Positions 1 to 64,000 of a stretch of DNA of 64,000 nt are shown one piece after another. Made by a program: the position numbers and the translations under genes. Position 1 is the first letter of the stretch, and each line of letters begins with the position of its first letter. The notes under the pieces were generated by a model. That model had not been told where the DNA came from. It did no database searches and saw only the letters and a list, made by a program, of their open reading frames with translations. The DNA comes from an uncultured Gammaproteobacteria bacterium (lineage in GTDB: Bacteria > Patescibacteriota > Microgenomatia > Levybacterales > UBA12049). The DNA lies in the NCBI GenBank assembly GCA_964474445.1, contig CAYYSJ010000002.1, positions 183,774 to 247,773 on the forward strand, given 5' to 3'.

Positions 1-823
1 AGGAAGCATTATGCTTTCTTCCCGTATTATTGAAGAATCGTCAGAGTTGAAAAACTATATCAATCAAACGCTATCAACAGCCCATTCTCAATTGCAAGGT
101 TTACCCGACTGGATTCGTCCAACAGCATATGATTTCTTGTTTAATCTAAGACGATCCAAATTTTTTAACTTTTTTGGAACACCTTCACTTTTCCCATTCT
201 TTTCCCAAGCAGTCTCACGACTCATCAGCTTCTTGATTTTTCTTTTTTCTGCGTTTTATTTCTTAAAAGATGGCAAGCTATTTTTCTTACGATTACGTCA
301 ATATGCCCCTAAGGAATACAAAGAAGATGTAGAAGAACTTCTTCGGAAAATTAGTATGTTACTTGGAGGATATTTACGAGGAGAAATTTTTCTTGTATTC
401 CTCATGTCGTTATCCACCTTTATTGCTTTAAGCATTCTCGGTATTCGTTTTGCAGCTATTGTTGCAATTTTTTCTGGATTTGCTGAAATAGTTCCAGTTA
501 TTGGGCCAATTGTTGCGGGAGCTGTTGCAGTCATAGTAGTTCTCCTTACCCAGACAGTAAACTTTGGTTTGTCTCCTCTGAATGCAGCTATCATTATCAT
601 TATCATTTACTTTATGCTACGCCAATTGGAAGATTACTTTGTGATTCCATACGTGATGGGGAAAATTACCAAGTTACCACCATTTATTATCTTCTTTTCT
701 GTGATTGCAGGACAACATTTGGCAGGGCTTTTAGGACTTATTCTTGCAGTTCCATTTACAGCAATTCTTCGATTATTGTTAGAATTTTACTTTGAAAAGA
801 TCAGTACAAAACGAGGGAAATAA
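1..823 (+). CDS. AI-2E family (PerM/YhhT, UPF0118) transporter, N-terminally truncated by window edge
   Basis: ORF 11..823 translates to a multi-TM protein with G/A/I/V-rich C-terminal helices typical of AI-2E permeases. 270 aa is shorter than the usual ~350 aa and the ORF runs to the window start, so the true start is probably upstream. Confidence 0.65.
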   Translation, partial: GSIMLSSRIIEESSELKNYINQTLSTAHSQLQGLPDWIRPTAYDFLFNLRRSKFFNFFGTPSLFPFFSQAVSRLISFLIFLFSAFYFLKDGKLFFLRLRQYAPKEYKEDVEELLRKISMLLGGYLRGEIFLVFLMSLSTFIALSILGIRFAAIVAIFSGFAEIVPVIGPIVAGAVAVIVVLLTQTVNFGLSPLNAAIIIIIIYFMLRQLEDYFVIPYVMGKITKLPPFIIFFSVIAGQHLAGLLGLILAVPFTAILRLLLEFYFEKISTKRGK

Positions 824-882
824 TTCTTTTCCTGCAAGGAAGATCGGCGAGAGTTTCGTTAAATATATTTTCAGTAATAGAG

Positions 883-1313
883 TGTTCTAGGAAGAGAGTA
901 AGCCAGATTCTGTTTTGTCTTTTTCATCCTTTGATAATCTCCGGATTTAGGACTAGTCCGCAATCTTTCTTACGTATGATGTTTGCTCACACATACCTGC
1001 CTTGTCGGCAAGGTGCCTTCGATCTTTCGTGCTGGGTAAGATACGTTAACGCACGCTTTGAGATGCACCACTTGATACATCCCATCGGAAGTTGCAGCAG
1101 GGAGGATTGCCCGTTTCACACCCATTCGTCTCTGTTGCTCTCAAATCCTGTTTATTCAGGACCCGTTCTTTTTGTCACATATGGGTAAAACAAAAAGACA
1201 CAAGCTATTGCTAGTTGGAGCTTACGCTCCATCCCTGATCTTCCATCTGTCTGGACTTTCCTCGATGAAGAAAAGTAAATTCACTTCACCGTAGCGGTCC
1301 TTCTTCCTAGAAC
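883..1313 (-). ncRNA. rnpB: RNase P RNA (bacterial type, rnpB)
   Basis: Minus-strand read shows the P4 5' strand GAGGAAAGTCCAGAC (consensus GAGGAAAGUCCGGGC) and the P4 3' strand ACAGAATCTGGCTTA (consensus ACAGAAcCCGGCUUA) with compensatory CCAGA/TCTGG pairing. Also present: GGGTGTGAAACGG (GGGUGAAA-like), AGCAACAGAGACGAA (E. coli GCAACAGAGAGCAAAC) and a P1 helix GTTCTAGGAAGA...TCTTCCTAGAAC. The region is more GC-rich than its flanks, and the only ORF here (931..1188) is antisense to the RNA. Confidence 0.85.
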
Positions 1314-1392
1314 ACCTGTAATTATAGCACAGTCATGTGTAGATTGCTAACCTGGAAGATGAGAAAGACAAGGAGGATGGTTTGGTTTCCGA

Positions 1393-4290
1393 TTAGACCT
1401 GACAAAGCATTTTGTATTCGCAATTCTCACAAGCAATTGACTTATTGCAAAAGAAATCACTATGTTCAATTTCTTCAGCTTTTTTCAGAATAATTTCTTT
1501 TGCCTTTTCTAATTGTTCTAGGGTACGTGTTGTACTGAATTTTTTCCCTTCTTCAAGGTAATAAAGGGAAAGGATAACTTCATCTGGACGGCGATGGAAG
1601 AGCGGATCACGAATCTCAGAGGCTGCAAGGCCATATAGAGTAAGCTGAAAATTATTCACTATTTCTTTTTCAGTTGGTACATTGTTTCCGGTTTTATAGT
1701 CTATAATTTCAAGTCTTTTTTCATCAAGCCTATCAATTCTATCTATTCTTCCTCCAACTTTTATTTTTCCAACAGGGAACTGAAATGGAATTTCAAGACC
1801 AATCGGTAAGTTGTCAGGAGTAAAATTACTTTGAATATAGTTCTTTATAAGAAAAAGAGCTTGTTGATATGCTGTCTCTTGATGAACATTACTGGTATAT
1901 CCTTCTGAAATCCATTCATCACGAAGGATAGTATCAATATCATCAATAGTTACGTTTTCGCCTTCTACTGCACGTAAATAAAATTCTTTCAGTGAGCTAT
2001 GAATGCTAGTCCCAAACGATTGGCTTGCAGTTTGTGGCGTTGGAATTTTTAGCAAGTATTTTAGTTTGTAATGAAGAGGACACATATCAAATGTTTGAAT
2101 TTGAGAATAGGATAAATATGTTACTGGAGAATTATGGACAAAAGCTGTATCCGAGTGGGGATTAATTTTGGGAAATATATCAATAAGACTTAATTGTGTT
2201 TTCCCTTTGGACAGTTGCAATTGTGCTTTCTCAACTTCCGCTGTTCCTACTGCTTCTAAAACAAAAGGAGATATTTTTCTTTCTCTTTTCCCTTCACCAT
2301 AAAAATGAGATGCAGTTAAAAAAAGCATGTCTTTTGCTCTTGTCATTGCCACATAAAATAGTCTGCGCTCTTCTTGTAGATGGAAATCTCCTTCAGGAAG
2401 AATCTCTTTAATCAGATTATCATGGATAGGAATTTGTTCTTTTCTCTCTCGAGAAGGGAAGCGCTGTGTAACTAAATTGGTAATAAAAACTACTGGGAAT
2501 TCTAAGCCTTTACTTGAATGAATAGTGAGTATATTAACAGCATTATTTTCACTCCAGTCAACAGTTGCAGCAAGGGGACTTTCTCCCATTTGCATAGAGA
2601 GGTCTATCCAGTCAACAACAGCAAAAATAGATGCGTTATCATGTTGTGCTTCATATGTCTTTAATTTCTCAAAAAACTTTGCAATGTTTTGTGCTCTTAC
2701 TTCATCTTTCTGATTCTTTACCTCTAGATATTCTTTCAAGAGGCCACTATCTTCCAAGAAATAGTAAAGAATTTGTCCTGCTGTTTCTTTAGGAACAAAT
2801 TGAAGATGCTTTTGCAGAAGATCAAGGATATGTTTTATTTTATTTTTTGCTTCTTCGGTAATATCAACTTCTTCTGTCCTTTGCATTGCTCTGAAAAGTG
2901 TTATATTCATTTTTTTTGCAAAGTTAAGAACTCCTGCAATATCAATTGCTGGTATATTGAAAATAGGCATCGTTAGTAGTCGATAGAGAGAAGAGGCGTC
3001 TTCAAAGTTATAGAGAACTTTCAAGTAGGCAATAAGATCCTTTATTTCTTCTTGGTGAAAAAGTTGTCCAGGACCGAGAAATTGGTAGGGGATGCGTTGT
3101 CTTTCTAGTGCTCTAAGAAAAGGTTGAGCGTGATCATTCGCTCTGACAAGAATCGCAAAATCTTTATAGTTGTAGTTTTTCTTTTTCATCAGTGTAACTA
3201 TTGTATTTACCACCCCTTCTGCTTCATTCTCTACAGCATCGGTGAGCAAGAACTGTACGGAGTCTCCCATAATGTTTCTTTCCGCTGCAAGTTTTTTATT
3301 AATGTTTTCTTTTACTTCTAATCGATCGGGATTGTTAAATTGAATTGCCTTATATGAGGTATCGAGAATATTTGCTGTAGAACGATAATTTTTGGTAAGA
3401 GTGACTATTTTTGCATCAGGAAAGTGTGTTCTAAATTGAATCATATTGGAAATTGCAGCACCTCTCCATCGGTAAATTGCTTGATCGTCATCTCCAACAA
3501 CTGTTACATTTTTCTTTTCTCCAGCGAGTAACATAATGAGTTGGTTTTGTGAGTAATTTGTATCCTGAAATTCATCAATCAAAATATAGGAAAATTGTTT
3601 TTGGTATTCCTTAAGGATATTTGGTCGAGTACGAAATAGCTTCAGTACATTAGCAATCAAATCGCTAAAATCCATAATTCCCTCTTTTGCTTTTAAGTCT
3701 TCATATGCTTGATAGGCATGTACTAATTCAGTTAATTTCCTATATTCTTCTTTTTCTTCGGGAGAATGAGGTTTGTTAGGGTATGTCTTGTGAATAAACG
3801 CCATGTATTCTTCTGCACTGATATCTTCATCTTTTAGTCTTGAAAAATGTTGCAGGAGACCTTGAAGAAATTTCATTGGATTTCCCAGTGGTCTGTAATA
3901 CGATAGGTTAAGACTAAAAATATGCTCCTTCAAGAAAAGCATCGATTCTGCTTCAGTAAGCATTTTATATTTACCATCAAGCCCAATATCAATTGCATGT
4001 TGTCTCAGGACTCTGTCAGCAAATGCATGGAAAGTTGCAATCCACATATCTGTATATCCATACGGCATAACTACATCAATTCGTTCTTCCATTTCTTTCG
4101 CTGCTTTCTCTGTAAAGGTGAGGGCAAGGATGTTATGTGGAGATATCTCTTTTTCTAAAATCAAATGTTTTATTCTCTCAGTAACGACAGTCGTTTTACC
4201 AGTTCCTGCTCCAGCAATAATAAGGAGAGGTCCATCACCATGCGTAATGGCAGCAATTTGTTCTTTGTTTAGCGTTTCATAGGTGGTCAT
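1393..4290 (-). CDS. UvrD/PcrA-family SF1 DNA helicase fused to a C-terminal Cas4/AddB-like PD-(D/E)xK nuclease domain with Fe-S cysteine cluster
   Basis: 965 aa. Walker A GAGTGKTT at the N-terminus and UvrD motifs (TFTEKAAKEM, DEFQDTN, VGDDDQAIYRWRGA). C-terminus carries RecB-nuclease motifs GRIDRIDR and EIIDYKTG, plus one Cys upstream (FDMCPLHY) and a terminal C-x5-C-x2-C-x5-C (CNKSIACENCEYKMLC), as in Cas4/AddB 4Fe-4S nuclease domains. Confidence 0.85.
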   Translation of the reverse strand: MTTYETLNKEQIAAITHGDGPLLIIAGAGTGKTTVVTERIKHLILEKEISPHNILALTFTEKAAKEMEERIDVVMPYGYTDMWIATFHAFADRVLRQHAIDIGLDGKYKMLTEAESMLFLKEHIFSLNLSYYRPLGNPMKFLQGLLQHFSRLKDEDISAEEYMAFIHKTYPNKPHSPEEKEEYRKLTELVHAYQAYEDLKAKEGIMDFSDLIANVLKLFRTRPNILKEYQKQFSYILIDEFQDTNYSQNQLIMLLAGEKKNVTVVGDDDQAIYRWRGAAISNMIQFRTHFPDAKIVTLTKNYRSTANILDTSYKAIQFNNPDRLEVKENINKKLAAERNIMGDSVQFLLTDAVENEAEGVVNTIVTLMKKKNYNYKDFAILVRANDHAQPFLRALERQRIPYQFLGPGQLFHQEEIKDLIAYLKVLYNFEDASSLYRLLTMPIFNIPAIDIAGVLNFAKKMNITLFRAMQRTEEVDITEEAKNKIKHILDLLQKHLQFVPKETAGQILYYFLEDSGLLKEYLEVKNQKDEVRAQNIAKFFEKLKTYEAQHDNASIFAVVDWIDLSMQMGESPLAATVDWSENNAVNILTIHSSKGLEFPVVFITNLVTQRFPSRERKEQIPIHDNLIKEILPEGDFHLQEERRLFYVAMTRAKDMLFLTASHFYGEGKRERKISPFVLEAVGTAEVEKAQLQLSKGKTQLSLIDIFPKINPHSDTAFVHNSPVTYLSYSQIQTFDMCPLHYKLKYLLKIPTPQTASQSFGTSIHSSLKEFYLRAVEGENVTIDDIDTILRDEWISEGYTSNVHQETAYQQALFLIKNYIQSNFTPDNLPIGLEIPFQFPVGKIKVGGRIDRIDRLDEKRLEIIDYKTGNNVPTEKEIVNNFQLTLYGLAASEIRDPLFHRRPDEVILSLYYLEEGKKFSTTRTLEQLEKAKEIILKKAEEIEHSDFFCNKSIACENCEYKMLCQV

Positions 4291-4340
4291 ATATCAGCAA
4301 TTGTAGCATAAAATTGAGGCTAAATGGAGGCAAGGACTCG

Positions 4341-4790
4341 TTATTGGACAATGATAACACCATGCTCATTTGGGTTCAGGTGATTGTGGTATCCATATCG
4401 ACCAGGTTTTGTAAACACAAGTGAAACAGATCCATTGTTCCAAAAATTCCCTAAGTTAAGCTGAGGATAATTTGTGTGTGTTGGGTGAGGATCAGAACTA
4501 ACATTTGCATCACTTCCTGATTTATTTACCCATGTTATTTTTGTTCCAGATGCGATAGTAATAACATTCGGGATAAATCCATAAGGAGTAACGGTGATAA
4601 GGATTTCAACAGGAATAGTTGGTGTTGGAGAAAGAGTGTTTTGGGTTCCAGAGATTGGAAAACTTTTCAGGGATGTTTGCATCATTGTTTTAAGATTAAA
4701 ATTTGCGTTTTTTGCCCAAAAGCTAAAGAGAAGAAGAAGGGTAATACCAAGCCCTGCAAAATATAATTTTTTCATGCGTACTTTGAGCAT
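4341..4790 (-). CDS. secreted hypothetical protein, cupredoxin-like fold suspected (copper ligands not obvious)
   Basis: 149 aa with an N-terminal hydrophobic signal/anchor (LYFAGLGITLLLLFSFWA). Beta-rich C-terminus ends ...GRYGYHNHLNPNEHGVIIVQ, reminiscent of cupredoxin C-termini but without the Cys ligand. Confidence 0.35.
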   Translation of the reverse strand: MLKVRMKKLYFAGLGITLLLLFSFWAKNANFNLKTMMQTSLKSFPISGTQNTLSPTPTIPVEILITVTPYGFIPNVITIASGTKITWVNKSGSDANVSSDPHPTHTNYPQLNLGNFWNNGSVSLVFTKPGRYGYHNHLNPNEHGVIIVQ

Positions 4791-4859
4791 ACACTAGACA
4801 TCTTTTACTTTGCAACCAGGATTGCGAAAAGGTACGTTTTGTATTAGGATGGAAAAACA

Positions 4860-5573
4860 ATGAATAACAATTTTTGTGCTCTCCCGCTTATTACAAAAAA
4901 ATTAGTAGCAAATGATATAGGGAGTTTTACGTTTTCAACAAAAGGGTATGATTTCCAATTTCTCCCAGGACAGTACACAACAATGCAGCTTTCTGTAGAT
5001 GGGATGCCTGAAACGAGAGACTTTAGTATTGCATCCTCACCTCTGGAAGAAAATCAAATAACAATTGTTACAAAAAAAGGGTTTAGCGGTTTTAAAAAGA
5101 GACTTTTTGAATTAGTAGAAGGTGATGAAGTCGAAATGCTTCCTCCTCGTGGAGGATTTATCCTTGATACTGTTGATAACACACCTCAAGTTTTTATTGC
5201 AGGGGGCATTGGAATAACACCCTTTTTTAGCATGCTCACCTACGCTGTGGGGAAACATAGCAAAAAACAATTAACACTTTTTATTTCTTTTTCCCGTGTT
5301 GAAGACATCATTTTCTATGATGAATTAAGTAGTATAGAGAGGCAAAATTCAAATATAAAAATTGTCTATACTGTTTCATCTCCTATAACCGGGTGGCATG
5401 GAGAAAGAGGACGGATTCATCCAGATTTGATTAAAAAATATGTGCCTAATGTACAAATCCCCAATTATTACATTGTTGGCAAAGCAGATATGGTTGATGA
5501 TATGTTTGCAATGCTGAGAGATCTAGAAGTACCAAGTGAAAAAGTAAAAATAGAGTATTTTACCGGTTACTAA
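4860..5573 (+). CDS. FAD/NAD(P)-binding oxidoreductase (ferredoxin-NADP reductase-like)
   Basis: 237 aa with RDFSIAS (RxYS-type FAD motif) and GGIGITPFFSML (NAD(P)-binding glycine motif) in the spacing expected for the FNR superfamily. Confidence 0.6.
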   Translation: MNNNFCALPLITKKLVANDIGSFTFSTKGYDFQFLPGQYTTMQLSVDGMPETRDFSIASSPLEENQITIVTKKGFSGFKKRLFELVEGDEVEMLPPRGGFILDTVDNTPQVFIAGGIGITPFFSMLTYAVGKHSKKQLTLFISFSRVEDIIFYDELSSIERQNSNIKIVYTVSSPITGWHGERGRIHPDLIKKYVPNVQIPNYYIVGKADMVDDMFAMLRDLEVPSEKVKIEYFTGY

Positions 5574-6550
5574 TCATCAAGGAATTTTTCCTGTTTATTT
5601 TCAAAGCTCCTTGTTGAAGATAGCTTATCTCCTAATGAAGTAAATCCTTTTATGACCTGCGTGTATTGAGAAGAGGCATTTGTTAAATGTTTTCCTAGGA
5701 CATCAAGGGAATCATTTACTTTTGCATGATCAATCTGCAAAGCTCGAAGAAGTCGAAACACCTCTTTACTTCTTTGCTCAATTTTTTTGCCTTCAAATGA
5801 GAGTAGAATTGTTTGCAAGTGAGCATACAATGTGCTTGGAGAGACAATGTACACACGAGATTTTCGAGCGTATTCTAATATGTCATCGATATTTACCAAT
5901 TCGTAAAAAACAGATTCGCTTGGTACATACATAAGTGCAAAATCCATTGTTCCTTCATCAGGCAGAATATATTTCTTGGAAATTGCATCAATATGCTTTT
6001 TAACATCTTTTGCAAACTCTTTTTTATATTCATCTTTTTCTTTTTGATCCGTTGCTTTGCTATATCTTTGAAAGTTTTCCAAAGGAAACTTCGAGTCTAT
6101 AGAAAGAATACCTGCATCTGTTTGGATTGCAGCATCAACTTTTTCTCCACTCCTAAATTGATATTGCAGGTGAAAACTATTCTTTGGAAAAACTTGCTGG
6201 ATTAAGTCCTTCAAAACTTGTTCTCCAAGATTTCCTCGAAGTTTTGGACTTTTAAGAAAATCTTGTAGCTCTTGCATATTCCGTCCAATCTCACTCATTT
6301 TCCCAACCTCTTTATTGACATCCCTCATAACCTCAGCTGCTCTATCTAAACGTTCATTAAGTTGGCGGGTATTCTCTTGAAGGACACGAGTCATTTGAGA
6401 GGAGTTTTGTTGCAGGGATGATTGGACTGTTTTAATCCATTCAAGGAGTGTTGGATCAACAGTCGTTGTTTGTCTTTTATTGAGAAGATAGAACATGACT
6501 CCAAAACCGAGAATAAGGATTACAGAAAGGAGTAGAAATTCAATGGGCAT
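5570..6550 (-). CDS. DNA recombination protein RmuC family
   Basis: 326 aa with an N-terminal TM helix and a coiled-coil region. C-terminal RmuC-like block DFALMYVPSESVFYELV...YIVSPSTLYAHLQTI. Confidence 0.65.
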   Translation of the reverse strand: MPIEFLLLSVILILGFGVMFYLLNKRQTTTVDPTLLEWIKTVQSSLQQNSSQMTRVLQENTRQLNERLDRAAEVMRDVNKEVGKMSEIGRNMQELQDFLKSPKLRGNLGEQVLKDLIQQVFPKNSFHLQYQFRSGEKVDAAIQTDAGILSIDSKFPLENFQRYSKATDQKEKDEYKKEFAKDVKKHIDAISKKYILPDEGTMDFALMYVPSESVFYELVNIDDILEYARKSRVYIVSPSTLYAHLQTILLSFEGKKIEQRSKEVFRLLRALQIDHAKVNDSLDVLGKHLTNASSQYTQVIKGFTSLGDKLSSTRSFENKQEKFLDD

Positions 6551-6578
6551 GTGACTAGTATATCACGTCAATAAAAGG

Positions 6579-7475
6579 TCAGAGAGAAATAAAGATCAGT
6601 CCAAGGAAAATAAGGAAAATTGATAGACTTTTCAACAATAGTGTGTTTTTCTCTATATCCTCTGATACGATATAGGGGAATTTTATAGACAAGATAATTG
6701 CAAATATGAATACAAAAAAAGATTGTGTCCCTGTGAGAACGCTAACAAGTGCAACTGGTGCTATGGAGAAAGCAAAGGAAGACGAGAGTTCCGCAAGGAT
6801 AGCTATGGCTTGATTTATACTCATAATCCCCCAAATAGGAAACGATAGGTGGAGACCTTCTTTGAGCCAACTCTTTCGATAAGGAGGCACAAGTAATAAA
6901 AGCAATGCAGCAATACCTCCACCAAGTGCTTGATAGAAAAATGCAGTCCAAAAGTCAGTAGTAACAACAACATATTTAAAAAGTATTGGAGCAAGAGAAT
7001 ATAAAAGGCTTGATAACAACATGAGCCAAAAAGCTCTTCTTGGTTTGAGTATTTTTGACTCACCCTTTTCTGCAGTAAGCATAAATGCGCCAACAAATGT
7101 CACCGCAAAGCCCAGAAGTTGATGAGTGGTGATTCCTTCATGAAGAAATAAGTATGAAAAAGAAAGAACGAGTAATGGAATAAACTGGAAAAGGGGAACA
7201 ATACGAGAAGAATCTTCTTTTTGTAAAGCCTTAAAATAAGGAATGAGATAAAAGACAAACACCATTCCAGATAAAAGTAATGCAGCTATTTGAATAAACG
7301 TTAGTGTAGCAATATGATGAAAAAGTAAAATCCCTACTCCCAACATGAAATATAACCACCCTTCATTCAAAATAATGATAATTGGGTTCTCAACGTGTTT
7401 GTCAGATAAAAATTTCTCTCCTAAACTATCTATGGCATTGAGAATAGGAGGTATGAGAGCAAATAGAATCCACAT
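6579..7475 (-). CDS. EamA/DMT-superfamily transporter
   Basis: 298 aa, about 10 predicted TM helices in two halves, typical of EamA-domain duplications. Confidence 0.6.
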   Translation of the reverse strand: MWILFALIPPILNAIDSLGEKFLSDKHVENPIIIILNEGWLYFMLGVGILLFHHIATLTFIQIAALLLSGMVFVFYLIPYFKALQKEDSSRIVPLFQFIPLLVLSFSYLFLHEGITTHQLLGFAVTFVGAFMLTAEKGESKILKPRRAFWLMLLSSLLYSLAPILFKYVVVTTDFWTAFFYQALGGGIAALLLLLVPPYRKSWLKEGLHLSFPIWGIMSINQAIAILAELSSSFAFSIAPVALVSVLTGTQSFFVFIFAIILSIKFPYIVSEDIEKNTLLLKSLSIFLIFLGLIFISL

Positions 7476-7504
7476 GGTGTTAGTGTATCAGGAAGGGAGA
7501 ACTA

Positions 7505-8965
7505 TTAGAAGTTGTTCCAGAGGACTTGATTCGTAACTTCGTGATGATAGACAACTTCTCCTGATTTCACTTTTGTCCCTAATTCTTTTGGTGACCTATC
7601 TGCAGTTGCTTGTTTGAATTTAAGATATTTTTGTTTGTTTTCTTCACCCAATATCTTTGTTACAAATTCACTTCCTTTAAAGAGCCTGAGTGCATCGTAG
7701 ACATTTCCCGGAAGCGTTTTCGTTCTGTCATTCTCGGAAGGTGTGAGACGTGTACCTTCAAGGCCTGTTCGAATGAGAGTATACAAGACAAGGTATGGAT
7801 TTGCATCTGGAGCAACAGATCTCACTTCTATACGAGCGGTTCGTTCATTTGCGACAGGAATTCGAATCATTGACCCTCTATCAATAGGCGATACTTTTAT
7901 TTGATTGGGTGCTTCAAAGTGAGGATCGAGTCTTCGATAAGCATTGACACTTGAATTAAGAACAAGACAAATTTCCTGAGCATGATGAAGTACTCGATAA
8001 ATAAAACTCCATGCTTCCTCAGAAAGCCCATCGTTACCTCCCTTTTTATAGAAAATATTTTTCCCATTTTTTGCAAGAGAAAAATTGGTATGCATACCGC
8101 TTCCATTAATACCAACAATTGGTTTAGGAAGAAATGTTGCAGTCATTCCCATTGTATGAGCAACTTGTCTACAAAGTAATTTGTATAGTTGAATTTTGTC
8201 GCATGCTTGTAATACTTCATCATAAGAAAAATTCATTTCGAATTGTGATGGTGCAACTTCTGGATGATCTTTTTCATTTTTAAATCCTAAAGCCCTTTGC
8301 GCTTCTGCTGCATTATCGATAAATCTTCGAAGTCCATCTAAGGGAAGTGAATTATAATATCCTCCTTGTGAAATCAATTGAAATCCTTGTTTTTCATCAA
8401 ATGTCTGTTCTGCATGCAGGCCATTAACAAGAAATCCTTCAATTTCAGCAGATGCATATGCCGTAAGCCCTTCTTTCTTTTTGAGATTTTCTGTATAGAG
8501 TTGGAGTTGCCCTCGAAAGTCAGAAACGTAGGGTGTATGATCTCTATCTAAGACATTTGCAAACATCAAAACTTTGCCAGGACCAAAAATGTCTGAGGGG
8601 AGATGTTTCATGCTTCCAAAATCAGGAGAAAGACGAAGATCAGATTCATGCTGTGCTGTAAAACCTCGAATCGATGATCCATCAAATGTTAAGTTATCAA
8701 ATGAATGAAGGAAAAATTTTTTATCATAATCAAGCATATGAAATCTTCCTTCTAAATCTGTAAAACAAAGTGTTATTGCTTTGAGTCTTTTTTCTTTTCC
8801 TAAATATTCTAATGTCTCTTGTTGTACTTTTTCTGATGAGAGCTTTTGTGCATTTTCAGCAAGTGTGAGATTCATTTCTTCCAAAACATCATAAGGAAGT
8901 TCAAGAAAATTTTTCATTTCAAGTGGTTCTGTAGTTACTGGTATAGACATTGTTTTTTTTGGCAT
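7505..8965 (-). CDS. glnA: glutamine synthetase (glutamate--ammonia ligase)
   Basis: 486 aa with the GS catalytic-domain signature KPIVGINGSGMHTNFSL, an N-terminal beta-grasp (FTDLEGRFH...DGSS) and a C-terminal nucleotide-binding region. Start MPKKT at 8965 (reverse complement). Confidence 0.75.
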   Translation of the reverse strand: MPKKTMSIPVTTEPLEMKNFLELPYDVLEEMNLTLAENAQKLSSEKVQQETLEYLGKEKRLKAITLCFTDLEGRFHMLDYDKKFFLHSFDNLTFDGSSIRGFTAQHESDLRLSPDFGSMKHLPSDIFGPGKVLMFANVLDRDHTPYVSDFRGQLQLYTENLKKKEGLTAYASAEIEGFLVNGLHAEQTFDEKQGFQLISQGGYYNSLPLDGLRRFIDNAAEAQRALGFKNEKDHPEVAPSQFEMNFSYDEVLQACDKIQLYKLLCRQVAHTMGMTATFLPKPIVGINGSGMHTNFSLAKNGKNIFYKKGGNDGLSEEAWSFIYRVLHHAQEICLVLNSSVNAYRRLDPHFEAPNQIKVSPIDRGSMIRIPVANERTARIEVRSVAPDANPYLVLYTLIRTGLEGTRLTPSENDRTKTLPGNVYDALRLFKGSEFVTKILGEENKQKYLKFKQATADRSPKELGTKVKSGEVVYHHEVTNQVLWNNF

Positions 8966-9277
8966 ACTATGTTGAAGACGACAATGTCAGAACTTGGAGA
9001 CTTCGTAGTCGGGGCCCTTCGATTATCTTAGGGTACATACTTCTACAATGAAGATATATTTTTTATAAACTTTTTGAAAAGAATTGTCAATAGGTAACTA
9101 TAAAAGAGAAATAATGTTCTAAAAAAATTTTAGAATTTTCAATTCATTATTTACAAGAAAAAATAATATGCATATACTAGAAGTATAGATAGATGAGTAA
9201 TAACGGATGAGAGAATGACTCTGTCAACTTTTATACGTATTGCTTGTAATACTAATGAAGAGGAGGTGATAAAAGTT

Positions 9278-9469
9278 ATGGCAAAAGGATGGTTACAATC
9301 AACTCTTGAAATGCTTGGTCTTTCTCAGAAAAAATCTGTTGCTGCACGAAAGCCTGCACGAAAAGCATCAAGACCTGCTGCAAAAAAAAGTAAAGTAGTA
9401 AAAGCAAAATCTACAGCAAAGAAAGTTGTTAAAAAAGCAGCAAAGACAACAAAAAAGAAAAAGAGATAA
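9278..9469 (+). CDS. small lysine/alanine-rich basic protein (histone H1-like / nucleoid-associated candidate)
   Basis: The internal ATG at 9278 is preceded by AGGAGGTGA at 9261-9269, a consensus SD, which the longer track ORF from 9215 lacks. 63-aa product MAKGWLQSTLEMLGLSQKKSVAARKPARKASRPAAKKSKVVKAKSTAKKVVKKAAKTTKKKKR. Followed by a hairpin plus T-run. Confidence 0.55.
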   Translation: MAKGWLQSTLEMLGLSQKKSVAARKPARKASRPAAKKSKVVKAKSTAKKVVKKAAKTTKKKKR

Positions 9470-9488
9470 TCGTTTTTATCCAAACTTA

Positions 9489-9540
9489 TCGCGTTAGTTA
9501 TTGAGAAGTCATAATTAGCGCGATATTTTTTTGTTGAAGT
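9489..9540 (+). terminator. rho-independent terminator-like hairpin after the small basic-protein gene
   Basis: ATCGCGTTAG...CTAATTAGCGCGAT imperfect stem followed by ATTTTTTTGTTG. Confidence 0.4.
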
Positions 9541-9552
9541 GGGTCATTTAGA

Positions 9553-10254
9553 TTATTGCCAAACGAGAAGAATAGCTTCGGCAATTTCTTTCATTGATTT
9601 TCTTTTATTCATTGATTCTGTTCTGATGATTTTAAATGCATCATCTTCATTAATATTTCTTACTTTCATTAAAACTCCTTTTGCTTTCTCAATAATTTTT
9701 CTCTCTTCCAATTTTTCTTCTAAGTCAGTTATTTTACTATCAACCACTGTCTTTGCAAAAACGGAGGAAATGATTTTTCCTATTGCTTCAACTACTTTTA
9801 TTTGTTGTTCTGAAAATTCATAAGGAACTTTATTCTGAAAATTCATGACTCCTACCACTCCTTGATTGTCAAGAATTGGAACAGAAAGAAATGCTTCATA
9901 TTTATCTTCTGGTAGTTCTTTAAAAAATTTAAAACGAGTGTCAAGAAAGGCTTGTTTGGCAATTGCAACGGTTTGTTTGTGTTGTGCTACCCAACCTGTA
10001 ATTCCTTCTCCAGGTTGCATACTAATATGCCCAACGATATCATTATGAGGTTGTTTAGAGGCAATAAGCGTAAACTGTTTTGACTGTTTATCGTAAAAAT
10101 AAATAAAGCATGAATCGACGGTAACAACGTCGTTTGCAATAGTCAGAAGTTTGTGTAAAAATTCCTGAAAGTCATATTGGTTAAAAACAACAATATCTGC
10201 AAGAAGATTAATGATGTCGGGCCAGGATGTTTTTGCTGATGGTCTGCTAAACAT
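9553..10254 (-). CDS. GAF-domain / ANTAR-domain RNA-binding antitermination regulator
   Basis: 233 aa. N-terminal GAF-like region (HNDIVGHISMQPGEGITGWVAQHKQ). C-terminal ANTAR consensus: EERKIIEKAKGVLMKVRNINEDDAFKIIRTESMNKRKSMKEIAEAILLV. Confidence 0.7.
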   Translation of the reverse strand: MFSRPSAKTSWPDIINLLADIVVFNQYDFQEFLHKLLTIANDVVTVDSCFIYFYDKQSKQFTLIASKQPHNDIVGHISMQPGEGITGWVAQHKQTVAIAKQAFLDTRFKFFKELPEDKYEAFLSVPILDNQGVVGVMNFQNKVPYEFSEQQIKVVEAIGKIISSVFAKTVVDSKITDLEEKLEERKIIEKAKGVLMKVRNINEDDAFKIIRTESMNKRKSMKEIAEAILLVWQ

Positions 10255-10306
10255 AAACTTTAGCGGAATATAGCATTTTTTCTCCTATTATGCAATGCGT
10301 CGTTTG

Positions 10307-11374
10307 CTAGTCGAAATATAGTTCTGGGTTTGCAGCAACATGATGCCAATCGACTCCTTCAGATCTAAAACAAGCGGCAGCGCCTATCATTGCAGCATTA
10401 TCCGTACAGAAAGATTTTTGGGGAACAAAAAGTTTTATATTTTGCATGTGATATTTTGTATTTAGTATTTCTCTAAAAGAGTTTCTTAGTGTTTCATTTG
10501 CAGATACTCCTCCGGACAGTAAAATAGACTTTACGTTATATGCTTCTGCAGCCTTGAGTGTTTTAGTAACTAGCACGTCAGTTATTGCATCTTGTACTCC
10601 ACGACAGATATCAGCAATAAGTTGGGGTTCAAGTTGTTTGTCTTTTTGCAATTTTGTTACTTCCCGCAAGACAGCAGTCTTGAGTCCAGAAAAAGAAAAA
10701 TCATATTCTGCATCATGAAGAAGAGGCCTTGGAAAGTGGAACGTTTTAGGATCACCTACTTTTGCAAGTTCTTCAATTTTCGGTCCAGCAGGGTAGGGTA
10801 GCTGAAGTAATCTTCCAATTTTGTCGAATGCTTCACCTGCTGCATCATCTCTTGTACCACCAAGCCAGGTAATATCCGTGTGACTCTTCATAAGAAGGAG
10901 GTCAGTATGTCCTCCAGAAACAATAAGTGCAATAAGAGGAAACAGAGGAGATAGTGTGTCTTGAGTTGTGCGTTGTATAGTATCTTTGATCCAATTAGCA
11001 TAGATATGTCCGAATAAGTGATTAACTGGTATGAGAGGTTTGTTCCACAGGAAGCTGAGTGTTCGTATTGTCTCTACACCAACAAGTAATGAGCCAATGA
11101 GACCAGGCCCGTAGGTAATAGCAATTGCATCGATATCCGGTGCCGTTGTTTTGGTAAAAGAAATGCCCGCCTTATCCAGCGCCTCTGCAATTACTGGTAC
11201 AACATATTGTATTTGATTTCGTGCTGCTGCTTCTGGAATAATGCCTCCAGTTTGTGCATGTATGTGCATTGATGTTGCAATAACATTTGAATGAACGGTG
11301 ATGCTATCACCTTGACGCTCAACAACAGCTGCTCCTGTTTCATCACACGATGTTTCAATAGCTAAAATTTTCAT
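10307..11374 (-). CDS. tsaD: tRNA N6-adenosine threonylcarbamoyltransferase TsaD (Kae1/YgjD family)
   Basis: 355 aa beginning MKILAIETSCDETGAAV. Two His metal-binding motif (NHLFGHIYANW), ASKHA-fold glycine motifs, full-length match to TsaD architecture. Confidence 0.9.
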   Translation of the reverse strand: MKILAIETSCDETGAAVVERQGDSITVHSNVIATSMHIHAQTGGIIPEAAARNQIQYVVPVIAEALDKAGISFTKTTAPDIDAIAITYGPGLIGSLLVGVETIRTLSFLWNKPLIPVNHLFGHIYANWIKDTIQRTTQDTLSPLFPLIALIVSGGHTDLLLMKSHTDITWLGGTRDDAAGEAFDKIGRLLQLPYPAGPKIEELAKVGDPKTFHFPRPLLHDAEYDFSFSGLKTAVLREVTKLQKDKQLEPQLIADICRGVQDAITDVLVTKTLKAAEAYNVKSILLSGGVSANETLRNSFREILNTKYHMQNIKLFVPQKSFCTDNAAMIGAAACFRSEGVDWHHVAANPELYFD

Positions 11375-11423
11375 AAAAAATAATTATTGATGAATTATAA
11401 CAAGTTTTGGGTAGAAATATTCC

Positions 11424-11888
11424 TTACAGATTTATCTGCACAGTATCGCCAATCTTTATATTATCTTTTTGTGCTTCTCCTGCATTAATTTCCAAAACAC
11501 CGTTTGCAGGTTGTGTTGGTTTTACTATGGTTGTATATGGGTCAGATGCAGGTTTGACGTTGGTATATACGGTAACAACTTTTCCGTTATTTGTATAAAT
11601 AATATCAAGGGGAAACTTCATACCCATCATCCAAAATGGGTAAAATGAGGGAGTAGTAAAGGGGAAATACATGCCATCCTCAGTAGGAAGTGAAGGTCGT
11701 CCTGACAATCCCTTTTGTTTTTGTGCTGTTGTGTTTGCAACCTCCACTTGAAATGTATGGGTATTAATTGTTACTGTTGATTGTTTATGTAAAAATGGAA
11801 TATATTGAGCACTTCCAAAAAAAAGAAATCCAACAAAAACAATAATTGCTAGAAGAATAAGGATAGTAATAACTCTCAATTTATCCAT
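11424..11888 (-). CDS. DUF192-domain protein (COG1430)
   Basis: 154 aa with an N-terminal TM anchor. DUF192-like block FPFWMMGMKFPLDIIYTNNGKVVTVY. Confidence 0.55.
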   Translation of the reverse strand: MDKLRVITILILLAIIVFVGFLFFGSAQYIPFLHKQSTVTINTHTFQVEVANTTAQKQKGLSGRPSLPTEDGMYFPFTTPSFYPFWMMGMKFPLDIIYTNNGKVVTVYTNVKPASDPYTTIVKPTQPANGVLEINAGEAQKDNIKIGDTVQINL

Positions 11889-11889
11889 A

Positions 11890-12375
11890 CTATAATTCTT
11901 TTACTAAAAGATCCAAAATGGTACTTGTTGAAATATTTTCTATTATTTTATTAACGTATACCACCTTTGATCCTGTTTCTTTTGCCTGTCTCTCTTTATG
12001 AAATGCATAGGGATCACCAAATGTGGTTGCAATTATAGCAGGTTGAAGAAGGTTTACAACGGTGTCATAATCTTTATCAGTCATTTTTGAAGGCAGCAAA
12101 ATGACATAATCGACAACTGACAAAGATGCAAGAAGATGGGCCCTTTGTTGTTGAGTATGAATTGGTCTGTCTACCCCTTTTTTTGCTTTTATTGCATCGT
12201 CTGATTCTAACATAACCATCAGAATATCTCCTTCTTCTTTTGCGTTTTCCAAAAGAGTGATATGACCAATATGTAGAATATCGAAACATCCTCCAGTCAG
12301 GACAATAGATTTTCCTTGTTGTCTTAGGTCATTATGTATTTTTTCTAGCTGATCAATTTTTAGAATTTTATCCAT
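11890..12375 (-). CDS. cytidylyltransferase-like nucleotidyltransferase (RfaE domain II / RibL / TagD-like)
   Basis: 161 aa with LTGGCFDILHIGHITLL (HxGH motif) and RPIHTQQQRAHLLASLSVVDYVIL, typical of this nucleotidyltransferase superfamily. Confidence 0.6.
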   Translation of the reverse strand: MDKILKIDQLEKIHNDLRQQGKSIVLTGGCFDILHIGHITLLENAKEEGDILMVMLESDDAIKAKKGVDRPIHTQQQRAHLLASLSVVDYVILLPSKMTDKDYDTVVNLLQPAIIATTFGDPYAFHKERQAKETGSKVVYVNKIIENISTSTILDLLVKEL

Positions 12376-12427
12376 ATTGCGAAATTCTAAATACTATAAA
12401 CTTCTCATAATCATTTTACTTTAAACG

Positions 12428-13870
12428 TTATTCTTTTGTTCCTACTAAATATACAGCTTGCCATGGACGGTAATTGGAAACATATGTGTCATTAATAATA
12501 GTTTTTCCATCTTTCTTAACTATTCGAGAGAAACTTACTCGTGCTCCTGCAGCTGCAAAATCAACCTGTTTTACTTGACCCTTCGAAAGTGTTGGATCAT
12601 CTTGGTATAAAGGAGTTGGAGCAGGTGACTCGTTTGTAACAACGGGAGTTGTCATTGTTACTTCTCTCCCGTCTTTTGTTCCATATAAGTAAAAAGAAAG
12701 ACGAAGTTCGGATGGATCAATAATGGTTTGGATAAGAATACTATGTCCGGTATCGTTTTTAAATCGTAAATCAATACTTGGGACGTATACTGTTGCGTCT
12801 ATTCCTGGTGGTCCGTCTTCTTCATAGTATCCTACTCGATAATCGTGTGCATGTCGTTCAGTTATCTCAAGTCCTGCATTTAATGCTGCTCTAAACAGCG
12901 TTGTTGAAACTTGGCAAATGCCTCCACCATCTCCAAGTACGGTATGACCGTTTTGAATGACATATGCTTGTTGATATCCGGTAAGAGAGGAAACATCACC
13001 AATTACTTTTGCAAAAGAAAATTCTTCGCCTGATCTCACAAGTGTCCCATTAATTCGCGTTGCACCAAGCGTTACATTATAAATTCTGCTGGAAATAGAA
13101 TGTTGAAAGAGTGAGGTTCCGTATCCAAGCAGTTCTTTAATACCTAAATTATTGACATCTCCCATTGCTATTTTTGGACGAATGATTTTCAGAGGAACAG
13201 GTATCGTGAGTGATTGTGGTTTATTCAATGCTGTAAGATAAGGAAGACGATTCTGAATACTTTTCCCAATGGCGTTAAAATCGGCATCTTGTCCATCTGA
13301 TGATGGTTTAAATGTTTTCACTTTTCCATTTTCAAATTGAAAAACAGCGTCGACGGGTGCTATATACAGTGTTTGCTCAAGAGAAGAGAGAAGATCACGT
13401 AGTTTTTTATCAGAATATGTAAAAGCAGGCGAAAGGTTAATACCATTTAAATATGCTTGAAATACGAGACTGATATTGGATAACAAATCACTTGATCTGC
13501 CTATGCTCATTGCCTGTTTAGCCAGTAAATCACTATCATATCCTGCTTCAATATCTTTTGCCGAAACAGTTGCAATTTGATCTCCTGTTATAATAGTAAA
13601 TGTACTTTCACCAATTTTTTTATTCTTTTGCTCAAAATAATTAAAAACATATAACTCACTTTTTCCACCAAAAAGTACTCCAGCTACACTGACTCCAGGG
13701 AAAACAGATCCTTGGTATATTCGTTGAAAAATAATGAAAGTGAAACTAAGTAAGAAAAAAAGTCCAAGAATTGCTCCAATACCAAACCAATAAAATGATT
13801 TCAGGTAGATCAAAAGGTATGTGTATTTACTAAAAAAGGATGCTGTTTGTGAAGGAGTGGTTTTTTTCAT
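12428..13870 (-). CDS. VanW-family protein
   Basis: 480 aa with an N-terminal TM helix. Characteristic VanW block GDGGGICQVSTTLFRAALNAGLEITER. Confidence 0.7.
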   Translation of the reverse strand: MKKTTPSQTASFFSKYTYLLIYLKSFYWFGIGAILGLFFLLSFTFIIFQRIYQGSVFPGVSVAGVLFGGKSELYVFNYFEQKNKKIGESTFTIITGDQIATVSAKDIEAGYDSDLLAKQAMSIGRSSDLLSNISLVFQAYLNGINLSPAFTYSDKKLRDLLSSLEQTLYIAPVDAVFQFENGKVKTFKPSSDGQDADFNAIGKSIQNRLPYLTALNKPQSLTIPVPLKIIRPKIAMGDVNNLGIKELLGYGTSLFQHSISSRIYNVTLGATRINGTLVRSGEEFSFAKVIGDVSSLTGYQQAYVIQNGHTVLGDGGGICQVSTTLFRAALNAGLEITERHAHDYRVGYYEEDGPPGIDATVYVPSIDLRFKNDTGHSILIQTIIDPSELRLSFYLYGTKDGREVTMTTPVVTNESPAPTPLYQDDPTLSKGQVKQVDFAAAGARVSFSRIVKKDGKTIINDTYVSNYRPWQAVYLVGTKE

Positions 13871-13906
13871 TGATTCGTCGTACCGACTATTATACTATGT
13901 ATATAT

Positions 13907-15913
13907 ATGGATGATAATGTACTATTTTCTTCACAAGATAAGAATCAGGGTCAGAATTTACCGAATGCGAGTACTCAAGGGAATGCCGTTATGCAACCTT
14001 CTGTACCCCAATCTCCTGTTCATGCTGTTCCTGTAGCTCAAACTCAAGCAGCAGGCACTCTTCAGCAGGTGAATACTCAGGGAATACCAGCAACACCTCC
14101 TGTTCAAAATCCTATTTCCCAGCAAGCGCAGCCTGGTTCCCTTTATCCGGCAAATGCTTCATCTACTGTAAATGGGACAGTTCCTCCAGCTCCAGATGCT
14201 TTCCAACAGGTCGTTCAAGGATCTTCCCCTCAACAACCTTTTGTACCCCAGTCTCAGCAGACTCCTCTTTTGCAAACAACCCAAGATACAACTGCTACTA
14301 ATCCTCGATTTTCATTAGAAGATTTGTATGGGTCTTCTCAACCTGATAGACCACAAAGTACTCCTCAACCTTCTCAGGTTTTGACAAGTAATCCTCCTCT
14401 GGGAGTTATCCCTTCAGAAATGACATCTCCATTGGGAAATATTCAAATGATGGAACCAGAATTTGTGCAGAAAGAACCGGCTCCCGTTGTTCAGAGTCCT
14501 TCACTAACAGTAAAAACAGAAGAGGCTACTGCTTCTGCAGAAGTTTCTCCACCTTCAGGATCTTCTACTCCTCCATCACATGCGGAAGCTTTAGGTGCAA
14601 ATAATGGAGGATTTCGTTTTCCACCAATAGTCCTGAAGGTTATAGGAGGACTTTTCCTTGCACTTATCGCTATTATTGTGCTCAGCAGTATTGCAGCGTT
14701 ATTTAAAGGAAAATCTTCAGATAAACAGGTAACACTTACTTATTGGGGTCTTTGGGAGGATAGTAATGTATTCCAAAGTATTGTCAATGATTTCCATCGA
14801 CAAAATCCAAATATCACAATTTCTTATGTCAAACAAGATCCTGAAAAATATGCAGATAGGTTATTGACCCGAATGCAGAATGGGACAGGCCCAGATATCT
14901 TCAGATTTCATAACACATGGGTAACTCCATTACAAAATGTATTGTTACCACTTCCATCAACAGTAATTGATAAAAATCAATTGCAGCAAAAGTATTTTCC
15001 AGTCGTGAGTAATGATCTGGTGAAAAATGGTGCAGTATATGGCCTTCCACTTGAAATGGATACTCTCGTTTTATATACAAATAGGGATATTTTTGATCAT
15101 GCTGGAGTAAAAGTTCCAACTACATGGGACGAATTTTTAACTGTTTCGAAGGGGTTAACAGTGAAAGACACTGATGGTCATATTAAAACAGCAGGAGCTG
15201 CAATCGGAACCTATGAAAATATAACACATGCGCCTGATATTATTTCACTTCTCTTGTTGCAAAATGGAGCAAACCTACAGAAACTGCAAAATTCTCAAAA
15301 TGCAATTGATGCTCTCACTTTTTATACGTCATTTGCAAAGAACGATGATAGGGTTTGGGATAACACACTTGATTCGTCTCTTATGGCTTTTAGTCGAGGG
15401 AAAGTAGGGATGTATTTTGGGTATTCGTATGATTACTTTGCTATAAAAGCTGCTGCACCCCAACTCAACGTTGAAGTTTATCCCGTCCCACATCTCCCAG
15501 GAAGAGATATGTCTATTGCCAGTTACTGGTCTGAAGGAGTATCTAGTAAAAGTAAACATCCAAAGGAAGCATTTCTTTTCCTGCAATATCTTGCTCAGAA
15601 AGATGTTATGGCAAAATTGTATACCGAAGAAGCAAAAACAAGAGCATTTGGTGAATTATATCCAAGAAGTGACTTGGCAAGTAACCTATCAACCGTTCCT
15701 CTTCTGACTCCTTTTGTGAATCAAGCAGGGAAAGCAGTTTCTTCTTTTTTTGCATCGGATACAAAATATGATAGCTTTAACGGTGGACTTAACCGTTATT
15801 TGGGAAATGCTGTAAACTCAATGCTGAATAATACATCTGCAGATTCTGCAATTGCAACGCTTGCTCAAGGCGTATCTCAGATATTTAATCAATATGCCAC
15901 GCCTTCACAATAA
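13907..15913 (+). CDS. ABC-transporter extracellular solute-binding protein (family 1) with long N-terminal Pro/Gln/Ser-rich disordered region and TM anchor
   Basis: 668 aa. Residues ~1-230 are low-complexity P/Q/S/T-rich, followed by the TM helix VLKVIGGLFLALIAIIVLSSIAALF. The remainder is a sugar-type SBP fold (TLTYWGLWEDSNVFQSIVNDFHRQNPNITISYVKQDPEKYADRL...). Confidence 0.65.
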   Translation: MDDNVLFSSQDKNQGQNLPNASTQGNAVMQPSVPQSPVHAVPVAQTQAAGTLQQVNTQGIPATPPVQNPISQQAQPGSLYPANASSTVNGTVPPAPDAFQQVVQGSSPQQPFVPQSQQTPLLQTTQDTTATNPRFSLEDLYGSSQPDRPQSTPQPSQVLTSNPPLGVIPSEMTSPLGNIQMMEPEFVQKEPAPVVQSPSLTVKTEEATASAEVSPPSGSSTPPSHAEALGANNGGFRFPPIVLKVIGGLFLALIAIIVLSSIAALFKGKSSDKQVTLTYWGLWEDSNVFQSIVNDFHRQNPNITISYVKQDPEKYADRLLTRMQNGTGPDIFRFHNTWVTPLQNVLLPLPSTVIDKNQLQQKYFPVVSNDLVKNGAVYGLPLEMDTLVLYTNRDIFDHAGVKVPTTWDEFLTVSKGLTVKDTDGHIKTAGAAIGTYENITHAPDIISLLLLQNGANLQKLQNSQNAIDALTFYTSFAKNDDRVWDNTLDSSLMAFSRGKVGMYFGYSYDYFAIKAAAPQLNVEVYPVPHLPGRDMSIASYWSEGVSSKSKHPKEAFLFLQYLAQKDVMAKLYTEEAKTRAFGELYPRSDLASNLSTVPLLTPFVNQAGKAVSSFFASDTKYDSFNGGLNRYLGNAVNSMLNNTSADSAIATLAQGVSQIFNQYATPSQ

Positions 15914-16772
15914 CCTGCATCGGTTGATTTTCTCAACACTTGCATATTTTGATATATTTGATTTCCCATTAACACAAGAGGAAATACGACAATTCTTGCA
16001 CGTTTCAAAAAAAATCCCGCAACAACATGTTGAAAAATCACTCATTACAATTCCCCACAAAACTGTAGACAATAACACATTCTATTTTCTACCAGGCAGA
16101 GAAGCAATTGTACAGGGAAGATATCACAAAACAAAAATAAGTGAGACTAAACTCCGCGAGATGTTGCCCATTATACAACTGCTTGGTTTTCTCCCAAGTA
16201 TTACATTTATTGGTCTTAGCGGATCAGTTGCAATGAAAAATGGCGGGATGGAAAGTGATGTTGATGTTTTTGTTATTACTCTTCCATATACGTTATGGCT
16301 TACACGATTAAGTATTTGGATACTGCTTGGGGTATTCTCAAAAAGACGACAAAGAACTAGTACTGGTCAAGATAGCATATGCGTCAATTTGCTTATGGAT
16401 AGAAATCACCTTCTTTTCCCACTAAAAAAACATGACCTTTATACTGCCCATGAAATTATGCAAGTTCTTCCAGTTGTGAATAAATACGGAACATATGAAT
16501 TATTTTTAGAAAAAAATGCATGGGTCATGAAATACCTTGCCAATAGCTATACAGTCAATAATTCTTTGTATAGTGTACCATTTTGGTTAACTTGTGTAAG
16601 CTTTTTGTGTATACCAGTAGAGAGAGTATGTATGTGGATTCAACTTTTTTACATGAGGAATCATAAAACAATAGAACAGACAACAGCAAAATTAATTGCT
16701 TTTCATCCATATAACTATCACGATACAATTATGAATGAATACAAAAAAAGATTACAAACATATGGATTATAA
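15894..16772 (+). CDS. nucleotidyltransferase-domain protein (Pol-beta superfamily), function unknown
   Basis: Minimal nucleotidyltransferase motif GSVAMKNGGMESDVDVFVIT (GS...DxD). The start is chosen at the ATG overlapping the stop of the upstream SBP gene; the track ORF from 15852 would overlap it by 60 nt. Confidence 0.45.
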   Translation: MPRLHNNLHRLIFSTLAYFDIFDFPLTQEEIRQFLHVSKKIPQQHVEKSLITIPHKTVDNNTFYFLPGREAIVQGRYHKTKISETKLREMLPIIQLLGFLPSITFIGLSGSVAMKNGGMESDVDVFVITLPYTLWLTRLSIWILLGVFSKRRQRTSTGQDSICVNLLMDRNHLLFPLKKHDLYTAHEIMQVLPVVNKYGTYELFLEKNAWVMKYLANSYTVNNSLYSVPFWLTCVSFLCIPVERVCMWIQLFYMRNHKTIEQTTAKLIAFHPYNYHDTIMNEYKKRLQTYGL

Positions 16773-17754
16773 AACTGTTATTTGTGGTGGTACATTTGAT
16801 AGATTGCATGAAGGGCATAAATATTTTCTTCGTACCATTTTTTCATTAGGAAAACGGGTTTTGATTGGTTTAACTTCGGATACTTATACTAGACAATACA
16901 AAAAGAATGTTCTTCCATTTCAGAAGAGACTTGAGGATTTAAAAACATTTTTGGCAGAAGAAGGTCTTCTGATTCGTGCAGAAATTTTTTCTATTCAGGA
17001 TGTATATGGAAAAGCCATTGATCCAACGCTTTCATTGGATGCAATTATGGTAACAGACTCAACAAAAAGTGGGGGCGAAGCAATCAATAAAAAAAGAAGA
17101 GAACTTGGTTTGGCAGAATTACCGCTTGTTAGTATTTCACTTTTTAAGAATCATAATCACCTTGTTCTTTCTTCGACAAAAATTAGAGAGGGTGTTATTG
17201 GAAGACATGGAGAAATATACATGGATGATAGATGGAAAAAGCATACTCTTATATTACCAGTTGAGCTTCGTGGTATTCTCCATAAACCGTTCCACACGTT
17301 GCTTACCGGTCCTATTCCAAATGAACTTGTTACCCATCCTCAAACAATTGTCACCGTAGGAGATGCAACGACAAAGCGATTGAATCATGAAGGTTTAAAG
17401 CAAGTATTGTCTGTAGTGGATTTCTCGGTTGAAAGAAAATCCTTATTTCATTCTGTTACAGAATTAGAATTCTCAGGAGAAGAGGAAGTTCTTACTGTTG
17501 CAAATCCTTCTGGTCATATCACTCCACAGGTATGGGAAGTTTTACAAAAAGCCATTCTTCTGAGTCAGCAGAAGCGAGTTATTGTTCAGGTGGATGGAGA
17601 AGAGGATTTACTTGTCATCCCTCTTATTCTCTTATTGCCATTGGGATGGAATCTGTTTTACGGACAACCGAAAGAGGGAGTTGTCTATGTGCCAATTACG
17701 GAAGAGGTAAAGGAGAGAGTTTACCAATATCTTATCCAATTCGTGCGCGAATGA
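16735..17754 (+). CDS. fusion of archaeal-type phosphopantetheine adenylyltransferase (cytidylyltransferase-like) with DUF359 (GTP-dependent dephospho-CoA kinase-like) domain
   Basis: N-terminal ~160 aa VICGGTFDRLHEGHKYFL...LIGLTSD matches archaeal PPAT (COG1019-type). C-terminal ~170 aa carries TVGDATTKRL and VIVQVDGEEDLLVIP, resembling DUF359/COG1909 proteins. The start may be the second ATG at 16762. Confidence 0.55.
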   Translation: MNTKKDYKHMDYKTVICGGTFDRLHEGHKYFLRTIFSLGKRVLIGLTSDTYTRQYKKNVLPFQKRLEDLKTFLAEEGLLIRAEIFSIQDVYGKAIDPTLSLDAIMVTDSTKSGGEAINKKRRELGLAELPLVSISLFKNHNHLVLSSTKIREGVIGRHGEIYMDDRWKKHTLILPVELRGILHKPFHTLLTGPIPNELVTHPQTIVTVGDATTKRLNHEGLKQVLSVVDFSVERKSLFHSVTELEFSGEEEVLTVANPSGHITPQVWEVLQKAILLSQQKRVIVQVDGEEDLLVIPLILLLPLGWNLFYGQPKEGVVYVPITEEVKERVYQYLIQFVRE

Positions 17755-17819
17755 TTACTCCAGGTTATTGACAAAAAAGCTTAGCTCAGATACTATTCTT
17801 TAAGTTAAGAAAATCAGTC

Positions 17820-17852
17820 TCCCTCTCGTCATGTGAGGGATTTTCTTTAAAA
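17820..17852 (+). terminator. hairpin + T-run between the PPAT-fusion gene and greA
   Basis: TCCCTCtcgtcatgtGAGGGA followed by TTTTCTTT. Confidence 0.35.
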
Positions 17853-17857
17853 GATAT

Positions 17858-18316
17858 ATGGATAAAAAAATATACTTAACACAAGAAGGATTGGATGAAT
17901 TACAGCAGGAATATCAAGATTTAACAAAGGTCAAGAGACCAGAGGTCTTGGAAAGACTTTCTCAGGCTCGAAATCAAGGTGATTTGTCAGAAAATGCTGA
18001 ATATACAGCTGCACGAGATGAACTATCTTTTATTGATGGAAGGATCGATGAATTGGAGGAACTTCTCAAGCAGGTCTCTCTTATTCAAGATAGTGGGAAA
18101 GGTTCTGTTGCATTGGGTTCTAAAGTCACCTTAAAGGTTGGAGCTCGAGAAGATGTCTATACTGTTGTTGGAGAATGGGAAGCAGATCCAGCAGAAAAGA
18201 AAATTTCTCATGAATCTCCTCTTGGAAAAGCACTCCTTGGTAAGTCACAAGGTGAACAAGTTGAAGTAGATGCTCCAGCAGGTAAAGTCCTCTATACAGT
18301 AGTTGCTGTTAAATAA
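17858..18316 (+). CDS. greA: transcription elongation factor GreA
   Basis: 152 aa. N-terminal coiled-coil with DLSENAEYTAARDE, C-terminal FKBP-like domain, full-length GreA match. Confidence 0.9.
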   Translation: MDKKIYLTQEGLDELQQEYQDLTKVKRPEVLERLSQARNQGDLSENAEYTAARDELSFIDGRIDELEELLKQVSLIQDSGKGSVALGSKVTLKVGAREDVYTVVGEWEADPAEKKISHESPLGKALLGKSQGEQVEVDAPAGKVLYTVVAVK

Positions 18317-18451
18317 GTTCCCCCCGTCGCTAACTTTCGTAAGCAGTTTAAATTGTATATCGTTTTTTGTTAAATATCTAACATTTTGCATTGTTTTGTT
18401 GATTTTTTTGTAAAAATTGACCATTGCTTTCTCCTCTGCTACTCTCGTCTT

Positions 18452-19474
18452 ATGAATCTTCCTTCAAAAATGGTTGCTGTTGTTAAAGAACAAGCAGAAC
18501 CAGGAGTTGTTATTAAAAAAGTACCTGTTCCACGACCTGGGAAAGATGAGGTCTTAGTTAAAGTAAAAGCTGCCTCAATTTGTGGTACAGATATTAATAT
18601 CTATGATTGGACTCCCTGGGCTGCAGGACACATCAATCCTCCTGCCGTTATTGGACATGAGGTTGTAGGAGAAATTCTTGAGATTAATAGCGAGAATCCT
18701 CAAGGTTTGCAGATAGGTGATCTGGTATCTTCTGAGACTCATATTTTTTGTGGAAAATGTTATCAGTGTAGGATTGGCAACCAACACATTTGTGAGAATA
18801 TGCAGCTTTTTGGTATTGGAAGAAATGGAGGATTTGCAGAATATGCAGTTATTCCTGTTAGGACATCATGGAAAAATGATAAATCTATTCCTGTTGAATG
18901 GATGAGTGCTCAAGAACCACTTGGGAATGCTGTTCATGTAGTTCAAAAGGCTGGAGTGATGGGCAAAACTGTAGTTGTTTTTGGACTCGGGCCAACAGGA
19001 CTTTGTGCAATCGCTGTTGCGAAGGCTTATGGTGCAACAAAAGTAATCGGTATTAACAGAGGAGAATATCGACGTAATCTTGGGAAAGCAATGGGAGCGG
19101 ACGAAGTCTACGATAGTTTACCGAAAAAATATGAGAATGCAGTAGATGTTGTGCTTGAGATGTCTGGAAATGCAGATGTTATTCAAAGTGCTTTAAGAGC
19201 AGCACGAATTGCTGGCATAGTTATATTCTTTGGTATTCCGAAAAAAGAAGTAATGCTTGATATTGGCAAGTATTTTATTAATAAAGAGTTAACTGCAAAA
19301 AGTGTTTTTGGAAGAAAAATCTGGGAAACATGGTATCAAGTAAAAGAACTCCTTACCTCGAAAAAAATTGATCTTGGGAAGATGATTACTCATGAGTTCA
19401 AGTTACAAGAATTTGAAAAAGCGATGGGAGTCATGAAGTCGGGAGAATGTGGTAAGATACTTTTAAGACCATAA
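18452..19474 (+). CDS. tdh: L-threonine 3-dehydrogenase (Zn-dependent MDR family)
   Basis: Start chosen at MNLPSKMVAVVKE. Zn-ADH motifs ASICGTDINIYDW and GHEVVGEI, Rossmann GLGPTGLCA. Immediately followed by kbl, giving the classic tdh-kbl pair. Confidence 0.85.
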   Translation: MNLPSKMVAVVKEQAEPGVVIKKVPVPRPGKDEVLVKVKAASICGTDINIYDWTPWAAGHINPPAVIGHEVVGEILEINSENPQGLQIGDLVSSETHIFCGKCYQCRIGNQHICENMQLFGIGRNGGFAEYAVIPVRTSWKNDKSIPVEWMSAQEPLGNAVHVVQKAGVMGKTVVVFGLGPTGLCAIAVAKAYGATKVIGINRGEYRRNLGKAMGADEVYDSLPKKYENAVDVVLEMSGNADVIQSALRAARIAGIVIFFGIPKKEVMLDIGKYFINKELTAKSVFGRKIWETWYQVKELLTSKKIDLGKMITHEFKLQEFEKAMGVMKSGECGKILLRP

Positions 19475-19476
19475 CT

Positions 19477-20676
19477 ATGTCATACGTATCTTCTTTCTAC
19501 AAAAAATTAGCAGAGCAAAATGCTTCTGGGAAATGGCCTCATGTTATTGAGTCAGGAGAAGGTGCATATCTCACAATTGAAGGGGTAAAAAAAATTAATT
19601 TTTGCTCAAGTCACTATTTAGGACTTGCTGTAGATCCACGTTTAGCTGATGCAGTTGTTGATGCAGTGAAAAAATATGGTATTGGGACAGGCTACCGTAC
19701 ACTTGCTGGCACACATAAACTTCATCTTGAGCTTGAGGAAGCAATAGCACAGTTTAAGGGGACAGAAAAAGCAGTTGTTCTCTCAAGTGCTTACATGGCA
19801 AATGCTGCAGCAATGCAAACAATTCTTGAAAAGGAAGATATTATTATTTCAGATGAGTTAAATCATGCATCTATTATTGATGCAGTAAGACTAACAGGGG
19901 TAAAAAATAAGTTTATTTATAAACATGCTGACACTGCAGACTTGGAAGCACGGCTGATTGAGGCAAAAGAAGTACAGAAAACGCCGAAAGCAAATGGTGA
20001 GATTCCACTTATTCTTATTGTAACAGATGGTGTTTTTTCTATGGATGGAGATTTAGCTCCACTCCCTGAAATTGTAAAGCTTGCAAAGCAGTATGATGCA
20101 CTCACGATGGTTGATGATGCACACGGAGAAGGAGTTTTGGGAAATGGAGGACGGGGAATTGTTGATCATTTTGGACTTGCAGGACAAGTTGATATTGAAG
20201 TAGGAAGTCTTTCTAAGGCATTTTCCGTCATGGGTGGATTTATTGCAGGTAAAAAACCGTTAATAGATTTTTATATGCTCAAGGCTCGTCAAAGACTTTT
20301 CTCTATCGCACTTACCATTCCAGATACAGCAGCAGCACTCAAAGCTATACAAATTCTTCTTGAGTCAGATGCTCTTGTAAAAAAATTATGGGACAATGTC
20401 TCATACTTGCAGGAAGGCTTTAAAAAATTGGGTTTTGATACGGGTAACTCAAAGACTCCAATTATTCCTGTTATGTTAGGTGATGAAGAAGTTGCAAGAC
20501 AATTTAGTGCAAAATTATTTGATTTAGATGTCTTTGCAACTCCAATTGTTTTCCCAATGGTGGGTAAAGGAAAGGCTCGCATCAGAGTCATTGCAAGTGC
20601 GTCTTTCTCAAAAGAAGATATGGATAAGGGCCTTGCTGCATTTGAAAAAGTTGGAAAAGAACTGAAAGTCTTATAG
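19477..20676 (+). CDS. kbl: 2-amino-3-ketobutyrate CoA ligase (glycine C-acetyltransferase), PLP-dependent
   Basis: 399 aa class-II aminotransferase / alpha-oxoamine synthase fold with PLP-lysine region GSLSKAFSVMGGF. Adjacent to tdh with a 2-nt gap. Confidence 0.85.
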   Translation: MSYVSSFYKKLAEQNASGKWPHVIESGEGAYLTIEGVKKINFCSSHYLGLAVDPRLADAVVDAVKKYGIGTGYRTLAGTHKLHLELEEAIAQFKGTEKAVVLSSAYMANAAAMQTILEKEDIIISDELNHASIIDAVRLTGVKNKFIYKHADTADLEARLIEAKEVQKTPKANGEIPLILIVTDGVFSMDGDLAPLPEIVKLAKQYDALTMVDDAHGEGVLGNGGRGIVDHFGLAGQVDIEVGSLSKAFSVMGGFIAGKKPLIDFYMLKARQRLFSIALTIPDTAAALKAIQILLESDALVKKLWDNVSYLQEGFKKLGFDTGNSKTPIIPVMLGDEEVARQFSAKLFDLDVFATPIVFPMVGKGKARIRVIASASFSKEDMDKGLAAFEKVGKELKVL

Positions 20677-20698
20677 TCATTTGACAATTACTTTTGAT

Positions 20699-20715
20699 AG
20701 TCTTGCCGGCAGACT
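20699..20715. terminator. short palindrome between convergent kbl and the hypothetical gene at 20714..21379
   Basis: AGTCTTGCCGGCAGACT, an imperfect palindrome overlapping the stop of the minus-strand gene. The predicted stem is weak. Confidence 0.3.
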
Positions 20716-21379
20716 ATAAAAGTGTTTTTATAGGAAAAAGTCCTTTAAGGATTGCAAAGGCTGCATGAACTTCTGTATCTTCTAAAATGATTGAGACTTC
20801 ATTTAGTGTTGATACTATTTCAATAATATTAATTCCTTCCCATGCAAGCGATTTGAGGAAGAAATAATAGACGCCAGGTGTATCAACATTCTCTTTTGGT
20901 AATCGTATTGTTATTGCAGATAAATTATCTTTTTCAGATAAAACGGTTTCATTTTCAAGCGTCTTTTTTACTTGACTGTGCAAATCTTTACTGAAAATAA
21001 TTGCAGTTTCAAAAACTCCTTCAGTAAGTGTAAAGTAGTATTTATTTTCTTCAGAATACAATGCAGAAAGCTCTTGATATTTTTTACGAAGACTTTCTGA
21101 GTTTGTGTAATTAAGTTCAACAAGGTTAGACCTAACGATCATTTCTGGTGTTGTTCGAAATATCGTAAGAGGAACAAATTTTGGTTTCATCTCCTCAGCA
21201 AGTCTTTTGATTGCCATAATAATAGATGCTTCTGACACATCTTTAAAAAGCATTTTATCAAGCTCTGGCTTAATATACCTTGCAAGTGCAGAGTAGTTAA
21301 TAAGCCCCTTACTCATTGCCTCAGTTAGATAGCGAGATCTCTCTACAATTTGTTTGGTTGCTTCAGGTACAGTAATCAT
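20714..21379 (-). CDS. hypothetical protein with ACT-like C-terminal segment
   Basis: 221 aa, no confident family. C-terminal ~70 aa (GVYYFFLKSLAWEGINIIEIVSTLNEVSIILEDTEVHAAFAILKGLF) resembles an ACT/regulatory beta-alpha-beta-beta-alpha-beta unit. Confidence 0.35.
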   Translation of the reverse strand: MITVPEATKQIVERSRYLTEAMSKGLINYSALARYIKPELDKMLFKDVSEASIIMAIKRLAEEMKPKFVPLTIFRTTPEMIVRSNLVELNYTNSESLRKKYQELSALYSEENKYYFTLTEGVFETAIIFSKDLHSQVKKTLENETVLSEKDNLSAITIRLPKENVDTPGVYYFFLKSLAWEGINIIEIVSTLNEVSIILEDTEVHAAFAILKGLFPIKTLL

Positions 21380-21603
21380 AGATATTGATTGTTAAAATCT
21401 TAACATAATTAATGTATTTCTGTCAAAAATTGTAAGAAATTGGCAATTATCAATGTCCATTGAGTAATAGGATATCTTGAGATTATTCAAGATTCCAACC
21501 GTGGTGCTGTTGGAGGAGCGATCCTTATGGCTGAGCTTCTGGTAAAAAAAGGCTACATTTCCTCATAATTGTTTAAAACTTAAAAGTAAGATAAAATACG
21601 CTT

Positions 21604-23715
21604 ATGGAAGATTCAAGTTTGAAAAAAGTCCGTTTAGAAAAAATAGAAAAATTAAAAGAGGTAGGGATTAATCCTTATCCTCATTCTTTTAACAAAACAC
21701 ATACTGTTGCTCAGACTCGAGATAGCGAAGGGAAAGTGGTCTGCACAGCAGGTCGTATGATGTCATATAGAGAACACGGTAATATCGCATTTGCTGATAT
21801 CGTCGATGAAACAGGAAGAATTCAGATATTCTTCCAGAAAAAAATCCTTGGGGAATCATTTAGACGCCTGAAATTACTTGATATAGGGGATTTCGTTGGA
21901 ATTGAAGGAGAAGTCGGTAAGACGGTTGCTGGGGAAATATCTATTATCCCAACAGAATATACTCTCTTAAGTAAGTCTCTCCGTCCTCTTCCTAATGAGT
22001 GGTATGGGTTAAAAGATACAGAAACGCGATACAGACAGCGATATTTGGATCTGATTCTGAATCCAACAGTAAGGGAAAGGTTTAACATTCGCACAAAGGT
22101 GATTAGTGGAGTGCGTGAGTATCTGGATAGCTTAGGTTTCTGGGAAGTAGAGACGCCAGTATTGCAACCCATGTATGGTGGTGCGAATGCAAAACCGTTT
22201 ACCACTCATTTGAATGCGCTAGATCAAATGATGTATTTGAGAATTGCTGTTGAATTGTACATAAAGCGATTAATTGCTGGTGGATATGAAAAAGTTTATG
22301 AAATTGCAAAAGATTTTCGAAATGAAGGGGTAGACCAAACTCATTCTCCAGAATTCACAATGATTGAGTGGTATGAGTCATATGTCGATTATCATACCAT
22401 GATGGATAGGGCAGAAGGACTTCTGAAATTCCTTGCTACCAAAATCTATGGCACGACTGTTCTACAAGTAGAAGACAAAACAATTGATATTGGTAATACG
22501 TGGCCGAGAATAACTATGTCTGATATTCTCAAAGAAAAACTAAGTCTGGATGTCGAAGCTGAAACACATGAGAGCCTATTGAAATTCTTAAAAGAAAAAT
22601 CCCCTGATGCGGAAGTAATTGGCACAGAAACAAAAGGACAGCTCATCTTTATGATTTTTGATCACCTTATTCCAAAAACATTGAAAGAGCCAACATGGAT
22701 TGTTGATTATCCAGCAGATATTAGTCCTTTTGCTCGTCCTCACAGAGAAAAGGAAGGGTGGGTTGAGCGATTTGAAGGATATATTGGTGGAAAGGAAATT
22801 TTTGATGGATGGACAGAAATTACCGATGCAAAAATTCAGAGAAAGGCATGGGAAAAAGATACCGATGCGGCACGCCCTGATAAAGAAGAAGCACAACATG
22901 TTGATGAAGATTATCTTACAGCGATGGAATATGGTATGCCTCCATATGGGGGTATTGGAGTAGGTATTGATAGATTAACTATGCTTTTTACCAACACATG
23001 GGCCATTAAAGAATTAATTCTATTCCCAACACTGAAGAGAGATAAAACTGAAAAAGAAGAAGTAGAAGAGGTACAACAAAAGACTTCCCATGGCGCTACA
23101 AATAATTTGAAACAAGCTGATGTTTCGAGTGTGACATGGACACGAGATGAAGCATATAATCTCTTAACACAGTATATGTCTTCACCTAATCTTATCAAAC
23201 ACTCTCTTGCAGCTGAGGCAGCGATGAGAGGCATTTATAGATACCTCTATGGGGGAAACGGGAATGTGCATGATGAAGAAATCTGGGGAGTGACAGGACT
23301 TTTGCATGATGTAGATTATGAAGTTGCCCAAAAAGAGGAGAAGTTAGAATTTCATGGAAGACTTCTTTTTGATCAAAATCCTCAATTAATCCCTGAACCG
23401 ATTCAACACGCAATTAAAGCGCATAACTATACCAAGACAGGGACAGATCCTGAAACTGACCTTGATTGGGCAATAGCAACAGTTGATCAACTAACTGGCT
23501 TAGTTGTTTCCAGCGCACTTATTCATCCTGATAAAAAATTGGGATCTATTGATAAGGATTTTGTTCTCAAACGTTTTCATACACCGGGTTTCTCAAAAGG
23601 GGTAGATAGGGAAAATATTAAAAATTGTGAGACAAGACTTGGAATAGCACTTCAGGATTTTATTCAGATTACTTTGGAATCCATGCAACAAATTTCAGAT
23701 AAAATGGGTCTCTAG
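21604..23715 (+). CDS. lysS: lysyl-tRNA synthetase (class II) with C-terminal HD-domain phosphohydrolase extension
   Basis: Residues ~1-500 show the class II LysRS anticodon-binding OB fold and catalytic core (FRNEGVDQTHSPEFTMIEWY; GGIGVGIDRLTMLF). Residues ~510-703 carry HD motifs H-x-L-A-A-E-A...GLLHDVDY. Confidence 0.85.
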   Translation: MEDSSLKKVRLEKIEKLKEVGINPYPHSFNKTHTVAQTRDSEGKVVCTAGRMMSYREHGNIAFADIVDETGRIQIFFQKKILGESFRRLKLLDIGDFVGIEGEVGKTVAGEISIIPTEYTLLSKSLRPLPNEWYGLKDTETRYRQRYLDLILNPTVRERFNIRTKVISGVREYLDSLGFWEVETPVLQPMYGGANAKPFTTHLNALDQMMYLRIAVELYIKRLIAGGYEKVYEIAKDFRNEGVDQTHSPEFTMIEWYESYVDYHTMMDRAEGLLKFLATKIYGTTVLQVEDKTIDIGNTWPRITMSDILKEKLSLDVEAETHESLLKFLKEKSPDAEVIGTETKGQLIFMIFDHLIPKTLKEPTWIVDYPADISPFARPHREKEGWVERFEGYIGGKEIFDGWTEITDAKIQRKAWEKDTDAARPDKEEAQHVDEDYLTAMEYGMPPYGGIGVGIDRLTMLFTNTWAIKELILFPTLKRDKTEKEEVEEVQQKTSHGATNNLKQADVSSVTWTRDEAYNLLTQYMSSPNLIKHSLAAEAAMRGIYRYLYGGNGNVHDEEIWGVTGLLHDVDYEVAQKEEKLEFHGRLLFDQNPQLIPEPIQHAIKAHNYTKTGTDPETDLDWAIATVDQLTGLVVSSALIHPDKKLGSIDKDFVLKRFHTPGFSKGVDRENIKNCETRLGIALQDFIQITLESMQQISDKMGL

Positions 23716-23721
23716 TTCCTC

Positions 23722-24336
23722 ATGCAAAAAATTCTTATTGCAACCACCAATAAAGGAAAATTAGGAGAAATTAAAGAATCTCTCTCTGACTTACCAGTAG
23801 ATTTTGTTTCATTGTATGACGTTGGTATAACAGATGAAGTTATTGAAGATGGAAAAACATACGAAGAGAACTCTCAGAAAAAAGCTACTTTTTATGCATC
23901 ACGGTCTGGTTTACCTGCTATATCAGATGATGGAGGTCTTGAGATAGATGCTCTTGGAGGGGCTCCAGGAATTAACAGCAAATTTTTTGGAGGGAAAGAA
24001 GGAAAAGATGAAGATATCATCAAAAAAATGATGGAAGTTTCTCAAACTATTCCTGACGATAAGAGGGATGCAAAGTTTGTTGCAGTATTGTCTTTTGCAT
24101 TGCCTAATGGGAAGGTATGGAGTGAGAGGTCGGAAGTTGTCCTTCAGGTTTCCAAAAAACCACTTTTCAAACATCTTAAAGGATTCCCCTACCGCTCATT
24201 TCTTGTTATTCCTGCAATTGGCAAATACTATCATGAATCAGAATTGACCGAGCAAGAACGCAAGGAGTATAATCACAGATATAAGGCGTTAGTGAAGTTA
24301 AAGAAAATAATACTTACTGAACTGAAACTTCAATAA
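23722..24336 (+). CDS. rdgB: non-canonical purine NTP pyrophosphatase (RdgB/HAM1, ITPase)
   Basis: 204 aa. MQKILIATTNKGKLGEIKE plus the ITPase substrate-binding motifs. Confidence 0.85.
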   Translation: MQKILIATTNKGKLGEIKESLSDLPVDFVSLYDVGITDEVIEDGKTYEENSQKKATFYASRSGLPAISDDGGLEIDALGGAPGINSKFFGGKEGKDEDIIKKMMEVSQTIPDDKRDAKFVAVLSFALPNGKVWSERSEVVLQVSKKPLFKHLKGFPYRSFLVIPAIGKYYHESELTEQERKEYNHRYKALVKLKKIILTELKLQ

Positions 24337-24380
24337 CCTGCCATAAGGAGATGCTGAAATAATTTCAGCATAAAAATTAC

Positions 24381-25640
24381 ATGATTGATCTTAAATTACT
24401 AAGAGAAACCCCGCAATATTTTAAAGATGCCGCAAAAGCAAAAAATGTACACGTTGATGTCGACCATATCCTAGAAATAGACGCAAGACAAAGGGAATTA
24501 GCGCGAAATGTGCAAATGCTTCGAGAAGAAAGAAATGTGTTGACTTCTGCAATGAAAGGGGGAAAACCGACTCCTGAACAAATAGAAAAAGGAAAAAATC
24601 TCAAAGAAAGGCTTGAAAAAGATGAACATACACTTGCAGCAGTAGATGATGAACTAAAAGCAGAATTATATAAAATTCCAAATCCTGTCAAACCAGATGT
24701 TAAAGTAGGAAAAGATGAGAGTGAAAATGAAGTGATCAAGACTGTGGGGAATCCACGAAAGTTTGATTTCCCAGTGAAGGATCATCTGGAGCTTGGAGAG
24801 AAATTAAACATTATTGATACACAGACGGCTGCAGAGATAAGTGGTGCACGGTTTAATTATTTGAAAAATGAGGGTGCACTGTTAGAATTTGCACTCAAGC
24901 AGCTTGCTTTTGAAGTACTTCTTAAAGAAGGATTTACCCCAATTCTTCCTCCTGTTTTAGTAAGAAAACAAATTATGGATGATTTAGGCTATACGGCAAT
25001 GGGAGAAGAAGAAAATATCTATGCAATTGCACAAGATGATTTGTATTTAATAGGTACTTCTGAACAGTCTATTGTACCGATGTTGAAAGATAAAGTTGTT
25101 GATAAATCAGAATTGCCGAAGCGTTTTGTTGGATTTTCGACATGTTTTAGAAGAGAAGCAGGAAGTTATGGAAAAGATACCAAGGGAATTTTTCGAGTTC
25201 ACCAATTTGATAAAGTAGAAATGGTGAGTTTTGTTGAACAAGGAAAAGATGATGAGGAACACGAATATTTGCTCTCTCTTGAAGAAAAATTCTTTCAACT
25301 TTTAGAGATTCCATATCAGGTTATTCGAATTTGCAGTGGTGATTTAGGATTTAATGCTGCAAGAAAATACGATATTGAAGCATGGATTCCATCACAAGAA
25401 AAGTATCGAGAAGTTACTTCAACATCGACTGTTACTGATTTCCAATCACGAAGACTTAATATGAAGTATCAAGATGGTGATGAGAAGAAATATTTACAGG
25501 TACTTAATGGCACAGCATACTCAATGAATCGTCCAATTATTGCTATTCTAGAAAATTATCAACAAGAGGATGGAAGTGTTGTTATTCCTGAAGTACTAAG
25601 AAAATATATTGGAAAAGACACAATTACTCCCAAAAAGTAA
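24381..25640 (+). CDS. serS: seryl-tRNA synthetase
   Basis: 419 aa with an N-terminal coiled-coil arm and class II motifs (GFSTCFRREAGSYGKDTKGIFRVHQF; NGTAYSMNRPIIAILENYQ). Confidence 0.9.
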   Translation: MIDLKLLRETPQYFKDAAKAKNVHVDVDHILEIDARQRELARNVQMLREERNVLTSAMKGGKPTPEQIEKGKNLKERLEKDEHTLAAVDDELKAELYKIPNPVKPDVKVGKDESENEVIKTVGNPRKFDFPVKDHLELGEKLNIIDTQTAAEISGARFNYLKNEGALLEFALKQLAFEVLLKEGFTPILPPVLVRKQIMDDLGYTAMGEEENIYAIAQDDLYLIGTSEQSIVPMLKDKVVDKSELPKRFVGFSTCFRREAGSYGKDTKGIFRVHQFDKVEMVSFVEQGKDDEEHEYLLSLEEKFFQLLEIPYQVIRICSGDLGFNAARKYDIEAWIPSQEKYREVTSTSTVTDFQSRRLNMKYQDGDEKKYLQVLNGTAYSMNRPIIAILENYQQEDGSVVIPEVLRKYIGKDTITPKK

Positions 25641-25900
25641 TCTTCTCACTACATTTTCATTTATAATTTTTCATTTCCACTGCTATTACTCATTCAAAAA
25701 ATTATTCTATTTTCTGAGTAAAAATTGAAAATTATGCTATGAAATAGGCATCGTAATTTTTATTGGTTTATCAATCTAATCAGTCATTTTTGAAGCAAGT
25801 GAAAAATATTGACAAAATACCCAAAAAGATTAACGATAAATATATCATACCTGCCCAAGATAGAAAAATGCTTGGAGGAAACAAAAAGGAGGTGATTTCC

Positions 25901-25993
25901 ATGCCAGTAAAGAAGAAAACAGCACACAAGAAAACAACAACAAAGAAAGCAACATCAAAGAAGACAAAGACAAAAGCAAAAAAAAGAAAATAA
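25901..25993 (+). CDS. tiny lysine/threonine-rich basic protein (30 aa), paralog-like to the one at 9278
   Basis: ATG at 25901 is preceded by AAAAAGGAGGTGAT, the same SD as at 9261. Product MPVKKKTAHKKTTTKKATSKKTKTKAKKRK. A strong terminator lies 45 nt downstream. The track ORF from 25763 has no SD and odd composition. Confidence 0.4.
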   Translation: MPVKKKTAHKKTTTKKATSKKTKTKAKKRK

Positions 25994-26041
25994 GCTAAGT
26001 CTTGATCTTTTTTGATCAATACCAATTGATCGATTGGTAGA

Positions 26042-26074
26042 CCCCCCACCTCTCTGGTGGGGGTTTACTTTTTG
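26042..26074 (+). terminator. rho-independent terminator
   Basis: CCCCCCACCtctctGGTGGGGG perfect 8-bp GC stem followed by TTTACTTTTTG. Confidence 0.65.
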
Positions 26075-26090
26075 AAAGTCTCAATTTGAG

Positions 26091-26125
26091 TTGACAATGG
26101 TTTTATGGTAAGATGTAATTGTCAT
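26091..26125 (+). promoter_or_regulatory. candidate sigma70-type promoter for secA
   Basis: TTGACA, 17-nt spacer, TGTAAT. A short hairpin ATCCTGGcttgtCCAGGAT lies in the leader. Confidence 0.3.
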
Positions 26126-26186
26126 CCTGGCTTGTCCAGGATCTATTCCTCTTTGTGGAGATTCTGGATGCACTTCGTTTACCAGA

Positions 26187-28907
26187 ATGACATTGAATAT
26201 GGCATTTTCCTTTTTATCCAAATTATTTGATTCAAACGAAAAAGAAATTAAAAAGTTAGAGCCTCTTATTGCCGAAATTAATGCATTTGAACCTCGTATG
26301 GCAAAGTTAAAAGACACCGACTTTGAAAAAAAAACAAAAGAATTAAAAGAACGAGTTGCAGATGGAGAAGCTCTCTCATTACTGTTACCAGAAGCGTTTG
26401 CTTTAGTACGTGAAGCTTCAAAGCGTGCAGTTGGTCTTCGACATCATGATGTTCAGTTGATGGCAGCAATTGCTCTCTCTGAAGGAAAAATTGCAGAACA
26501 AAAAACAGGAGAAGGAAAAACCCTTTCAGCAGTTCCTGCATTGTACCTTCACAGTCTTTTGGGAAAAGGAGTTCATTTGGTAACAGTCAATGATTACTTG
26601 GCACGTCGAGATGCAGGATGGAATGGGCCCATTTTTACCTTACTTGGTCTTCGTGTCTCTGCAATTATTAGTGATAAATCATTTATCTATGACGAGACAT
26701 ATACGAATAAGGATGCTCAAGATTTTCGACTTATTCATCTTCGTGAAATAAGTAGACAAGAAGCATACCAATGTGATGTTGTTTATGGAATCAATTCTGA
26801 ATTTGGGTTTGATTATTTGCGTGATAATATGGCGCAAGACATTAATCAGATCGTACAGAGGGGACATTACTTTGCTATTGTAGATGAAGTTGATTCTGTG
26901 TTGATTGATGAAGCACGAACCCCACATATTATTTCGGCTCCTGATGAAGTTCCAACACAAAAATATTATGAATATGCAAAAGTTGTTGAGAGATTATCGC
27001 CTGATACTGATTATAAGATTGATGAAAAACTCAGAACTGCACACCTAACAGACCATGGTATTGCAAAGATTGAAAAATTATATGGTATTGTGGACATTTA
27101 TGAAAAAGATTTTGATACAGTCTACCATTTAGAGGCGGCACTAAAGGCGAGGACACTTTTTCATAAAGAAAAAGATTATATTGTCAAAGAAAATGAAGTG
27201 ATTTTGGTTGATGAATTCACTGGACGTCTTATGGTGGGGAGAAGACTCTCAGAAGGATTACACCAAGCAATAGAAGCAAAAGAGAATGTTCCTATTCAAC
27301 GAGAATCAAAAACACTAGCGACTGTTTCTTTGCAAAATTACTTTAGAATGTATGAAAAGCTTGCTGGTATGACAGGCACTGCAGTAACAGAGGCAGAAGA
27401 ATTCCATAAAATATATAACTTAGATGTTGTTGTTATTCCAACGCATCGTGAAATAACTCGAAAAGATGTGTCCGATGCAGTGTACAAAACAACTCGTGCT
27501 AAATTAACAGCAGTTGTTGAACAAATTGTAGAGGCATATAAAAGAGGACAGCCGGTACTTGTCGGGACAACCTCCATTGAAAAAAATGAGATTCTTTCAG
27601 AATTGTTAAAAAGACGTGGTATTAAACATGAACTATTAAATGCGAAAAATCATGAGCGGGAGGCTGAAATTATTGCTCGTGCTGGAGAAAAAGGAGCAGT
27701 TACTGTTGCTACAAATATGGCAGGAAGAGGGGTTGATATTGTTTTGGGAGGAGATAGTCCAAAAAATGAAGATGGTTCTCCAAATTATGGGAGTAAAGAA
27801 TGGAAAGAATGGGAAAGGCATAACAAGGAAGTAAAGTCACTGGGTGGTTTATTTATTGTTGGTACCGAACGTCACGAATCTAGACGAATTGATAATCAGT
27901 TACGAGGTCGTGCAGGAAGACAGGGAGATCCAGGGACAACGCGATTTTTCGTTGCGCTTGATGATGATATCATGCGACTTTTTGGTGGAGACACCATAGC
28001 AGGGCTGATGACCCGATTTAATATGCCAGAGGATATTCCACTTGAACACCCATTGGTAAGCCGTGCGATAGAACAAGCGCAAGTAAAAGTTGAAGGATTT
28101 AATTTTGATACCCGTAAACATCTGGTTGAGTATGATGATGTACTCAATAAGCAGCGTGAAATTATTTATGCTTTGAGACGAAAAGTTTTGGAAAAAGGAA
28201 ATGAATTAAGAGGAGACATCCTTGAGAAAATTGATGGAAGTATTGAGACACTAACCACAATGGCAATTGCAGAAGAAAGCGTTGGAGGTATAAGTAGTAA
28301 TCAAAAAATTGTTGGTGAATTTACGACAATCATTCCTTTTGATGAAGCTTCTCAAAAGCAGCTAGTTATGCAACTGGAGCAATTACACGCAAGTTCTGAA
28401 AAAGCTAATTTCTTAAAAGGTCTTGCAAAAGATATTTACGAAGGACGTGAGAAACAGGTAGGGAATGATATTATGAGACAAATAGAACGATTTGTGATGC
28501 TATCAGTTGTTGATACTTTTTGGATGGATCATTTAGATGCTATTGAAAATCTGAGACAGGGTATTGGACTTCGAGGATATGGACAACGGGACCCATTAGT
28601 TGAGTACAAGAATGAAGCATTTCGCATGTTTGAACAACTTCTTGGAGCAATTGATGGGGAAATAGTTCATCGTGTCTATAAAATTCAAATCCAAGGGCAA
28701 CCGCATGTGCATGAGAATCAGAGTAATCCAGTAAGAGAATATACAAATACTCAAGAAGAACATATCATGGCAAACCAGGATAAAAAACAAAAAAATCTCG
28801 ATCCTTTACCCCTTAACCCTAATAAAAGGCTCGGCCGTAATGATCCTTGCTGGTGTGGAAGTGGAAAGAAGTATAAGAAATGTCACTTGAGTAGTGATCT
28901 AGCTTAA
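26187..28907 (+). CDS. secA: preprotein translocase ATPase SecA
   Basis: 906 aa with DEAD-like motor motifs (GEGKTL; VDEVDSVLIDEARTP), preprotein cross-linking and helical wing/scaffold domains. C-terminal Zn-binding CWCGSGKKYKKCH. The start may be the ATG at 26199 (MAFSF...). Confidence 0.9.
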   Translation: MTLNMAFSFLSKLFDSNEKEIKKLEPLIAEINAFEPRMAKLKDTDFEKKTKELKERVADGEALSLLLPEAFALVREASKRAVGLRHHDVQLMAAIALSEGKIAEQKTGEGKTLSAVPALYLHSLLGKGVHLVTVNDYLARRDAGWNGPIFTLLGLRVSAIISDKSFIYDETYTNKDAQDFRLIHLREISRQEAYQCDVVYGINSEFGFDYLRDNMAQDINQIVQRGHYFAIVDEVDSVLIDEARTPHIISAPDEVPTQKYYEYAKVVERLSPDTDYKIDEKLRTAHLTDHGIAKIEKLYGIVDIYEKDFDTVYHLEAALKARTLFHKEKDYIVKENEVILVDEFTGRLMVGRRLSEGLHQAIEAKENVPIQRESKTLATVSLQNYFRMYEKLAGMTGTAVTEAEEFHKIYNLDVVVIPTHREITRKDVSDAVYKTTRAKLTAVVEQIVEAYKRGQPVLVGTTSIEKNEILSELLKRRGIKHELLNAKNHEREAEIIARAGEKGAVTVATNMAGRGVDIVLGGDSPKNEDGSPNYGSKEWKEWERHNKEVKSLGGLFIVGTERHESRRIDNQLRGRAGRQGDPGTTRFFVALDDDIMRLFGGDTIAGLMTRFNMPEDIPLEHPLVSRAIEQAQVKVEGFNFDTRKHLVEYDDVLNKQREIIYALRRKVLEKGNELRGDILEKIDGSIETLTTMAIAEESVGGISSNQKIVGEFTTIIPFDEASQKQLVMQLEQLHASSEKANFLKGLAKDIYEGREKQVGNDIMRQIERFVMLSVVDTFWMDHLDAIENLRQGIGLRGYGQRDPLVEYKNEAFRMFEQLLGAIDGEIVHRVYKIQIQGQPHVHENQSNPVREYTNTQEEHIMANQDKKQKNLDPLPLNPNKRLGRNDPCWCGSGKKYKKCHLSSDLA

Positions 28908-29069
28908 TTTAACAATCTAAACTTGCATTTTAGGTACCACATAGAGAAATGCTTCCGGACTACAGAAGCAGAAGTACAAAAAAACCTCAAAATGAAGGAA
29001 AAAGTACTGAAACAGAAACAGCAAAAAGTAGCAAAACCCTCAGGAAATCAGTTCAACCCCATAGTTTTA

Positions 29070-29098
29070 TTGACTTTTCTTTCTTTTTCTGATATACT
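29070..29098 (+). promoter_or_regulatory. candidate sigma70 promoter for the DEAD-box helicase gene
   Basis: TTGACT, 17-nt spacer, TATACT, about 165 nt upstream of the ATG. Confidence 0.4.
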
Positions 29099-29260
29099 AC
29101 TAATTAGCAGATTGAAGAAATACATCTGCTTAATAGTAGACAATTTTGATTAGATAATTTAAAGATAATAAGTACTACAATTTTTTATACATCCGTATCT
29201 TTCTTCTAACTCCGAATACACTTCATTTTAAGCAGGTTTATTTCTTCAACGCAAAATTAT

Positions 29261-30451
29261 ATGTTTCAACAACGATTTAATCCACATAGAAGATTTCATA
29301 ATAAGGCTCAATCAAAGTCTATTTCTAGCCGTGAACTTTTAGATGCTATTGCGTCTGTAGAAGTAATAAAGAAAGGAAAGGCTTTAGGAGTGGAAGATGA
29401 AGTAGCAGTAATGCATGCTTCTTTTGAAGCATTTCATCTTTCTCCTCTTTTAATACGAAACATTGTAGGAAAAGGATATACTGTACCAACCCCAATTCAG
29501 GATAGAGCAATTCCAGCTATTTTAAAAGGACAGGATGTAATTGGTATTGCAAATACCGGTACAGGGAAAACAGCGGCATTTCTTATTCCTTTAGTAAATA
29601 GGGTTATTCATAATCCTTCAGAAAAGGTATTAGTTATTACTCCAACACGAGAGTTGGGAGTACAAATTCAGGAAGAACTAAAGGGTTTTTCTCAGGATCT
29701 TAATATACGTTCTCTTCTTTTAATAGGTGGTATGAGTATGCACAGACAAAAAGGAGAATTTAAGCAAAACCCTCAATTTGTTATCGGTACGCCGGGAAGA
29801 ATAAAGGATTTACTCAAGGAAAAAAGTTTTTCATTATCTTCTTTTTCTATGGTTGTATTAGATGAAGCAGATAGGATGGTCGATATTGGATTTATTGCTG
29901 ACATTAAGTATTTTATTTCCCTTTTGCCTCATGATCGTCAATCACTTTTTTTCTCAGCTACAATAGATGGAAAAGTAAAAGAGATTCTCAATAGTTTTGT
30001 TCATAATCCTGTCTTTATCTCAGTCAAACAACAAGATACAGCAGAAAATATAGAACAGGCTGTAATGGAAGTTCCTGTCGGACATAGAAAGATTGATACT
30101 CTCCATAAGCTTTTAGCACAAGAAGCATTTACAAAAGTCCTTATTTTTGGTCGCACTAAATGGGGTGTGCAAAAGCTTACAGCACAATTAGCAGAGCGTG
30201 GATTTAGAGCGGCTGCTATTCATGGGAACAAAAATCAAAACCAACGACAACGTGCTTTGCAGCAGTTTAAAAGAGGAGAAATTCAAGTACTGTTAGCAAC
30301 AGATGTCGCATCCCGAGGGTTAGATATTCAGGATGTGTCCCATGTCATTAATTATGACATGCCTGCAACAATGGAAGATTATATCCATAGAATTGGACGG
30401 ACTGGACGAGCAGATAAAAAAGGGAAAGCGGTAACATTTATTGAAAAATAA
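29261..30451 (+). CDS. DEAD-box ATP-dependent RNA helicase
   Basis: 396 aa with Q-motif PTPIQ, Walker A ANTGTGKT, DEAD box VLDEADRM, SAT, HRIGRTGR. Confidence 0.85.
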   Translation: MFQQRFNPHRRFHNKAQSKSISSRELLDAIASVEVIKKGKALGVEDEVAVMHASFEAFHLSPLLIRNIVGKGYTVPTPIQDRAIPAILKGQDVIGIANTGTGKTAAFLIPLVNRVIHNPSEKVLVITPTRELGVQIQEELKGFSQDLNIRSLLLIGGMSMHRQKGEFKQNPQFVIGTPGRIKDLLKEKSFSLSSFSMVVLDEADRMVDIGFIADIKYFISLLPHDRQSLFFSATIDGKVKEILNSFVHNPVFISVKQQDTAENIEQAVMEVPVGHRKIDTLHKLLAQEAFTKVLIFGRTKWGVQKLTAQLAERGFRAAAIHGNKNQNQRQRALQQFKRGEIQVLLATDVASRGLDIQDVSHVINYDMPATMEDYIHRIGRTGRADKKGKAVTFIEK

Positions 30452-30454
30452 AAG

Positions 30455-30922
30455 TTATTGAAAGGTATGTTCACCGTTAGCTTTTCTTTCTGCTGCTTCA
30501 ATGACTCGTTGTCCAACAACAATGTCGTGCTTTGTTTGTTCTGTTGCCTGAATTTTTAGCACTTCCTTAAAAGAAAACCATCTAAACGTATAATTGTTTT
30601 TAGGAAGAAATTCTTGAAAAGTTTCAGTGGTTGCATATAACAATGAGTGGCTATTTTTTGTTGTCTCATTGAGGTAAAAGTATATAGGATAAATGGTATC
30701 AATTTGAATACCTAAAAGCTTGAGTATACTATCCTTAAATATTACTTCTGGTTGTTCATGTTCTGTATATTCTTTTTCAAATAATACCCAAGGAGAAGTT
30801 GTAGGTTGGGGTCGTTGCAAGAGAATTTGTTGGGAAGGCAGATGGTATATAAATCCACTTGCATAAAATATTTTATGCATTATATAAAGTTTACCATAAA
30901 TTGAAAGACAATGCTGGTACAA
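30455..30922 (-). CDS. hypothetical protein, possibly degenerate Nudix-fold
   Basis: 155 aa. The segment EHEQPEVIFKDSILKLLGIQ aligns loosely to the Nudix box GxxxxxExxxxxxxREUxEExGU, but with the catalytic REx2EE replaced. Confidence 0.25.
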   Translation of the reverse strand: MYQHCLSIYGKLYIMHKIFYASGFIYHLPSQQILLQRPQPTTSPWVLFEKEYTEHEQPEVIFKDSILKLLGIQIDTIYPIYFYLNETTKNSHSLLYATTETFQEFLPKNNYTFRWFSFKEVLKIQATEQTKHDIVVGQRVIEAAERKANGEHTFQ

Positions 30923-31032
30923 AAACCCAAAAAGACGAGAGTTATCTAATTGTATGTGTAGCCCTTTGAGAGTGTACTCTTACATAACTCTTTCTTGATT
31001 TTATATACGCAAACTGTCATTGTAGACGCAAG

Positions 31033-31212
31033 ATGGTTGAAGATAAAACATGTCCTAAATGTAAAGGATCTATGAAAGAAGGAAGCTATACAGGAGTCAC
31101 TGTAGATTGGGAGAATAATAAAGAACCTGCTTTTTTAAAACAATCAGGGCGTAGAATAATTACGTATGCTTGTGAAATGTGTGGATATATGGAAAGTTAT
31201 GTTAAAAAATAA
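31033..31212 (+). CDS. small zinc-ribbon protein (59 aa), below the ORF-track length cutoff
   Basis: MVEDKTCPKCKGSMKEGSYTGVTVDWENNKEPAFLKQSGRRIITYACEMCGYMESYVKK. Two CxxC pairs (CPKC ... CEMC) with about 37-aa spacing. Divergent from the 30455..30922 gene. Confidence 0.4.
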   Translation: MVEDKTCPKCKGSMKEGSYTGVTVDWENNKEPAFLKQSGRRIITYACEMCGYMESYVKK

Positions 31213-31260
31213 GAAAGCTAATAGACTATAGATTTTCACTTTGACTAATCTCTTTTTATA

Positions 31261-31380
31261 CTGTCTCTTTTGTCTTATTTAGCCTTGAACTGAGACAGGT
31301 GTTATGACGACGAAAGGGTGCTAGATCGGTACCCCTAGCAAGCTTGTGCACCCTTCGTTGACCGTAGTCTCTATTTAGCT
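31261..31380. repeat. conserved non-coding hairpin element, copy A (upstream of TMTC-like gene)
   Basis: Shares ordered blocks ctgtctc / tttgtct / atttagc / tatgacga / cggtacccc with 37751..37830 at identical spacing (42 nt and 25 nt), about three-quarters identity ungapped by eye. Internal pairing CTGTCTC...GAGACAG and GACGACGAAAGGGTGC...GCACCCTTCGTTGACC. A terminal direct echo gtctctatttagct. Confidence 0.5.
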
Positions 31381-31687
31381 TAATTTTGCTTTCTAAACCC
31401 TCTATTTTTACAAAAAGTCTCGGACCGACTTGAAGCTAATTTTTATCCTCAATTTTTATTGAAATTTGCTCTGAATAACGAGGCTAGGGTTATGGGTTTT
31501 TATAGCCGTTAAACCTCTGATTCAAACCATGTGTGCTGATGGATTCTTTGCAGAATTAATTGGTACAAAGAATGAAAAAGTAATCAGGGAATATGTCCAT
31601 TAGTTTACCTATACGTCGTACAATTCAAGTAAGGCGGACTGAAAAATTCTTATTGAAAATCACCAACATTGAAGCTACCATTGGTAT

Positions 31688-33421
31688 ATGCAAGAACACG
31701 ATTTTTCTTTCAAAAACCCCTTTGTCCCCCTCACCAAAAATAAAGCTATTAGAATAATTGTTTCTATTGGATTAATTATCTTTTTCAATAGTCTTTTTAA
31801 TGGGTTTGTTTGGGATGACGGATCTTATATAATTTTTAATCCCGATTTTCAATCGTTCAATTTACTTCATCTGCTTAGCAAAAATATCTTTAATAGTTCT
31901 GGACAGTACAGACCAATCCCTGCGATTTACTTTGGAACACTTTTTATACTTTTTCATCAGAATCCCTTTTTTTATCATATCATGCAACTCTCAATTCATA
32001 TTGCGAATTCAGTATTAGTTTTTTTACTTTGTAAACATTTTTTCCCAAAAAAACTGTCTCTCTTTTTAAGCACGTTATTTCTTATCCACCCAATTCAAAT
32101 TGAGTCGGTATCATTTATTGCTTCATCAGACAATACGCTTTTTGTCTTCTTCGGTTTGCTTGCCAGTTTATTAAGTCTTACCAGATATATTACCCTCAAG
32201 AGATTTACTATAATTTCATTATTACTATTTGCATCGCTTCTCACAAAAGAGACTGGGATTCTTTTTTTCTTTCCAATTCTCTTCTATCGTTTTGTGGTTA
32301 AAAAAGACGTTAGGAAGTTTTTATTTTCAGGGTTGTGCATTCTTCTGTTATATGGAATGTTACGGTTCTACATAGGAAATGTACAATCTCCAACAATAAC
32401 ATATATCCCAATTGCAACAGTACCCTTTCTTACTCGTCTTATAAATATTCCGGTAATTCTTTTTTATTACATTAAAACTTTATTTTTCCCCTTATGGTTA
32501 TCAATTGATCAGCAGTGGGTTATTCGATCAATATCCTTTTCATCTTTTTACTTTCCACTTTTTATCGATTTCTTATTTTTTTCAACCCTTTGTATCTTTG
32601 GAATGATTCTTCATAAAAAGGGAAAGCAGTATTTTACAACATTCTTATTTTTCTTTATCTGGTTTATTATTGGCATTGGGGCTCATTTGCAAATCATACC
32701 CTTGGATATGACAGTTGCTGATAGATGGTTTTATTTTCCTTTTATTGGATTTATTGGAATCTTGGGGGTTGGGATAGAATACGTTAGTAAACAAAACGTA
32801 CAAGTTAAAAAATCAATCATTGCTATTGGAGTAAGTATTCTTCTCATTTTATCGTTAAGAACGATCATAAGAAATGCTAACTGGTTTGATAATAGGACGT
32901 TGTACTCACATGATACGCTAATTAACGACAATCATGAGCTCGAATTAAATTTGGCAAACGTGTATGTAAATGAACAAAATTATCCAGAAGCGCTAACGCA
33001 CGTTAAAAAATCAATTGAAATATTTCCAACAGAATTTAACTATAGCAATTTGGGCGGAATCTACGAAAAAATGGGTGATACAAAGAATGCAGAATCATCA
33101 TATCGAAAAGCTTTAACATTCAATAAGTATCCACCAGCAGGACATCGGCTAATCTTGTCATGGATTGATACAGGATTAGCATGGACATTACTTCTTAAAA
33201 AGGACTATAAAGATGCAAACAGGTTTATACAAGAAGCTTTACGAGATTTTCCGACATCAGGATTACTGTGGAGTGATCTTGCAATTAGTGAATATGAGTT
33301 AGGGAATAAAATGGAAGCGGTGTCATTCGTTAGAAAAGCAGTAAAATTTTCAAATGATCCTCAAATTGTTCTTATTTACAATAAGATCCTAACAGATCAA
33401 CCTTTTCAATTAAATCCTTGA
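31688..33421 (+). CDS. TMTC-like GT-C protein O-mannosyltransferase homolog (DUF1736/PMT-like membrane domain) with C-terminal TPR repeats
   Basis: 577 aa, about 11 TM helices. GFVWDDGSY (the DD motif of the TMTC/PMT GT-C catalytic loop) near the N-terminus. C-terminal ~150 aa contains TPR-like repeats (ANVYVNEQNYPEALTHVKKSIEIFP...GGIYEKMGDTKNAESSYRKAL). Confidence 0.65.
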   Translation: MQEHDFSFKNPFVPLTKNKAIRIIVSIGLIIFFNSLFNGFVWDDGSYIIFNPDFQSFNLLHLLSKNIFNSSGQYRPIPAIYFGTLFILFHQNPFFYHIMQLSIHIANSVLVFLLCKHFFPKKLSLFLSTLFLIHPIQIESVSFIASSDNTLFVFFGLLASLLSLTRYITLKRFTIISLLLFASLLTKETGILFFFPILFYRFVVKKDVRKFLFSGLCILLLYGMLRFYIGNVQSPTITYIPIATVPFLTRLINIPVILFYYIKTLFFPLWLSIDQQWVIRSISFSSFYFPLFIDFLFFSTLCIFGMILHKKGKQYFTTFLFFFIWFIIGIGAHLQIIPLDMTVADRWFYFPFIGFIGILGVGIEYVSKQNVQVKKSIIAIGVSILLILSLRTIIRNANWFDNRTLYSHDTLINDNHELELNLANVYVNEQNYPEALTHVKKSIEIFPTEFNYSNLGGIYEKMGDTKNAESSYRKALTFNKYPPAGHRLILSWIDTGLAWTLLLKKDYKDANRFIQEALRDFPTSGLLWSDLAISEYELGNKMEAVSFVRKAVKFSNDPQIVLIYNKILTDQPFQLNP

Positions 33422-33502
33422 ATTGTTAGAATTTGCTATATTGACATTAAATAAAACGTTACACTATAACTATAAACAATACCTGTTTAAATAAGAACTA
33501 TA

Positions 33503-36500
33503 ATGAAAGCAAAAATTGCTGGTATAGTTTTCTTCTTACTGATTATATTTTCAGGTTTAATTGCTCCAAAAATTGTCCTAGCTACAACATTTAATCTTTC
33601 AGGAAAAATTTCAGATTCTTCAGGAAATGGGATACCAAATGCAATAATCGCTGTCATTGATACGACAACCAATAATAGTGTTGCTAATACAACAAGTGAT
33701 GCATCAGGAAATTACACAGTAAGCGTTAATGGTGGTACGTATAATATTCAAGTAAACCCACCAGCAAACAGTAATTTTATATCCGCTATTGCGCCAAGTC
33801 GTTCAATTTCATCAGATACGATTGTTAATTTTATTCTTACACCCTCAGGAGTAGTTACTCTTAGCGGTCATATCTTAGGTCCTTTAGGAAATCCATTACC
33901 AAATCAAGTAGTGGGTATGGGTTTTAGTGGACATCCCATTTCTACAACAACAGATGCAAACGGCTATTATGCACTACAAACCACACCAGGTACACAATTT
34001 CTTGACTTTTATTCTCAATCTGCAAATGATCTATCCTTAAGTGTTCCTCAAAATTATCTTATTGAATCTACGAGTGCATCATATTCTATTACTCAGAATA
34101 CTGTTTTAGACGTAACCATCCCTGCTAAAAAAATAACGGTTCATGTGCAGGATGCGTCTAATAACCCAGTTAGCAATATAACCATAGGCGCTAGCCAAAT
34201 TAATACTAATAGTACAAACTTAACCATTCCAGGTGTATCTACTGCAATGCAAGGTGGTTCCTCATATAACTCTTCTAGTGGCCCAAAAACAGACACTTCG
34301 GGCAATGCAACACTATGGTTAATACCTGGAAACTATAATCTTTTTGCAACCCCTCCCAGCGGCAGTAATTTCTCTTTAACACAAGTGCCCAACATGTCCA
34401 TTACTGGGGATACCCAACAAACAATAACTCTAATACAATCAGTTACTCTCAGTGGACACATACATGACCCATTAGGCAATCCATTACCAGATCAAACTAT
34501 ACAGGTGGGTTTTAGTGGGAATACAATCACTAAGACTACCGATGCGAATGGATTTTATTCAATTCAAACTACGCCCGGAACTCAATTCCTTGAGTTTTTT
34601 GCAACTAATCCGTTGTCATTAAATGCACCTCAGCACTATCTCCTTGATAGCGGAGGACCAGTTTATTCCATAACCCAGAATACTGTTCTAGATGTTACCA
34701 TCCCTGCTAAAAAAGTAACAGTACATGTGCAAGATTTTGCAAACAACCCTGTTAGCAATGTGATAATAAATGCCAATCAACTTGGTAATACAAATATAAA
34801 CCTACCGGGTGTTCCGAACGTCATGATAGGTTCTTCTTCTTATGGGAGTTATGGAACTGGTCCAGCAACTGACTCATCAGGGAACGTTACTTTATGGTTG
34901 ATAGCTGGAAACTATACTTTTACTGCAAAGCCTTCTAGTGGAAGTAATTTTTCGCAAACTCAACTTACTAACATATCCATTACTGGGGATACCCAACAAA
35001 CAATAACTTTGATACAGCCAGTTACCCTTAGCGGACATATTTATGGTCCACTAGGAAACCCGTTGCCAAATCAAACTGTTGGAATGGGGTTTAGTGGACA
35101 TCCAATTACTGCAACTACCGATGTGAATGGATATTACTCGCTACAAACAACACCTGGAAACAATTTCCTTAATTTTTATCCAGTAACCACAAATAGTTTT
35201 TCATTAAACGCACCCCAGTACTATCTTATCCAAACACAAGCTGCATCATATTCTATTACTCAGAATACTGTTTTAGACGTAACCATCCCTGCTAAAAAAA
35301 TAACGGTTCATGTGCAAGATGCATCAAATAATCCTGTTAGCAATGTAGTTATAGGTACTAGTGAAAATGGTAACACAGGTGTAAATCTTCCTGGTCTCCC
35401 TTCTGGATTATTAACAGCTTCTTCCTCTTACGGAAATCGTGGACTTGGTCCCGCAACAGATGCTTCTGGAAATGTTACTTTATGGTTAATACCTGGAAAC
35501 TATAATCTTTTTGCAACCCCTCCCAGCGGGAGTATCTATGCACAGTTTATATTATATAATATATCAATAACCAATGATCAAACAGAAATAATTTCTCTTC
35601 AGTTTGTCCATGCTGCACCAGTTACAACAGCTATTTTAACAACCCGTTTATCTGATGAAACATACTCAGATCCAACAACTGTAAGTTTGTCAGCTGTTGC
35701 TTCATCTGGATTTACAGTGACCAATACCTATTACACAGTAGATGGAGGAGCAAAACAAATATATACCACACCATTTACAGTATCAGGAAGTGGTTCTCAT
35801 ATGATTACCTATTGGTCTATTGATAGCTTAGGTGTTTCTGAGACTCCAAACACGAAATCTTTTTCAATTGATGACCCACCAAAAATTTCCTCAATTCCCG
35901 GTGCAACAATAAATGAAGGAAGCACATATACAGCGACAGGATCATTCACTGATACAGATTCATCGTCCTGGACAGGAACAGTTGACTACGGAGATGGTCA
36001 AGGGACACAACCATTAACAATAAATCCTGATAAAACATTTACTCTTTCTCATCAATATCTTGACAATAAACCTAATAATGCTCCATATACGGTAACAGTC
36101 AATATTACCGATAACCAGGGAGCAGGAAGTACTGTGACAACGTCAGTTGTTGTTCTTAACGTAACGCCGTCTGTTGGCTCCATCACTGTCCAATCAAATC
36201 CTGTTATCCAAGGAAGTCCCTTCTCTGTTAATTCCGTAATATTTTCTGATCCGGGAGTACTGGATACCCATACAGCGATATGGAATTGGGGAGATGGAAC
36301 AACAAGTCCAGGAACTGTTGTTGAAACAAATGGTTCAGGATATGTTTCAGCAACAGATCATGTATACTCTGCTGTTGGCACATACCAAATAACACTAACT
36401 GTTACTGATAACGACGGAGCACCAGGTACATCAGTATTTCAATACGCAGTTGTCTATCAACCATCAAGAAGTGGTCTTTTCTCAGGACATAGTATATTTG

Positions 36501-36895
36501 CTTCTCCCAACGGAGCAGATTTGCAAAATCCAAATGTAACTGGGAATGTGCACTTTGCAGTTGATATCAAGTATGCAAACAATAGTAATGTACCAACAGG
36601 TAAAGTTTCTATGGATTTTTCAAGTGGAAAGATTAGCTTAATAGCAACTTCATTTAGGTATCTGGTGATAAATGGCACACAAGCTATCCTGACAGGATCA
36701 GGAACTGTTAATGGAACCTCGGGATATAGCTTCCTTGTATCTGGAATTGATGGTACACAAACAGGAACAGGATACATAAGATTCCAGATTATAGATCCAG
36801 CAGGTAATGTTATCTATGATACACAAACTGGAGCAGCAGTGAATGCAGCACCTACTACAGCAGTGACGGGTGGCATGATTGTTGTGCATAATTAA
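33503..36895 (+). CDS. large secreted cell-surface protein with carboxypeptidase-regulatory-like (Cna-B-type) domains, three ~195-aa tandem repeats and PKD domains
   Basis: 1130 aa with signal peptide MKAKIAGIVFFLLIIFSGLIAPKIVLA. Repeated TLSGHI(L/H/Y)GPLGNPLP(N/D)Q...TDANGYY units, then PKD motifs (VDYGDGQGT...; WNWGDGTTSPG...TVTDNDG). S/T/N-rich throughout. Confidence 0.7.
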   Translation: MKAKIAGIVFFLLIIFSGLIAPKIVLATTFNLSGKISDSSGNGIPNAIIAVIDTTTNNSVANTTSDASGNYTVSVNGGTYNIQVNPPANSNFISAIAPSRSISSDTIVNFILTPSGVVTLSGHILGPLGNPLPNQVVGMGFSGHPISTTTDANGYYALQTTPGTQFLDFYSQSANDLSLSVPQNYLIESTSASYSITQNTVLDVTIPAKKITVHVQDASNNPVSNITIGASQINTNSTNLTIPGVSTAMQGGSSYNSSSGPKTDTSGNATLWLIPGNYNLFATPPSGSNFSLTQVPNMSITGDTQQTITLIQSVTLSGHIHDPLGNPLPDQTIQVGFSGNTITKTTDANGFYSIQTTPGTQFLEFFATNPLSLNAPQHYLLDSGGPVYSITQNTVLDVTIPAKKVTVHVQDFANNPVSNVIINANQLGNTNINLPGVPNVMIGSSSYGSYGTGPATDSSGNVTLWLIAGNYTFTAKPSSGSNFSQTQLTNISITGDTQQTITLIQPVTLSGHIYGPLGNPLPNQTVGMGFSGHPITATTDVNGYYSLQTTPGNNFLNFYPVTTNSFSLNAPQYYLIQTQAASYSITQNTVLDVTIPAKKITVHVQDASNNPVSNVVIGTSENGNTGVNLPGLPSGLLTASSSYGNRGLGPATDASGNVTLWLIPGNYNLFATPPSGSIYAQFILYNISITNDQTEIISLQFVHAAPVTTAILTTRLSDETYSDPTTVSLSAVASSGFTVTNTYYTVDGGAKQIYTTPFTVSGSGSHMITYWSIDSLGVSETPNTKSFSIDDPPKISSIPGATINEGSTYTATGSFTDTDSSSWTGTVDYGDGQGTQPLTINPDKTFTLSHQYLDNKPNNAPYTVTVNITDNQGAGSTVTTSVVVLNVTPSVGSITVQSNPVIQGSPFSVNSVIFSDPGVLDTHTAIWNWGDGTTSPGTVVETNGSGYVSATDHVYSAVGTYQITLTVTDNDGAPGTSVFQYAVVYQPSRSGLFSGHSIFASPNGADLQNPNVTGNVHFAVDIKYANNSNVPTGKVSMDFSSGKISLIATSFRYLVINGTQAILTGSGTVNGTSGYSFLVSGIDGTQTGTGYIRFQIIDPAGNVIYDTQTGAAVNAAPTTAVTGGMIVVHN
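33854..35600 (+). repeat. three tandem intragenic repeats (~580-590 bp each) within the surface-protein gene
   Basis: Units start near 33854, 34442 and 35021. Units 1 and 3 share 78-nt (34073-34150 vs 35242-35319) and 49-nt (34315-34363 vs 35480-35528) identical DNA stretches. Unit 2 is more diverged. Confidence 0.75.
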
Positions 36896-36915
36896 GACAG
36901 GAGAGGTCTATATAA

Positions 36916-37701
36916 ATGATGCAAAGATTAAAAAATAACAAACACGTAAAAACATATATCAAGGCAATTACGCCTCCTTATTCAAAACATGATATTCCCC
37001 ATATCTTAGGAACACTTGTAGCCGTTATTATTTTGTTTGTTCTTTCCAATATTACTCTCAAGCATATCTTTGCATCAAATACGAGTATGACTCCTCCAAC
37101 AAAACCTCAGATACTCGTGGGTACTGAGCACCCACTCCGTATCCCCTTTACTCATGCTGAACAAGGGACAGTATCTATATATTGGCTCTCATCAACTGAT
37201 CCAATAGGCGTTTCAGGATATAAGATATATAGAAATGGGAGTAAAATAGGAGAAACAAATGATACATCTTTTAAAGATAATGGAATTTCAGGAAGTGTCA
37301 CTTATGCAATTGAGGCCTATGATTCTGCGGGAAATACTTCTTCATCATCACTTCACATTAATCTTCCAAAAGCCTGGACAGCAAATGTTTCCCCAAACGA
37401 TTCTGTTATCTCAGGCTTTGTTTTAAACAAAACCAACAATGATCCAATAGCAAATACAACTATCACTACTGCAGAAGGCAAAACAATTCATACTGACCAA
37501 AATGGCTATTTCTATTACATCTCTCTAAATAACAATATTCAGTCGGTACAACTAACATTTAATGCCAAAAGTTACACTAGTGATACAGAAAATATCCAAC
37601 TCAAAAGTGGACAAAGTGTTAATCAAACAATTTACTTGACTCCACAACCAAATGTAGGAAACATGATTATTGATACTCTACTTAAGATTTTTCGCAAGTA
37701 A
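36916..37701 (+). CDS. membrane-anchored protein with fibronectin type III-like and carboxypeptidase-regulatory-like domains
   Basis: 261 aa, N-terminal TM (ILGTLVAVIILFVLSNITL). Fn3-like GVSGYKIYRNGSKIGETNDTSF and Cna-B-like TDQNGYFYY. Confidence 0.5.
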   Translation: MMQRLKNNKHVKTYIKAITPPYSKHDIPHILGTLVAVIILFVLSNITLKHIFASNTSMTPPTKPQILVGTEHPLRIPFTHAEQGTVSIYWLSSTDPIGVSGYKIYRNGSKIGETNDTSFKDNGISGSVTYAIEAYDSAGNTSSSSLHINLPKAWTANVSPNDSVISGFVLNKTNNDPIANTTITTAEGKTIHTDQNGYFYYISLNNNIQSVQLTFNAKSYTSDTENIQLKSGQSVNQTIYLTPQPNVGNMIIDTLLKIFRK

Positions 37702-37750
37702 ATTTAACCGCTTACAAATTATTAGATTGCTTAAAGTAAATGCCTTTTCA

Positions 37751-37830
37751 CTGTCTCATTTGTCTCATTTAGCTTCAGATTGAGTCAGAAGCTATGACGA
37801 TAGAATGGGTCTGGACCGGTACCCCCAGAG
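37751..37830. repeat. conserved non-coding element, copy B (upstream of histidine kinase gene)
   Basis: See copy A. Same block order and spacing. Contains ctgtctc...gagtcag (one mismatch to the copy-A stem) and the shared ccggtaccccc core. Confidence 0.5.
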
Positions 37831-38059
37831 CTTTAATATTTCGAACCCTAACTTTTGATTCTGGTATGTGGTAACCTATTGGACTAGGGCTTCAAGAAGT
37901 GCCATTCTCCCAATTAACGAATAGTTCTATCTATTGGTTGATTAACTGTTCACAACTCTCATTATTCTAATTCAATTCTGATAGTATCCTCATGATTGGG
38001 GAATATAATGCACGAACGAGATATGTAATCTCCTTACATTTCTATATTTTTGAGTTAAT

Positions 38060-39844
38060 ATGGAGAACCAAGAGAGCTTACTTCAGGCTATTAAACGTCT
38101 AGGCAGGCATGATCATATTTGTCTGATTTATGAAAATCAGAGAGATCAATTTGCAAAAGTAATTCCTTATATTAAGATAGGATTTAAAAGAAGTGAAAGA
38201 TGCAAATATATCATTGATGAAAATACGAAAAGCCAGGTTGCGGAGGGGATGCAAAAAGATGGCATCGATCTTACTAAAGCTCTAGAGAATAAATCACTTA
38301 TTTTTGCAACTAAAAACGAGACCTATCTTAAAGGAGGAAAATTTGATCCAGATGCGTTTATAGATCTTTTGGCTAAAGATGCAATAGATGCTAAGAGAGA
38401 TGGTTTTAAATCATTGAGAGTAGCAGGGGAGATGACATGGACTTTAGGAGATGAACCAGGGAATGACAGATTATTAGAATATGAGGCAAAACTCAACTAT
38501 TTTCTCCCGAAATATGATATTTCTCTAATATGCCAATACTATAAAGATAAGTTTCCTCCTACTCTTATAAAAGATATTATTTATACGCATCCGATTGTTG
38601 CATACAATGGTTGGGTCTATAAAAATTTTTATTATATTCCTCCTCAAAACTTTCTTGATAAAAATACAGACGAAGCAAAGGTTAGACATATTTTAAATAA
38701 TATTCAGACTACTGAAGAAGCAATAGAACAACAATTTCAGGCTCTTAAACGATTTGAGATTATATTTATGCAGCTTCCTTCGGCAGTGGTTGTGGCCGAA
38801 GCTTCGACTGGGAGATTAATTATTGCTAATAAAAGGATGGATGAGATATGGAAACAACCTTTTATCAAATTAGCCAACATTAGCGAGTACCGTTTATACA
38901 CAGGGTTCCACAACGATGGCCGGAAATATAAAGTTGATGAGTGGCCGTTAGCCAGAAGTTTACTCAAAGGCGAGACAGTAAATAATGAAGAAATTAAAAT
39001 TTTGCGAGGAGACAAGACATATGGATGTATCAGTGTTAGTTCTGCGCCCATTCGAGATAACGATGGTAATATTTTTGCAGCTGTCACGACGTTTACAGAT
39101 ATAACAGAAAAAAAAGAACAAGAAAGACAAAAAGATGAATTCATAGGAGTTGTATCGCATGAATTAAAAACACCTGTTACTTCTCTAAAGGCTTTTACTC
39201 AGGTTTTACAGAATAGATTTGCTAAAGAACAAAATATGGATGCTGCTTTATACTTTGAGAAGATGGATACTCAAATTAACAAACTTATCGTTTTAATTGG
39301 AGACCTTTTGGACGTAACGAAAATTGAAGCAGGAAAAATAAAATTAAATAATCAACAATTCGATATGGATAGTTTGGTTAGGGAAATTGTAGAAGAGGTT
39401 CAATTAACTACCAAACATAGAATAATAATTAGAGGGAAAACGGGAAAACAGGTCTTTGGGGACAGAGAAAGGATAGGTCAGGTTTTAATAAACCTTCTGA
39501 GTAACGCTATTAAATATTCTCCTTCTGCACTGAAGATTATTGTCAAATTAAGCTTGTCAAATAGTAGTATCACTTGTAGTGTTCAAGATTTTGGGAATGG
39601 TATTGATAAAAAAAATCAAGAGAAATTATTTGAGCGTTTTTATAGAGTTTCAGGCGATAAGGAGTTGACATATCCAGGCTTGGGTTTAGGGCTTTATATT
39701 TCAAAAGAGATTATTTTGAGGCAGGGTGGTAAAATATGGGTGAAGAGTAAAAAAGGCAAAGGTTCAATTTTTTCATTTTCTGTACCCTTTTTAAAAAAAA
39801 CTATAGAAATTCATCAACCCAGCAAGAGTTTAATGGATAACTAA
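38060..39844 (+). CDS. cytoplasmic sensor histidine kinase, MEDS-like N-terminal domain + PAS + HisKA + HATPase_c
   Basis: 594 aa, no TM helices. N-terminus GRHDHICLIYENQRDQF fits the MEDS sensory-domain signature. H-box VVSHELKTPVTSL, N box LINLLSNAIKYS, G boxes DFGNGI and GLGLGLYISKEII. No response regulator gene within the window. Confidence 0.75.
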   Translation: MENQESLLQAIKRLGRHDHICLIYENQRDQFAKVIPYIKIGFKRSERCKYIIDENTKSQVAEGMQKDGIDLTKALENKSLIFATKNETYLKGGKFDPDAFIDLLAKDAIDAKRDGFKSLRVAGEMTWTLGDEPGNDRLLEYEAKLNYFLPKYDISLICQYYKDKFPPTLIKDIIYTHPIVAYNGWVYKNFYYIPPQNFLDKNTDEAKVRHILNNIQTTEEAIEQQFQALKRFEIIFMQLPSAVVVAEASTGRLIIANKRMDEIWKQPFIKLANISEYRLYTGFHNDGRKYKVDEWPLARSLLKGETVNNEEIKILRGDKTYGCISVSSAPIRDNDGNIFAAVTTFTDITEKKEQERQKDEFIGVVSHELKTPVTSLKAFTQVLQNRFAKEQNMDAALYFEKMDTQINKLIVLIGDLLDVTKIEAGKIKLNNQQFDMDSLVREIVEEVQLTTKHRIIIRGKTGKQVFGDRERIGQVLINLLSNAIKYSPSALKIIVKLSLSNSSITCSVQDFGNGIDKKNQEKLFERFYRVSGDKELTYPGLGLGLYISKEIILRQGGKIWVKSKKGKGSIFSFSVPFLKKTIEIHQPSKSLMDN

Positions 39845-39921
39845 AGTTTGGTTTCCAATTTTTTTAACGAAGTGCCTACTTGATAAACATCTTGAAAAAT
39901 GCCACTATCCTAATTAAACCT

Positions 39922-40539
39922 ATGATCTCCTTTGTTTACTTTGATGTGGGTGGTGTTGTCCTAAAAGATTTTAGTGCAAGCAATAAATGGGACCTACTAA
40001 GGAAAGACTTAGGAATTAGTGACGACAACAAAGCCGCATTTGCCAATTTGTGGAGGAGATATGAAAGAGAAATTTGTACAACTAAGAACGTTGAATCAAT
40101 GATTCCTCTTCTTGAAGAGGAATGTTATGCGGCAATATCAAACAGCCATTCTCTTTTAGAAAACTTTATAAAGTATTTTGAAAAGAATGAATCGATGTGG
40201 CGTACCATTGGTGAAGTAAAGGCGCATTGTAGAATAGGTCTCTTAACGAATATGTATGTGGGAATGTTTGATGAAATTTCCAAAGCTAATATACTACCAC
40301 CTGTTTCATGGGATGTTATTATTGACTCGTCTGTTGTAAAGGCTGCAAAACCTGATAAAAAGATTTTTGAAATAGCTCAAGAGAAAGCTCAGGTTTCTGC
40401 GAATACAATCCTTTTTGTTGAAAACACTATGAAAAATATTGAGGTGGCGCATGAGTTGGGTTGGCAAACGTTTTTTTATGACTCTTCAGATTATAGAGGC
40501 TCAAGTCAAAAACTTCACGAGTATTTTCTTAGAGACTAA
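39922..40539 (+). CDS. HAD-superfamily hydrolase (subfamily IA-like, DxGG motif-I variant)
   Basis: Motif I FVYFDVGGVV (nucleophile Asp; Gly at +2 as in L-2-haloacid dehalogenases). Motif II GLLTN, motif III SSVVKAAKPD, degenerate motif IV FVENTMKN. Start chosen at the internal ATG so motif I is N-terminal. Confidence 0.5.
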   Translation: MISFVYFDVGGVVLKDFSASNKWDLLRKDLGISDDNKAAFANLWRRYEREICTTKNVESMIPLLEEECYAAISNSHSLLENFIKYFEKNESMWRTIGEVKAHCRIGLLTNMYVGMFDEISKANILPPVSWDVIIDSSVVKAAKPDKKIFEIAQEKAQVSANTILFVENTMKNIEVAHELGWQTFFYDSSDYRGSSQKLHEYFLRD

Positions 40540-40542
40540 ATA

Positions 40543-41244
40543 CTAATGAGAATCTTTTCGTGCTTTTGCAATAAGTGAAACACCCATAAATGGTTTTATA
40601 ACAGATTCAATCGCACGAAGCAACGGAACAATTTTATCAAATACGACAATTTGATATTTGCTTAAATGATTTCCTTGTTCTATGCGATTTCTAATTGTCC
40701 AACTAATGAGCCCAACGAAATTAAATGAATAGAGTCCTTCGATAACAAATCCTGCCTTTACTAATTTTTCTTTTAATTCATCTTTTTCATACCTTCGATA
40801 GTGTCCAAGCCTTTTATCTAGTTTTGTATATGCGAATCTTTTTGATGGGACGAGTAAAAGAAGATTTCCCTGTGGCTTCAGTAATTGATATATATGACGT
40901 AATGCTTGTTCGTCATTTTTGATATGTTCTAAGACATTAATTCCAATAATTGTTTTAAAATAATTATGAAACTTTTTAGGACTTTCTTTTTCTATATCTA
41001 AATGAATAATATGCTTCTCTTTTGTGGGAAATGTCTCTTGAAGATGGTTAATAAGACCGGTATCAATATCTGATAGATACACATGCTGTCTGGAAACGAA
41101 AAACCTACTAATATTGCCTGTTCCTGAACCAATTTCTAGAAGAGGAGATTTGAGGTGTGGAAGGAATTGGTCGATAATCCATTTATTGTAATTTTGAGCG
41201 TCTTCTAATACTTCTAATGTCGTTAAACCTTTGTATTTTACCAT
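40543..41244 (-). CDS. class I SAM-dependent methyltransferase
   Basis: 233 aa with motif I LEIGSGTGNISRF, motif post-I YLSDID, and motif II/III spacing typical of Methyltransf_11/23 families. Confidence 0.7.
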   Translation of the reverse strand: MVKYKGLTTLEVLEDAQNYNKWIIDQFLPHLKSPLLEIGSGTGNISRFFVSRQHVYLSDIDTGLINHLQETFPTKEKHIIHLDIEKESPKKFHNYFKTIIGINVLEHIKNDEQALRHIYQLLKPQGNLLLLVPSKRFAYTKLDKRLGHYRRYEKDELKEKLVKAGFVIEGLYSFNFVGLISWTIRNRIEQGNHLSKYQIVVFDKIVPLLRAIESVIKPFMGVSLIAKARKDSH

Positions 41245-41295
41245 ACAAATATATACTATATACTAATACTAGCAACCTTACAAGAAATTGAAATA

Positions 41296-42804
41296 ATGAA
41301 GAGAGTTCTTCTCATAACAACATTTATCCTTATAGTTTTATTAACACTTTTCCCACGGTGTATTGAGTTGTTAGCAAATAATTATCTTTTTGGTTTTGAC
41401 CAAGGGAGAGAAATGTTAGCAGCCAAAGGAATAGTAGTCGATCATAAATTTATTCTTATTGGTACTGAGCTCGGTGCTGGTAGCGCAGGCATATCAGGCC
41501 TTTTCCATGGGCCTATCTATTATTACTTGCTTACCGTTCCTTTTCTCCTTTTTAAAGGGGATCCCTATGGTGCTGTAGTACTGATGTTTGTTTTGAGTGT
41601 GGCGACAGTTATCTTTTCTTTCTTCCTTGGTAAAAAACTATTTTCTCTTAAAGGAGGACTACTATTGTCTTTTCTTGTTGCTGTATCACCTCCACTTATT
41701 GCTCAAGCAAGATTTATATGGAGTCCTAACCCTCCGTCTTTTTTTATTTTACTTGCTTTCTACTTTTTGTATCTTTTTATAGTAAAACAAAAATACTACT
41801 ATCTTTTATTTGCTGCGTTTTTTTCAGCATTTGTATATAATTTTGAATTTGCTCTTGCTGTACCGATGTGTTTGACGGTGTTTGTTTTTGCAATTAGCTT
41901 TCTAAAAAATAAAGTCAAATTATTAAGTGGAATTATTTCAGGATTTTTACTTGGATTTCTTCCTATGTTATTTTTTGAAATAAGGCATCATTTCCTTGGT
42001 TTGCATGGAGTGATCACCTACATATTCCACCATAAAGCTTCATCGTCTCATATAAAAGATAGCTCTCTTACGCTTCTTTCTGGTCATTGGCAAACTTTCT
42101 TAGGCAATATCAGTGATGCTTTCCCTGGCCACGGAATATTGCCTGGATGGTTACTTGGTTTGGTGTTGCTTATAGGAACAGTTTTCTTCTTGAGAAAAGA
42201 GAAAAACGATTATCTTAAAAAGTTCATTTTTTATCTATTGTTGTTATTTCCTGTAAATTTTTTTGTTTTTTCATTTTTAAGAAACACTGTATACAACTAC
42301 TATTTAACTGACCTCACATTTGTTTACCTCATTCTTTTAACATATATTATTTGGTCTGCGTTTTATCAAAAGAAAATCGTTTTTCAAATCCTAGGAGGTG
42401 GATATATCATTGTTCTACTCTTTATGGCATCTTTTAGCTCTGTGTCTACTTCTTTTCATGATTATCCAGATTTTGGAGGTACTGCAAAAATAAAAGGATT
42501 AGAACAAGCAATGGATTACATCTATACTGATACGAAGGATAGGCATTTTGGTCTTTTAATATTCGCGCCTCCAGTCTATACCTATCAATATGATTATATG
42601 GTTTGGTGGTATGGTCAGCGTAAATATCAATACAAACCATATACAGATAAAAAAGGAATTGTATATCTTCTTATAGAGCCTGATCCATATAAGCCCTGGT
42701 CATATAATGGTTGGCTAGAAACAGTTATCAAAACAGGTACTGTTATGATAACAACAACACTTCCAAGTGGTTTTATTGTACAAACAAGGGATTTCAATCA
42801 ATAA
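41296..42804 (+). CDS. polytopic membrane protein, GT-C-type glycosyltransferase-like (ArnT/PMT GT39/83-like)
   Basis: 502 aa, about 12 TM helices. An N-terminal periplasmic-loop acidic motif (FGFDQGRE) is in the position of the GT-C DE/DD motif. A C-terminal soluble domain follows the TM bundle. Confidence 0.45.
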   Translation: MKRVLLITTFILIVLLTLFPRCIELLANNYLFGFDQGREMLAAKGIVVDHKFILIGTELGAGSAGISGLFHGPIYYYLLTVPFLLFKGDPYGAVVLMFVLSVATVIFSFFLGKKLFSLKGGLLLSFLVAVSPPLIAQARFIWSPNPPSFFILLAFYFLYLFIVKQKYYYLLFAAFFSAFVYNFEFALAVPMCLTVFVFAISFLKNKVKLLSGIISGFLLGFLPMLFFEIRHHFLGLHGVITYIFHHKASSSHIKDSSLTLLSGHWQTFLGNISDAFPGHGILPGWLLGLVLLIGTVFFLRKEKNDYLKKFIFYLLLLFPVNFFVFSFLRNTVYNYYLTDLTFVYLILLTYIIWSAFYQKKIVFQILGGGYIIVLLFMASFSSVSTSFHDYPDFGGTAKIKGLEQAMDYIYTDTKDRHFGLLIFAPPVYTYQYDYMVWWYGQRKYQYKPYTDKKGIVYLLIEPDPYKPWSYNGWLETVIKTGTVMITTTLPSGFIVQTRDFNQ

Positions 42805-42818
42805 ATATTTGTATGAAG

Positions 42819-44495
42819 TTATCGTTTAAAAAGGGCATTAACCTTTCGAATAGATAATAGTATTTGTGTCGGTCTTCCGTGAGGGCATGTTGCATTATGA
42901 GGCGTTTGTGCTAGATTCTCCAATATTTTTTTCATTTCACTCTCATTCAACTCATCTCCTGCTTTTACAGAGGCTCGACAGGCTAAAAATGCGATCATTT
43001 CTTCAGAAATTTTATCAACTTCTTTGAGAGGGACATCTTCTTCAATAGTTTCAAGAAGTTGTTTTATGAATTCCTGTGGATCTCTATCTTGAAAAAGGTA
43101 AGGAACATGAGTAATAATAGGAAGCTTTTTTTGAGAATCAGCAATAACAAAACCGAGTTTTTTAAACATTTTTTTTCGTTGGTTAAAAAGTATATTTTCT
43201 GTCGTTGTAAATTGTAAAATAACAGGATTAGTTAGTTGAAATGTTTGACGCTTTCTTTTTCGATTTATGAATTCTTTTAATAATTTTTCAAATAGAATTC
43301 TTTCGTGGGCAGCATGTTGATCAGTAAGTACTATGCCTTCTTTTGTTTGAGAGAGAATATACAAATGATTAATTTGTATGAGAGGAGTATCAGACTTGAT
43401 TTGGAAATCTTCTTTATCTAAAACCGTTTGTTTTAATAGTTTTCCGGCAAACGATTGTGTTGTACCAAAACCAGCCCTCTTCCAAGAAAGATTTTGGAAA
43501 GTGAGATTATTCTTTTGCAATGTTTCCAACGCAGTTTCCTTGATAATTTGAAATAGAGATTGGTTATTAAAGAAAGCTAGTTGTTCTTTTCTAGGATGAA
43601 CATTTATATCAACCATTTCGTATGGCAGTTGGAGAAATAAAATAAAAAGAGGATAGGTATTTGACTCAAGCATTGTGCCAAATGCTTCTTTTACTGCAAG
43701 TGAAATAAGTCTATCTGTTACTTTACGGTTATTAACAAATAGTATTTGCCTGCTTTGCGTTGAAGAGTGCATTTGTGGTTTGGCAATGTAACCTGAAAGA
43801 GAAATATGCGAGTCATTATTTTTGAATGGAAGGAAAAAGGAAAATGTCTCTTTCCCAACAATATGTTCTATTCTTTGTGTCTGATTTCTATTGTGGGAAA
43901 AATCTAAAACAGTTCTATTATTGTGTTTTAGCAAAAATATAACAGTAGGATAGGCAATTGCAAAATGACTAATCACCTCTACAATATGACGAAATTCTGT
44001 TTGAGTACTCTTAAGGAATTTTTTTCGTGCCGGAATTGATGCAAAAAGGTGTTCTGCTATCACAGTCGTTCCATGGGGCATTCCAGCAGGAATACTTTTA
44101 AGCATTTTTCCATTTTCAATTTCAACCTGATGGCCTGTTGTATCGTGTTCTCTTCTGCTTTTTATTGTTAACGTACTCACTGCTGCTAAGCTTGCCAATG
44201 CTTCTCCTCGAAATCCAAAGCTTCTAATGCCTATCAAGTTATTATTTTCAGTTAGTTTGCTTGTCGTATGGGGTTTCCAACAAATTTCTAAGTCTTCCTT
44301 AGACATTCCTTTGCCATTATCATTGATTTGAATCTTTTTAAGACCGGCATCTTCAATGAAGATTTGTACTTCAGTTGCTTCTGCGTCAAGTGCATTTTCA
44401 ATAAGTTCTTTAACCGCAAAAGCAGGTCTTTCTATTACTTCACCTGCGGCGATTTTAGCAACGATTTCCGGAGGAAGTTGATGAATTGTAGCCAT
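42819..44495 (-). CDS. mutL: DNA mismatch repair protein MutL
   Basis: 558 aa with the GHKL ATPase N-terminus (AVKELIENALDA; NDNGKGM; GFRGEAL). C-terminal dimerisation/endonuclease domain with ACRASVKAGDEL (ACR-type motif). Confidence 0.9.
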   Translation of the reverse strand: MATIHQLPPEIVAKIAAGEVIERPAFAVKELIENALDAEATEVQIFIEDAGLKKIQINDNGKGMSKEDLEICWKPHTTSKLTENNNLIGIRSFGFRGEALASLAAVSTLTIKSRREHDTTGHQVEIENGKMLKSIPAGMPHGTTVIAEHLFASIPARKKFLKSTQTEFRHIVEVISHFAIAYPTVIFLLKHNNRTVLDFSHNRNQTQRIEHIVGKETFSFFLPFKNNDSHISLSGYIAKPQMHSSTQSRQILFVNNRKVTDRLISLAVKEAFGTMLESNTYPLFILFLQLPYEMVDINVHPRKEQLAFFNNQSLFQIIKETALETLQKNNLTFQNLSWKRAGFGTTQSFAGKLLKQTVLDKEDFQIKSDTPLIQINHLYILSQTKEGIVLTDQHAAHERILFEKLLKEFINRKRKRQTFQLTNPVILQFTTTENILFNQRKKMFKKLGFVIADSQKKLPIITHVPYLFQDRDPQEFIKQLLETIEEDVPLKEVDKISEEMIAFLACRASVKAGDELNESEMKKILENLAQTPHNATCPHGRPTQILLSIRKVNALFKR

Positions 44496-44532
44496 AAATA
44501 TCTACTAATAATAGTATAGGAAGAGGACAGGG

Positions 44533-47223
44533 TCAATCTGCTTTAATAAAACTTTCAGATTCGGTTTGGAACAGTTTTAACTGATCCTTTAACGCAGCTA
44601 ACTTATTCAATGCTTCCAAAGGCGTCATATTGGCAACATCCAAATCCTCTATTTCTTTTTGAATAAGATGCATAGCAAGGGATGCCTGAGTAGTATCATT
44701 CTGAGCAAACTGTTGTGAAATTGAAGAATCTTTCTGTTGGGATATGGGTTCTTCAGTACCCTTCAGAAGGACAGGGCTTTGTCTTTTTTCCAGTGTATGC
44801 AACATTTCAGTTGCTTTGGTTATAACTTCTTGTGGAACTCCTGCCAGTTTTGCAACAGCAACTCCAAATGAATGTGATGCCCCTCCTGGTAATAACGTGT
44901 GAAGAAAGATAGGTTCTCCTTTATCATCAGCAACAGCCATATGATAATTTTTTATATTATTGTGATATTGTTCTTCTAATGCTTGGAGTTCATGATAGTG
45001 GGTGGCAAAAAGAGTCTTTGGAGAAATCTGGAAATGGGTAACAAGGTATTCTGCGACAGCCCATGCAATGGAAATGCCGTCATAGGTACTTGTTCCTCTT
45101 CCAATCTCGTCCATAATAATAAGACTTTTTTCCGTACTGTTGTGAAGAATATGAGCAGTTTCAACCATTTCTACCATAAAAGTTGACAGACCGGAGGTAA
45201 TAACATCTGATGCACCGGAACGAACGAAAATTCTATCAACAAGTGAAAGGTGAGCAGATGTTGCAGGAACAAAGCAACCGATTTGATTGAGCAAAACAAT
45301 TGTAGCAACTTGTCTAATAAACACAGATTTTCCAGCCATATTGGGGCCTGTGATAATAAGAAGAGACTGATTAATGTTATCCAAGACAACATCATTTGGG
45401 ACAAATTGTGTCTCTTCATTCAGCAGTCTTTCAACAACTGGATGTCTTCCCTGATGGATCCGTATCTCTCCTGAGTAGAGAAGTTTGGGACGAATGTACT
45501 GATACTTTTGGCTAATATGAGCAAAATTTGCAATGCAATCAATACTGGCGATAGTTGCAGCGGCTCGTTGGATTTCTTTGGTGTACGTAAGTACTTTTTG
45601 GAGGGTGTGTTGGAAAAGTTCGTACTCTAATTGATTCGCCTTTTCCTCAGCTGTCAGAATAATTTCCTCATGTTTTTTCAGCTCTTCTGTAATAAAGCGT
45701 TCACCATTCACCAATGTTTGTTTCCTCATGTAATGGTGAGGGACAAGATGACTATTTGCTCGACTGACCTCGATATAAAATCCAAATACTTGGTTGAATC
45801 GTATCTTAAGGGATGTGATACCCGTTTTTGTTCTTTCTTCTTGTTCGAGATTTTGAATAAAATGTCGACTATTTTTAATAATACTTCGTAATGTATCAAG
45901 TTCTTTATCGATGTTTTCTTTAATAAGGTTACCTTCTCGAAGTTCTATAGCGGGAGGATCGTCAACAATAGTTGTATCAATAAGGTGAATAACATTCTCT
46001 AACTTTTCTGAAATATTTTTCTGAGCTTGTACAAAGAACGTTGTAGTCGATCCATCTAAATATTTTTTTAATTGGAGAATGTATTGGAGAGATATTTTTA
46101 GACTTTGGAGATCTCGTGCATTTCCAATATTGACAGATAATCGTGATACAATTCGTTCTATATCAATGATTGATGAGAGAGCTTCTCGTATCTGATCTCT
46201 TCTTTCATATTGCTGATGTAATTCTTCAACAGCATCATGTCTTAGTAAAATGCTTTCTTTTTCAATCAGTGGTTTTTTTATCCATTCTTTTAGTAATCTT
46301 CCACCCATTGCTGTTTGTGTCTCATCTAAAACTGATAAAAGACTTCCTCTTGTGTCATGTTCTCGAATTGTTGAAAAAAGCTCGAGATTAATCATCGTTG
46401 ATTTATCAAGAATCATGGATGTTTCTTGTGAATAATAGAGTATCTTTTGGATATGATTTACTTGAGAGAGTTGAGTAGTCTGTAGATACCCAAGAAGTGC
46501 CGCTGATGCTTCTTCAGCAGCAAATCTTCCATCCAAATCAAAAGCAGAAAGTGTTTTGAGTCCGAAATGATGTTGTAAAAAATGGACAGCATCATTTCCA
46601 AAAGTATCCCACTCATGAAAACAGTAAATATTCATTGTTCGTTCTCTCCGCAGCAATTGAAGAAATGTCCTGTTGTTATAGAGTGTTTCCGGTAAAATAC
46701 ATTCTGATGGAGAAAGTCGTGTCAGTTCATCTTGCAGTAAATATTCTTTTTGGTCACCTTCAAGTTCTGTTGTTGCAAAATAACCGGTAGAGAGATCTGC
46801 AATACTCAGTCCGATCTTATTTTCAACATAAGCGATGCTAATAATATAATTGTGCGTTTTTTTCTCTAATGCTTTTTCATCCATCATTGTTCCTGGAGTG
46901 ACAACACGAATAACATCTCTTTTCACAAGACCTTTTTTATTAGGAGGAGATAACTGTTCACAAATGGCAACTTTGTGTCCTGCTTTAACAAGTTTGGCAA
47001 GATAGCTATCTACAGCGTGATAGGGGATTCCTGCCATAGGGATTTTTCCATCTTTTCCTCCGGCTTTACTGGTAAGTGTGATACTTAAGACCTGCGCTCC
47101 AATATGAGCATCTTCCATAAAAAGCTCATAGAAATCACCCATACGGTAAAAGAGAAGACAGTCATGATACTTTTTTTTGATCTCTTTATACTGCTTCATC
47201 ATTGGGGTAGAGAAGTCTTGCAT
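44533..47223 (-). CDS. mutS: DNA mismatch repair protein MutS
   Basis: 896 aa. Mismatch-binding domain MQQYxEIK...FYELF, Walker A GPNMAGKS, signature STFMVEM, Walker B LIIMDEIGRGTST. Forms an operon with mutL. Confidence 0.9.
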   Translation of the reverse strand: MQDFSTPMMKQYKEIKKKYHDCLLFYRMGDFYELFMEDAHIGAQVLSITLTSKAGGKDGKIPMAGIPYHAVDSYLAKLVKAGHKVAICEQLSPPNKKGLVKRDVIRVVTPGTMMDEKALEKKTHNYIISIAYVENKIGLSIADLSTGYFATTELEGDQKEYLLQDELTRLSPSECILPETLYNNRTFLQLLRRERTMNIYCFHEWDTFGNDAVHFLQHHFGLKTLSAFDLDGRFAAEEASAALLGYLQTTQLSQVNHIQKILYYSQETSMILDKSTMINLELFSTIREHDTRGSLLSVLDETQTAMGGRLLKEWIKKPLIEKESILLRHDAVEELHQQYERRDQIREALSSIIDIERIVSRLSVNIGNARDLQSLKISLQYILQLKKYLDGSTTTFFVQAQKNISEKLENVIHLIDTTIVDDPPAIELREGNLIKENIDKELDTLRSIIKNSRHFIQNLEQEERTKTGITSLKIRFNQVFGFYIEVSRANSHLVPHHYMRKQTLVNGERFITEELKKHEEIILTAEEKANQLEYELFQHTLQKVLTYTKEIQRAAATIASIDCIANFAHISQKYQYIRPKLLYSGEIRIHQGRHPVVERLLNEETQFVPNDVVLDNINQSLLIITGPNMAGKSVFIRQVATIVLLNQIGCFVPATSAHLSLVDRIFVRSGASDVITSGLSTFMVEMVETAHILHNSTEKSLIIMDEIGRGTSTYDGISIAWAVAEYLVTHFQISPKTLFATHYHELQALEEQYHNNIKNYHMAVADDKGEPIFLHTLLPGGASHSFGVAVAKLAGVPQEVITKATEMLHTLEKRQSPVLLKGTEEPISQQKDSSISQQFAQNDTTQASLAMHLIQKEIEDLDVANMTPLEALNKLAALKDQLKLFQTESESFIKAD

Positions 47224-47265
47224 AACTATGTTCTATCATAACGTATTTGCAGTAATTTTCCTATA

Positions 47266-47607
47266 TTACCCGGTACATCTTATAAGTTGTAAAAAGTTAT
47301 AAGCATGGTCTATAGAAGACACAATGACATCAGGATAGGAATATAGTGTAATCTGCCAGCCAATTTCCTTACCATTTGCGAGAAATATTGTTTTGTACTT
47401 AGTTTCCTTTGCTATAGTAATAACGGAAAGCATATCTGTAATGACCCAAGACGTAAGGGAGTTAAATTTTTTTATTTTTTGCAATGATTTCAAACGTTTG
47501 TTCATGGGATTTAGTGTGATGTACGAAACTTTTATATAGGGTTTTTTAGGAAATATTACTTTTTGTTTTGTAATGACGTAGACAAAAAGTGTTTTTTGGA
47601 GAGGCAT
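47266..47607 (-). CDS. hypothetical protein (113 aa)
   Basis: ORF in the rsmB-like/mutS interval on the operon strand. No recognisable motif. Confidence 0.3.
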   Translation of the reverse strand: MPLQKTLFVYVITKQKVIFPKKPYIKVSYITLNPMNKRLKSLQKIKKFNSLTSWVITDMLSVITIAKETKYKTIFLANGKEIGWQITLYSYPDVIVSSIDHAYNFLQLIRCTG

Positions 47608-47663
47608 GGGGAGAATCTATAAAAAATATGTAATACTACCTAAACTTTTGTGTAGGAAAAAGA

Positions 47664-47924
47664 TTAGTGTGGTTGTTGTAGAGAGGGGATGTGAGAAGGA
47701 CGTCCTAAAATTGCCATCGGTCTTTCTCTCCAGGTACCATCCTCTTTATATTTCAGCGTGTAGATATGAAGAAGAATCCACCCCTGCTGAAGAAGGTCAT
47801 TTACTTCACTTCTTCCTCTTGTCTCAATATTCCGACCGACAATTTCTTCAATCTCTAAATCCCATAAAGGAATCCCTTGGTGGTAATCTGTAATAATTTC
47901 TTTCGGTGTGGGTTGGGCAGTCAT
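47664..47924 (-). CDS. hypothetical protein (86 aa)
   Basis: Minus-strand ORF with balanced composition (MTAQPTPKEIITDYHQGIPLWDLEIEEIVGRNIETRGR...). Preferred over the overlapping plus-strand ORF 47606..47893 on co-orientation with flanking genes and composition. Confidence 0.3.
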   Translation of the reverse strand: MTAQPTPKEIITDYHQGIPLWDLEIEEIVGRNIETRGRSEVNDLLQQGWILLHIYTLKYKEDGTWRERPMAILGRPSHIPSLQQPH

Positions 47925-47958
47925 AGAAGAAAAATTCTATCTAACAAAGGTAAGGTTA

Positions 47959-48933
47959 TTATGAAAATGAAGGTAGATTTGAGTGAAGTTTTTTTATTTT
48001 TGCAACAAAAAATCCTTCCATTGTTTGTGTAGGAAAAATTCTCATCGTTTTGCTGACTTCCTGATCAAACACCTTATTCCCACATTTTGTAACGCCGGAA
48101 GATATTTCCAAATTTTTTATGGCGATATTTTCAAGTTGAATGGTGTTTTTCTCTTTTTTCAGTATCCAATCTATAACCCCCTCATTCTCCTCAGGAGATA
48201 TGGTACAGGTGGAATAGACAATAATTCCTCCTGGTTTTGTTGCGGATATAGCAGAACGAAGCAGCCATTTTTGCATATCAGAAAGCATGCGTACTTTTCC
48301 TGGTGTCCAGTCTTGATATGTTTTTGGGTCCTCAACAAAAAATCTTCCCTCCATACTGCATGGGACATCAACAAGTGTTCGATCAAAATATTCAGGATAT
48401 TTTTTCCAAAAAACCTCGCCCGGCATATAGGTAGTTTTCACATTTGTTACACCTTGTATCTTTAGATTTGCTTCTAATTTATACATGCGAATTCGACTCT
48501 TGTCATTTGCAACAATTTCACCGGCATTTTCCATCATTGCTGCTATTTGCGTTGTTTTACTTCCAGGAGCTGCGGTAAGGTCAAGTATTCTCTCCTGAGG
48601 CCTTGGATCCAAAATCAGTGGTGGAATCATACTTGAAAGACTCTGCACATAAAAATAGCCTTCTTTATATAAATCTGTTTCTGTCAGTACTTTTTGAGGG
48701 ACATTTTTGAGGACAAAAGCATCAGGAAACCATGTCACTCGTTCTGTTTCTATCCCCAGTTTTGTAAGTTTTTGTTGTAGGTCGTCTGCTGTTATTTTGA
48801 GTGTATTTGCTCGGAAAGTCGATGGATGACGTGAGCAAAAAGATGTAAGGATATCCTCTCTTGTCGAGTCATCAGTAAAAGTAGCGAGTTTTTCTAAAAA
48901 CTTCTCAGGCAGTACATCCCATGGCTGTTTCAT
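47959..48933 (-). CDS. RsmB/RsmF (NOL1/NOP2/Sun) family rRNA cytosine-C5 methyltransferase
   Basis: 324 aa with SAM-binding ILDLTAAPGSKTTQIA, catalytic VDVPCSMEG (motif IV Pro-Cys) and TCT motif VYSTCTISPEENE. Confidence 0.75.
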   Translation of the reverse strand: MKQPWDVLPEKFLEKLATFTDDSTREDILTSFCSRHPSTFRANTLKITADDLQQKLTKLGIETERVTWFPDAFVLKNVPQKVLTETDLYKEGYFYVQSLSSMIPPLILDPRPQERILDLTAAPGSKTTQIAAMMENAGEIVANDKSRIRMYKLEANLKIQGVTNVKTTYMPGEVFWKKYPEYFDRTLVDVPCSMEGRFFVEDPKTYQDWTPGKVRMLSDMQKWLLRSAISATKPGGIIVYSTCTISPEENEGVIDWILKKEKNTIQLENIAIKNLEISSGVTKCGNKVFDQEVSKTMRIFPTQTMEGFFVAKIKKLHSNLPSFS

Positions 48934-48991
48934 AAGGCATATTATACCATTATTCCACTGAACAATTATTTTTGTGATATAGTTAAACTGT

Positions 48992-49891
48992 ATGTGGCTC
49001 TTTGGAAAACAAATAGCAAAAAAGAAAGTGTCTCATTTTGAAGACCTCAAGCAAAAGTGGACGCAAAAACATCAAGTCCTTCAAAAGCAGTTGTGGGACA
49101 AGCATGGGAAAGTGTTGCGAAGGTTTGCTGACAAAACGAAAAACTTTACTGTTGGATCTGTGGCTGGTCTTATTTTACTTGCTTCTCCTGGTTCATCTCT
49201 TGGGAACTCTCTGCCTCATGTCGTAAAAGAAGAGCCATTTAAAGATTTAGATAAAATGTCTTCTTTTCTGCTAGAACTCAATCGGTATATCCCTCGAGAA
49301 GTACGTCCTCTTACACAAGATGAAGAGCAGCGTATAGGTGAGGTACTTTCAAACACGTTTGGAGTTAAGGTGAGCGCAGAGCTTGAGGGAAAAAAACTCA
49401 ATAGAAGTTATGGATACATTGGGCAAGAACAGCATTTAGCAAGGTTTCCAGGAGATACAACAGAGACACAAATGGAAAATGAAGAGGATGCACGACTTTA
49501 CTCTTCCTATGGAATGGCTCCAGGTCTTGGCGCATGGGGATACTTTGCTCCATCGCTATCCCAGATGAAAGATAGTGATAGCTTAAGAGAAAAATATTAT
49601 ATTGCTGTTCAAACATTCCTTGCACCGGGATATGTACAACATGTGAGAGAAATGAATGATTTTTTTAAGTATCGGAAGATGTTAGTTGTGAATCCACAAA
49701 ATGGAAAAGCACTTGTTGCGGATATTGCTGATGCTGGTCCTTCTGAATGGACAGGAAAGTCTCTAGGGGGATCTCCTGAAGTTATGCATTATCTTGAGCG
49801 GGTTGATGGAGCGGCTAAAGGAACAGTTTTATACTTCTTTATTGACGATCCACATGATACGATACCGTTAGGTCCAATTGCATTAAAATAA
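48992..49891 (+). CDS. membrane-anchored protein with RlpA-like double-psi beta-barrel (DPBB) C-terminal domain
   Basis: 299 aa with TM helix FTVGSVAGLILLASPG. C-terminus KMLVVNPQNGKALVADIADAGPSEWTGKSLGGSPEVMHYL resembles the RlpA/expansin DPBB (NGKxVxVxIxDxGP...iDLSxxA). Confidence 0.4.
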   Translation: MWLFGKQIAKKKVSHFEDLKQKWTQKHQVLQKQLWDKHGKVLRRFADKTKNFTVGSVAGLILLASPGSSLGNSLPHVVKEEPFKDLDKMSSFLLELNRYIPREVRPLTQDEEQRIGEVLSNTFGVKVSAELEGKKLNRSYGYIGQEQHLARFPGDTTETQMENEEDARLYSSYGMAPGLGAWGYFAPSLSQMKDSDSLREKYYIAVQTFLAPGYVQHVREMNDFFKYRKMLVVNPQNGKALVADIADAGPSEWTGKSLGGSPEVMHYLERVDGAAKGTVLYFFIDDPHDTIPLGPIALK

Positions 49892-49894
49892 TGT

Positions 49895-50218
49895 ATGAAA
49901 AAACATTTTTATAGCCATTTAGTTGAAACAGAGTCGTTATTTGTAGCGCTCAGCGAGTTGAGTCTTACCGAAGAGGAAAAATTGCATTTGGTGGGAATTA
50001 TTGATTCCTCACTGCAACATGTTATTTTAGATGCTGTACTTTCTGAGTTAAGTGATGAAGATAAAACAGTATTTTTAGAGCATGTCGCAACTGAAGATAA
50101 TGAAAAGATCTGGAAGTTTTTAAATAGTAAAATAGAACATATTGAAGAAAAAATAAAAAAAATAGCAGAAGATTTAAAGACAGAACTTCACAAAGATATC
50201 AAAGAAATTAAGAAATAA
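49895..50218 (+). CDS. hypothetical acidic helical protein (107 aa)
   Basis: ORF begins 4 nt after the preceding stop. E/K/D-rich helical composition, no family assignment. Confidence 0.3.
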   Translation: MKKHFYSHLVETESLFVALSELSLTEEEKLHLVGIIDSSLQHVILDAVLSELSDEDKTVFLEHVATEDNEKIWKFLNSKIEHIEEKIKKIAEDLKTELHKDIKEIKK

Positions 50219-51404
50219 ATTTTTCTACTGCTAAGGCTTGTTCCAGTTGTCTTTTTGCTCTGTTTTGATGAAAAAGAAAGGCAGGGATAGTTGCAACAAA
50301 TGCAGCGAGTGCACAAAAGTAAAAAGAGAAGGTAATATTTGAGTGGTCGGCAACAAATCCAACAATCACTGGTGTAATAGTATTTGCAATAGAGAGAACA
50401 ATATAATTTACCGCATAGGCATGTTCAAAATTTCCTGTATCTTTTACACTTTCTGATGCCATTGTAAGTGATGCTGGTACTGTTCCCTTCGTTAAAACTC
50501 CAAGAATAAAAGAAATACCTGCAAAAAGAATAGGGGACGTTATATTTGCAATGACAATAAGAAAGACAGCCATAAGACTTTCTGCACTAATAAAAACAAG
50601 AGTGTTTCTAAATTTATCTGTTAGTCTACCAAGATATAATTTTCCACAAAGACTTCCAAAGAAAAAAATGGCAATAAGAAATGGCATAAGGGAAAGAGAT
50701 ATATGTCGATATATCATTAAAAAGGGTAAATATACAAATAATGTAGCGCTTGCTATAGAATCGAAGAAAACAATACCGCTTGTTAAGAGAAATTGAACAT
50801 TCTTTGTTAATACTTTTGTCTCATGCAAGAGAGAAGTTTTTTTGTTCTTTCTCTCTTCCTTTATCTGTGGTCTTTTTATATATGCACATAGTAAAAATAT
50901 GAGAAGAATACATCCTGCTCCTATACTTGCAATTCTCCATCCAAGTTGAGTAGCTGCGAAAGATAATGCACCTGCAATACCAATTCGTCCCAAATCCGAT
51001 CCTGATGTAACAAATCCCATCACTCTGCCTCTCTCTCCTGGTTCAGAGAGTCGTGTTGAGAGTCCGAATACAAGTGGTTGAAAGATACTGATTGCGATGC
51101 CGACTAACAAGAAAAGTAAGACAAATATCAAGAAAAAATGTTGAAACCCAACAGAGACAAATCCCAAACAATACATCCCAGTAGCAATAAGCAGCATGGG
51201 AATAGATCCAATTTTGCCAGACAACATCGTTAGGGGAATTACTGAGAAGATTCGAGAAAAACTAAATGCTCCGCCAATAATTCCAGCTTGTGTTAAAGAA
51301 AAATGAAACTCTTTTGTTAAAAATGGCAACAATAAAAGAAAACCTCCTGCAGATCCAGTTGCAAAGAGGAACATGATCATTAAATAAATAATCTCTTTTT
51401 TCAT
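50208..51404 (-). CDS. MFS transporter
   Basis: 398 aa, 12 TM helices in two 6-TM halves with a central loop, typical of MFS. Confidence 0.7.
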   Translation of the reverse strand: MKKEIIYLMIMFLFATGSAGGFLLLLPFLTKEFHFSLTQAGIIGGAFSFSRIFSVIPLTMLSGKIGSIPMLLIATGMYCLGFVSVGFQHFFLIFVLLFLLVGIAISIFQPLVFGLSTRLSEPGERGRVMGFVTSGSDLGRIGIAGALSFAATQLGWRIASIGAGCILLIFLLCAYIKRPQIKEERKNKKTSLLHETKVLTKNVQFLLTSGIVFFDSIASATLFVYLPFLMIYRHISLSLMPFLIAIFFFGSLCGKLYLGRLTDKFRNTLVFISAESLMAVFLIVIANITSPILFAGISFILGVLTKGTVPASLTMASESVKDTGNFEHAYAVNYIVLSIANTITPVIVGFVADHSNITFSFYFCALAAFVATIPAFLFHQNRAKRQLEQALAVEKFIS

Positions 51405-51461
51405 AAGGCTATTGTATCAATTTCTTAAGATAAATCCATAGAAATTCGTTATACTAACTAT

Positions 51462-52388
51462 ATGGATATTTTAGAAGTAAAAAACCTCGTAAAGGATTAT
51501 GGGAGATACCGTGCTGTAGACGACATATCATTTCGTATCGAAAAAGGGAAGGCAGTTGGGTTCTTGGGCCCCAATGGTGCAGGGAAAACTACAACAATTC
51601 AAATACTTTGTGGTATCACACTGCCAAATGGAGGTAGTATTAGCTATTTTGGTAAAGATTTTGCTACTCATAGAGAATATTGCTTGCAACGAATTAATTA
51701 CGGCTCAGCTTTTAATACACTTTTGGGAAGAATAACTGCTTATGAAAATCTGTTTGTTTATGCAAAGCTCTATGGTGTTGCGAATCCTCATAAAAAAATC
51801 CAAGAACTACTCGAGTATTTTGAAGTTACTCATATTGCAAAAGAACTCTATCAAAATCTTTCTGCAGGTCAAAAAACACGTATTAACTTAGTGAAATCAC
51901 TGCTCAATGATCCAGAAATCCTCCTTATGGATGAGCCCACAGCTTCCCTTGACCCTGATATAGCAGATAAAACATTGAGTTTGATTGAAGATTTGAGAAA
52001 AACACGCAACTTATCCTTACTTTTTACCAGTCATAATATGGATGAAGTGACAAGGATTTGTGATGAGGTTATTTTTTTGGATAAAGGGAAAATTTTTGCA
52101 CATGATACACCTCTTGGGTTAACAAAAAGAATTGAAAAGGCTCACCTACGTCTTACTTATGACGTTGGTAAAGAAAAAGTTGAAAGGTATTTATCTGATA
52201 ATCATCATGAATTTTCCTTTGAGGCTCCACATATTGTTATTATAGAGACAAATGAAAAAACAGTCCCTAAAATTATTTTTGGACTTAGTCAAGAAGGTAT
52301 TTGGATAACGGATATTGAGGTGAAAAAGCCTACTCTAGAAGACGTATTTTTACAAATTGCGAGAGGGGTATCCTATGAAGCTGCATAG
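51462..52388 (+). CDS. ABC transporter ATP-binding protein
   Basis: 308 aa. Walker A GPNGAGKTTT, signature LSAGQKTRI, Walker B LLMDEPTASLD, H-loop TSHNMDE. Confidence 0.85.
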   Translation: MDILEVKNLVKDYGRYRAVDDISFRIEKGKAVGFLGPNGAGKTTTIQILCGITLPNGGSISYFGKDFATHREYCLQRINYGSAFNTLLGRITAYENLFVYAKLYGVANPHKKIQELLEYFEVTHIAKELYQNLSAGQKTRINLVKSLLNDPEILLMDEPTASLDPDIADKTLSLIEDLRKTRNLSLLFTSHNMDEVTRICDEVIFLDKGKIFAHDTPLGLTKRIEKAHLRLTYDVGKEKVERYLSDNHHEFSFEAPHIVIIETNEKTVPKIIFGLSQEGIWITDIEVKKPTLEDVFLQIARGVSYEAA

Positions 52389-53163
52389 AATTGAAGCAAT
52401 ATTTATTCAAGAATATTTTGTTATGCGACATGCGCTTGAAGTTATTATGGATATTGCTATATATCCACTGATGTCAGTCGTTGTCTTTGGATTTTTGTCA
52501 CTCTATCTTATTGGCAAAGGTAATTCAGAAATTGGCCAGAGTGTTATTATGGGGATGCTCCTTTGGCAAATTATTTTTATTGCACAATACTCAATTCCTG
52601 TTGCTGCACTATGGAATATTTGGTCTAGGAATTTAAGCAATCTATTTATTACACCGTTAAATGTTACAGAATATGTGATTGCACAGACAATTTCCAGCAC
52701 CGTTAAATCCTTTATTATTGTTGGGCTCAGTAGTCTTATTTGTTACTGGATATTTCATTTCAATATTCTTTCACTTGGACTTACTTCCCTTATTATCATC
52801 TTTATTAACTTTACTATGTTTGCATTTGCACTTGGTCTAATGATTTTGGGTCTTATTTGTCGATATAGCACTCGAATACAATCTCTTGCATGGGGATTAT
52901 TGCCAATTTTGCAACCTCTTATGGCGGCGATTTATCCAGTAAAAGTATTGCCATATCCTTTACAAATACTGTCATATTTTTTTCCTCCAACTTTTACTTT
53001 TGAAGCTGCAAGAAGTGGCCTTGCAAGCCATACCATAGATTGGCAGCTTTATGGTATTTCTTTTGCTATGAACATTATCTATACCTTGATTGCAATTTTT
53101 ATTTTCAGATATATGTTTGATAAATCACGAGACACTGGGCAATTTGCAAGAAATGAGGCCTAA
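52375..53163 (+). CDS. ABC-2 type transporter permease
   Basis: Six predicted TM helices. Start MKLHRIEAIF overlaps the ATPase stop by 14 nt, implying translational coupling. Confidence 0.65.
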   Translation: MKLHRIEAIFIQEYFVMRHALEVIMDIAIYPLMSVVVFGFLSLYLIGKGNSEIGQSVIMGMLLWQIIFIAQYSIPVAALWNIWSRNLSNLFITPLNVTEYVIAQTISSTVKSFIIVGLSSLICYWIFHFNILSLGLTSLIIIFINFTMFAFALGLMILGLICRYSTRIQSLAWGLLPILQPLMAAIYPVKVLPYPLQILSYFFPPTFTFEAARSGLASHTIDWQLYGISFAMNIIYTLIAIFIFRYMFDKSRDTGQFARNEA

Positions 53164-53296
53164 TCTGCGATATGGCTACTTTAGAAGTAAAAAACTTAAC
53201 AAAGAAATGTAAAGATTTCACTGATTGTTTATCTTCTTGGTTTTTATGGTTTGTTTGATCAAGTGTTAGTACTGTTTTGATGAAGGGATTGGTCAA

Positions 53297-53355
53297 GGTG
53301 CTCTAATCCCATAATTCTAGCACTCTATTGACAAGACTGCTAGATATGTTAAGAT
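53297..53355 (+). promoter_or_regulatory. candidate clpB promoter with upstream imperfect inverted repeat
   Basis: TTGACA (53328-53333), 16-nt spacer, TAAGAT. Immediately upstream is GGTGCTCTAAtcccataatTCTAGCACTC, a partial, permuted resemblance to a CIRCE half-site (TTAGCACTC). Confidence 0.3.
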
Positions 53356-53367
53356 AAGAGTTGTAGT

Positions 53368-55539
53368 ATGGACGAGAATCAAGTACCAGATTTTTTAAAA
53401 CCAGTTTCTCCTCAAGAGGCATTAAAAAAATTTACTATTAATTTGACTGCTCAAGCAAAGTCAGGAAAAGTTGACCCGGTTATTGGTCGTGAAACAGAAA
53501 TTCGTCGGGTAATGGAAATTTTATCCAGACGTACGAAGAATAATCCCATTCTTATTGGAGATCCAGGAGTTGGAAAAACTGCAATTGTTGAAGGACTTGC
53601 CCAAAAAATTTCTTCAGGCCAAGTTCCAACAACACTAAAAGAAAAAGAAGTATTAGTACTCGATTTTGCTGCGCTTTTAGCAGGAGCAAAGTTTAGGGGA
53701 GAGTTTGAAGAGCGTTTGAAAGGGGTGATCAAAGCTGTTGAAGAAGGTGAAGGGAAATATGTTTTGTTTATTGATGAGATTCATACACTCGTTGGTGGGG
53801 GAGCGAGTGAAGGATCAGTTGACGCTGCAAATATTCTCAAGCCAAGTCTTGCGAGAGGGACACTTCGGACAATTGGGGCAACAACAGTCAATGAATATAG
53901 AAAATATATAGAAAAAGATCCAGCACTTGCACGTCGGTTCCAACCTGTATTTGTTGAAGAACCAACAATTGAGGATACTATTTCTGTACTTCGTGGTATC
54001 AAAGAGCGATACGAATTACATCATGGTATTAGAATTACTGATAACGCACTCATTGCCGCAGCCAAATTATCTGCTCAATATATTCCACAACGATTTCTTC
54101 CTGATAAAGCAATAGATCTTGTTGATGAGGCGGCAGCAGCTATAAAAATTGAAGCAGAAAGTATGCCAACAGAACTCGATGAATTAAAAAGGAAAATCAC
54201 CCAGTCAGAGATTGCCATAACCGCCCTGAAAAAAGAAAAGACAGAAATTGCTAAAGCAAAAATGCAACAAGAAGAAAATGGGTTAAAAGAGATGAAAGCA
54301 AAAGCTGAAGTAATAGAAAAAAGATGGAGAGAACAAAAAGATATTATTCAACAACTTCAGGAAAAGAGAGCGAAAATCGACGCTTTTCGAATTGAACTTG
54401 AACAAGCAGAGAGAAATATCGAGCTTGAAAAAGCAGCAGAATTGAAATTTGGGAAAATTCCAGAACTAGAAAAAGAATTACTTGCTCTTCAGGCAGATTT
54501 GGAAAAAATTCCAGAGGAAGAGAGAGTATTGAGAGAAGAAGTAGACGAGGAAGATATTGCAAGGGTTGTAAGTCGATGGACTGGGATTCCTGTAACTCGA
54601 ATGCTTTCATCAGAAGCGGATAGATTGTCTCATTTGGAAGAAGAATTGAAGGAGCGAGTTGTAGGACAAGATGAAGCATTATCTGTATTGTCTAGGGCAG
54701 TACGACGTAATCGGTCAGGGTTGGGTGCAAAAAATAGACCAATCGGATCTTTCCTTTTCCTTGGACCAACCGGAGTCGGGAAGACAGAGACAGCAAAAGC
54801 ATTAGCAGCAATTCTCTTCAATGATGATCATGCCATTACCAGAATAGATATGAGTGAGTATCAGGAATCTCATTCTGTTGCACGACTTGTTGGTGCCCCT
54901 CCTGGTTACATTGGATATGAAGAAGGAGGACAATTAACCGAGGCAGTCAGAAGAAGACCATATTCAGTTATATTATTTGATGAAGTTGAAAAGGCTCATC
55001 CTCAGGTATTTAATTTATTCCTTCAAATTTTTGATGAAGGACATTTAACTGATAGTAAAGGAGTAAAGGTTGATTTTCGAAATACCATTATTATCATGAC
55101 ATCAAATTTGGGGAGCGATATCATTCAGGGATATAGTTCAAATACAACTGAAAAAAATAAAGAACAAAATAAAAAAGAAATGGATAAAAAAATTTGGGAG
55201 CTACTTCATACAGCGTTTAGACCAGAAACGCTCAATAGACTTGATGATGTGATTATCTATAACCCACTCACTGCAAAAGAGATTTTGCAGATAGCAAAAC
55301 TACAGCTTGATCAAGTGAAGGAGAGAATGGAAGAAAATAATATTGAACTTGAAGTCGATGATGATGTGGCGATGTATTTAGCAGAAGAAGGATTTGACCC
55401 AGTCTTTGGTGCCCGGCCACTCAAGAGACTTATTGAAGAAAAAATTGTTGATCCCATCGCTCTAAAAATTATTGAAAATGAAATTAAAGCTGGAGACGTT
55501 ATCCGGCCAAAAGTAGAAGACGGGAAAGTAGTTATTTAA
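53368..55539 (+). CDS. clpB: ClpB disaggregase (AAA+), naturally lacking the N-terminal domain
   Basis: 723 aa. It begins at the position equivalent to E. coli ClpB residue ~145 (QALKKFTINLTAQAKSGKVDPVIGRETEIRRV). Walker A motifs GDPGVGKT and GPTGVGKT, an M-domain coiled coil and a C-terminal D2 small domain. No upstream ORF encodes an N-domain. Confidence 0.85.
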   Translation: MDENQVPDFLKPVSPQEALKKFTINLTAQAKSGKVDPVIGRETEIRRVMEILSRRTKNNPILIGDPGVGKTAIVEGLAQKISSGQVPTTLKEKEVLVLDFAALLAGAKFRGEFEERLKGVIKAVEEGEGKYVLFIDEIHTLVGGGASEGSVDAANILKPSLARGTLRTIGATTVNEYRKYIEKDPALARRFQPVFVEEPTIEDTISVLRGIKERYELHHGIRITDNALIAAAKLSAQYIPQRFLPDKAIDLVDEAAAAIKIEAESMPTELDELKRKITQSEIAITALKKEKTEIAKAKMQQEENGLKEMKAKAEVIEKRWREQKDIIQQLQEKRAKIDAFRIELEQAERNIELEKAAELKFGKIPELEKELLALQADLEKIPEEERVLREEVDEEDIARVVSRWTGIPVTRMLSSEADRLSHLEEELKERVVGQDEALSVLSRAVRRNRSGLGAKNRPIGSFLFLGPTGVGKTETAKALAAILFNDDHAITRIDMSEYQESHSVARLVGAPPGYIGYEEGGQLTEAVRRRPYSVILFDEVEKAHPQVFNLFLQIFDEGHLTDSKGVKVDFRNTIIIMTSNLGSDIIQGYSSNTTEKNKEQNKKEMDKKIWELLHTAFRPETLNRLDDVIIYNPLTAKEILQIAKLQLDQVKERMEENNIELEVDDDVAMYLAEEGFDPVFGARPLKRLIEEKIVDPIALKIIENEIKAGDVIRPKVEDGKVVI

Positions 55540-55580
55540 TGGTGTTTGTTTAGTATGATAGATCTTCATACATTAAAAAA

Positions 55581-57479
55581 TTAGAAATAATTTTTTAATT
55601 GTAGTTTATAGTCCTTTATATTCCATTTTTTTCTTATTTTATTTACTTGTAGTGTTAAGTAATCTTTTGCTAATTTTTGAGAATCCTTTTCATACATATC
55701 TAAAAGGTGGGGATATTTAGAAAGATATCTTCTTATCAGGCTGTCTTCTTGTTGCAGAACATCAATGTATAAAAGCCAACGCTCGAGCGCTTTTTTCTGA
55801 AAATCTGAAAGAGATAGAGGAATAAGTTCTGGATGCAGGGCAAGATGTTTATCAGACTGATTACCGATAATGCGCAAACGGTTTTGAAAGGTAGCAATAT
55901 TCGCTGAGTATATTTGTTGATCAATAGCTTCAGATTTTTTACGAGCACCAATTGTATCCATAAGGAGGGAAAGAGACAATTTTTTTGTTCTATCTATCAT
56001 AGAACCCCCTTTTTCATCTCGTTCGGAAACAACCTTGCCGAGAATTTCTGCTTGTGCACGAGCAATACTTGGCAAAGTGCAAGAAATTGCAGTAAGAAAA
56101 GTAGTACTTGATTGTTTTGTGTTATTTGAAATGATATTGGAAAGACGTTGTCTTGCTCGTATAAAAAGTTGCATGAATTCTTTTGCTCTGTCTGAAAATC
56201 CATCCACGAGTTGTCCATTCTCTTCTTTCTTATCAGAGTTTCTCGCGCGAATACCATCTAAGACATCTGTTAAATTTCCAAATCCATAGTTGTATAGTCC
56301 GCTTATCTTTTGTAAGGTTGAAGGGCGTCCTGAGTACAATTGGTTTAGTCCCTTTTGAAGTTTAGTAAGCCCCAAAAATGAAACTTCATTAGGTGAAAGA
56401 TTTTTATCAACAATTCTGTCTAAAAGCGGTTCAAGCGTTCTCACAATTTTTCGAATTGGATTATTTTGAGCAGGAGATAATTTTGATTGTTGTGTTGTCT
56501 TGTTGTGAAAGTCTTGTTGAGGTTGTTTCGTTTCATTTACGATATCGAAAAGTTCTTGACGATTATTATGCAATGACTTTTCTATTACATTCAATATTGC
56601 TTCCGGACCATCTCCTTCGAGAATATGCAGATGAGAGTTACTTTTCTGTGCATTTTCTGCGGCCTTTTTTGCCATTGTGGTTGGATGAACAAGATACTGT
56701 GAAAGTGTATAGTATTTCGGATTATCATGCAGGGTGAGCATGGGGATATCTACTGTTGCATCACCAAAAATGAATGCGTGTATAGCCTTGTGTGTTTGCT
56801 TTGCATATTTTTCCAACAGGTATTTTACCGCGTTATCTTTTCCTCCCAATTTTGGTGTAATTAACAGCTCGCCGGAAAATATATGGGACGTGTTTTTTTT
56901 AAGCAATTTCTCTGTATACACAACACGAACCCCTGAAGAAAAGAGTGTAAGAATATCTTTTCGAATTTGCTCAAGCTGGACATATGGAATATTAAGAAGT
57001 CGAATTCGTATCAAGAACGTATTTCCTATGCCAAATGTTGCTGAATAAGATTGTGTGAGAAAATAATCACGTAAAACATTACTAATTTCTAATTTATTCC
57101 ATGTTTCTATTTTTCCATCTGCCCATTTTACTTTACTATAGTGCATCAAGGATTCCCATTCCATATCACGGGAGTAGACTCTATTCATAAGCTGATGATA
57201 GATAACTGTTCCATTTGCGGTAATAATGCTATCTGGTTGGGAAAATCCCAGAAAAGAAATTTGTCTTTTGTCTGCATCATTCCAGTCTGATCTTCCCGTT
57301 GTGATAACAAAAGGAATATCATGTGATTTGAGGTGCAGAGCTGTTTTTCTATTCACAAATGGAGCTTTCAAAATGTTAAGATTTGGGCTAAAAATTGTTC
57401 CATCAAGATCTGCAAAAACTATCCTGGGATTGTCTTGTTTTTCTAGTTTCTTTACGAGTATTTCTTCTGTTGATAGCAT
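55581..57479 (-). CDS. HAD-IIB family phosphatase fused to a soluble domain bearing a CDP-alcohol phosphatidyltransferase signature
   Basis: 632 aa, no TM helices. N-terminal HAD motifs FADLDGTIF, ITTGRS and FGDATVDIPML. C-terminal region has PNEVSFLGLTK followed by DGIRARNSDKKEENGQLVDGFSD, matching D-G-x2-A-R-x8-G-x3-D-x3-D exactly. Confidence 0.5.
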   Translation of the reverse strand: MLSTEEILVKKLEKQDNPRIVFADLDGTIFSPNLNILKAPFVNRKTALHLKSHDIPFVITTGRSDWNDADKRQISFLGFSQPDSIITANGTVIYHQLMNRVYSRDMEWESLMHYSKVKWADGKIETWNKLEISNVLRDYFLTQSYSATFGIGNTFLIRIRLLNIPYVQLEQIRKDILTLFSSGVRVVYTEKLLKKNTSHIFSGELLITPKLGGKDNAVKYLLEKYAKQTHKAIHAFIFGDATVDIPMLTLHDNPKYYTLSQYLVHPTTMAKKAAENAQKSNSHLHILEGDGPEAILNVIEKSLHNNRQELFDIVNETKQPQQDFHNKTTQQSKLSPAQNNPIRKIVRTLEPLLDRIVDKNLSPNEVSFLGLTKLQKGLNQLYSGRPSTLQKISGLYNYGFGNLTDVLDGIRARNSDKKEENGQLVDGFSDRAKEFMQLFIRARQRLSNIISNNTKQSSTTFLTAISCTLPSIARAQAEILGKVVSERDEKGGSMIDRTKKLSLSLLMDTIGARKKSEAIDQQIYSANIATFQNRLRIIGNQSDKHLALHPELIPLSLSDFQKKALERWLLYIDVLQQEDSLIRRYLSKYPHLLDMYEKDSQKLAKDYLTLQVNKIRKKWNIKDYKLQLKNYF

Positions 57480-57531
57480 ACGCTTTACCCCTTTATTGTA
57501 TCAAAACTGATGGACATGGTATGATAGATCT

Positions 57532-58362
57532 ATGGATAGTCGTCCCCATAAGCTACTTCTGAATGGTGCTCGTGAACTTTTCTCTCTTGCGGTAAGAGGT
57601 GCTGAGAAGCTGAAAGATAAGTATATTTGGACAAAAAAAGAAGTTGAGGAAGCAAGAGGATATCTTATCTACTTCCGAGACACAATGAAGCAAGAGAATG
57701 AAGATCTTTTTCACAATGTATTTGGTGAAAGTGGAGATTTTTTTGACTTGGAGCCTTTTGCAAGAGGGTACAATGCTCGAGTCTTGACATTTAAAACGAT
57801 TGTAGACGGTAAGGTAAGGAAGTGGGTTATTAAGGTTGGGTTTCGAATATCTCCAGTGGTTGATTTTGGTGATCCATCGAGCGAAGGATATTTTGAAGAA
57901 TATCAAGGGTATTTGGATAATCTTCGAAGGGCTGTCTCTCAAAAAAGTGTTTTAAAATACCTGCTTCCAGAGCCTCAGGCAATTCTTCGGGCAACACTTG
58001 ATGGAGAAGAAACAAATATGAATACAACGCTTGCTATTCAGCCATTTATGCATGTTGTACGACCCGCTGATTTAAAAAAGACTATAACGAGGGAGGAACG
58101 TCGACAACTGTTAGCAGAACTGAAAGCATTTAAGGAGTTATCTGCTTATTTGGTGAAACACCATCAAGTAGCTCCTGAGCTTATTGGAGAAGGCAACTTG
58201 GAGATTGTGCGTATTGGAGAAAAATACCACCTGATGCTGTTAGATATGGGATGGGTGGATCTTAAAAAACCTATTCCTATTACCCAAACAATCGCTCATT
58301 TCTCAAGTATCTATGTGATCTCAAAGCTTGAAAATTGGTTGAAGAATAAAGTGAGAGAATGA
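57532..58362 (+). CDS. hypothetical protein, possibly atypical protein-kinase-like fold
   Basis: 276 aa. Spaced elements VRKWVIKVG (beta3-Lys-like), EEYQGYL, LAIQPFMHVV, GEGNLEIVRIGEKYHLMLLDMGW (catalytic-loop/DFG-like without canonical Asp residues). Divergent from the HAD-CDP-OH gene. Confidence 0.3.
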   Translation: MDSRPHKLLLNGARELFSLAVRGAEKLKDKYIWTKKEVEEARGYLIYFRDTMKQENEDLFHNVFGESGDFFDLEPFARGYNARVLTFKTIVDGKVRKWVIKVGFRISPVVDFGDPSSEGYFEEYQGYLDNLRRAVSQKSVLKYLLPEPQAILRATLDGEETNMNTTLAIQPFMHVVRPADLKKTITREERRQLLAELKAFKELSAYLVKHHQVAPELIGEGNLEIVRIGEKYHLMLLDMGWVDLKKPIPITQTIAHFSSIYVISKLENWLKNKVRE

Positions 58363-58408
58363 GGATATATTTAACCTAGTATACTGTTGTAAAATAAAGT
58401 CCACGCCT

Positions 58409-58720
58409 ATGTCTTCCCAGAATTCTTATCAGCGAATTTATGAGATAGTAAGGAAAATCCCATTAGGGAAGGTAATGACCTACAAACAGGTTAGTCTTCT
58501 TGCTAATGTTGCTACTCCGCGTGTTGTTGGTTTTGCCCTTCATATCAATAAGGACCCAGATCATATCCCTTGTCATAGGGTCGTTTTTTCTGACGGGTCG
58601 TTGACAAAAGGTTATGCTTTTGGTGGAGAAGGTGTACAAAAAGAAAAGCTTATGAAAGAGGGGGTTTTGTTTACAGAGAAAGAGAAAGTAAATCTTACTG
58701 AGTCTCTTTGGGTATCGTAA
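58409..58720 (+). CDS. methylated-DNA--protein-cysteine methyltransferase family protein (C-terminal DNA-binding/active-site domain only)
   Basis: 103 aa with the PCHRVV active-site motif and a helix-turn-helix region (TYKQVSLLANVATPRVVG). Confidence 0.7.
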   Translation: MSSQNSYQRIYEIVRKIPLGKVMTYKQVSLLANVATPRVVGFALHINKDPDHIPCHRVVFSDGSLTKGYAFGGEGVQKEKLMKEGVLFTEKEKVNLTESLWVS

Positions 58721-58730
58721 TAATCAAGCA

Positions 58731-59072
58731 TTATTCTTCTTGCTGCTTATCGATATATTTTTCTTCTACTTTCTTTAATTTATCGTTGATTGCTCTTTCT
58801 ATATCAACTCCTGCTGTCATTGCAAGTTGCATTGTTGTAATGATAACATCAGCAAATTCCACGTACATATTACGTTTATCAAATTTTGCCAATTTCGCTT
58901 TTCTTTGTAATTTCAGAATTGCCAGAATATCATTACATAACTCTCCGACTTCTTCATTCAGTTTCACTGTACGAGACAGAATTTCCTGCTCTTGAGGAGT
59001 TTTAATCCGGTAAGAAATGGGGGAATGTTCTGCAATTTTTTTCAATCTTTCTTCTACTTGTTTAAAATCCAT
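58731..59072 (-). CDS. MazG-like nucleotide pyrophosphohydrolase (small all-alpha NTP-PPase)
   Basis: 113 aa with EEVGELCNDIL and EFADVIITTMQLAMTAGVDIERAINDKLKK, characteristic of MazG-like/YpjD proteins. Confidence 0.65.
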   Translation of the reverse strand: MDFKQVEERLKKIAEHSPISYRIKTPQEQEILSRTVKLNEEVGELCNDILAILKLQRKAKLAKFDKRNMYVEFADVIITTMQLAMTAGVDIERAINDKLKKVEEKYIDKQQEE

Positions 59073-59144
59073 ACATTTTATTTTACCACATATTATTTTA
59101 CCACATCGGGTTGGAGAAATACTGAAAGTTGTGTATACTATAAA

Positions 59145-60003
59145 GGTGATTACCTACCTTCAAGCAATCATTTTGGGCATGCTCCAAGGTATTTCAGAGC
59201 TTTTTCCTATCTCTAGTCTTGGACACAGTGTTATTTTTCCCAAGCTTATTGGATGGAATGTTCATCAAGATGCTCCTTATTTTTTAAGTTTTCTCGTTGC
59301 AACCCATCTTGCGACTGCAATTGTTTTGTTTTTCTTCTTTTGGAGAGATTGGGAGCGAATTCTTTCAGGGATGTTTCGATCATTAAAAGAACGGGAGATT
59401 AAAAATGATGATCCTGATGCCAAGCTGGCATGGCTTTTGATAATAGGGACAATTCCTGCTGGTATTCTTGGCCTTCTTTTTGAAGAATCATTCAAAAAAA
59501 ATTTTGCATTTGCAAATATTGCAGCATTCTTTCTTATCTTAAATGGATTGTTGCTTTTTTTTGGGGAAATCTTGCGAAGGCGAAAATTCCTTACCCTTCG
59601 AGATAGTGATAGTCGAATTGCTCAAACGTCATGGCTACAAGCCTTGGGAGTTGGGGCAGCACAAGCCATTGCCCTTATTCCTGGATTCTCTCGTACTGGT
59701 GCAACACTTGTTGGTGGACTTTTACTAGGACTTAGTCACGAAGATGCTGCAAAATATTCATTCTTGCTAGCAACTCCTATTATTGGGGCAGCAGCATTAC
59801 TGAAACTTCCAGAATTATTTACACCAGCAGAAAGTGCCATTTTGGGTCAAACATTTGTTGGATCAATAGGTGCAGCTATTTTTGCTTATCTATCAGTAAG
59901 ATTTCTTACGAAATATTTTAAAACTAATACGTTGTTGCCTTTTGCAATTTACTGCCTTGTGATGGGGATTGGAAGTTCAGCAATTTTATTCCTATTTCGA
60001 TGA
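59145..60003 (+). CDS. uppP: undecaprenyl-diphosphate phosphatase (UppP/BacA)
   Basis: Conserved LQGISELFPISSLGHSV and PGFSRTGATLVGGLLLGLSHEDAAKYSFLL, with 8 TM helices. The start is probably GTG 59145 or ATG 59179; the track ORF from 59017 adds an unlikely N-terminal extension. Confidence 0.85.
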
Positions 60004-60264
60004 TTTTTTGCCGGTTTGAAACCAACCAAAGGCGAAAACAGCAAGACTAAGGAGAAAAGCTCCAATTGCATGTTTGTAGTGTAATTTTGAAGTCATATCA
60101 TATCCTGGGAGAAATGCAGGCAAATTATGTGCAGGTGTCATTGCATACATTCCTGCAAGAACAAGTAGCAATACGCCAACGATTACTGAGAGAACTACAA
60201 TAAGTGTTTTTTGCATATATTCATCATTGCTTACTTGGCAAAAAAAGTCAATAAGAATATACAA
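59992..60264 (-). CDS. small two-TM membrane protein, unknown function
   Basis: 90-aa ORF. The likely start is the internal MQKTLIVVLSV. Two hydrophobic helices. Confidence 0.3.
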   Translation of the reverse strand: MYILIDFFCQVSNDEYMQKTLIVVLSVIVGVLLLVLAGMYAMTPAHNLPAFLPGYDMTSKLHYKHAIGAFLLSLAVFAFGWFQTGKKSSK

Positions 60265-60282
60265 GATATATATCTTTTCTCT

Positions 60283-60618
60283 TCAATTATAGATGCCAAA
60301 GAAAAGAAGCGTAAGAGGTTTTGTCCCTGTTACTGTAATGGTATGAACTTCATTTGGAGATACAGTTATACAAACACCCTGCGAAATATGAAACTCATGT
60401 TCGTCAACTTTCATTATTCCTTCTCCGTCTTCAACATACATAATCTCAGAAAAATCACTATGACTATGAGGTTCAACTGTTTCTCCTGGCTGAAAGGTAA
60501 CCCTTCCAAATTGTTGCAAATGCGTAACTTCGTTTTGAGATACGAGTACCTTTTTCTTTCCCACTCCTGAATGTGATGTCGAAACTTCTGGCAATGTATC
60601 AAGCGATACGATTTTCAT
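60283..60618 (-). CDS. cupin-domain protein
   Basis: 111 aa with the cupin 2 conserved barrel FQPGETVEPHSHSDFSEIMYVEDGEGIM and a second His motif. Confidence 0.65.
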   Translation of the reverse strand: MKIVSLDTLPEVSTSHSGVGKKKVLVSQNEVTHLQQFGRVTFQPGETVEPHSHSDFSEIMYVEDGEGIMKVDEHEFHISQGVCITVSPNEVHTITVTGTKPLTLLFFGIYN

Positions 60619-60675
60619 AAATATAGTATATCAAACAGCGTTGCAAGTTCGTTTCTCATTCACTACAATACCTTT

Positions 60676-61110
60676 ATGCCGAGAAAGAAGGTAACATTTG
60701 CTGAGGATCAGGAAGAAGATGTTGTTGAGGTATGGGATTTTCGAAAAATAGCAGTTGGAGTAGTTATTGTTGCCTTACTCATTGGTGGAGGTATTATTGG
60801 GAAAAGAATCCTTTTTCATGAATCACTTGATCCCCAATCTTTTATTCCTCCATTACCGAGTGTTAAGAGTTTGACTTCTGTTCTCGGGAATAATGATAAC
60901 AATCCACATGTAAAAATACGACTTCCTTCATCGGCGGATATTCAAAATCAAGTACAAAATATTCAACAAGAAGTAACCCACTTAAATGTAAATGAAATAG
61001 CCACTGCTTCTCCTCAAGTACGACAAGTGCTCAAGCAGCTACAAGATTTGCCTGCAGGACCTGCAGGGCAAGTAAAAGAAGCGTGTATAAGACTCTGCTC
61101 ACAGTTGTAA
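60676..61110 (+). CDS. hypothetical single-pass membrane protein
   Basis: 144 aa with TM helix IAVGVVIVALLIGGGIIG and no recognised domain. Confidence 0.3.
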   Translation: MPRKKVTFAEDQEEDVVEVWDFRKIAVGVVIVALLIGGGIIGKRILFHESLDPQSFIPPLPSVKSLTSVLGNNDNNPHVKIRLPSSADIQNQVQNIQQEVTHLNVNEIATASPQVRQVLKQLQDLPAGPAGQVKEACIRLCSQL

Positions 61111-61234
61111 ATAGATATATTCATAAAACCCAGCAACTAATCGTGTTGTTCTTTTGGAATTTAGGCTCTTTTGTGAGAAAATAGAGGAGATTCTGGACAA
61201 ACCAGCATACTAGTAAAACTAGTAATATAGATAT

Positions 61235-62242
61235 ATGGATGATTTACATCACAGAGCACAAAAAGTTATAGAAGCTTTACATGTTGAAGAAAAGAAAAAA
61301 AGAATAAGGGAACTTGAGCTAGAGAGTTCTGATATTAACTTTTGGCAGGATCACCAAGCTGCATCTGCCAAAATGAAAGAATTATCAGGGCTTCAAAAAG
61401 AAGTTGAAGAAGCAGAAATGCTCCAGTTGATGATAGATGAAGGGCAGTGGGATGATGTTGAGGAAACAGTAGATAGACTTGAAATGCTTTTATATTTTTC
61501 TGGAGCACATGATGAATCGGGATGCATTTTGGCAATTCATGCAGGACAAGGAGGGACGGAAGCGATGGATTGGACTGAAATGCTTTTTCGCATGTATACA
61601 AGATATGTTGAACGAAAAGGGTGGAGTTATGAAATTATTGACCAGACTCCCGGAGAAGAAGCGGGATTTAAGTCCATAACTATTCAAATTGATGGGAAAT
61701 ATGCATATGGCTTCTTGAAATTTGAAGCAGGGACTCACAGACTTGTGAGACAGTCACCCTTTAACGCTGACAATCTTCGTCAAACCTCGTTTGCATTAGT
61801 TGAAGTCTTACCTCAAATTGAAAATGATAGTGAAGTTCAAGTAAGGGATGAAGAGTTAGAATGGGATTTTTACCGTGCCGGAGGACATGGAGGACAAAAT
61901 GTCAATAAAGTCTCAACAGCTGTCCGTTTGAAACACAAGCCAACTGGTATTGTTGTGACTGCACAATCAGAAAGATTCCAAGGTGCCAATAGAGAAATCG
62001 CACTAAGGCTTTTAAAATCAAAATTGTGGTTTATTCAGGAAGAAGAGCGAAAGAAAAGAGAAGCAGAATTAAAAGGAGGTTACAAGACTCCTGGGTGGGG
62101 CAATCAAATCCGCTCCTATGTTTTGCATCCTTATCATATGGTAAAAGACTTACGAACTGAATATGAGACAGGTAATACTGGGGCAGTCTTAGATGGAGAT
62201 TTGGATAAATTTATTGAAGAAGAACTACGAAAGCTGTCTTAG
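61235..62242 (+). CDS. prfB: peptide chain release factor 2 (no programmed frameshift)
   Basis: 335 aa with the SPF tripeptide (RQSPFNAD) and GGQ motif ([10 protein letters not shown]). Aligns to RF2 from about residue 11 of the E. coli protein. An uninterrupted ATG start, and no upstream CTT-TGA-C shift site. Confidence 0.85.
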
Positions 62243-62352
62243 GGATTTCTTATAAAAATGTTACCATGCGAGTTAACCAACTGTCACCAGAATTCTTATC
62301 TCATACGAAACACAAGTGGCGACTGCTATTTTAAATGAGAAGAGAAAGTAGT

Positions 62353-63885
62353 TTATTTTTTGGAGGGTCTTATAAGAACAAAAGCGATAATACTACTTAA
62401 GAATGCTAAGACTGCATTGACCCCCATTGCCCATCGAAAACTATACACAAAAGCATTTTCTACATCTTGTTGTGCAATTGCTTTTGTATACGAAGAAAAA
62501 CTATTAGGGATGGTAATTGCTCCGAGTTGGTTCTTTTGCATAAGAATCTGTTGTTGCTCTTGTTTGGTTAATGAGGAAGTAGTAAGTGTTTGAGATAACT
62601 TTTGACCAAATAATGACAAAACGACTGCACCTAAAAGGGCAACTGCCATAAGTCCTGCAACCCGTGAAACAGCATTATTTACTCCTGACGCGCTTCCTGA
62701 AAAATTTTGATTCACTGCAAGTGCTGATTTGGTAAGTGGCGCAATAACAAGAGACATACCAAGACCAAATAACACAAGTCCAGGAAGAAAAGCAGTAAAG
62801 TAATTTGCATGTGTTCCCGATAACACAAAAAGACTCATGCCAATGCCAACAAGGATTGGTCCAATAATCATGGGAGTTCGTGGTCCAATGGTATCTGCTA
62901 AAGATCCCGCAGGACCAGAGAGAAATGTGATAAGAAGAATAGCAGGTAAAAGTCCCATTCCTGCCAGGAGAGGCGGCAAATGCTGGATTTGTTGTAAGTT
63001 CAGTACTAAGAAAAAAATAACACCACTTAGTGCAAAGTATAAGAAAAGTGTTACCAGGTTTGCTCCTGTTACTAATGGTGAATGAAAAATCTCCAAAGGA
63101 ATAAGCGGATCTTTTGTCTTTAGTTCAATAACAACAAAAGCAATAGAAAAAAGAATACCTCCAATAAGACTTACAACCACTGTCGGCTGTTGCCACCCAA
63201 GAGTTGGTCCAGTGATAAGTGCATAGGTTGTTCCTAAAAGTCCTAAAAATATTGACGTTGTTCCCAGGTAATCAATCGAGCGTTGTTCCTCATTTTTTGT
63301 TTCAGGAACAAATCGGGCAGTAATAAACAAAGCAAGCAGGCCAAGTGGAAGATTGATATAAAAAATGGAAGGCCAACCAAAGGTTTGGACGAGAAAGCCT
63401 CCTAAGAATGGTCCAAAAGCGGCAAGTCCACCTGCGAACCCAGACCATAATCCTATGACGCTTCCTCGAATTTTATCTTCAAATGAAGCATCGATAATAC
63501 TTAAACTTCCAGGAACCATCATTGCAGCTCCTATGCCCTGAATTCCTCTGAAAAGAATCAGTTGACTGATTGTATGAGAAATACTGCATAAAAATGAAGC
63601 AAGGCTGAACAACCCAATTCCATACAGAAATATTCTCTTCCTACCAAATCTATCTCCAAGAGCACCACTTATCAAGATAAGTGCACAAAGCAAAAGTGCG
63701 TAGGAATTAATAACCCACTCAATATCGCTGAGTGTTGCATGTAGGCTGGATTGAATTTGAGGAATTGCAATATTAACAACGGTAGCATCTAAGAATGCCA
63801 TACCTGATGCCAGAATTGTTGCAAACAGAATGAGTTTGCCTTCAAGATGAGATAATGTAAATTGCCTCACAACAGTACTGTACAA
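62353..63885 (-). CDS. MFS transporter, DHA2 (EmrB/QacA) 14-TM family
   Basis: 510 aa, 14 predicted TM helices. MFS motif A GALGDRFGRKRIF between TM2 and TM3. Confidence 0.75.
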   Translation of the reverse strand: MYSTVVRQFTLSHLEGKLILFATILASGMAFLDATVVNIAIPQIQSSLHATLSDIEWVINSYALLLCALILISGALGDRFGRKRIFLYGIGLFSLASFLCSISHTISQLILFRGIQGIGAAMMVPGSLSIIDASFEDKIRGSVIGLWSGFAGGLAAFGPFLGGFLVQTFGWPSIFYINLPLGLLALFITARFVPETKNEEQRSIDYLGTTSIFLGLLGTTYALITGPTLGWQQPTVVVSLIGGILFSIAFVVIELKTKDPLIPLEIFHSPLVTGANLVTLFLYFALSGVIFFLVLNLQQIQHLPPLLAGMGLLPAILLITFLSGPAGSLADTIGPRTPMIIGPILVGIGMSLFVLSGTHANYFTAFLPGLVLFGLGMSLVIAPLTKSALAVNQNFSGSASGVNNAVSRVAGLMAVALLGAVVLSLFGQKLSQTLTTSSLTKQEQQQILMQKNQLGAITIPNSFSSYTKAIAQQDVENAFVYSFRWAMGVNAVLAFLSSIIAFVLIRPSKK

Positions 63886-64000
63886 GAAATGAATTGTAGA
63901 GTCTAGAGAGGATAGTGGATGTACAAGATAAAGGTATTGAGTGTAAAAAAGTACATACTTTTCTGAGTATCCTCATATCTTTATTAGGTTTACGAATGGT

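What the first reader, a model, noticed from the sequence alone, without database searches (positions are those of the whole stretch)
16735..17754. Single polypeptide combining archaeal-type PPAT with a DUF359 (GTP-dependent dephospho-CoA kinase-like) domain
The N-terminal cytidylyltransferase-like domain (GGTFDRLHEGHKYFL) resembles archaeal phosphopantetheine adenylyltransferase rather than bacterial CoaD. The C-terminal half has TVGDATTKRL and VDGEEDLLVIP blocks like DUF359/COG1909, the family shown in Thermococcus to be the GTP-dependent dephospho-CoA kinase. A fusion would catalyse the last two CoA-biosynthesis steps with archaeal-type enzymes in a bacterium. This suggests an archaeal-like or horizontally acquired CoA pathway and a lineage with reduced metabolism.
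Basis: partly seen in the sequence, partly recalled or inferred. Interest (0 to 1): 0.55.

Follow-up and report, generated by a model that had tools for sequence, protein, structure and literature searches.

The report
Fused archaeal-type CoA synthase in CPR bacterium
This gene in a tiny-genome (CPR/Patescibacteria) bacterium encodes one protein that joins the archaeal versions of the last two enzymes of coenzyme A synthesis; the reading is correct, but the same fusion is already known from archaea and is common in CPR genomes, so it is a solid annotation, not a new kind of system.

Summary
ORF 16735..17754 (+) encodes an archaeal/eukaryotic-type phosphopantetheine adenylyltransferase (PPAT, aa 11-162) fused to a DUF359 GTP-dependent dephospho-CoA kinase (DPCK, aa 173-335). 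Both halves pass curated thresholds. Both match solved archaeal structures by sequence and by predicted fold. Every catalytic signature is kept: HxGH and SST..R in the PPAT half, and the three Asp residues validated by mutagenesis in Thermococcus TK1697. These residues are invariant in 81 of 81 fused homologs.

The window is bacterial (GreA, SecA, MutS/L, UppP, RF). It shares a core-gene synteny block with Levybacteria-type CPR genomes, and the gene's composition is native.

The architecture is not new. It was the published clue that identified archaeal DPCK (Shimosaka 2019). It forms a large family: 677 clusters at 50% identity, found in many CPR lineages, DPANN archaea and Poseidoniales. NCBI names it only as PPAT.

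No canonical coaD, coaE, coaBC or pantothenate kinase lies in the 64 kb, but their absence from the whole genome could not be tested. Verdict: interpretation supported; new member of a known kind; moderate-to-low interest. The start codon is probably 16762, not 16735.

The parts
16735..17754 (+). CDS of the bifunctional PPAT/DPCK protein (longest ORF, 339 aa; probable true start at 16762, giving 330 aa)
   Evidence: ORF list. Homolog N-termini align to M10. NCBI protein P0001 is 330 aa at 100% identity. Residues 1-10 have pLDDT about 54. A start at 16762 gives the same -11 nt overlap with the upstream ORF as in L006, L011 and L019.
16765..17220 (+). N-terminal archaeal/eukaryotic-type phosphopantetheine adenylyltransferase domain (aa 11-162)
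   Evidence: NCBIfam PRK00777 140.2 bits (cut-off 104), aa 11-162. PDB 3do8 E 5.7e-20. Foldseek 3do8 target-normalised TM 0.80-0.85, rmsd 1.8-1.9 A, 36% identity.
16807..16818 (+). HxGH nucleotidyltransferase motif (H25-E-G27-H28) within GGTFDRLHEGH
   Evidence: H25, G27 and H28 are invariant in 81 of 81 fused homologs.
17170..17187 (+). SST..R motif of the nucleotidyltransferase fold (S146-S147-T148-K-I-R151)
   Evidence: S147 in 79 of 81 and R151 in 81 of 81. Aligns to ISSTRIKRG of 3do8.
17221..17250 (+). Short inter-domain linker (aa 163-172)
   Evidence: Lies between the PPAT and DPCK matches. Length is variable in alignment A1. pLDDT is 87-88 in the 10-residue blocks spanning aa 141-170.
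17251..17739 (+). C-terminal DUF359 / GTP-dependent dephospho-CoA kinase domain (aa 173-335)
   Evidence: Pfam PF04019 106.8 bits (cut-off 25). NCBIfam NF041125 aa 173-333. PDB 8jvc E 2.1e-23. Foldseek 8jvc/8jvg target-normalised TM 0.80-0.85, 34-35% identity.
17362..17364 (+). Codon for D210, equivalent to catalytic Asp48 of TK1697 (TVGD motif)
   Evidence: Aligned. Invariant in 81 of 81. D48A abolishes complementation in T. kodakarensis (PMC6650551).
17419..17421 (+). Codon for D229, equivalent to catalytic Asp67 of TK1697
   Evidence: Aligned. Invariant in 81 of 81. D67A phenotype reported in PMC6650551.
17605..17607 (+). Codon for D291, equivalent to Asp125 of TK1697 (GEED motif)
   Evidence: Aligned. 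G288, E289 and D291 are invariant in 81 of 81. D125A phenotype reported in PMC6650551.
15852..16772 (+). Context: upstream conserved 306-aa ORF of unknown function whose stop overlaps the start of the fusion gene (probable co-transcription or translational coupling)
   Evidence: No Pfam or NCBIfam hit at threshold. Weak Pol-beta nucleotidyltransferase signal, 17.9 bits against a cut-off of 26.9. A homolog sits directly upstream in 11 of 14 Levy-type loci (overlapping the fusion start in 9), but is separated from the fusion in L013, L021 and L027.
17858..18316 (+). Context: greA, a bacterial marker immediately downstream
   Evidence: Pfam GreA_GreB_N and GreA_GreB. Syntenic in 16 loci.

Best explanation
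The gene encodes a bifunctional CoA synthase built from archaeal-type parts. The N-terminal Rossmann-like nucleotidyltransferase domain (PPAT) transfers AMP from ATP to 4'-phosphopantetheine, giving dephospho-CoA. The C-terminal DUF359 domain is a thiamine-pyrophosphokinase-like fold, not a P-loop. It phosphorylates the 3'-OH of dephospho-CoA to give CoA, using an acidic catalytic site (D210, D229, D291) and probably GTP as donor, as in Thermococcus TK1697. It is a native, long-resident housekeeping gene of a Levybacteria-type CPR (Patescibacteria) bacterium and belongs to a large fused family shared by CPR bacteria, DPANN archaea and Poseidoniales. Shown here: the domain architecture, family membership at curated thresholds, fold, conservation of catalytic residues, the bacterial CPR context and the wide distribution. 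Inferred: the two enzymatic activities, the GTP preference, an archaeal origin by ancient inter-domain transfer, and that this is the organism's only route for the last two steps.
For: Domains: (PF04019 107 bits, PF01467 50 bits, PRK00777 140 bits above its 104-bit cut-off). Solved relatives by sequence: (8jvc 2e-23; 3do8 6e-20). AF2 model with pLDDT 92.6 and pTM 0.86. Foldseek gives target-normalised TM 0.80-0.85 to both 8jvc/8jvg and 3do8, with bacterial CoaD at only 15-18% identity. Catalytic residues H25/G27/H28, R151, D210, D229 and D291 are invariant in 81 of 81 fused homologs, and both halves are similarly conserved (36% and 33% mean pairwise identity). The three Asp residues were validated by mutagenesis, and GTP-dependent DPCK activity was shown for TK1697 (PMC6650551). 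No Walker A motif is present. Bacterial context: GreA, SecA, MutS/L, UppP, RF, VanW. Synteny with Levybacteria loci. Native composition: GC 36.7% against 36.1% for the window. Independent assembly. Family size: 677 clusters at 50% identity with E<=1e-30; the best 150 are 243-435 aa and nearly all align over almost the whole query. A CoA-consuming Tdh/Kbl-like gene pair lies directly downstream.
Against: No biochemistry exists for any bacterial member. The Thermococcales equivalog models are not reached (96 against 300 bits; 95 against 290 bits); this is expected for lineage-specific models but means no equivalog-level call. The nucleotide donor (GTP or ATP) cannot be read from the sequence with the information available. 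Whether canonical coaD/coaE exist elsewhere in the genome is untested, because the source contig could not be retrieved. No upstream CoA genes (coaBC, pantothenate kinase) are in the window, so the source of 4'-phosphopantetheine is unknown.
Confidence: 0.87

Rival explanations
1. The protein is bifunctional as described but is redundant. The genome also carries canonical bacterial coaD and coaE, so it does not define an 'archaeal-type' CoA pathway for the organism.
For: Only 64 kb of a contig of at least 283 kb could be examined. A second small cytidylyltransferase is present at 11890..12375.
Against: That second enzyme is RfaE-domain-II-like (111 bits) and not CoaD. No PF01121 (CoaE), CoaBC or PanK family was found in any ORF of 100 aa or more in the window. 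Invariant catalytic residues across hundreds of CPR lineages argue for an essential, non-redundant role. CPR genomes are generally scored as lacking the bacterial CoA module (PMC11659515; that study covers Saccharibacteria only).
Confidence: 0.15
2. The kinase half uses ATP or another NTP instead of GTP in CPR bacteria. The reaction is the same but the donor differs from the Thermococcus enzyme.
For: Donor specificity has been measured only for TK1697. The CPR domain is only 34-35% identical to it.
Against: The fold and all known catalytic residues are conserved. Nothing in the data suggests a changed nucleotide pocket, but the guanine-contact residues could not be obtained from the literature available.
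Confidence: 0.2
3. One or both halves have drifted to another substrate, for example a different nucleotidyltransferase reaction (FMN, NMN or a sugar phosphate) coupled to a thiamine-pyrophosphokinase-like activity, so the protein does not make CoA.
For: The CTP_transf_like superfamily is functionally diverse. DUF359 is distantly related to thiamine pyrophosphokinases. Equivalog cut-offs are not reached.
Against: The best family hit by far is PPAT (140 bits; the next non-PPAT cytidylyltransferase-type model scores 48 bits or less). Fusion of exactly these two consecutive steps is the published functional link. The closest solved structures for the two halves are PPAT and DPCK.
Confidence: 0.05
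4. The gene is archaeal DNA mis-assembled or mis-binned into a bacterial contig.
For: Mis-binning does occur in this family: L024 ('Kaiserbacteria') and L025 ('Norongarragalinales') are 99.3-99.6% identical in DNA. Several record titles are wrong.
Against: The gene overlaps the upstream ORF and is flanked by greA. The same order recurs in at least 10 Levybacteria-type loci and in an independent assembly. Composition is native.
Confidence: 0.01

Closest known systems
PPAT-arCOG04076 (DUF359) fusion proteins of uncultured marine group II/III euryarchaeota (e.g. AIF21550.1), described by Shimosaka, Makarova, Koonin and Atomi, mBio 2019
   Same: Same two domains in the same order (PPAT at the N-terminus, DUF359 at the C-terminus), similar length (about 330-340 aa), and the same invariant catalytic residues. 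They align end to end at 28-32% identity.
   Different: The host is a CPR bacterium, not an archaeon. The Poseidoniales proteins form their own clade with 100% bootstrap support, separate from the CPR sequences.
TK1697, the stand-alone GTP-dependent dephospho-CoA kinase of Thermococcus kodakarensis (PDB 8jvc, 8jvf, 8jvg)
   Same: The C-terminal half shares the fold (target-normalised TM 0.80-0.85), 34-35% identity, and the equivalents of Asp48, Asp67 and Asp125.
   Different: TK1697 is a separate 177-aa protein. Here the domain is fused to PPAT, and the Thermococcales equivalog score is not reached (96 against 300 bits).
Archaeal PPAT (A. fulgidus 3do8; P. abyssi and TK2128 type, COG1019 / PRK00777)
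   Same: The N-terminal half shares 36% identity, rmsd 1.8 A, and the HxGH and ISST motifs.
   Different: Here it is fused to the next enzyme of the pathway.
Eukaryotic CoA synthase (COASY)
   Same: One polypeptide carries out the last two CoA steps, with PPAT followed by DPCK. The COASY domain content is stated in PMC10899607 (abstract listed); that its PPAT domain belongs to the archaeal/eukaryotic type is my own background knowledge and was not tested here.
   Different: The COASY kinase domain is a CoaE-type P-loop kinase. This protein has no Walker A motif, and its kinase is the non-homologous DUF359 fold. It is an analogous fusion, not a homologous one.
Bacterial CoaD plus CoaE
   Same: The same two reactions.
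   Different: CoaD is related only at superfamily level (15-18% identity, TM about 0.64). CoaE is unrelated. Neither gene is found in the window.

Membership tests
Archaeal/eukaryotic-type PPAT (NCBIfam NF001985 / PRK00777; Pfam PF01467) | Score above the curated cut-off over the full model length | tested here: met
   140.2 bits against a cut-off of 104, model positions 3-153 of 157. PF01467 scores 50.1 against 21.
Archaeal/eukaryotic-type PPAT | (H/T)xGH and ISSTxxR nucleotidyltransferase motifs | tested here: met
   H25-E-G-H28 and S146-S-T-K-I-R151 are present; conserved in 79-81 of 81 homologs.
Archaeal/eukaryotic-type PPAT | Fold of a solved archaeal PPAT | tested here: met
   3do8: target-normalised TM 0.80-0.85, rmsd 1.8-1.9 A, 36% identity.
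Archaeal/eukaryotic-type PPAT | Adenylyl transfer to 4'-phosphopantetheine | not testable with these tools
   Requires an enzyme assay or complementation.
GTP-dependent dephospho-CoA kinase (Pfam PF04019 DUF359 / arCOG04076) | Score above the Pfam gathering threshold over the full model | tested here: met
   106.8 bits against 25, model positions 1-124 of 126.
GTP-dependent dephospho-CoA kinase | Three conserved Asp residues (TK1697 D48, D67, D125) shown by mutagenesis to matter | tested here: met
   D210, D229 and D291 align to them and are invariant in 81 of 81. The mutagenesis is reported in PMC6650551.
GTP-dependent dephospho-CoA kinase | Fold of the solved enzyme | tested here: met
   8jvc/8jvg: E 5e-15, target-normalised TM 0.80-0.85.
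GTP-dependent dephospho-CoA kinase | Equivalog-level score (NF041125, Thermococcales model) | tested here: not met
   96.1 bits against a cut-off of 300. The model is lineage-specific, so this excludes only 'Thermococcales ortholog' and not family membership.
GTP-dependent dephospho-CoA kinase | GTP as the preferred phosphate donor; DPCK activity | not testable with these tools
   Requires kinetics. Residues contacting guanine could not be obtained.
Bacterial CoaD (canonical PPAT) | Sequence-level match to CoaD models or structures | tested here: not met
   No CoaD model among NCBIfam hits at E<=1. No bacterial CoaD chain in the PDB sequence search at E<=1. Only fold-level similarity at 15-18% identity.
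CoaE-type P-loop dephospho-CoA kinase / eukaryotic COASY | Walker A P-loop kinase domain (PF01121) | tested here: not met
   No G....GK[ST] motif. No PF01121 hit.

The most novel reading that the evidence does not exclude
CPR bacteria as a group do not lack CoA synthesis, as module-based reconstructions suggest. Instead they have replaced bacterial CoaD and CoaE with a single fused archaeal-type PPAT/GTP-DPCK, exchanged anciently with DPANN archaea. This enzyme is their only CoA-pathway enzyme, so these episymbionts make CoA by salvaging 4'-phosphopantetheine (or pantetheine) from hosts. A 'pan-archaeal core' gene would then be a hallmark of a major bacterial radiation.
Probability: 0.35. Interest if true: 0.55.

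Novelty: new member of a known kind. Interest (0 to 1): 0.33.

Why it matters
There are three practical consequences.

1. Annotation. NCBI names these proteins only 'pantetheine-phosphate adenylyltransferase', so the kinase half, and with it the final step of CoA synthesis, goes unrecorded in CPR genomes. Pipelines that look for bacterial CoaD/CoaE will score CPR as unable to finish CoA.

2. Physiology. If this is the only CoA enzyme in these genomes, the nutrient these symbionts need from partners is 4'-phosphopantetheine or pantetheine, and not CoA itself. That is relevant to cultivation.

3. Evolution. DUF359 was described as one of 218 pan-archaeal core genes, and in 2019 only archaeal members were retrieved. 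Its broad presence, always fused, in CPR bacteria and DPANN archaea adds a clean case to the list of genes shared between the two ultra-small radiations.

Tried and rejected
1. Retrieving the source contig to scan the whole genome for coaD, coaE, coaBC and PanK. P0001 is not in the contig index, and neighbouring genes lead only to Logan contigs of 4.7 kb or less. Genome-wide absence therefore remains untested.

2. The second cytidylyltransferase-like ORF (11890..12375) as a possible canonical CoaD. Rejected: it is RfaE-domain-II-like (111 bits) and scores only 39.7 bits on the PPAT model.

3. Looking for a conserved functional partner gene. Neighbour clustering over 80 loci shows only lineage-specific synteny, and the recurrent neighbours are glycosyltransferases, an aaRS, Rpe, transketolase, Ham1 and Cdc6. 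None is a CoA gene. The upstream 306-aa ORF is adjacent in most Levy-type loci but not all.

4. Resolving the origin of the fusion with trees. The NJ tree of the kinase half with stand-alone outgroups is star-like. Bootstrapped NJ of full-length proteins supports only shallow clades: Poseidoniales 100%, Micrarchaeota/Norongarragalinales 82%, Gottesmanbacteria 97%. CPR monophyly and the donor lineage stay unresolved.

5. Literature on the fusion in CPR/Patescibacteria. Five searches found nothing relevant. The structural paper for 8jvc was not in the library, so GTP-site residues could not be checked.

6. AFDB fold search, to see the UniProt naming of such proteins. The library was unavailable.

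7. Recent horizontal transfer. Rejected because GC and GC3 match the neighbouring genes.

8. The count of 562 from the genome scan is not a count of fusions. The pattern used lies in the PPAT motif, so stand-alone PPATs may be included. Only the 80 retained loci are verified as full-length fusions.
Full report
OBSERVATION. The window contains an uninterrupted ORF at exactly 16735..17754 on the + strand (339 aa, ATG start). A 100%-identical protein of 330 aa is in NCBI on a 283,663-bp contig (P0001). The same 339-aa gene, with the same upstream ORF and the same downstream greA and dehydrogenase genes, was assembled independently from sequencing run SRR12266073 (L081). The fusion is therefore real and not a frameshift or assembly artefact.

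WHAT THE TWO HALVES ARE. Pfam finds CTP_transf_like at aa 16-152 (E 4e-13) and DUF359 at aa 212-335 (E 7.7e-31, 107 bits against a 25-bit threshold). NCBIfam places aa 11-162 in the archaeal-type pantetheine-phosphate adenylyltransferase subfamily PRK00777, at 140 bits against a curated cut-off of 104. It places aa 173-333 on the GTP-dependent dephospho-CoA kinase model at 96 bits. The Thermococcales-specific equivalog cut-offs of about 290-300 bits are not reached, as expected for a distant lineage. No bacterial CoaD model appears among the hits.

Against solved structures by sequence, the C-terminal half matches T. kodakarensis GTP-dependent DPCK (8jvc, E 2e-23) and the N-terminal half matches the A. 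fulgidus PPAT (3do8, E 6e-20). No bacterial CoaD chain is reached. An AlphaFold2 model built on 37 homologs is confident (mean pLDDT 92.6, pTM 0.86). Foldseek against the PDB returns the same two proteins first: 8jvc/8jvg with target-normalised TM 0.80-0.85 and 34-35% identity, and 3do8 with TM 0.80-0.85, rmsd 1.8-1.9 A and 36% identity. Bacterial CoaD structures follow at only 15-18% identity and TM about 0.64. The protein has no Walker A motif, so the kinase is not of the CoaE or COASY type.

ACTIVE SITES. Shimosaka et al. (mBio 2019, PMC6650551) showed that TK1697 is a GTP-dependent DPCK. They also showed that D48A, D67A and (more weakly) D125A impair complementation. In the HMMER alignment to 8jvc these residues correspond to D210, D229 and D291 of the window protein. 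I compared the window protein with the 80 fused proteins extracted from species-representative genomes. D210, D229, D291, G288 and E289 are invariant in 81 of 81, and so are F21, D22, H25, G27, H28 (the HxGH motif), R65 and R151 of the PPAT half. S147 is kept in 79 of 81. The two halves are about equally conserved among CPR sequences (mean pairwise identity 36% and 33%). Both halves are therefore under purifying selection. That both activities are retained is an inference from this conservation.

THE HOST AND THE GENOMIC SETTING. All recognisable housekeeping genes in the 64 kb are bacterial: greA immediately downstream, secA, mutS, mutL, a ClpB/ClpC-type ATPase, a PCRF/RF-1 release factor, uppP (BacA), tsaD, glnA, and a VanW protein with a peptidoglycan-binding domain. 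No tRNA or Rfam RNA is present.

The block tsaD - DUF192 - RfaE-like nucleotidyltransferase - vanW - solute-binding protein - unknown 306-aa ORF - fusion - greA is shared with loci L001-L022. Their reliable titles are Levybacteria/Levyibacteriota or 'Patescibacteria group'. Several loci titled 'uncultured Gammaproteobacteria' share the block and must be mislabelled. The organism is thus a Levybacteria-type member of the Candidate Phyla Radiation; this is an inference from synteny and closest relatives. The gene's GC (36.7%) and GC3 (26%) match the window (36.1%) and its neighbours (GC3 22-28%), so it is a long-resident gene and not a recent import.

START CODON. Homologs begin at the residue aligned with M10, NCBI's protein also starts there, and residues 1-10 are disordered in the model. 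A start at 16762 overlaps the upstream ORF by 11 nt, exactly as in L006, L011 and L019. The true start is therefore probably 16762. No Shine-Dalgarno-like motif precedes either ATG.

OTHER CoA GENES. No ORF of 100 aa or more in the window matches CoaE (PF01121), CoaBC or a pantothenate kinase. The one other small cytidylyltransferase (11890..12375, minus strand) is RfaE-domain-II-like and not CoaD.

Across 80 loci, neighbours are conserved only within lineages, and none of the recurrent neighbours is a CoA gene.

The organism does need CoA. Directly downstream of greA lie a threonine-dehydrogenase-like gene and a glycine C-acetyltransferase (Kbl)-like gene. Their best NCBIfam hits are Tdh at 368 bits and the BioF/Kbl family model TIGR01825 at 480 bits; the top glycine C-acetyltransferase model, NF005394, scores 427 bits. 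All are just under the curated cut-offs. By established biochemistry, this pair converts threonine plus CoA into glycine plus acetyl-CoA.

HOW COMMON, AND WHERE. The word-indexed search returned 119 relatives. About 108 of them carry both Pfam domains at 300-390 aa. Named ones are 'pantetheine-phosphate adenylyltransferase' from Patescibacteria or Levybacteria.

The exhaustive HMMER search of 1.84 billion cluster representatives found 677 clusters with E<=1e-30. The best 150 are 243-435 aa (148 of them at least 313 aa), and nearly all align over almost the whole query. Single-domain relatives score far weaker (E>=1e-17), so I infer that nearly all of the 677 are fusions.

In species-representative genomes the 80 best loci are all full-length fusions. 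Their titles span these groups:
- CPR: Levy-, Gottesman-, Roizman-, Woese-, Beckwith-, Chisholm- and Kaiserbacteria, Parcubacteria, Peribacteria and Saccharimonadales. This includes one complete genome, CP011210.1.
- Archaea: Micrarchaeota, Norongarragalinales, Aenigmatarchaeota, and Poseidoniales/Thalassarchaeaceae.

I verified one DPANN case independently of its title. L023 has radA (Rad51 family, 316 bits) next to the fusion, followed by a Rad50-Mre11-HerA cluster. Cluster members confirm that the 28-31%-identical marine proteins are from Poseidoniales.

RELATION TO WHAT IS KNOWN. The PPAT-arCOG04076 fusion in uncultured group II/III euryarchaeota is exactly the observation that led Shimosaka et al. 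to test TK1697. Makarova et al. 2019 list DUF359 as the last uncharacterised member of the 218-gene pan-archaeal core, predicted from domain fusions to act in CoA synthesis. So the architecture and its function are published for archaea.

That paper's PSI-BLAST retrieved only arCOG04076 members, and bacteria are not mentioned. Five full-text searches found no paper describing the fusion in CPR/Patescibacteria. Absence from this library is not proof that it is undescribed, and the architecture is visible in public annotation: JGI names it 'UPF0218 family/phosphopantetheine adenylyltransferase'.

A bootstrapped NJ tree of the 81 fusions gives a Poseidoniales/Thermoplasmatota clade (100%), a Micrarchaeota/Norongarragalinales clade (82%) and several CPR subclades. 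Deep nodes are unresolved. A tree of the kinase half with stand-alone outgroups is star-like. An archaeal origin is the parsimonious reading, because the kinase is pan-archaeal and I saw it in bacteria only in CPR and only fused. The donor lineage and the number of transfers are not established.

MECHANISM (best explanation, confidence about 0.87). The protein is a bifunctional CoA synthase.
- Step 1, N-terminal domain: ATP plus 4'-phosphopantetheine gives dephospho-CoA plus PPi. The HxGH and SST..R motifs hold the nucleotide, as in other class-I-like nucleotidyltransferases (established knowledge of the fold).
- Step 2, C-terminal domain: dephospho-CoA plus NTP gives CoA plus NDP, using an acidic, thiamine-pyrophosphokinase-like site (D210, D229, D291). 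GTP is the likely donor by homology with TK1697.

The architecture, fold and residue conservation are shown. The activities, the donor preference and any substrate channelling are inferred. The protein is an analogue of eukaryotic COASY: the steps and the domain order are the same, but the kinase fold is non-homologous.

VERDICT. The feature is a correctly recognised member of a known, widespread fused family, found in a bacterial radiation where the literature I could search does not discuss it. Novelty: new member of a known kind. Interest is moderate-to-low (0.33). The more interesting open reading is that this is the sole CoA enzyme of CPR bacteria, implying 4'-phosphopantetheine salvage and an ancient CPR-DPANN exchange. 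That reading is not excluded, and it is directly testable with whole-genome scans and a simple enzyme assay.

Noticed in passing
window 15852-16772 (+): Conserved 306-aa ORF with no family assignment. It has only a sub-threshold Pol-beta nucleotidyltransferase signal (PF18765, 17.9 bits against 26.9; motif GLSGSVAM..DVDVFVIT). Its stop overlaps the fusion gene's start. Its homolog lies directly upstream of the fusion in 11 of 14 Levybacteria-type loci (overlapping the start in 9), but abuts greA in L013 and L021 with the fusion elsewhere.
   Followed up: partly
window 11890-12375 (-): Second small cytidylyltransferase-fold protein (161 aa). It is RfaE-domain-II / heptose-1-phosphate adenylyltransferase-like (TIGR02199, 111 bits, below its 181-bit cut-off) and is not CoaD. 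It is part of the conserved tsaD-DUF192-NTase-vanW block in Levybacteria-type loci. Its substrate is unknown.
   Followed up: partly
window 18386-20676 (+): Adjacent Tdh-like (368 bits) and Kbl/BioF-family (480 bits; top glycine C-acetyltransferase model 427 bits) genes, just below the equivalog cut-offs. This looks like a threonine-to-glycine-plus-acetyl-CoA module, unusual metabolic content for a CPR genome. It is shared with only a few related loci (Tdh-like in L003; Kbl-like in L003 and L013).
   Followed up: partly
L024 (MFMA01000018.1, 'Kaiserbacteria') and L025 (DATDSY010000113.1, 'Norongarragalinales archaeon'): The two contigs are 99.3-99.6% identical in DNA over about 7.8 kb, yet are assigned to a bacterial MAG and an archaeal MAG. 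At least one is mis-binned. In the tree the protein groups with the DPANN clade.
   Followed up: partly
L005, L007, L008, L012, L019, L022 and others; L069: Many species-representative MAGs titled 'uncultured Gammaproteobacteria/Pseudomonadales' share the Levybacteria synteny block and are evidently CPR. 'Balneola sp.' L069 carries Cdc6/Orc1 and clusters with Poseidoniales, so it is archaeal. Record titles in this collection are unreliable for these bins.
   Followed up: partly
P0112, P0113, P0115 (328 aa, alignment A1): A subgroup of fused proteins in which Pfam no longer recognises the PPAT half. The GGTF strand is missing (sequence begins ...NLFDRLHLGH), while the DUF359 half keeps all its catalytic residues. 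The adenylyltransferase half may be degenerating or re-purposed.
   Followed up: no
window 7505-10254 (-): A GAF-ANTAR RNA-binding antiterminator-type regulator lies next to glutamine synthetase. This may be a nitrogen-regulation pair, and it is shared with L001 only.
   Followed up: no
window 21604-23715 (+): A class II Lys/Asp/Asn-type aminoacyl-tRNA synthetase of 703 aa. The catalytic core ends near aa 477, leaving an unassigned C-terminal extension of about 225 aa.
   Followed up: no
window 33503-37701 (+): A 1130-aa protein with CarboxypepD_reg, PKD and Big-like repeats, followed by a 261-aa CarboxypepD_reg protein. These are probably cell-surface or adhesion proteins. They have no homologs in the related loci.
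   Followed up: no
window 38060-39844 (+) and 55581-57479 (-): A MEDS-PAS histidine kinase with no adjacent response regulator noticed, and a 632-aa HAD/S6PP-like phosphatase whose C-terminal region of about 380 aa has no family match.
   Followed up: no
window 17768-17839 (+): In the 103-nt gap between the fusion gene and greA there is a promoter-like site (TTGACA-17-TACTAT, 10 of 12 matches) and a weak terminator-like hairpin (17823-17839). These are consensus matches only. They hint that greA has its own promoter.
   Followed up: no

What the first reader, a model, noticed from the sequence alone, without database searches (positions are those of the whole stretch)
21604..23715. Lysyl-tRNA synthetase with a C-terminal HD phosphohydrolase domain
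The ORF is ~200 aa longer than typical bacterial LysRS. The extension carries H...A...LLHDVDY HD-superfamily motifs. LysRS is the main cellular source of Ap4A, and HD-domain YqeK-type enzymes hydrolyse Ap4A. A covalent fusion could couple synthesis and clearance of this alarmone, or provide another nucleotide-hydrolysing activity at the synthetase. No frameshift or stop separates the two parts, so it is not two adjacent genes.
Basis: partly seen in the sequence, partly recalled or inferred. Interest (0 to 1): 0.5.

Follow-up and report, generated by a model that had tools for sequence, protein, structure and literature searches.

The report
LysRS fused to intact HD hydrolase
This gene really does encode a lysyl-tRNA synthetase with a complete, apparently active HD-type metal hydrolase tethered to its end; the design is widespread in the tiny-genome CPR bacteria, has not been described in any paper I could find, and the hydrolase's substrate (perhaps the by-product Ap4A) remains untested.

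Summary
ORF 21604-23715 (+) encodes 703 aa: a complete class II LysRS (res 6-480), a disordered linker of about 30 residues, and a 192-aa HD-fold domain (res 512-703).

It is not an assembly artefact. The identical protein occurs in two independent read-set assemblies. Among the 120 closest LysRS clusters, 71 are LysRS-HD and 6 more add a third module. About 25 further clusters at the 50% identity level share the architecture at 33-44% identity.

The HD part belongs to a large uncharacterised family of free-standing proteins of about 190 aa, found in CPR, Firmicutes, archaea and other phyla. All six dimetal-type ligands (H533, H568-D569, H584, H607, D628) are invariant in 78 fused and 199 free copies.

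In CPR the same LysRS terminus alternatively carries B3_4 (an aa-tRNA deacylase fold) or DUF2000, alone or together with HD. Class I LysRS-B3_4 genes are followed by a free HD gene.

Best guess: the domain clears an adenylate-derived nucleotide by-product such as Ap4A. This is plausible but unproven (about 0.4).

The parts
21604..23715 (+). Whole fusion gene lysS-HD (703 aa plus stop)
   Evidence: Single ORF. The identical protein occurs in two independent assemblies. 71 of the 120 closest LysRS clusters are LysRS-HD and 6 more add a third module.
21739..21969 (+). LysRS N-terminal OB-fold anticodon-binding domain (res 46-122)
   Evidence: PF01336, 54.6 bits.
22018..23034 (+). Class II aaRS catalytic core (res 139-477)
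   Evidence: PF00152, 281.6 bits. The whole LysRS part passes NF001756 and TIGR00499 above their cutoffs.
23044..23136 (+). Flexible charged linker (res 481-511), variable in length and sequence between orthologues
   Evidence: pLDDT about 30 over residues 468-500 and pTM 0.56 for the full-length model. There is no consensus across these columns in alignment A2. P0001 has a different linker.
23137..23712 (+). HD-fold phosphohydrolase domain (res 512-703), equivalent to a complete free-standing protein of about 192 aa
23200..23487 (+). Predicted metal-ligand set H533, H568-D569 (nt 23305-23310), D571, H584, H607, D628
   Evidence: Invariant in 78 fused and 199 free family members. The pattern H..HD..H..H..D is that of dimetal HD enzymes (established knowledge).
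23722..24336 (+). Downstream operon partner: Ham1/RdgB-like non-canonical NTP pyrophosphatase, starting 6 nt after the fusion gene's stop
   Evidence: PF01725, 127 bits. The synteny lysS-ham1-serS-secA is conserved in L001, L088, L089 and L091.
24381..25640 (+). serS (seryl-tRNA synthetase), conserved neighbour
   Evidence: ORF. SerRS follows the HD gene in 8 GTDB loci. L001 and L091 show the same order.

Best explanation
Anatomy (shown, confidence above 0.9). This is the housekeeping class II lysyl-tRNA synthetase of a CPR/Patescibacteria bacterium. A complete HD-superfamily hydrolase is tethered to its C-terminus by a disordered linker of about 30 residues. The HD module comes from a family of free-standing enzymes of about 190 aa. 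In related CPR genomes that family is encoded as a separate gene 8-9 nt after lysS, so loss of the lysS stop codon created the fusion. Fusion and fission have happened several times.

Mechanism (inferred, about 0.4). The HD domain is a dimetal phosphodiesterase or pyrophosphatase held next to the synthetase. There it destroys a nucleotide by-product of aminoacyl-adenylate chemistry, most likely Ap4A or related ApnN, or possibly non-cognate aminoacyl-adenylate. In a tiny cell, synthesis and clearance would then occur on one polypeptide. It works like YqeK or ApaH but is not a member of either family.
For: LysRS is complete and sits at the syntenic lysS-ham1-serS-secA locus, where relatives have a plain LysRS.

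The fusion recurs: 71 LysRS-HD among the top 120 clusters at 90% identity, and 23 LysRS-HD plus 5 other HD-bearing architectures among the top 150 clusters at 50% identity, including one with HD at the N-terminus.

Unfused lysS|HD pairs are separated by 8-9 nt in L071 and L010. The NJ tree needs at least 7 fused/free switches.

H533, H568, D569, D571, H584, H607 and D628 are invariant in all 277 fused and free copies, so the domain is under catalytic constraint.

The domain is acidic (net charge -9, pI 5.3; family median -5), which is unlike an RNA binder.

The linker is disordered and the domains do not dock (pTM 0.56).

An aaRS gene (thrS 23, serS 8, glyQS 3) lies within three genes downstream of the free HD gene in 34 of 77 loci, and lysS lies directly upstream in 7 of those. 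aaRSs, LysRS especially, are the main Ap4A/ApnN producers, and YqeK is an HD-type Ap4A hydrolase (PMC7705103).

The next gene is another nucleotide house-cleaning enzyme, Ham1.
Against: No substrate was or could be tested.

The family is not YqeK. Firmicutes that carry this family normally also have YqeK (my own knowledge, not checked here), which would make an identical role redundant there.

The sister add-ons at the same position (B3_4, DUF2000) point to aminoacyl-tRNA rather than nucleotides.

The free HD gene also follows class I LysRS. To my knowledge that enzyme needs tRNA to activate lysine and is not a known Ap4A source.

The aaRS neighbourhood may be partly inherited synteny in gene-dense CPR genomes. 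Outside CPR the neighbours are heterogeneous.
Confidence: 0.4

Rival explanations
1. tRNA-end healing enzyme. The HD domain is a 2',3'-cyclic phosphodiesterase or 3'-phosphatase, like the HD domain of bacterial CCA-adding enzymes. It restores a chargeable 3' end on damaged tRNA(Lys), or on tRNAs in general, next to the synthetase that will use it.
Confidence: 0.2
2. Component of a LysRS proofreading toolkit. Together with, or instead of, B3_4 and DUF2000, the HD module removes products of mis-activation (non-cognate aminoacyl-AMP, or mischarged tRNA(Lys)). This would give CPR LysRS an editing function that canonical LysRS lacks.
For: At the same syntenic locus the LysRS C-terminus carries nothing, HD, B3_4 or DUF2000. 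B3_4 is the PheRS-beta editing fold, and a free B3/4 protein (CtdA, 9f7e) is a canavanyl-tRNA deacylase. HD combines with either module in one chain: LysRS-B3_4-HD, LysRS-HD-DUF2000 and LysRS-DUF2000-HD. An acylphosphatase gene lies next to the free HD in L059, with a 91-aa ORF at the same position in L081, and a DTD gene lies next to it in L070.
Against: HD enzymes are not known to hydrolyse carboxyl esters such as aminoacyl-tRNA (established knowledge). HD co-occurs with B3_4 or DUF2000 rather than simply replacing them, which suggests a different task. The free family is also present in organisms with ordinary LysRS.
Confidence: 0.15
3. Second-messenger or alarmone hydrolase (c-di-AMP, c-di-GMP, pApA, (p)ppGpp or (p)ppApp) whose fusion to LysRS only ensures co-expression with translation genes, with no chemical link to LysRS.
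Against: There is no GYP motif in the sequence (read directly from the translation) and no 7TM or sensor domains. Independent fusions to LysRS at both termini, plus tight lysS|HD gene pairs, argue for a specific functional tie.
Confidence: 0.15
4. Non-catalytic appendage: a tRNA-binding or regulatory domain, as in GlyRS-beta.
Against: All metal ligands are invariant in 277 sequences, fused or free, whereas E. coli GlyRS-beta has S-K in place of H-D. The domain is acidic.
Confidence: 0.05
5. Assembly, indel or gene-calling artefact joining two adjacent genes.
For: Some relatives do have separate lysS and HD genes only 8-9 nt apart.
Against: The identical ORF occurs in two independent read sets. 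Dozens of diverged orthologues have in-frame linkers of different length and sequence. A second MAG has the same fusion and the same synteny.
Confidence: 0.01

Closest known systems
YqeK (COG1713) symmetrical Ap4A hydrolase of Gram-positive bacteria
   Different: There is no sequence-level relationship: 0 of 25 members hit TIGR00488, and the family profile finds no YqeK chain in the PDB. YqeK is not the nearest structure. YqeK is not fused to an aaRS, and I saw no nadD-type gene beside the HD gene among the frequent neighbours.
HD domain of the beta-subunit of bacterial-type (alpha-beta)2 GlyRS
   Different: The GlyRS-beta HD has lost the catalytic His-Asp (Ser393-Lys394 in E. coli) and bound none of the nucleotides tested. 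The domain here keeps every ligand. CPR lack bacterial-type GlyRS (bioRxiv 10.1101/2023.05.29.542759), so this HD was not borrowed from it.
HD-GYP and PgpH cyclic-dinucleotide phosphodiesterases
   Different: There is no GYP motif and no 7TM or sensor domain. The HDIG model scores below its cutoff (16 bits against 27.6).
LysX (MprF-LysRS fusion of mycobacteria)
   Same: A class II LysRS covalently joined to an enzyme domain that consumes a LysRS product, which is a precedent for channelling.
   Different: The partner domain is different (lysyl-phosphatidylglycerol synthase, N-terminal, membrane-bound). The LysX model scores 496 bits against a cutoff of 742.
Appended or free aa-tRNA editing modules (PheRS-beta B3/B4, CtdA canavanyl-tRNA deacylase)
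   Same: Sister CPR LysRS proteins carry a B3_4 domain at exactly the position the HD occupies here.
   Different: B3_4 is a different fold with different chemistry. The window protein has no B3_4 domain.

Membership tests
Class II lysyl-tRNA synthetase (lysS, TIGR00499 / NF001756) | Full-length match above the curated equivalog cutoff, with the OB anticodon-binding domain plus the class II core | tested here: met
   TIGR00499 524 bits (cutoff 427.6); NF001756 589 bits (cutoff 468); PF01336 and PF00152 present.
HD superfamily (PF01966) | Pfam HD model at or above the gathering score | tested here: inconclusive
   The window sequence scores 17.2-20.2 bits against a cutoff of 22. However, 18 of 25 family members match at E<=0.1, with best E 6e-6.
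HD superfamily (PF01966) | All-helical HD fold | tested here: met
HD superfamily (PF01966) | Conserved H...HD...D metal ligands | tested here: met
   H533, H568-D569 and D628, plus H584 and H607, are invariant in 277 sequences.
YqeK / COG1713 Ap4A hydrolase | Match to the family model (TIGR00488), or detectable sequence homology to solved YqeK proteins | tested here: not met
   0 of 25 members hit TIGR00488 at E<=10. The family profile against the PDB at E<=10 finds no YqeK chain.
YqeK / COG1713 Ap4A hydrolase | YqeK is the nearest structural neighbour | tested here: not met
YqeK / COG1713 Ap4A hydrolase | Symmetrical hydrolysis of Ap4A to 2 ADP | not testable with these tools
   This needs an enzyme assay.
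GlyRS-beta HD domain | Embedded in the GlyRS beta-subunit, with the catalytic His-Asp replaced | tested here: not met
   The domain is fused to LysRS and the HD doublet and all other ligands are retained, in contrast to the E. coli S393-K394 replacement.
HD-GYP phosphodiesterase | HD domain with the C-terminal GYP motif | tested here: not met
LysX (bifunctional LysPG synthase / LysRS) | MprF-like domain plus LysRS, with NF002821 at or above its cutoff | tested here: not met
   496 bits against a cutoff of 742, and only the LysRS part (model positions 622-1100) aligns.

The most novel reading that the evidence does not exclude
CPR bacteria equip lysyl-tRNA synthetase, whichever of the two unrelated classes they use, with an interchangeable set of catalytic accessory modules: the HD hydrolase, a B3_4 deacylase fold and DUF2000. 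These may be fused at either end or encoded immediately downstream. This would be a lineage-wide and so far undescribed quality-control layer around lysine activation. It would contain the first dedicated post-transfer editing domains for LysRS, plus a built-in dimetal HD enzyme that destroys Ap4A or adenylate by-products on the very enzyme that makes them.
Probability: 0.3. Interest if true: 0.8.

Novelty: new variant of a known kind. Interest (0 to 1): 0.6.

Why it matters
Aminoacyl-tRNA synthetases with appended domains are well known. An aaRS carrying a catalytically intact HD metallohydrolase is not: the only described aaRS HD domain, in GlyRS-beta, is degenerate.

If the HD clears Ap4A or ApnN, this would be the first natural enzyme that joins synthesis and destruction of that alarmone on one polypeptide. 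It would also define a third bacterial Ap4A-hydrolase family alongside ApaH and YqeK, and give a function to a widespread orphan HD family present in bacteria and archaea.

If it instead acts on tRNA or on mis-activated products, it would reveal a proofreading or repair step for LysRS, an enzyme thought to lack post-transfer editing.

In either case, the HD/B3_4/DUF2000 module swapping on both LysRS classes gives a concrete, testable entry point into how organisms with minimal genomes police translation.

Tried and rejected
- **Artefact hypothesis:** rejected.
- **PDB sequence searches:** the extension alone and a 25-sequence profile found no related solved structure.
- **NCBIfam scan of the family:** only the generic HDIG model matched, below its cutoff. 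No characterised family matched.
- **AFDB50 fold search:** the library was unavailable.
- **Full-length AF2 model, to see whether HD docks on LysRS:** no confident inter-domain packing (pTM 0.56). The tool gives no coordinates or PAE, and LysRS was modelled as a monomer.
- **Literature:** searches for the LysRS-HD fusion, COG2316, DUF2000, and aaRS architectures in Patescibacteria found no description. The AARS Online paper lists no such domain.
- **Second HD-family copy or YqeK-like ORF in the window:** none found, but 64 kb cannot speak for the whole genome.
- **Riboswitch, T-box or tRNA near lysS:** none. Promoter and terminator scans were at chance level.
- **aaRS linkage outside CPR:** only partly present, with heterogeneous neighbours.
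- I used residue numbers 2 too high. This was corrected.

Full report
**Observation.** The window holds one uninterrupted ORF at 21604-23715 (+), 703 aa. Residues 6-480 are a complete bacterial class II lysyl-tRNA synthetase. NF001756 scores 589 bits (cutoff 468) and TIGR00499 scores 524 bits (cutoff 427.6). The OB anticodon-binding domain lies at 46-122 and the class II core at 139-477. Plain LysRS proteins from close relatives are 481-500 aa, so about 220 extra residues follow the synthetase.

**Is it catalytic?** I aligned 78 fused and 199 free copies. H533, H568, D569, D571, H584, H607, D628 and G632 are invariant, and K532, E538, N608, R669 and C675 are nearly so. The pattern H..HD..H..H..D is the six-ligand signature of dimetal HD enzymes such as YqeK, PgpH and HD-GYP (established knowledge). 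The HD domain of E. coli GlyRS-beta, by contrast, has Ser-Lys in place of His-Asp and bound none of the nucleotides tested (PMC8464048). The fused copies are thus under the same constraint as the free enzymes, so this is an enzyme and not a degenerate binding module. The domain is also acidic: net charge -9 and pI 5.3, with a family median of -5 and only 4% of members above pI 8. That is untypical of an RNA-binding appendage.

**Is the fusion real?**
- The identical 703-aa protein was assembled independently from SRR12266074 and SRR31070047.
- A different MAG (GCA_035715145.1) has the same fusion, with a different linker and the same downstream genes, ham1-serS-secA.
- Among the 120 closest LysRS clusters, 71 are LysRS-HD, with 52-88% identity over the full length.
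- Among the 150 best clusters at the 50% identity level, 23 are LysRS-HD, aligning end to end at 33-44% identity.
- A full-length model has pTM 0.56 with pLDDT about 30 across residues 468-500. The HD is therefore tethered by a disordered linker whose length and sequence vary between orthologues, and it is not docked.

**Origin.** In 80 loci from GTDB species the HD gene is free-standing. In L071 (Daviesbacteria) lysS ends in TAG and the HD gene's ATG follows about 9 nt later in the same frame. In L010 (Levyibacteriota) the gap is 8 nt. Free proteins start MTRDEAY, and the window protein reads WTRDEAY at the corresponding place. Fusion by loss of the lysS stop codon is the obvious route. An NJ tree of HD domains needs at least 7 fused/free switches and shows two large fused clades. 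One cluster (P0280, seen on two contigs) has the HD at the N-terminus of LysRS. Repeated, independent fusion is classic evidence for a functional link.

The same CPR LysRS C-terminus carries several alternative modules:

| Architecture | Top 120 clusters, 90% identity | Top 150 clusters, 50% identity |
|---|---|---|
| LysRS-HD | 71 | 23 |
| Plain LysRS | 19 | 79 |
| LysRS-B3_4 | 15 | 8 |
| LysRS-DUF2000 | 9 | 11 |
| LysRS-B3_4-HD | 3 | 2 |
| LysRS-HD-DUF2000 | 2 | 0 |
| LysRS-DUF2000-HD | 1 | 1 |
| HD-LysRS (N-terminal HD) | 0 | 1 |
| B3_4-LysRS (N-terminal B3_4) | 0 | 3 |

The remaining clusters carry other, unexplained extensions. One cluster (P0252) was tabulated there as 'LysRS-HD-HD' because of a spurious HD match scoring -1.2, so it is probably a 24th LysRS-HD. 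Domain positions were confirmed by Pfam.

At the syntenic locus lysS-ham1-serS-secA, close relatives have plain LysRS (L091), LysRS-DUF2000 (L089), LysRS-B3_4 (L088) or LysRS-HD (this window and L001). The MAG with the plain LysRS has a free HD gene on another contig (L025).

B3_4 is the PheRS-beta editing fold, and a free B3/4 protein (CtdA, 9f7e) is a canavanyl-tRNA deacylase. DUF2000 matches only the uncharacterised Atu0240 (2gax).

In L009 the gene directly upstream of the free HD is a class I LysRS (PF01921, 320 bits) carrying a C-terminal B3_4 domain (84 bits). L051, L069 and L077 have homologues in the same blastp cluster at the same position. Two evolutionarily unrelated LysRS enzymes are therefore tied to the same accessory modules.

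**Neighbours of the free HD gene.**
- thrS-infC-rplT follows within three genes in 23 of 77 loci.
- serS follows within three genes in 8 loci. Seven of these have lysS directly upstream (class II in L010, L041 and L071; class I in L009, L051, L069 and L077).
- glyQ-glyS follows in 3 non-CPR loci.
- In Firmicutes, rnr and smpB follow.
- Elsewhere the neighbours are heterogeneous, with occasional quality-control genes such as dtd and an acylphosphatase.
- Much of the CPR signal may be inherited synteny, so I treat it as supportive only.

**Is it YqeK-type?** No. None of 25 members hits the YqeK model TIGR00488 even at E<=10. The family profile finds no YqeK chain in the PDB. YqeK is not the nearest structure. 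I saw no nadD-like gene among the frequent neighbours. The domain may still work like YqeK, but it cannot be filed as a member of that family.

**Mechanism.**

*Shown:* a complete LysRS, a flexible tether, a complete HD enzyme with an invariant dimetal-type site, and recurrent fusion and operon linkage to LysRS.

*Inferred (about 0.4):* the HD hydrolyses a nucleotide by-product of adenylate chemistry, most plausibly Ap4A or ApnN. aaRSs, and LysRS in particular, are the main producers, and an HD enzyme (YqeK) is one of the known bacterial hydrolases (PMC7705103). The closest active structural relatives all cut phosphate-bridged dinucleotides. The domain is acidic. It sits in an operon with another nucleotide-sanitising enzyme, Ham1.

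*Rivals:*
- A tRNA 3'-end healing phosphoesterase (about 0.2). It is favoured by the GlyRS-beta resemblance and the class I/II LysRS link.
- An adenylate or aa-tRNA proofreading role within the B3_4/DUF2000 toolkit (about 0.15).
- A second-messenger or alarmone hydrolase fused only for co-expression (about 0.15).
- A non-catalytic appendage (about 0.05).
- An artefact (about 0.01).

**Novelty.** Databases hold many of these proteins under the bare name 'lysine--tRNA ligase'. I found no paper that describes the fusion, the HD family or the module set. It is a new variant of a known kind, namely aaRSs with appended domains. The HD family itself is an uncharacterised branch of a known superfamily.

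**Limits.** Only 64 kb of the genome is visible, so the absence of YqeK, ApaH or Nudix hydrolases could not be checked. No coordinates or PAE were available. LysRS was modelled as a monomer. Record titles are often unreliable (see the passing notes). The window's organism is CPR/Patescibacteria by its closest relatives, but I could not place it more finely.

Noticed in passing
L009:2213-4480 (+); homologous genes at the same position in L051, L069 and L077: Class I LysRS (PF01921, 320 bits) with a C-terminal B3_4 domain (PF03483, 84 bits), 755 aa, lies directly upstream of a free HD-family gene and serS. Both unrelated LysRS classes therefore carry the same add-on in CPR. Only the L009 protein was scanned against Pfam; the other three belong to the same blastp cluster.
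   Followed up: partly
P0153, P0205 (L089:4001-5923), P0210 (L088:4001-6172), P0122, P0178, P0203: Sister architectures LysRS-DUF2000, LysRS-B3_4, LysRS-HD-DUF2000 and LysRS-B3_4-HD occur at the same syntenic locus. B3_4 resembles the PheRS-beta editing domain and the CtdA canavanyl-tRNA deacylase. DUF2000 resembles only Atu0240 (2gax).
   Followed up: partly
L010:3023-5986: Two tandem class II lysS copies (42% and 47% identical to the window LysRS) precede the free HD gene in a Levyibacteriota MAG.
   Followed up: no
L089:1-3957: Lysine (DAP pathway) biosynthesis genes, namely aspartokinase, dapB, dapA and asd, lie directly upstream of lysS-DUF2000. Lysine synthesis and charging appear to sit in one cluster.
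   Followed up: no
window 23131-23160 (+): An 11/12 sigma-70-like match (GTGACA-18 nt-TATAAT) lies exactly at the LysRS/HD junction. The overall count of such sites is at chance level (17 found, 15.6 expected), so this is probably fortuitous. An internal transcript for a separate HD product was not excluded.
   Followed up: no
window 23722-24336 (+): A Ham1/RdgB-like NTP pyrophosphatase starts 6 nt after the fusion gene. It follows lysS in every close relative examined, whichever module LysRS carries.
   Followed up: partly
L093 (P0285, GCA_048939065.1): A LysRS-B3_4-HD protein is labelled Promethearchaeota. It sits on a 9-kb contig beside an IPPT (tRNA isopentenyltransferase family) gene, which I take to be bacterial-type. 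It is probably a mis-binned bacterial contig rather than an Asgard gene.
   Followed up: no
L008, L014-L017, L019, L021, L023 and others: Many GTDB records titled 'uncultured Gammaproteobacteria bacterium' carry CPR-type gene content (DUF5660, HD-thrS-infC-rplT). Their titles look unreliable.
   Followed up: no
P0241-P0390: About 20 LysRS representatives have other, unexplained N- or C-terminal extensions of 90-645 aa that are not HD, B3_4 or DUF2000.
   Followed up: no
L059:5711-5986, L081:5709-5984, L070:6564-7001: In L059 (Aminicenantes) an acylphosphatase gene lies directly upstream of the free HD gene. L081 has a 91-aa ORF at the same position that I did not scan. In L070 a D-Tyr-tRNA deacylase gene lies directly downstream. 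In Firmicutes loci smpB and rnr follow the HD gene.
   Followed up: partly
window 25763-25993 (+): A small, extremely basic ORF (76 aa, with a KKTAHKKTTTKKATSKKTKTKAKKRK tail) lies between serS and secA. I did not examine whether it is a real gene.
   Followed up: no
window 20714-21379 (-): The divergent upstream gene (221 aa) has no family assignment beyond a sub-threshold DUF7523 hit (20.8 bits against a cutoff of 27). It is conserved next to the fusion in L007.
   Followed up: no

What the first reader, a model, noticed from the sequence alone, without database searches (positions are those of the whole stretch)
31033..42804. Candidate cell-surface protein glycosylation / adhesin cassette with its own orphan sensor kinase
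Contiguous, mostly co-oriented genes: Zn-ribbon mini-protein; TMTC-like GT-C O-mannosyltransferase homolog with TPR repeats (FVWDD motif); 1130-aa S/T/N-rich secreted protein with Cna-B-like repeats and PKD domains; Fn3 membrane protein; cytoplasmic MEDS-PAS histidine kinase with no response regulator nearby; HAD-like hydrolase; SAM methyltransferase; and a second polytopic GT-C-like glycosyltransferase. The pairing of two GT-C enzymes with a large Ser/Thr-rich extracytoplasmic substrate candidate suggests a dedicated O-glycosylation system for a surface or S-layer-like protein. The conserved leader elements add a possible common regulatory layer. This is the only clearly accessory block in the window.
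Basis: partly seen in the sequence, partly recalled or inferred. Interest (0 to 1): 0.6.

Follow-up and report, generated by a model that had tools for sequence, protein, structure and literature searches.

The report
Sugar-transferase and surface-protein gene pair
In this candidate-phyla-radiation bacterium a membrane sugar-transferase resembling the animal TMTC enzymes sits directly upstream of a large secreted serine/threonine-rich protein, a pairing that recurs in related genomes and probably marks enzyme and substrate, whereas the rest of the proposed eight-gene cassette is an ordinary chance neighbourhood.

Summary

The block is not one cassette. In the closest relative found, with about 85% identity in housekeeping proteins, SecA is followed at once by HAD, methyltransferase, GT-C2 and MutL. 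The 11 kb that carry the helicase, Zn-ribbon, GT-C1, the 1130-aa protein, the anchored protein and the kinase are missing there.

Only GT-C1 followed by a beta-sandwich surface protein is a recurrent unit. In 77 related loci, relatives of the 1130-aa protein lie immediately downstream of a GT-C1-family gene in 15 of 95 cases, against 6 of 591 other genes (p = 1e-9).

GT-C1 has TMTC-like architecture: 11 predicted membrane helices, a C-terminal TPR domain, and DD, YRP, KET and DRxxY motifs. It misses Pfam's TMTC signature.

The kinase is an orphan with no shown link to the pair. GT-C2 relatives lie in glycopolymer clusters.

The "leader" is a widespread unannotated intergenic repeat, not specific to this block. 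Verdict: a plausible but unproven enzyme–substrate pair, of moderate interest.

The parts
31033..31212 (+). 59-aa Zn-ribbon mini-protein. No evidence that it belongs to the functional unit.
   Evidence: The ORF and the CxxC...CxxC motif are present. Pfam hits are sub-threshold. It is absent from the related locus L082, and the only match among the loci (L001) is the same sequence re-found.
31246..31340 (+). Copy 1 of a conserved intergenic repeat element. In this copy a conserved 3' extension runs to about 31470.
   Evidence: nhmmer E = 2e-20. Alignment with copy 2. Extension shared with 12 other loci. No Rfam match.
31688..33421 (+). GT-C1: a TMTC-like GT-C glycosyltransferase with 11 predicted membrane helices and a C-terminal TPR domain of about 170 residues. 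Proposed protein O-glycosyltransferase.
   Evidence: The DD43-44, YRP74-76, KET187-189 and DRWFY345-349 motifs were compared with Table 4 of PMC7801869.
33503..36895 (+). 1130-aa secreted, Cys-free, Ser/Thr/Asn-rich multi-beta-sandwich protein. It has three repeats of about 194 aa with CarboxypepD_reg domains, an OmpL47-type domain, two PKD domains and a conserved C-terminal domain. Proposed acceptor substrate.
   Evidence: Relatives lie immediately downstream of GT-C1-family genes.
36916..37701 (+). 261-aa membrane-anchored protein with Fn3-like and CarboxypepD_reg domains. It lies 20 nt after the 1130-aa gene and is probably co-transcribed. Possible second substrate or anchor. It is not conserved next to relatives of the pair.
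   Evidence: No tblastn match in the 77 related loci.
37739..37828 (+). Copy 2 of the intergenic repeat element, in the same orientation as copy 1. The two copies bracket the three-gene module.
   Evidence: nhmmer E = 2.4e-19..
38060..39844 (+). Cytoplasmic MEDS-PAS-HisKA-HATPase histidine kinase, an orphan in this window. Not shown to belong to the unit.
39880..40539 (+). HAD-IA type hydrolase. The likely true start is the ATG at 39922. It is part of a separate conserved trio.
   Evidence: 67% identical and syntenic in L079, directly after SecA.
40543..41244 (-). Class I SAM methyltransferase, part of the separate conserved trio.
   Evidence: 72% identical and syntenic in L079.
41296..42804 (+). 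GT-C2: a PMT_2/ArnT-like GT-C without TPR, carrying a small C-terminal alpha/beta domain. Probably acts in envelope glycopolymer assembly. Part of the separate trio.

Best explanation
The 11.8-kb block is a composite of three unrelated pieces.

(1) The functional core is a probable operon: GT-C1, the 1130-aa protein and the 261-aa protein, 31688-37701. GT-C1 is a polyprenyl-phosphate-sugar-dependent GT-C enzyme of TMTC-like build. Its catalytic loops and its TPR domain face the outside of the membrane. After Sec export of the downstream-encoded beta-sandwich protein, and perhaps of the anchored 261-aa protein, the TPR domain binds it. The GT-C domain then transfers a monosaccharide, possibly mannose, from the lipid carrier to Ser/Thr hydroxyls. 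The result is a glycosylated surface or adhesin-type protein.

(2) The MEDS-PAS kinase is an independently inherited orphan sensor.

(3) HAD, methyltransferase and GT-C2 form a conserved trio that belongs with its SecA and MutL neighbours. It most likely serves envelope glycopolymer synthesis.

Shown: the folds, motifs and domain content; the composite synteny; and the recurrent gene pair. Inferred: the topology, the lipid-linked donor, the identity of the sugar, and the enzyme–substrate relation.
For: - Motifs: D43, D44, E188, R346 and Y349 are invariant, and Y74, R75 and K187 nearly invariant, in 26 family members. They correspond to TMTC motifs M1, M2, M4 and M7 (PMC7801869).
- Family: 16 of 26 members match PMT_2.
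- Operon: the gaps between the three genes are 81 and 20 nt, with no terminator-like site in them.
- Gene pair: relatives of the 1130-aa protein are the immediate same-strand downstream neighbour of 15 of 95 GT-C1-family genes, against 6 of the 591 other genes in the same loci (Fisher p = 1.3e-9). These come from at least 11 assemblies with otherwise unrelated neighbours. Two further cases are L086 and L188.
- Downstream proteins: of the eight scanned, seven are beta-rich repeat proteins (CarboxypepD_reg, SdrD_B, Big_1, SpaA, PKD, Kelch, PD40) and one has no Pfam hit.
- Composite nature: in L079 the order is SecA, HAD, methyltransferase, GT-C2, MutL, with housekeeping identities of 85-88%. GT-C2 relatives lie in PMT_2 arrays with GT2, epimerase and MptA_B genes.
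- Kinase: its relatives lie in other contexts.
- Precedents: the GT39 gene of C. bescii lies close to its substrate gene celA (PMC6151902). TMTC and TMEM260 enzymes act on cadherins and on plexin, cMET and RON receptors (PMC11292533 and PMC10214176).
Against: - No biochemical evidence exists. No glycosylation site motif is known.
- GT-C1 itself does not reach Pfam thresholds for PMT_2 or TMTC_DUF1736.
- Only about 16% of GT-C1-family genes have such a downstream neighbour. Those that do are not a clade (nearest-neighbour test p = 0.33). The pairing is therefore a family tendency, not a strict rule.
- The closest GT-C1 ortholog found (61%, L082) is followed by a TMEM260-like GT-C and not by a surface protein within the held sequence.
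- No polyprenyl-phosphate-sugar synthase (GT2) was found among the ten other window ORFs scanned.
- TPR domains also occur in polysaccharide export and assembly proteins. This last point is from general knowledge.
Confidence: 0.5

Rival explanations
1. All eight genes form one dedicated O-glycosylation/adhesin cassette. Two GT-Cs, a HAD phosphatase and a methyltransferase build and transfer a modified glycan onto the 1130-aa protein, under control of the cassette's own MEDS-PAS kinase and shared leader elements.
For: The genes are contiguous and mostly co-oriented. Both polytopic proteins are GT-C enzymes. The same repeat element lies upstream of both GT-C1 and the kinase. In other Levybacteria a methyltransferase also precedes PMT_2 genes.
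Against: In the closest relative, HAD, methyltransferase and GT-C2 lie between SecA and MutL without the other five genes. None of the 77 GT-C1 loci carries a MEDS kinase. Only one carries a HAD relative, and only one a weak GT-C2 match. Relatives of the kinase lie in unrelated contexts. The repeat element precedes very diverse genes elsewhere, such as GreA, GpsA, GNAT, radical SAM and GIY-YIG.
Confidence: 0.08
2. GT-C1 does not glycosylate a protein. It adds sugar to, or polymerises, a lipid-linked or wall-linked glycopolymer, as ArnT, Emb/Aft or MptA-type GT-Cs do. Its TPR domain scaffolds an envelope complex. Adjacency to surface proteins reflects shared envelope function, for example a glycan that anchors or coats those proteins.
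Against: The motif set (DD, YRP, KET, DRxxY) and the GT-C plus C-terminal TPR architecture match the protein O-mannosyltransferases TMTC1-4. The position-specific, same-strand pairing with secreted beta-sandwich proteins (p = 1e-9) is what an enzyme–substrate pair predicts. A TMEM260-like protein O-mannosyltransferase homolog is adjacent in L082.
Confidence: 0.25
3. The three-gene module is a mobile or exchangeable cassette delimited by the two co-oriented repeat elements. Its presence here reflects cassette insertion rather than selection for linkage with anything else in the block.
For: The two co-oriented copies bracket exactly GT-C1 through the 261-aa gene. In other contigs the element forms co-oriented arrays: 28 of 28 adjacent pairs lie on the same strand, typically 0.3-2.8 kb apart, with mostly co-oriented genes between them. 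In L187, L086 and L188 the element abuts a GT-C1-family or surface-protein operon. The region is absent from the syntenic site of L079.
Against: No integrase or transposase was recognised by BLAST homology or the Pfam scans of 19 window ORFs; the remaining ORFs and the element-bearing loci were not scanned. The region missing in L079 is larger (28908-39921) than the interval bracketed by the repeats. The two copies are only about 70% identical. Genes downstream of the element include housekeeping ones, which fits a promoter or leader better. Composition is not atypical.
Confidence: 0.12
4. Pure chance neighbourhood: none of the genes in the block are functionally linked.
For: Gene order in these small genomes decays quickly. 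Most neighbours of GT-C1 relatives differ from locus to locus.
Against: The position-specific enrichment of relatives of the 1130-aa protein directly downstream of GT-C1-family genes (15 of 95 against 6 of 591) recurs in many assemblies with otherwise different contexts.
Confidence: 0.05

Closest known systems
Eukaryotic TMTC1-4 protein O-mannosyltransferases (GT-C/PMT clan)
   Same: An N-terminal GT-C domain with 11 predicted membrane helices is followed by a C-terminal TPR domain on the non-cytoplasmic side. There is a DD motif in the first outer loop, then YRP, KE(T) and (E/D)RxxY motifs. Their known substrates, the cadherins, are built of beta-sandwich modules, as are the proteins encoded next to GT-C1.
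   Different: Pfam's TMTC_DUF1736 signature is only sub-threshold (E = 0.04). Motifs M3 (RxD) and M6 (PxxP) are not evident, and M2 lacks the His-Lys. The TPR region is short, about 10 helices. The organism is bacterial, so the donor would be a bacterial polyprenyl phosphate sugar of unknown identity. No activity has been shown.
PMT family, GT39 (yeast Pmt1/2/4; Mycobacterium and Streptomyces Pmt)
   Different: No MIR domain was detected by Pfam. GT-C1 carries TPR instead, and GT-C2 has a small C-terminal alpha/beta domain.
Caldicellulosiruptor bescii Cbes_1864 (GT39), encoded near its substrate gene celA (PMC6151902)
   Same: A bacterial GT-C encoded close to, and co-oriented with, the gene of the secreted multi-domain protein it glycosylates.
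   Different: That enzyme has no reported TPR domain. By my recollection its targets are Ser/Thr-rich linkers. In the 1130-aa protein Ser/Thr are spread through the folded modules.
ArnT (GT83) and mycobacterial MptA/Aft/Emb-type GT-Cs
   Different: The acceptor is unknown. In this window GT-C2 is solitary, with only a HAD hydrolase and a methyltransferase beside it.
TMEM260 (DUF2723) protein O-mannosyltransferases
   Same: In L082 the gene directly after the GT-C1 ortholog matches PF11028 TMEM260-like (E = 1.3e-14). TMTC-like and TMEM260-like enzymes can therefore be neighbours in these bacteria.
   Different: No TMEM260-like gene was detected among the block's proteins (Pfam).

Membership tests
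GT-C glycosyltransferase superfamily (GT-C1) | Polytopic membrane fold shared with PMT, ALG, ArnT and STT3 enzymes | tested here: met
GT-C glycosyltransferase superfamily (GT-C1) | Acidic catalytic motif (DD/DxD/ExD) in the first extracytoplasmic loop | tested here: met
   FVWDD: D43 and D44 are invariant in 26 family members.
GT-C glycosyltransferase superfamily (GT-C2) | GT-C fold | tested here: met
Pfam PMT_2 (PF13231) | Score at or above the gathering threshold of 26.1 bits | tested here: inconclusive
   GT-C2 scores 25.2 bits, just below. GT-C1 has no hit. Relatives of both pass: P0037 with 29.7 bits and P0009 with 27.0 bits, 16 of 26 GT-C1-family members match at E up to 0.1, and most GT-C2 relatives are precomputed as PF13231.
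TMTC family | Pfam TMTC_DUF1736 loop signature between TM7 and TM8 | tested here: not met
   E = 0.04, 14.3 bits against a cut-off of 27. The hit is at residues 241-283, in the expected loop. The family is not among the 25 most often matched in the alignment.
TMTC family | GT-C domain with 11 membrane helices followed by luminal or extracytoplasmic TPR repeats | tested here: met
   There are 11 long helices before residue 398, then 10 TPR-type helices. TPR Pfam hits. Sidedness is inferred, not tested.
TMTC family | Motifs M1-M7 of PMC7801869 (DD, SHKSYRP, RxD, KE(T/Q)xxT, DW, PxxP, ERxxY) | tested here: inconclusive
   By inspection: M1 DD is present. M2 is partial (GQYRP). M4 is partial (KETGIL). 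M7 is present as DRWFY. M5 is doubtful (DQQW). M3 and M6 are not evident. No direct alignment with TMTC sequences could be made, because the afdb50 library was unavailable.
TMTC family | Protein O-mannosyltransferase activity | not testable with these tools
   Needs biochemistry or glycoproteomics.
Two-component system | Histidine kinase with a cognate response regulator | tested here: not met
   HisKA and HATPase_c are present. No receiver domain was detected in the 64 kb. The 59%-identical homolog in L084 does have a stand-alone receiver downstream.
Dedicated glycosylation gene cluster | Co-conservation of the component genes across genomes | tested here: not met
   Only GT-C1 followed by a surface protein is co-conserved. 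HAD, methyltransferase and GT-C2 are conserved separately. The kinase is conserved with neither.
Rfam RNA families (for the leader element) | Match to any curated covariance model | tested here: not met
   There is no hit at gathering thresholds in the window. Only chance-level hits appear at E up to 10 in either intergenic region.

The most novel reading that the evidence does not exclude
Bacteria of the Microgenomates group use large paralogous families of TMTC-like, and also TMEM260-like, GT-C enzymes to O-glycosylate specific folded beta-sandwich modules of their surface proteins. Each enzyme would be encoded next to its client. This would make them prokaryotic counterparts, and possibly ancestors, of the animal domain-specific O-mannosylation pathways for cadherins and plexins. 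In addition, the enzyme–client modules may be shuffled as cassettes bounded by a previously undescribed repeat element of about 100 nt.
Probability: 0.2. Interest if true: 0.7.

Novelty: new member of a known kind. Interest (0 to 1): 0.42.

Why it matters
Candidate-phyla-radiation bacteria are thought to live attached to host cells. Their surface proteins are the likely tools of that attachment, yet nothing is known about how these proteins are modified.

A recurrent genomic pairing of a TMTC-like transferase with beta-sandwich surface proteins gives a concrete, testable enzyme–substrate hypothesis. It also offers a bacterial model for the poorly understood TMTC and TMEM260 class of O-mannosyltransferases, whose human members are disease genes.

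Showing that the eight-gene 'cassette' is composite matters too. It prevents over-interpretation of the kinase, HAD, methyltransferase and second GT-C as parts of one system.

Tried and rejected
- Sequence and profile searches of the PDB with GT-C1 were swamped by TPR proteins. The N-terminal 400 residues alone found nothing.
- The afdb50 library was not available, so no direct structural comparison with TMTC models was possible.
- phmmer of the 1130-aa protein against the PDB found nothing.
- The exact-protein look-up found only a 4.5-kb duplicate contig of the source genome.
- A polyprenyl-phosphate-sugar synthase was looked for among ten other window ORFs and not found.
- I tested whether GT-C1 relatives that have a surface-protein neighbour form a clade. 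They do not.
- Leader element as a structured RNA:
  - Single-sequence folds were unremarkable (z = -2.1 and -0.7).
  - RNAalifold on 104 copies gave no structure on the gappy alignment and only one 7-8-bp hairpin on core columns.
  - Mutual-information analysis showed no clear Watson-Crick covariation. The 5' half was fixed by the search pattern, so this test is weak.
- Sigma-70 promoter and terminator scans were at background level.
- Readings of the element as a Pho-box-like direct repeat, a LexA box, a sigma-54 promoter, a tRNA-like T-arm or an integron attC site were considered by eye. Spacing or consensus did not fit any of them.
- Literature searches for the element's sequence, and for CPR GT-C or surface glycosylation, returned nothing relevant.
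Full report
**Observation**

The window is AT-rich (about 36% GC). It carries housekeeping genes typical of a small bacterial genome. Relatives of its proteins come from MAGs labelled Levybacteria, Microgenomates or Patescibacteria.

Pfam and NCBIfam confirm most domain calls:
- TPR repeats at the C-terminus of the 577-aa protein, here called GT-C1.
- Four CarboxypepD_reg stretches, two PKD domains and an OmpL47-type domain in the 1130-aa protein.
- CarboxypepD_reg plus an Fn3-like segment in the 261-aa protein.
- MEDS, PAS, HisKA and HATPase_c in the kinase.
- A HAD hydrolase and a class I SAM methyltransferase.
- A near-threshold PMT_2 hit (25.2 bits against 26.1) in the 502-aa protein, here called GT-C2.

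The 1130-aa protein has 25% Ser+Thr, 8.7% Asn, no cysteine and very few charged residues. Its N-terminus looks like a signal peptide. It contains three tandem repeats of about 194 aa (DNA period 579-588 nt).

**Are the two polytopic proteins glycosyltransferases?**

GT-C1 itself misses every Pfam glycosyltransferase threshold. The only hit is TMTC_DUF1736 at E = 0.04, although it falls in the expected loop. Three lines of evidence nevertheless place it in the GT-C superfamily.
- It belongs to a large family of proteins about 580 aa long (727 scored hits). Of 26 members, 16 match PMT_2, and several are named 'protein O-mannosyl-transferase' by their source.
- The residues invariant in the family (D43, D44, E188, R346, Y349) or nearly invariant (Y74, R75, K187) correspond to motifs described for human TMTC1-4: DD, (SHKS)YRP, KE(T/Q)xxT and ERxxY (PMC7801869).

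The build is therefore TMTC-like. Membership in the TMTC family proper is not established. The DUF1736 signature is sub-threshold, and motifs M3 and M6 are not evident.

**Is the block one unit?**

No. The closest relative I could find is L079 (GCA_964598355.1). Its aminoacyl-tRNA synthetases and SecA are 85-88% identical to those of the window. There the gene order is SerRS, SecA, HAD, methyltransferase (opposite strand), GT-C2, MutL, with 6 nt between SecA and HAD.

In the window, 11 kb (28908-39921) lie between SecA and HAD. They carry a small ORF, a DEAD-box helicase, a 155-aa ORF, the Zn-ribbon gene, GT-C1, the 1130-aa gene, the 261-aa gene and the kinase.

In three other Levybacteria-type contigs the relatives of GT-C2 (53-55% identity) sit in arrays of five to eight PMT_2 paralogs. 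GT2 glycosyltransferases, sugar epimerases, PTPS_related proteins and MptA_B-family proteins lie alongside. This points to envelope glycopolymer assembly rather than to modification of the 1130-aa protein.

The kinase has only three full-length relatives.
- One (59% identity, L084) is followed by a stand-alone receiver and surrounded by unrelated metabolic genes.
- One (41%, L085) lies a few genes from MutL and MutS, without any GT-C.
- The third (61%, P0242) lies on a 2.5-kb contig whose context I did not examine.

No receiver domain was detected in the 64-kb window. The kinase is an orphan here, but nothing ties it to the glycosylation genes.

**What is conserved?**

I fetched 77 loci from species-representative genomes that encode a GT-C1 relative.

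The family is strongly paralogous. There are 108 members in these loci, often in tandem, and at least five in single MAGs.

Relatives of the 1130-aa protein occur in 20 of the 78 loci scanned, one of which is a duplicate contig of the source genome. In the gene-level count they are the immediate same-strand downstream neighbour of a GT-C1-family gene in 15 of 95 cases. They account for only 6 of the other 591 genes of at least 150 aa (Fisher p = 1.3e-9). The 15 cases come from at least 11 assemblies, and all other neighbours differ between them. Two metagenome contigs, L086 and L188, add further cases.

Different parts of the 1130-aa protein recur: the N-terminal repeats, the OmpL47-type domain, and the PKD plus C-terminal region. 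Pfam scans of eight such neighbours show a common theme in seven of them: proteins built of beta-rich repeat modules such as CarboxypepD_reg, SdrD_B, Big_1, SpaA, PKD, Kelch and PD40. The eighth has no Pfam hit.

The pairing is a tendency of the family, not of one clade (nearest-neighbour test p = 0.33). The nearest ortholog of GT-C1 (61%, L082) is preceded by a paralog and followed by a TMEM260-like GT-C (PF11028, E = 1.3e-14). The 261-aa protein and the Zn-ribbon protein have no relatives in these loci apart from the duplicate of the source genome.

**Mechanism proposed**

With 11 membrane helices and a positively charged N-terminus, the DD loop and the TPR domain should both face outward. 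This is an inference, and it matches the topology derived for TMTCs in PMC7801869.

I propose that GT-C1 uses a polyprenyl-phosphate sugar to O-glycosylate Ser/Thr of the protein encoded downstream after its Sec-dependent export, with the TPR domain acting as the substrate-binding module. A BacA/UppP gene at 59017-60003 shows that the organism recycles polyprenyl carriers.

Two precedents exist.
- The GT39 gene of Caldicellulosiruptor bescii lies close to the gene of its substrate CelA (PMC6151902).
- The animal TMTC and TMEM260 enzymes act on cadherins and on plexin, cMET and RON receptors (PMC11292533 and PMC10214176). These are beta-sandwich domains, like the modules found here.

The donor sugar, the sites and the enzyme–substrate relation are all inferred. 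I put this at about 0.5.

The main rival (about 0.25) is that GT-C1 builds or decorates a non-protein glycopolymer, and that adjacency reflects shared envelope function.

**The 'leader' elements**

The two long intergenic regions share an element of about 95 nt (31246-31340 and 37739-37828, both on the + strand). The two copies bracket the GT-C1, 1130-aa and 261-aa module.

*Distribution.* The element is not in Rfam.

*Consensus.* It reads TTTTTATACTGTCTCATTTGTCTCATTTAGCCTCAAg-TGAGACA, then a variable insert of 0-45 nt, then GYTATARGGATAGAAAGGTTCTAGACCGnnnTGCTCAGC.

*Position and orientation.* It is always intergenic. Its upstream neighbour has a random orientation (55 on the + strand, 53 on the - strand). 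Its downstream neighbour is co-oriented in 78 of 100 cases (p = 2e-8).

*Arrays.* Where a contig holds several copies, all 28 adjacent pairs lie on the same strand, usually 0.3-2.8 kb apart. The genes between them are mostly co-oriented.

*Neighbouring genes.* The downstream genes are very diverse. They include GNAT, radical SAM, GIY-YIG, TspO, alpha/beta hydrolases, GreA and GpsA. Antitoxin-like, HicA-like and NUDIX-like genes lie nearby, judged from their sequences only.

*Modules.* The 3' module of about 45 nt also occurs alone. A subset of 13 copies, including window copy 1, shares a further extension of about 130 nt.

*Structure.* I found no convincing covariation. The 5' half was fixed by my search pattern, so this test is weak. 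One divergent copy shows a double compensatory change in the 7-bp stem, TGTCTTG with CAAGACA.

*Reading.* The element is therefore real and widespread, but not specific to this block. Its orientation bias fits a promoter or leader, or a transcript-boundary element. A cassette-boundary role cannot be excluded. Its function is unresolved.

**Novelty and verdict**

TPR-bearing PMT_2-type proteins are widely annotated in bacteria, but to my knowledge none has been characterised. My literature searches found nothing on them in these bacteria.

The finding is best filed as a new, predicted member of a known kind: a GT-C protein O-glycosyltransferase encoded beside its client. It has TMTC-like architecture and a statistically supported gene pairing.

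The eight-gene cassette, the dedicated kinase and the two-enzyme model are not supported. Interest is moderate (0.42). It would be higher if domain-specific O-glycosylation of beta-sandwich modules were demonstrated.

Noticed in passing
window 31246-31340 (extension to about 31470) and 37739-37828; related copies in L086-L205 and L027: A conserved intergenic element of about 95 nt, unannotated and not in Rfam. It has more than 120 exact-core matches in metagenomes. It contains two direct TGTCTCA repeats, inverted TGAGACA arms, a variable insert and a 3' module of about 45 nt that also occurs alone. Copies form co-oriented arrays (28 of 28 adjacent pairs on the same strand). The downstream gene is co-oriented in 78% of cases and is functionally very diverse. 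It could be a leader or promoter, a small RNA, or a cassette boundary.
   Followed up: partly
L002-L078 (for example L004, L021, L023, L043 and L067 from one Levybacteria MAG; tandem pairs in L002, L008, L012, L014, L020, L028): The GT-C1 family (GT-C plus TPR, about 580 aa) is strongly expanded in Microgenomates. There are at least five paralogs per genome, often in tandem arrays, and 108 genes in the 77 loci.
   Followed up: partly
L082 3600-7467: In a close relative the GT-C1 ortholog (61%) lies in an array: a TPR-GT-C paralog, the GT-C1 ortholog, then a TMEM260-like GT-C (PF11028, E = 1.3e-14). Homologs of two of the three animal O-mannosyltransferase classes are thus adjacent in a bacterium.
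   Followed up: partly
L080, L081, L206, L207: Relatives of GT-C2 sit in co-oriented arrays of five to eight PMT_2 paralogs. GT2, GT4, a Polysacc_synt flippase, epimerases, PTPS_related and MptA_B-family genes lie alongside. These are large envelope-glycan clusters in Levybacteria-type genomes.
   Followed up: partly
window 38060-39844; L084 2357-4514: The MEDS-PAS kinase has very few full-length relatives. Beyond them, the best matches cover only the PAS-kinase part and are labelled Ktedonobacter or Chloroflexota. The 59% homolog lies on a contig with AlkZ-like, rhodanese, alcohol dehydrogenase and MFS genes and has its own receiver. This suggests acquisition by horizontal transfer and loss of the partner.
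   Followed up: partly
window 28908-39921 against L079 8619-8626: An 11-kb segment is present between SecA and HAD in the window but absent in the closest relative. Besides the surface module it includes a DEAD-box helicase that is 86% identical to the one in L082. This is a rearrangement, not a simple insertion of foreign DNA.
   Followed up: yes
window 33000-37000: GC skew turns negative (to -0.16) across the + strand 1130-aa gene, while the flanking + strand genes have positive skew. This is probably a codon and amino-acid composition effect of the Thr/Ser/Asn-rich protein.
   Followed up: no
window 59017-60003: A BacA/UppP undecaprenyl-pyrophosphate phosphatase gene (Pfam E = 1e-72). It indicates polyprenyl-phosphate carrier recycling, which lipid-linked sugar donors need.
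   Followed up: no
window 39880-39921: The HAD ORF as listed starts at a TTG. Alignment with the L079 ortholog begins at residue 15, so the ATG at 39922 is the likelier start.
   Followed up: partly
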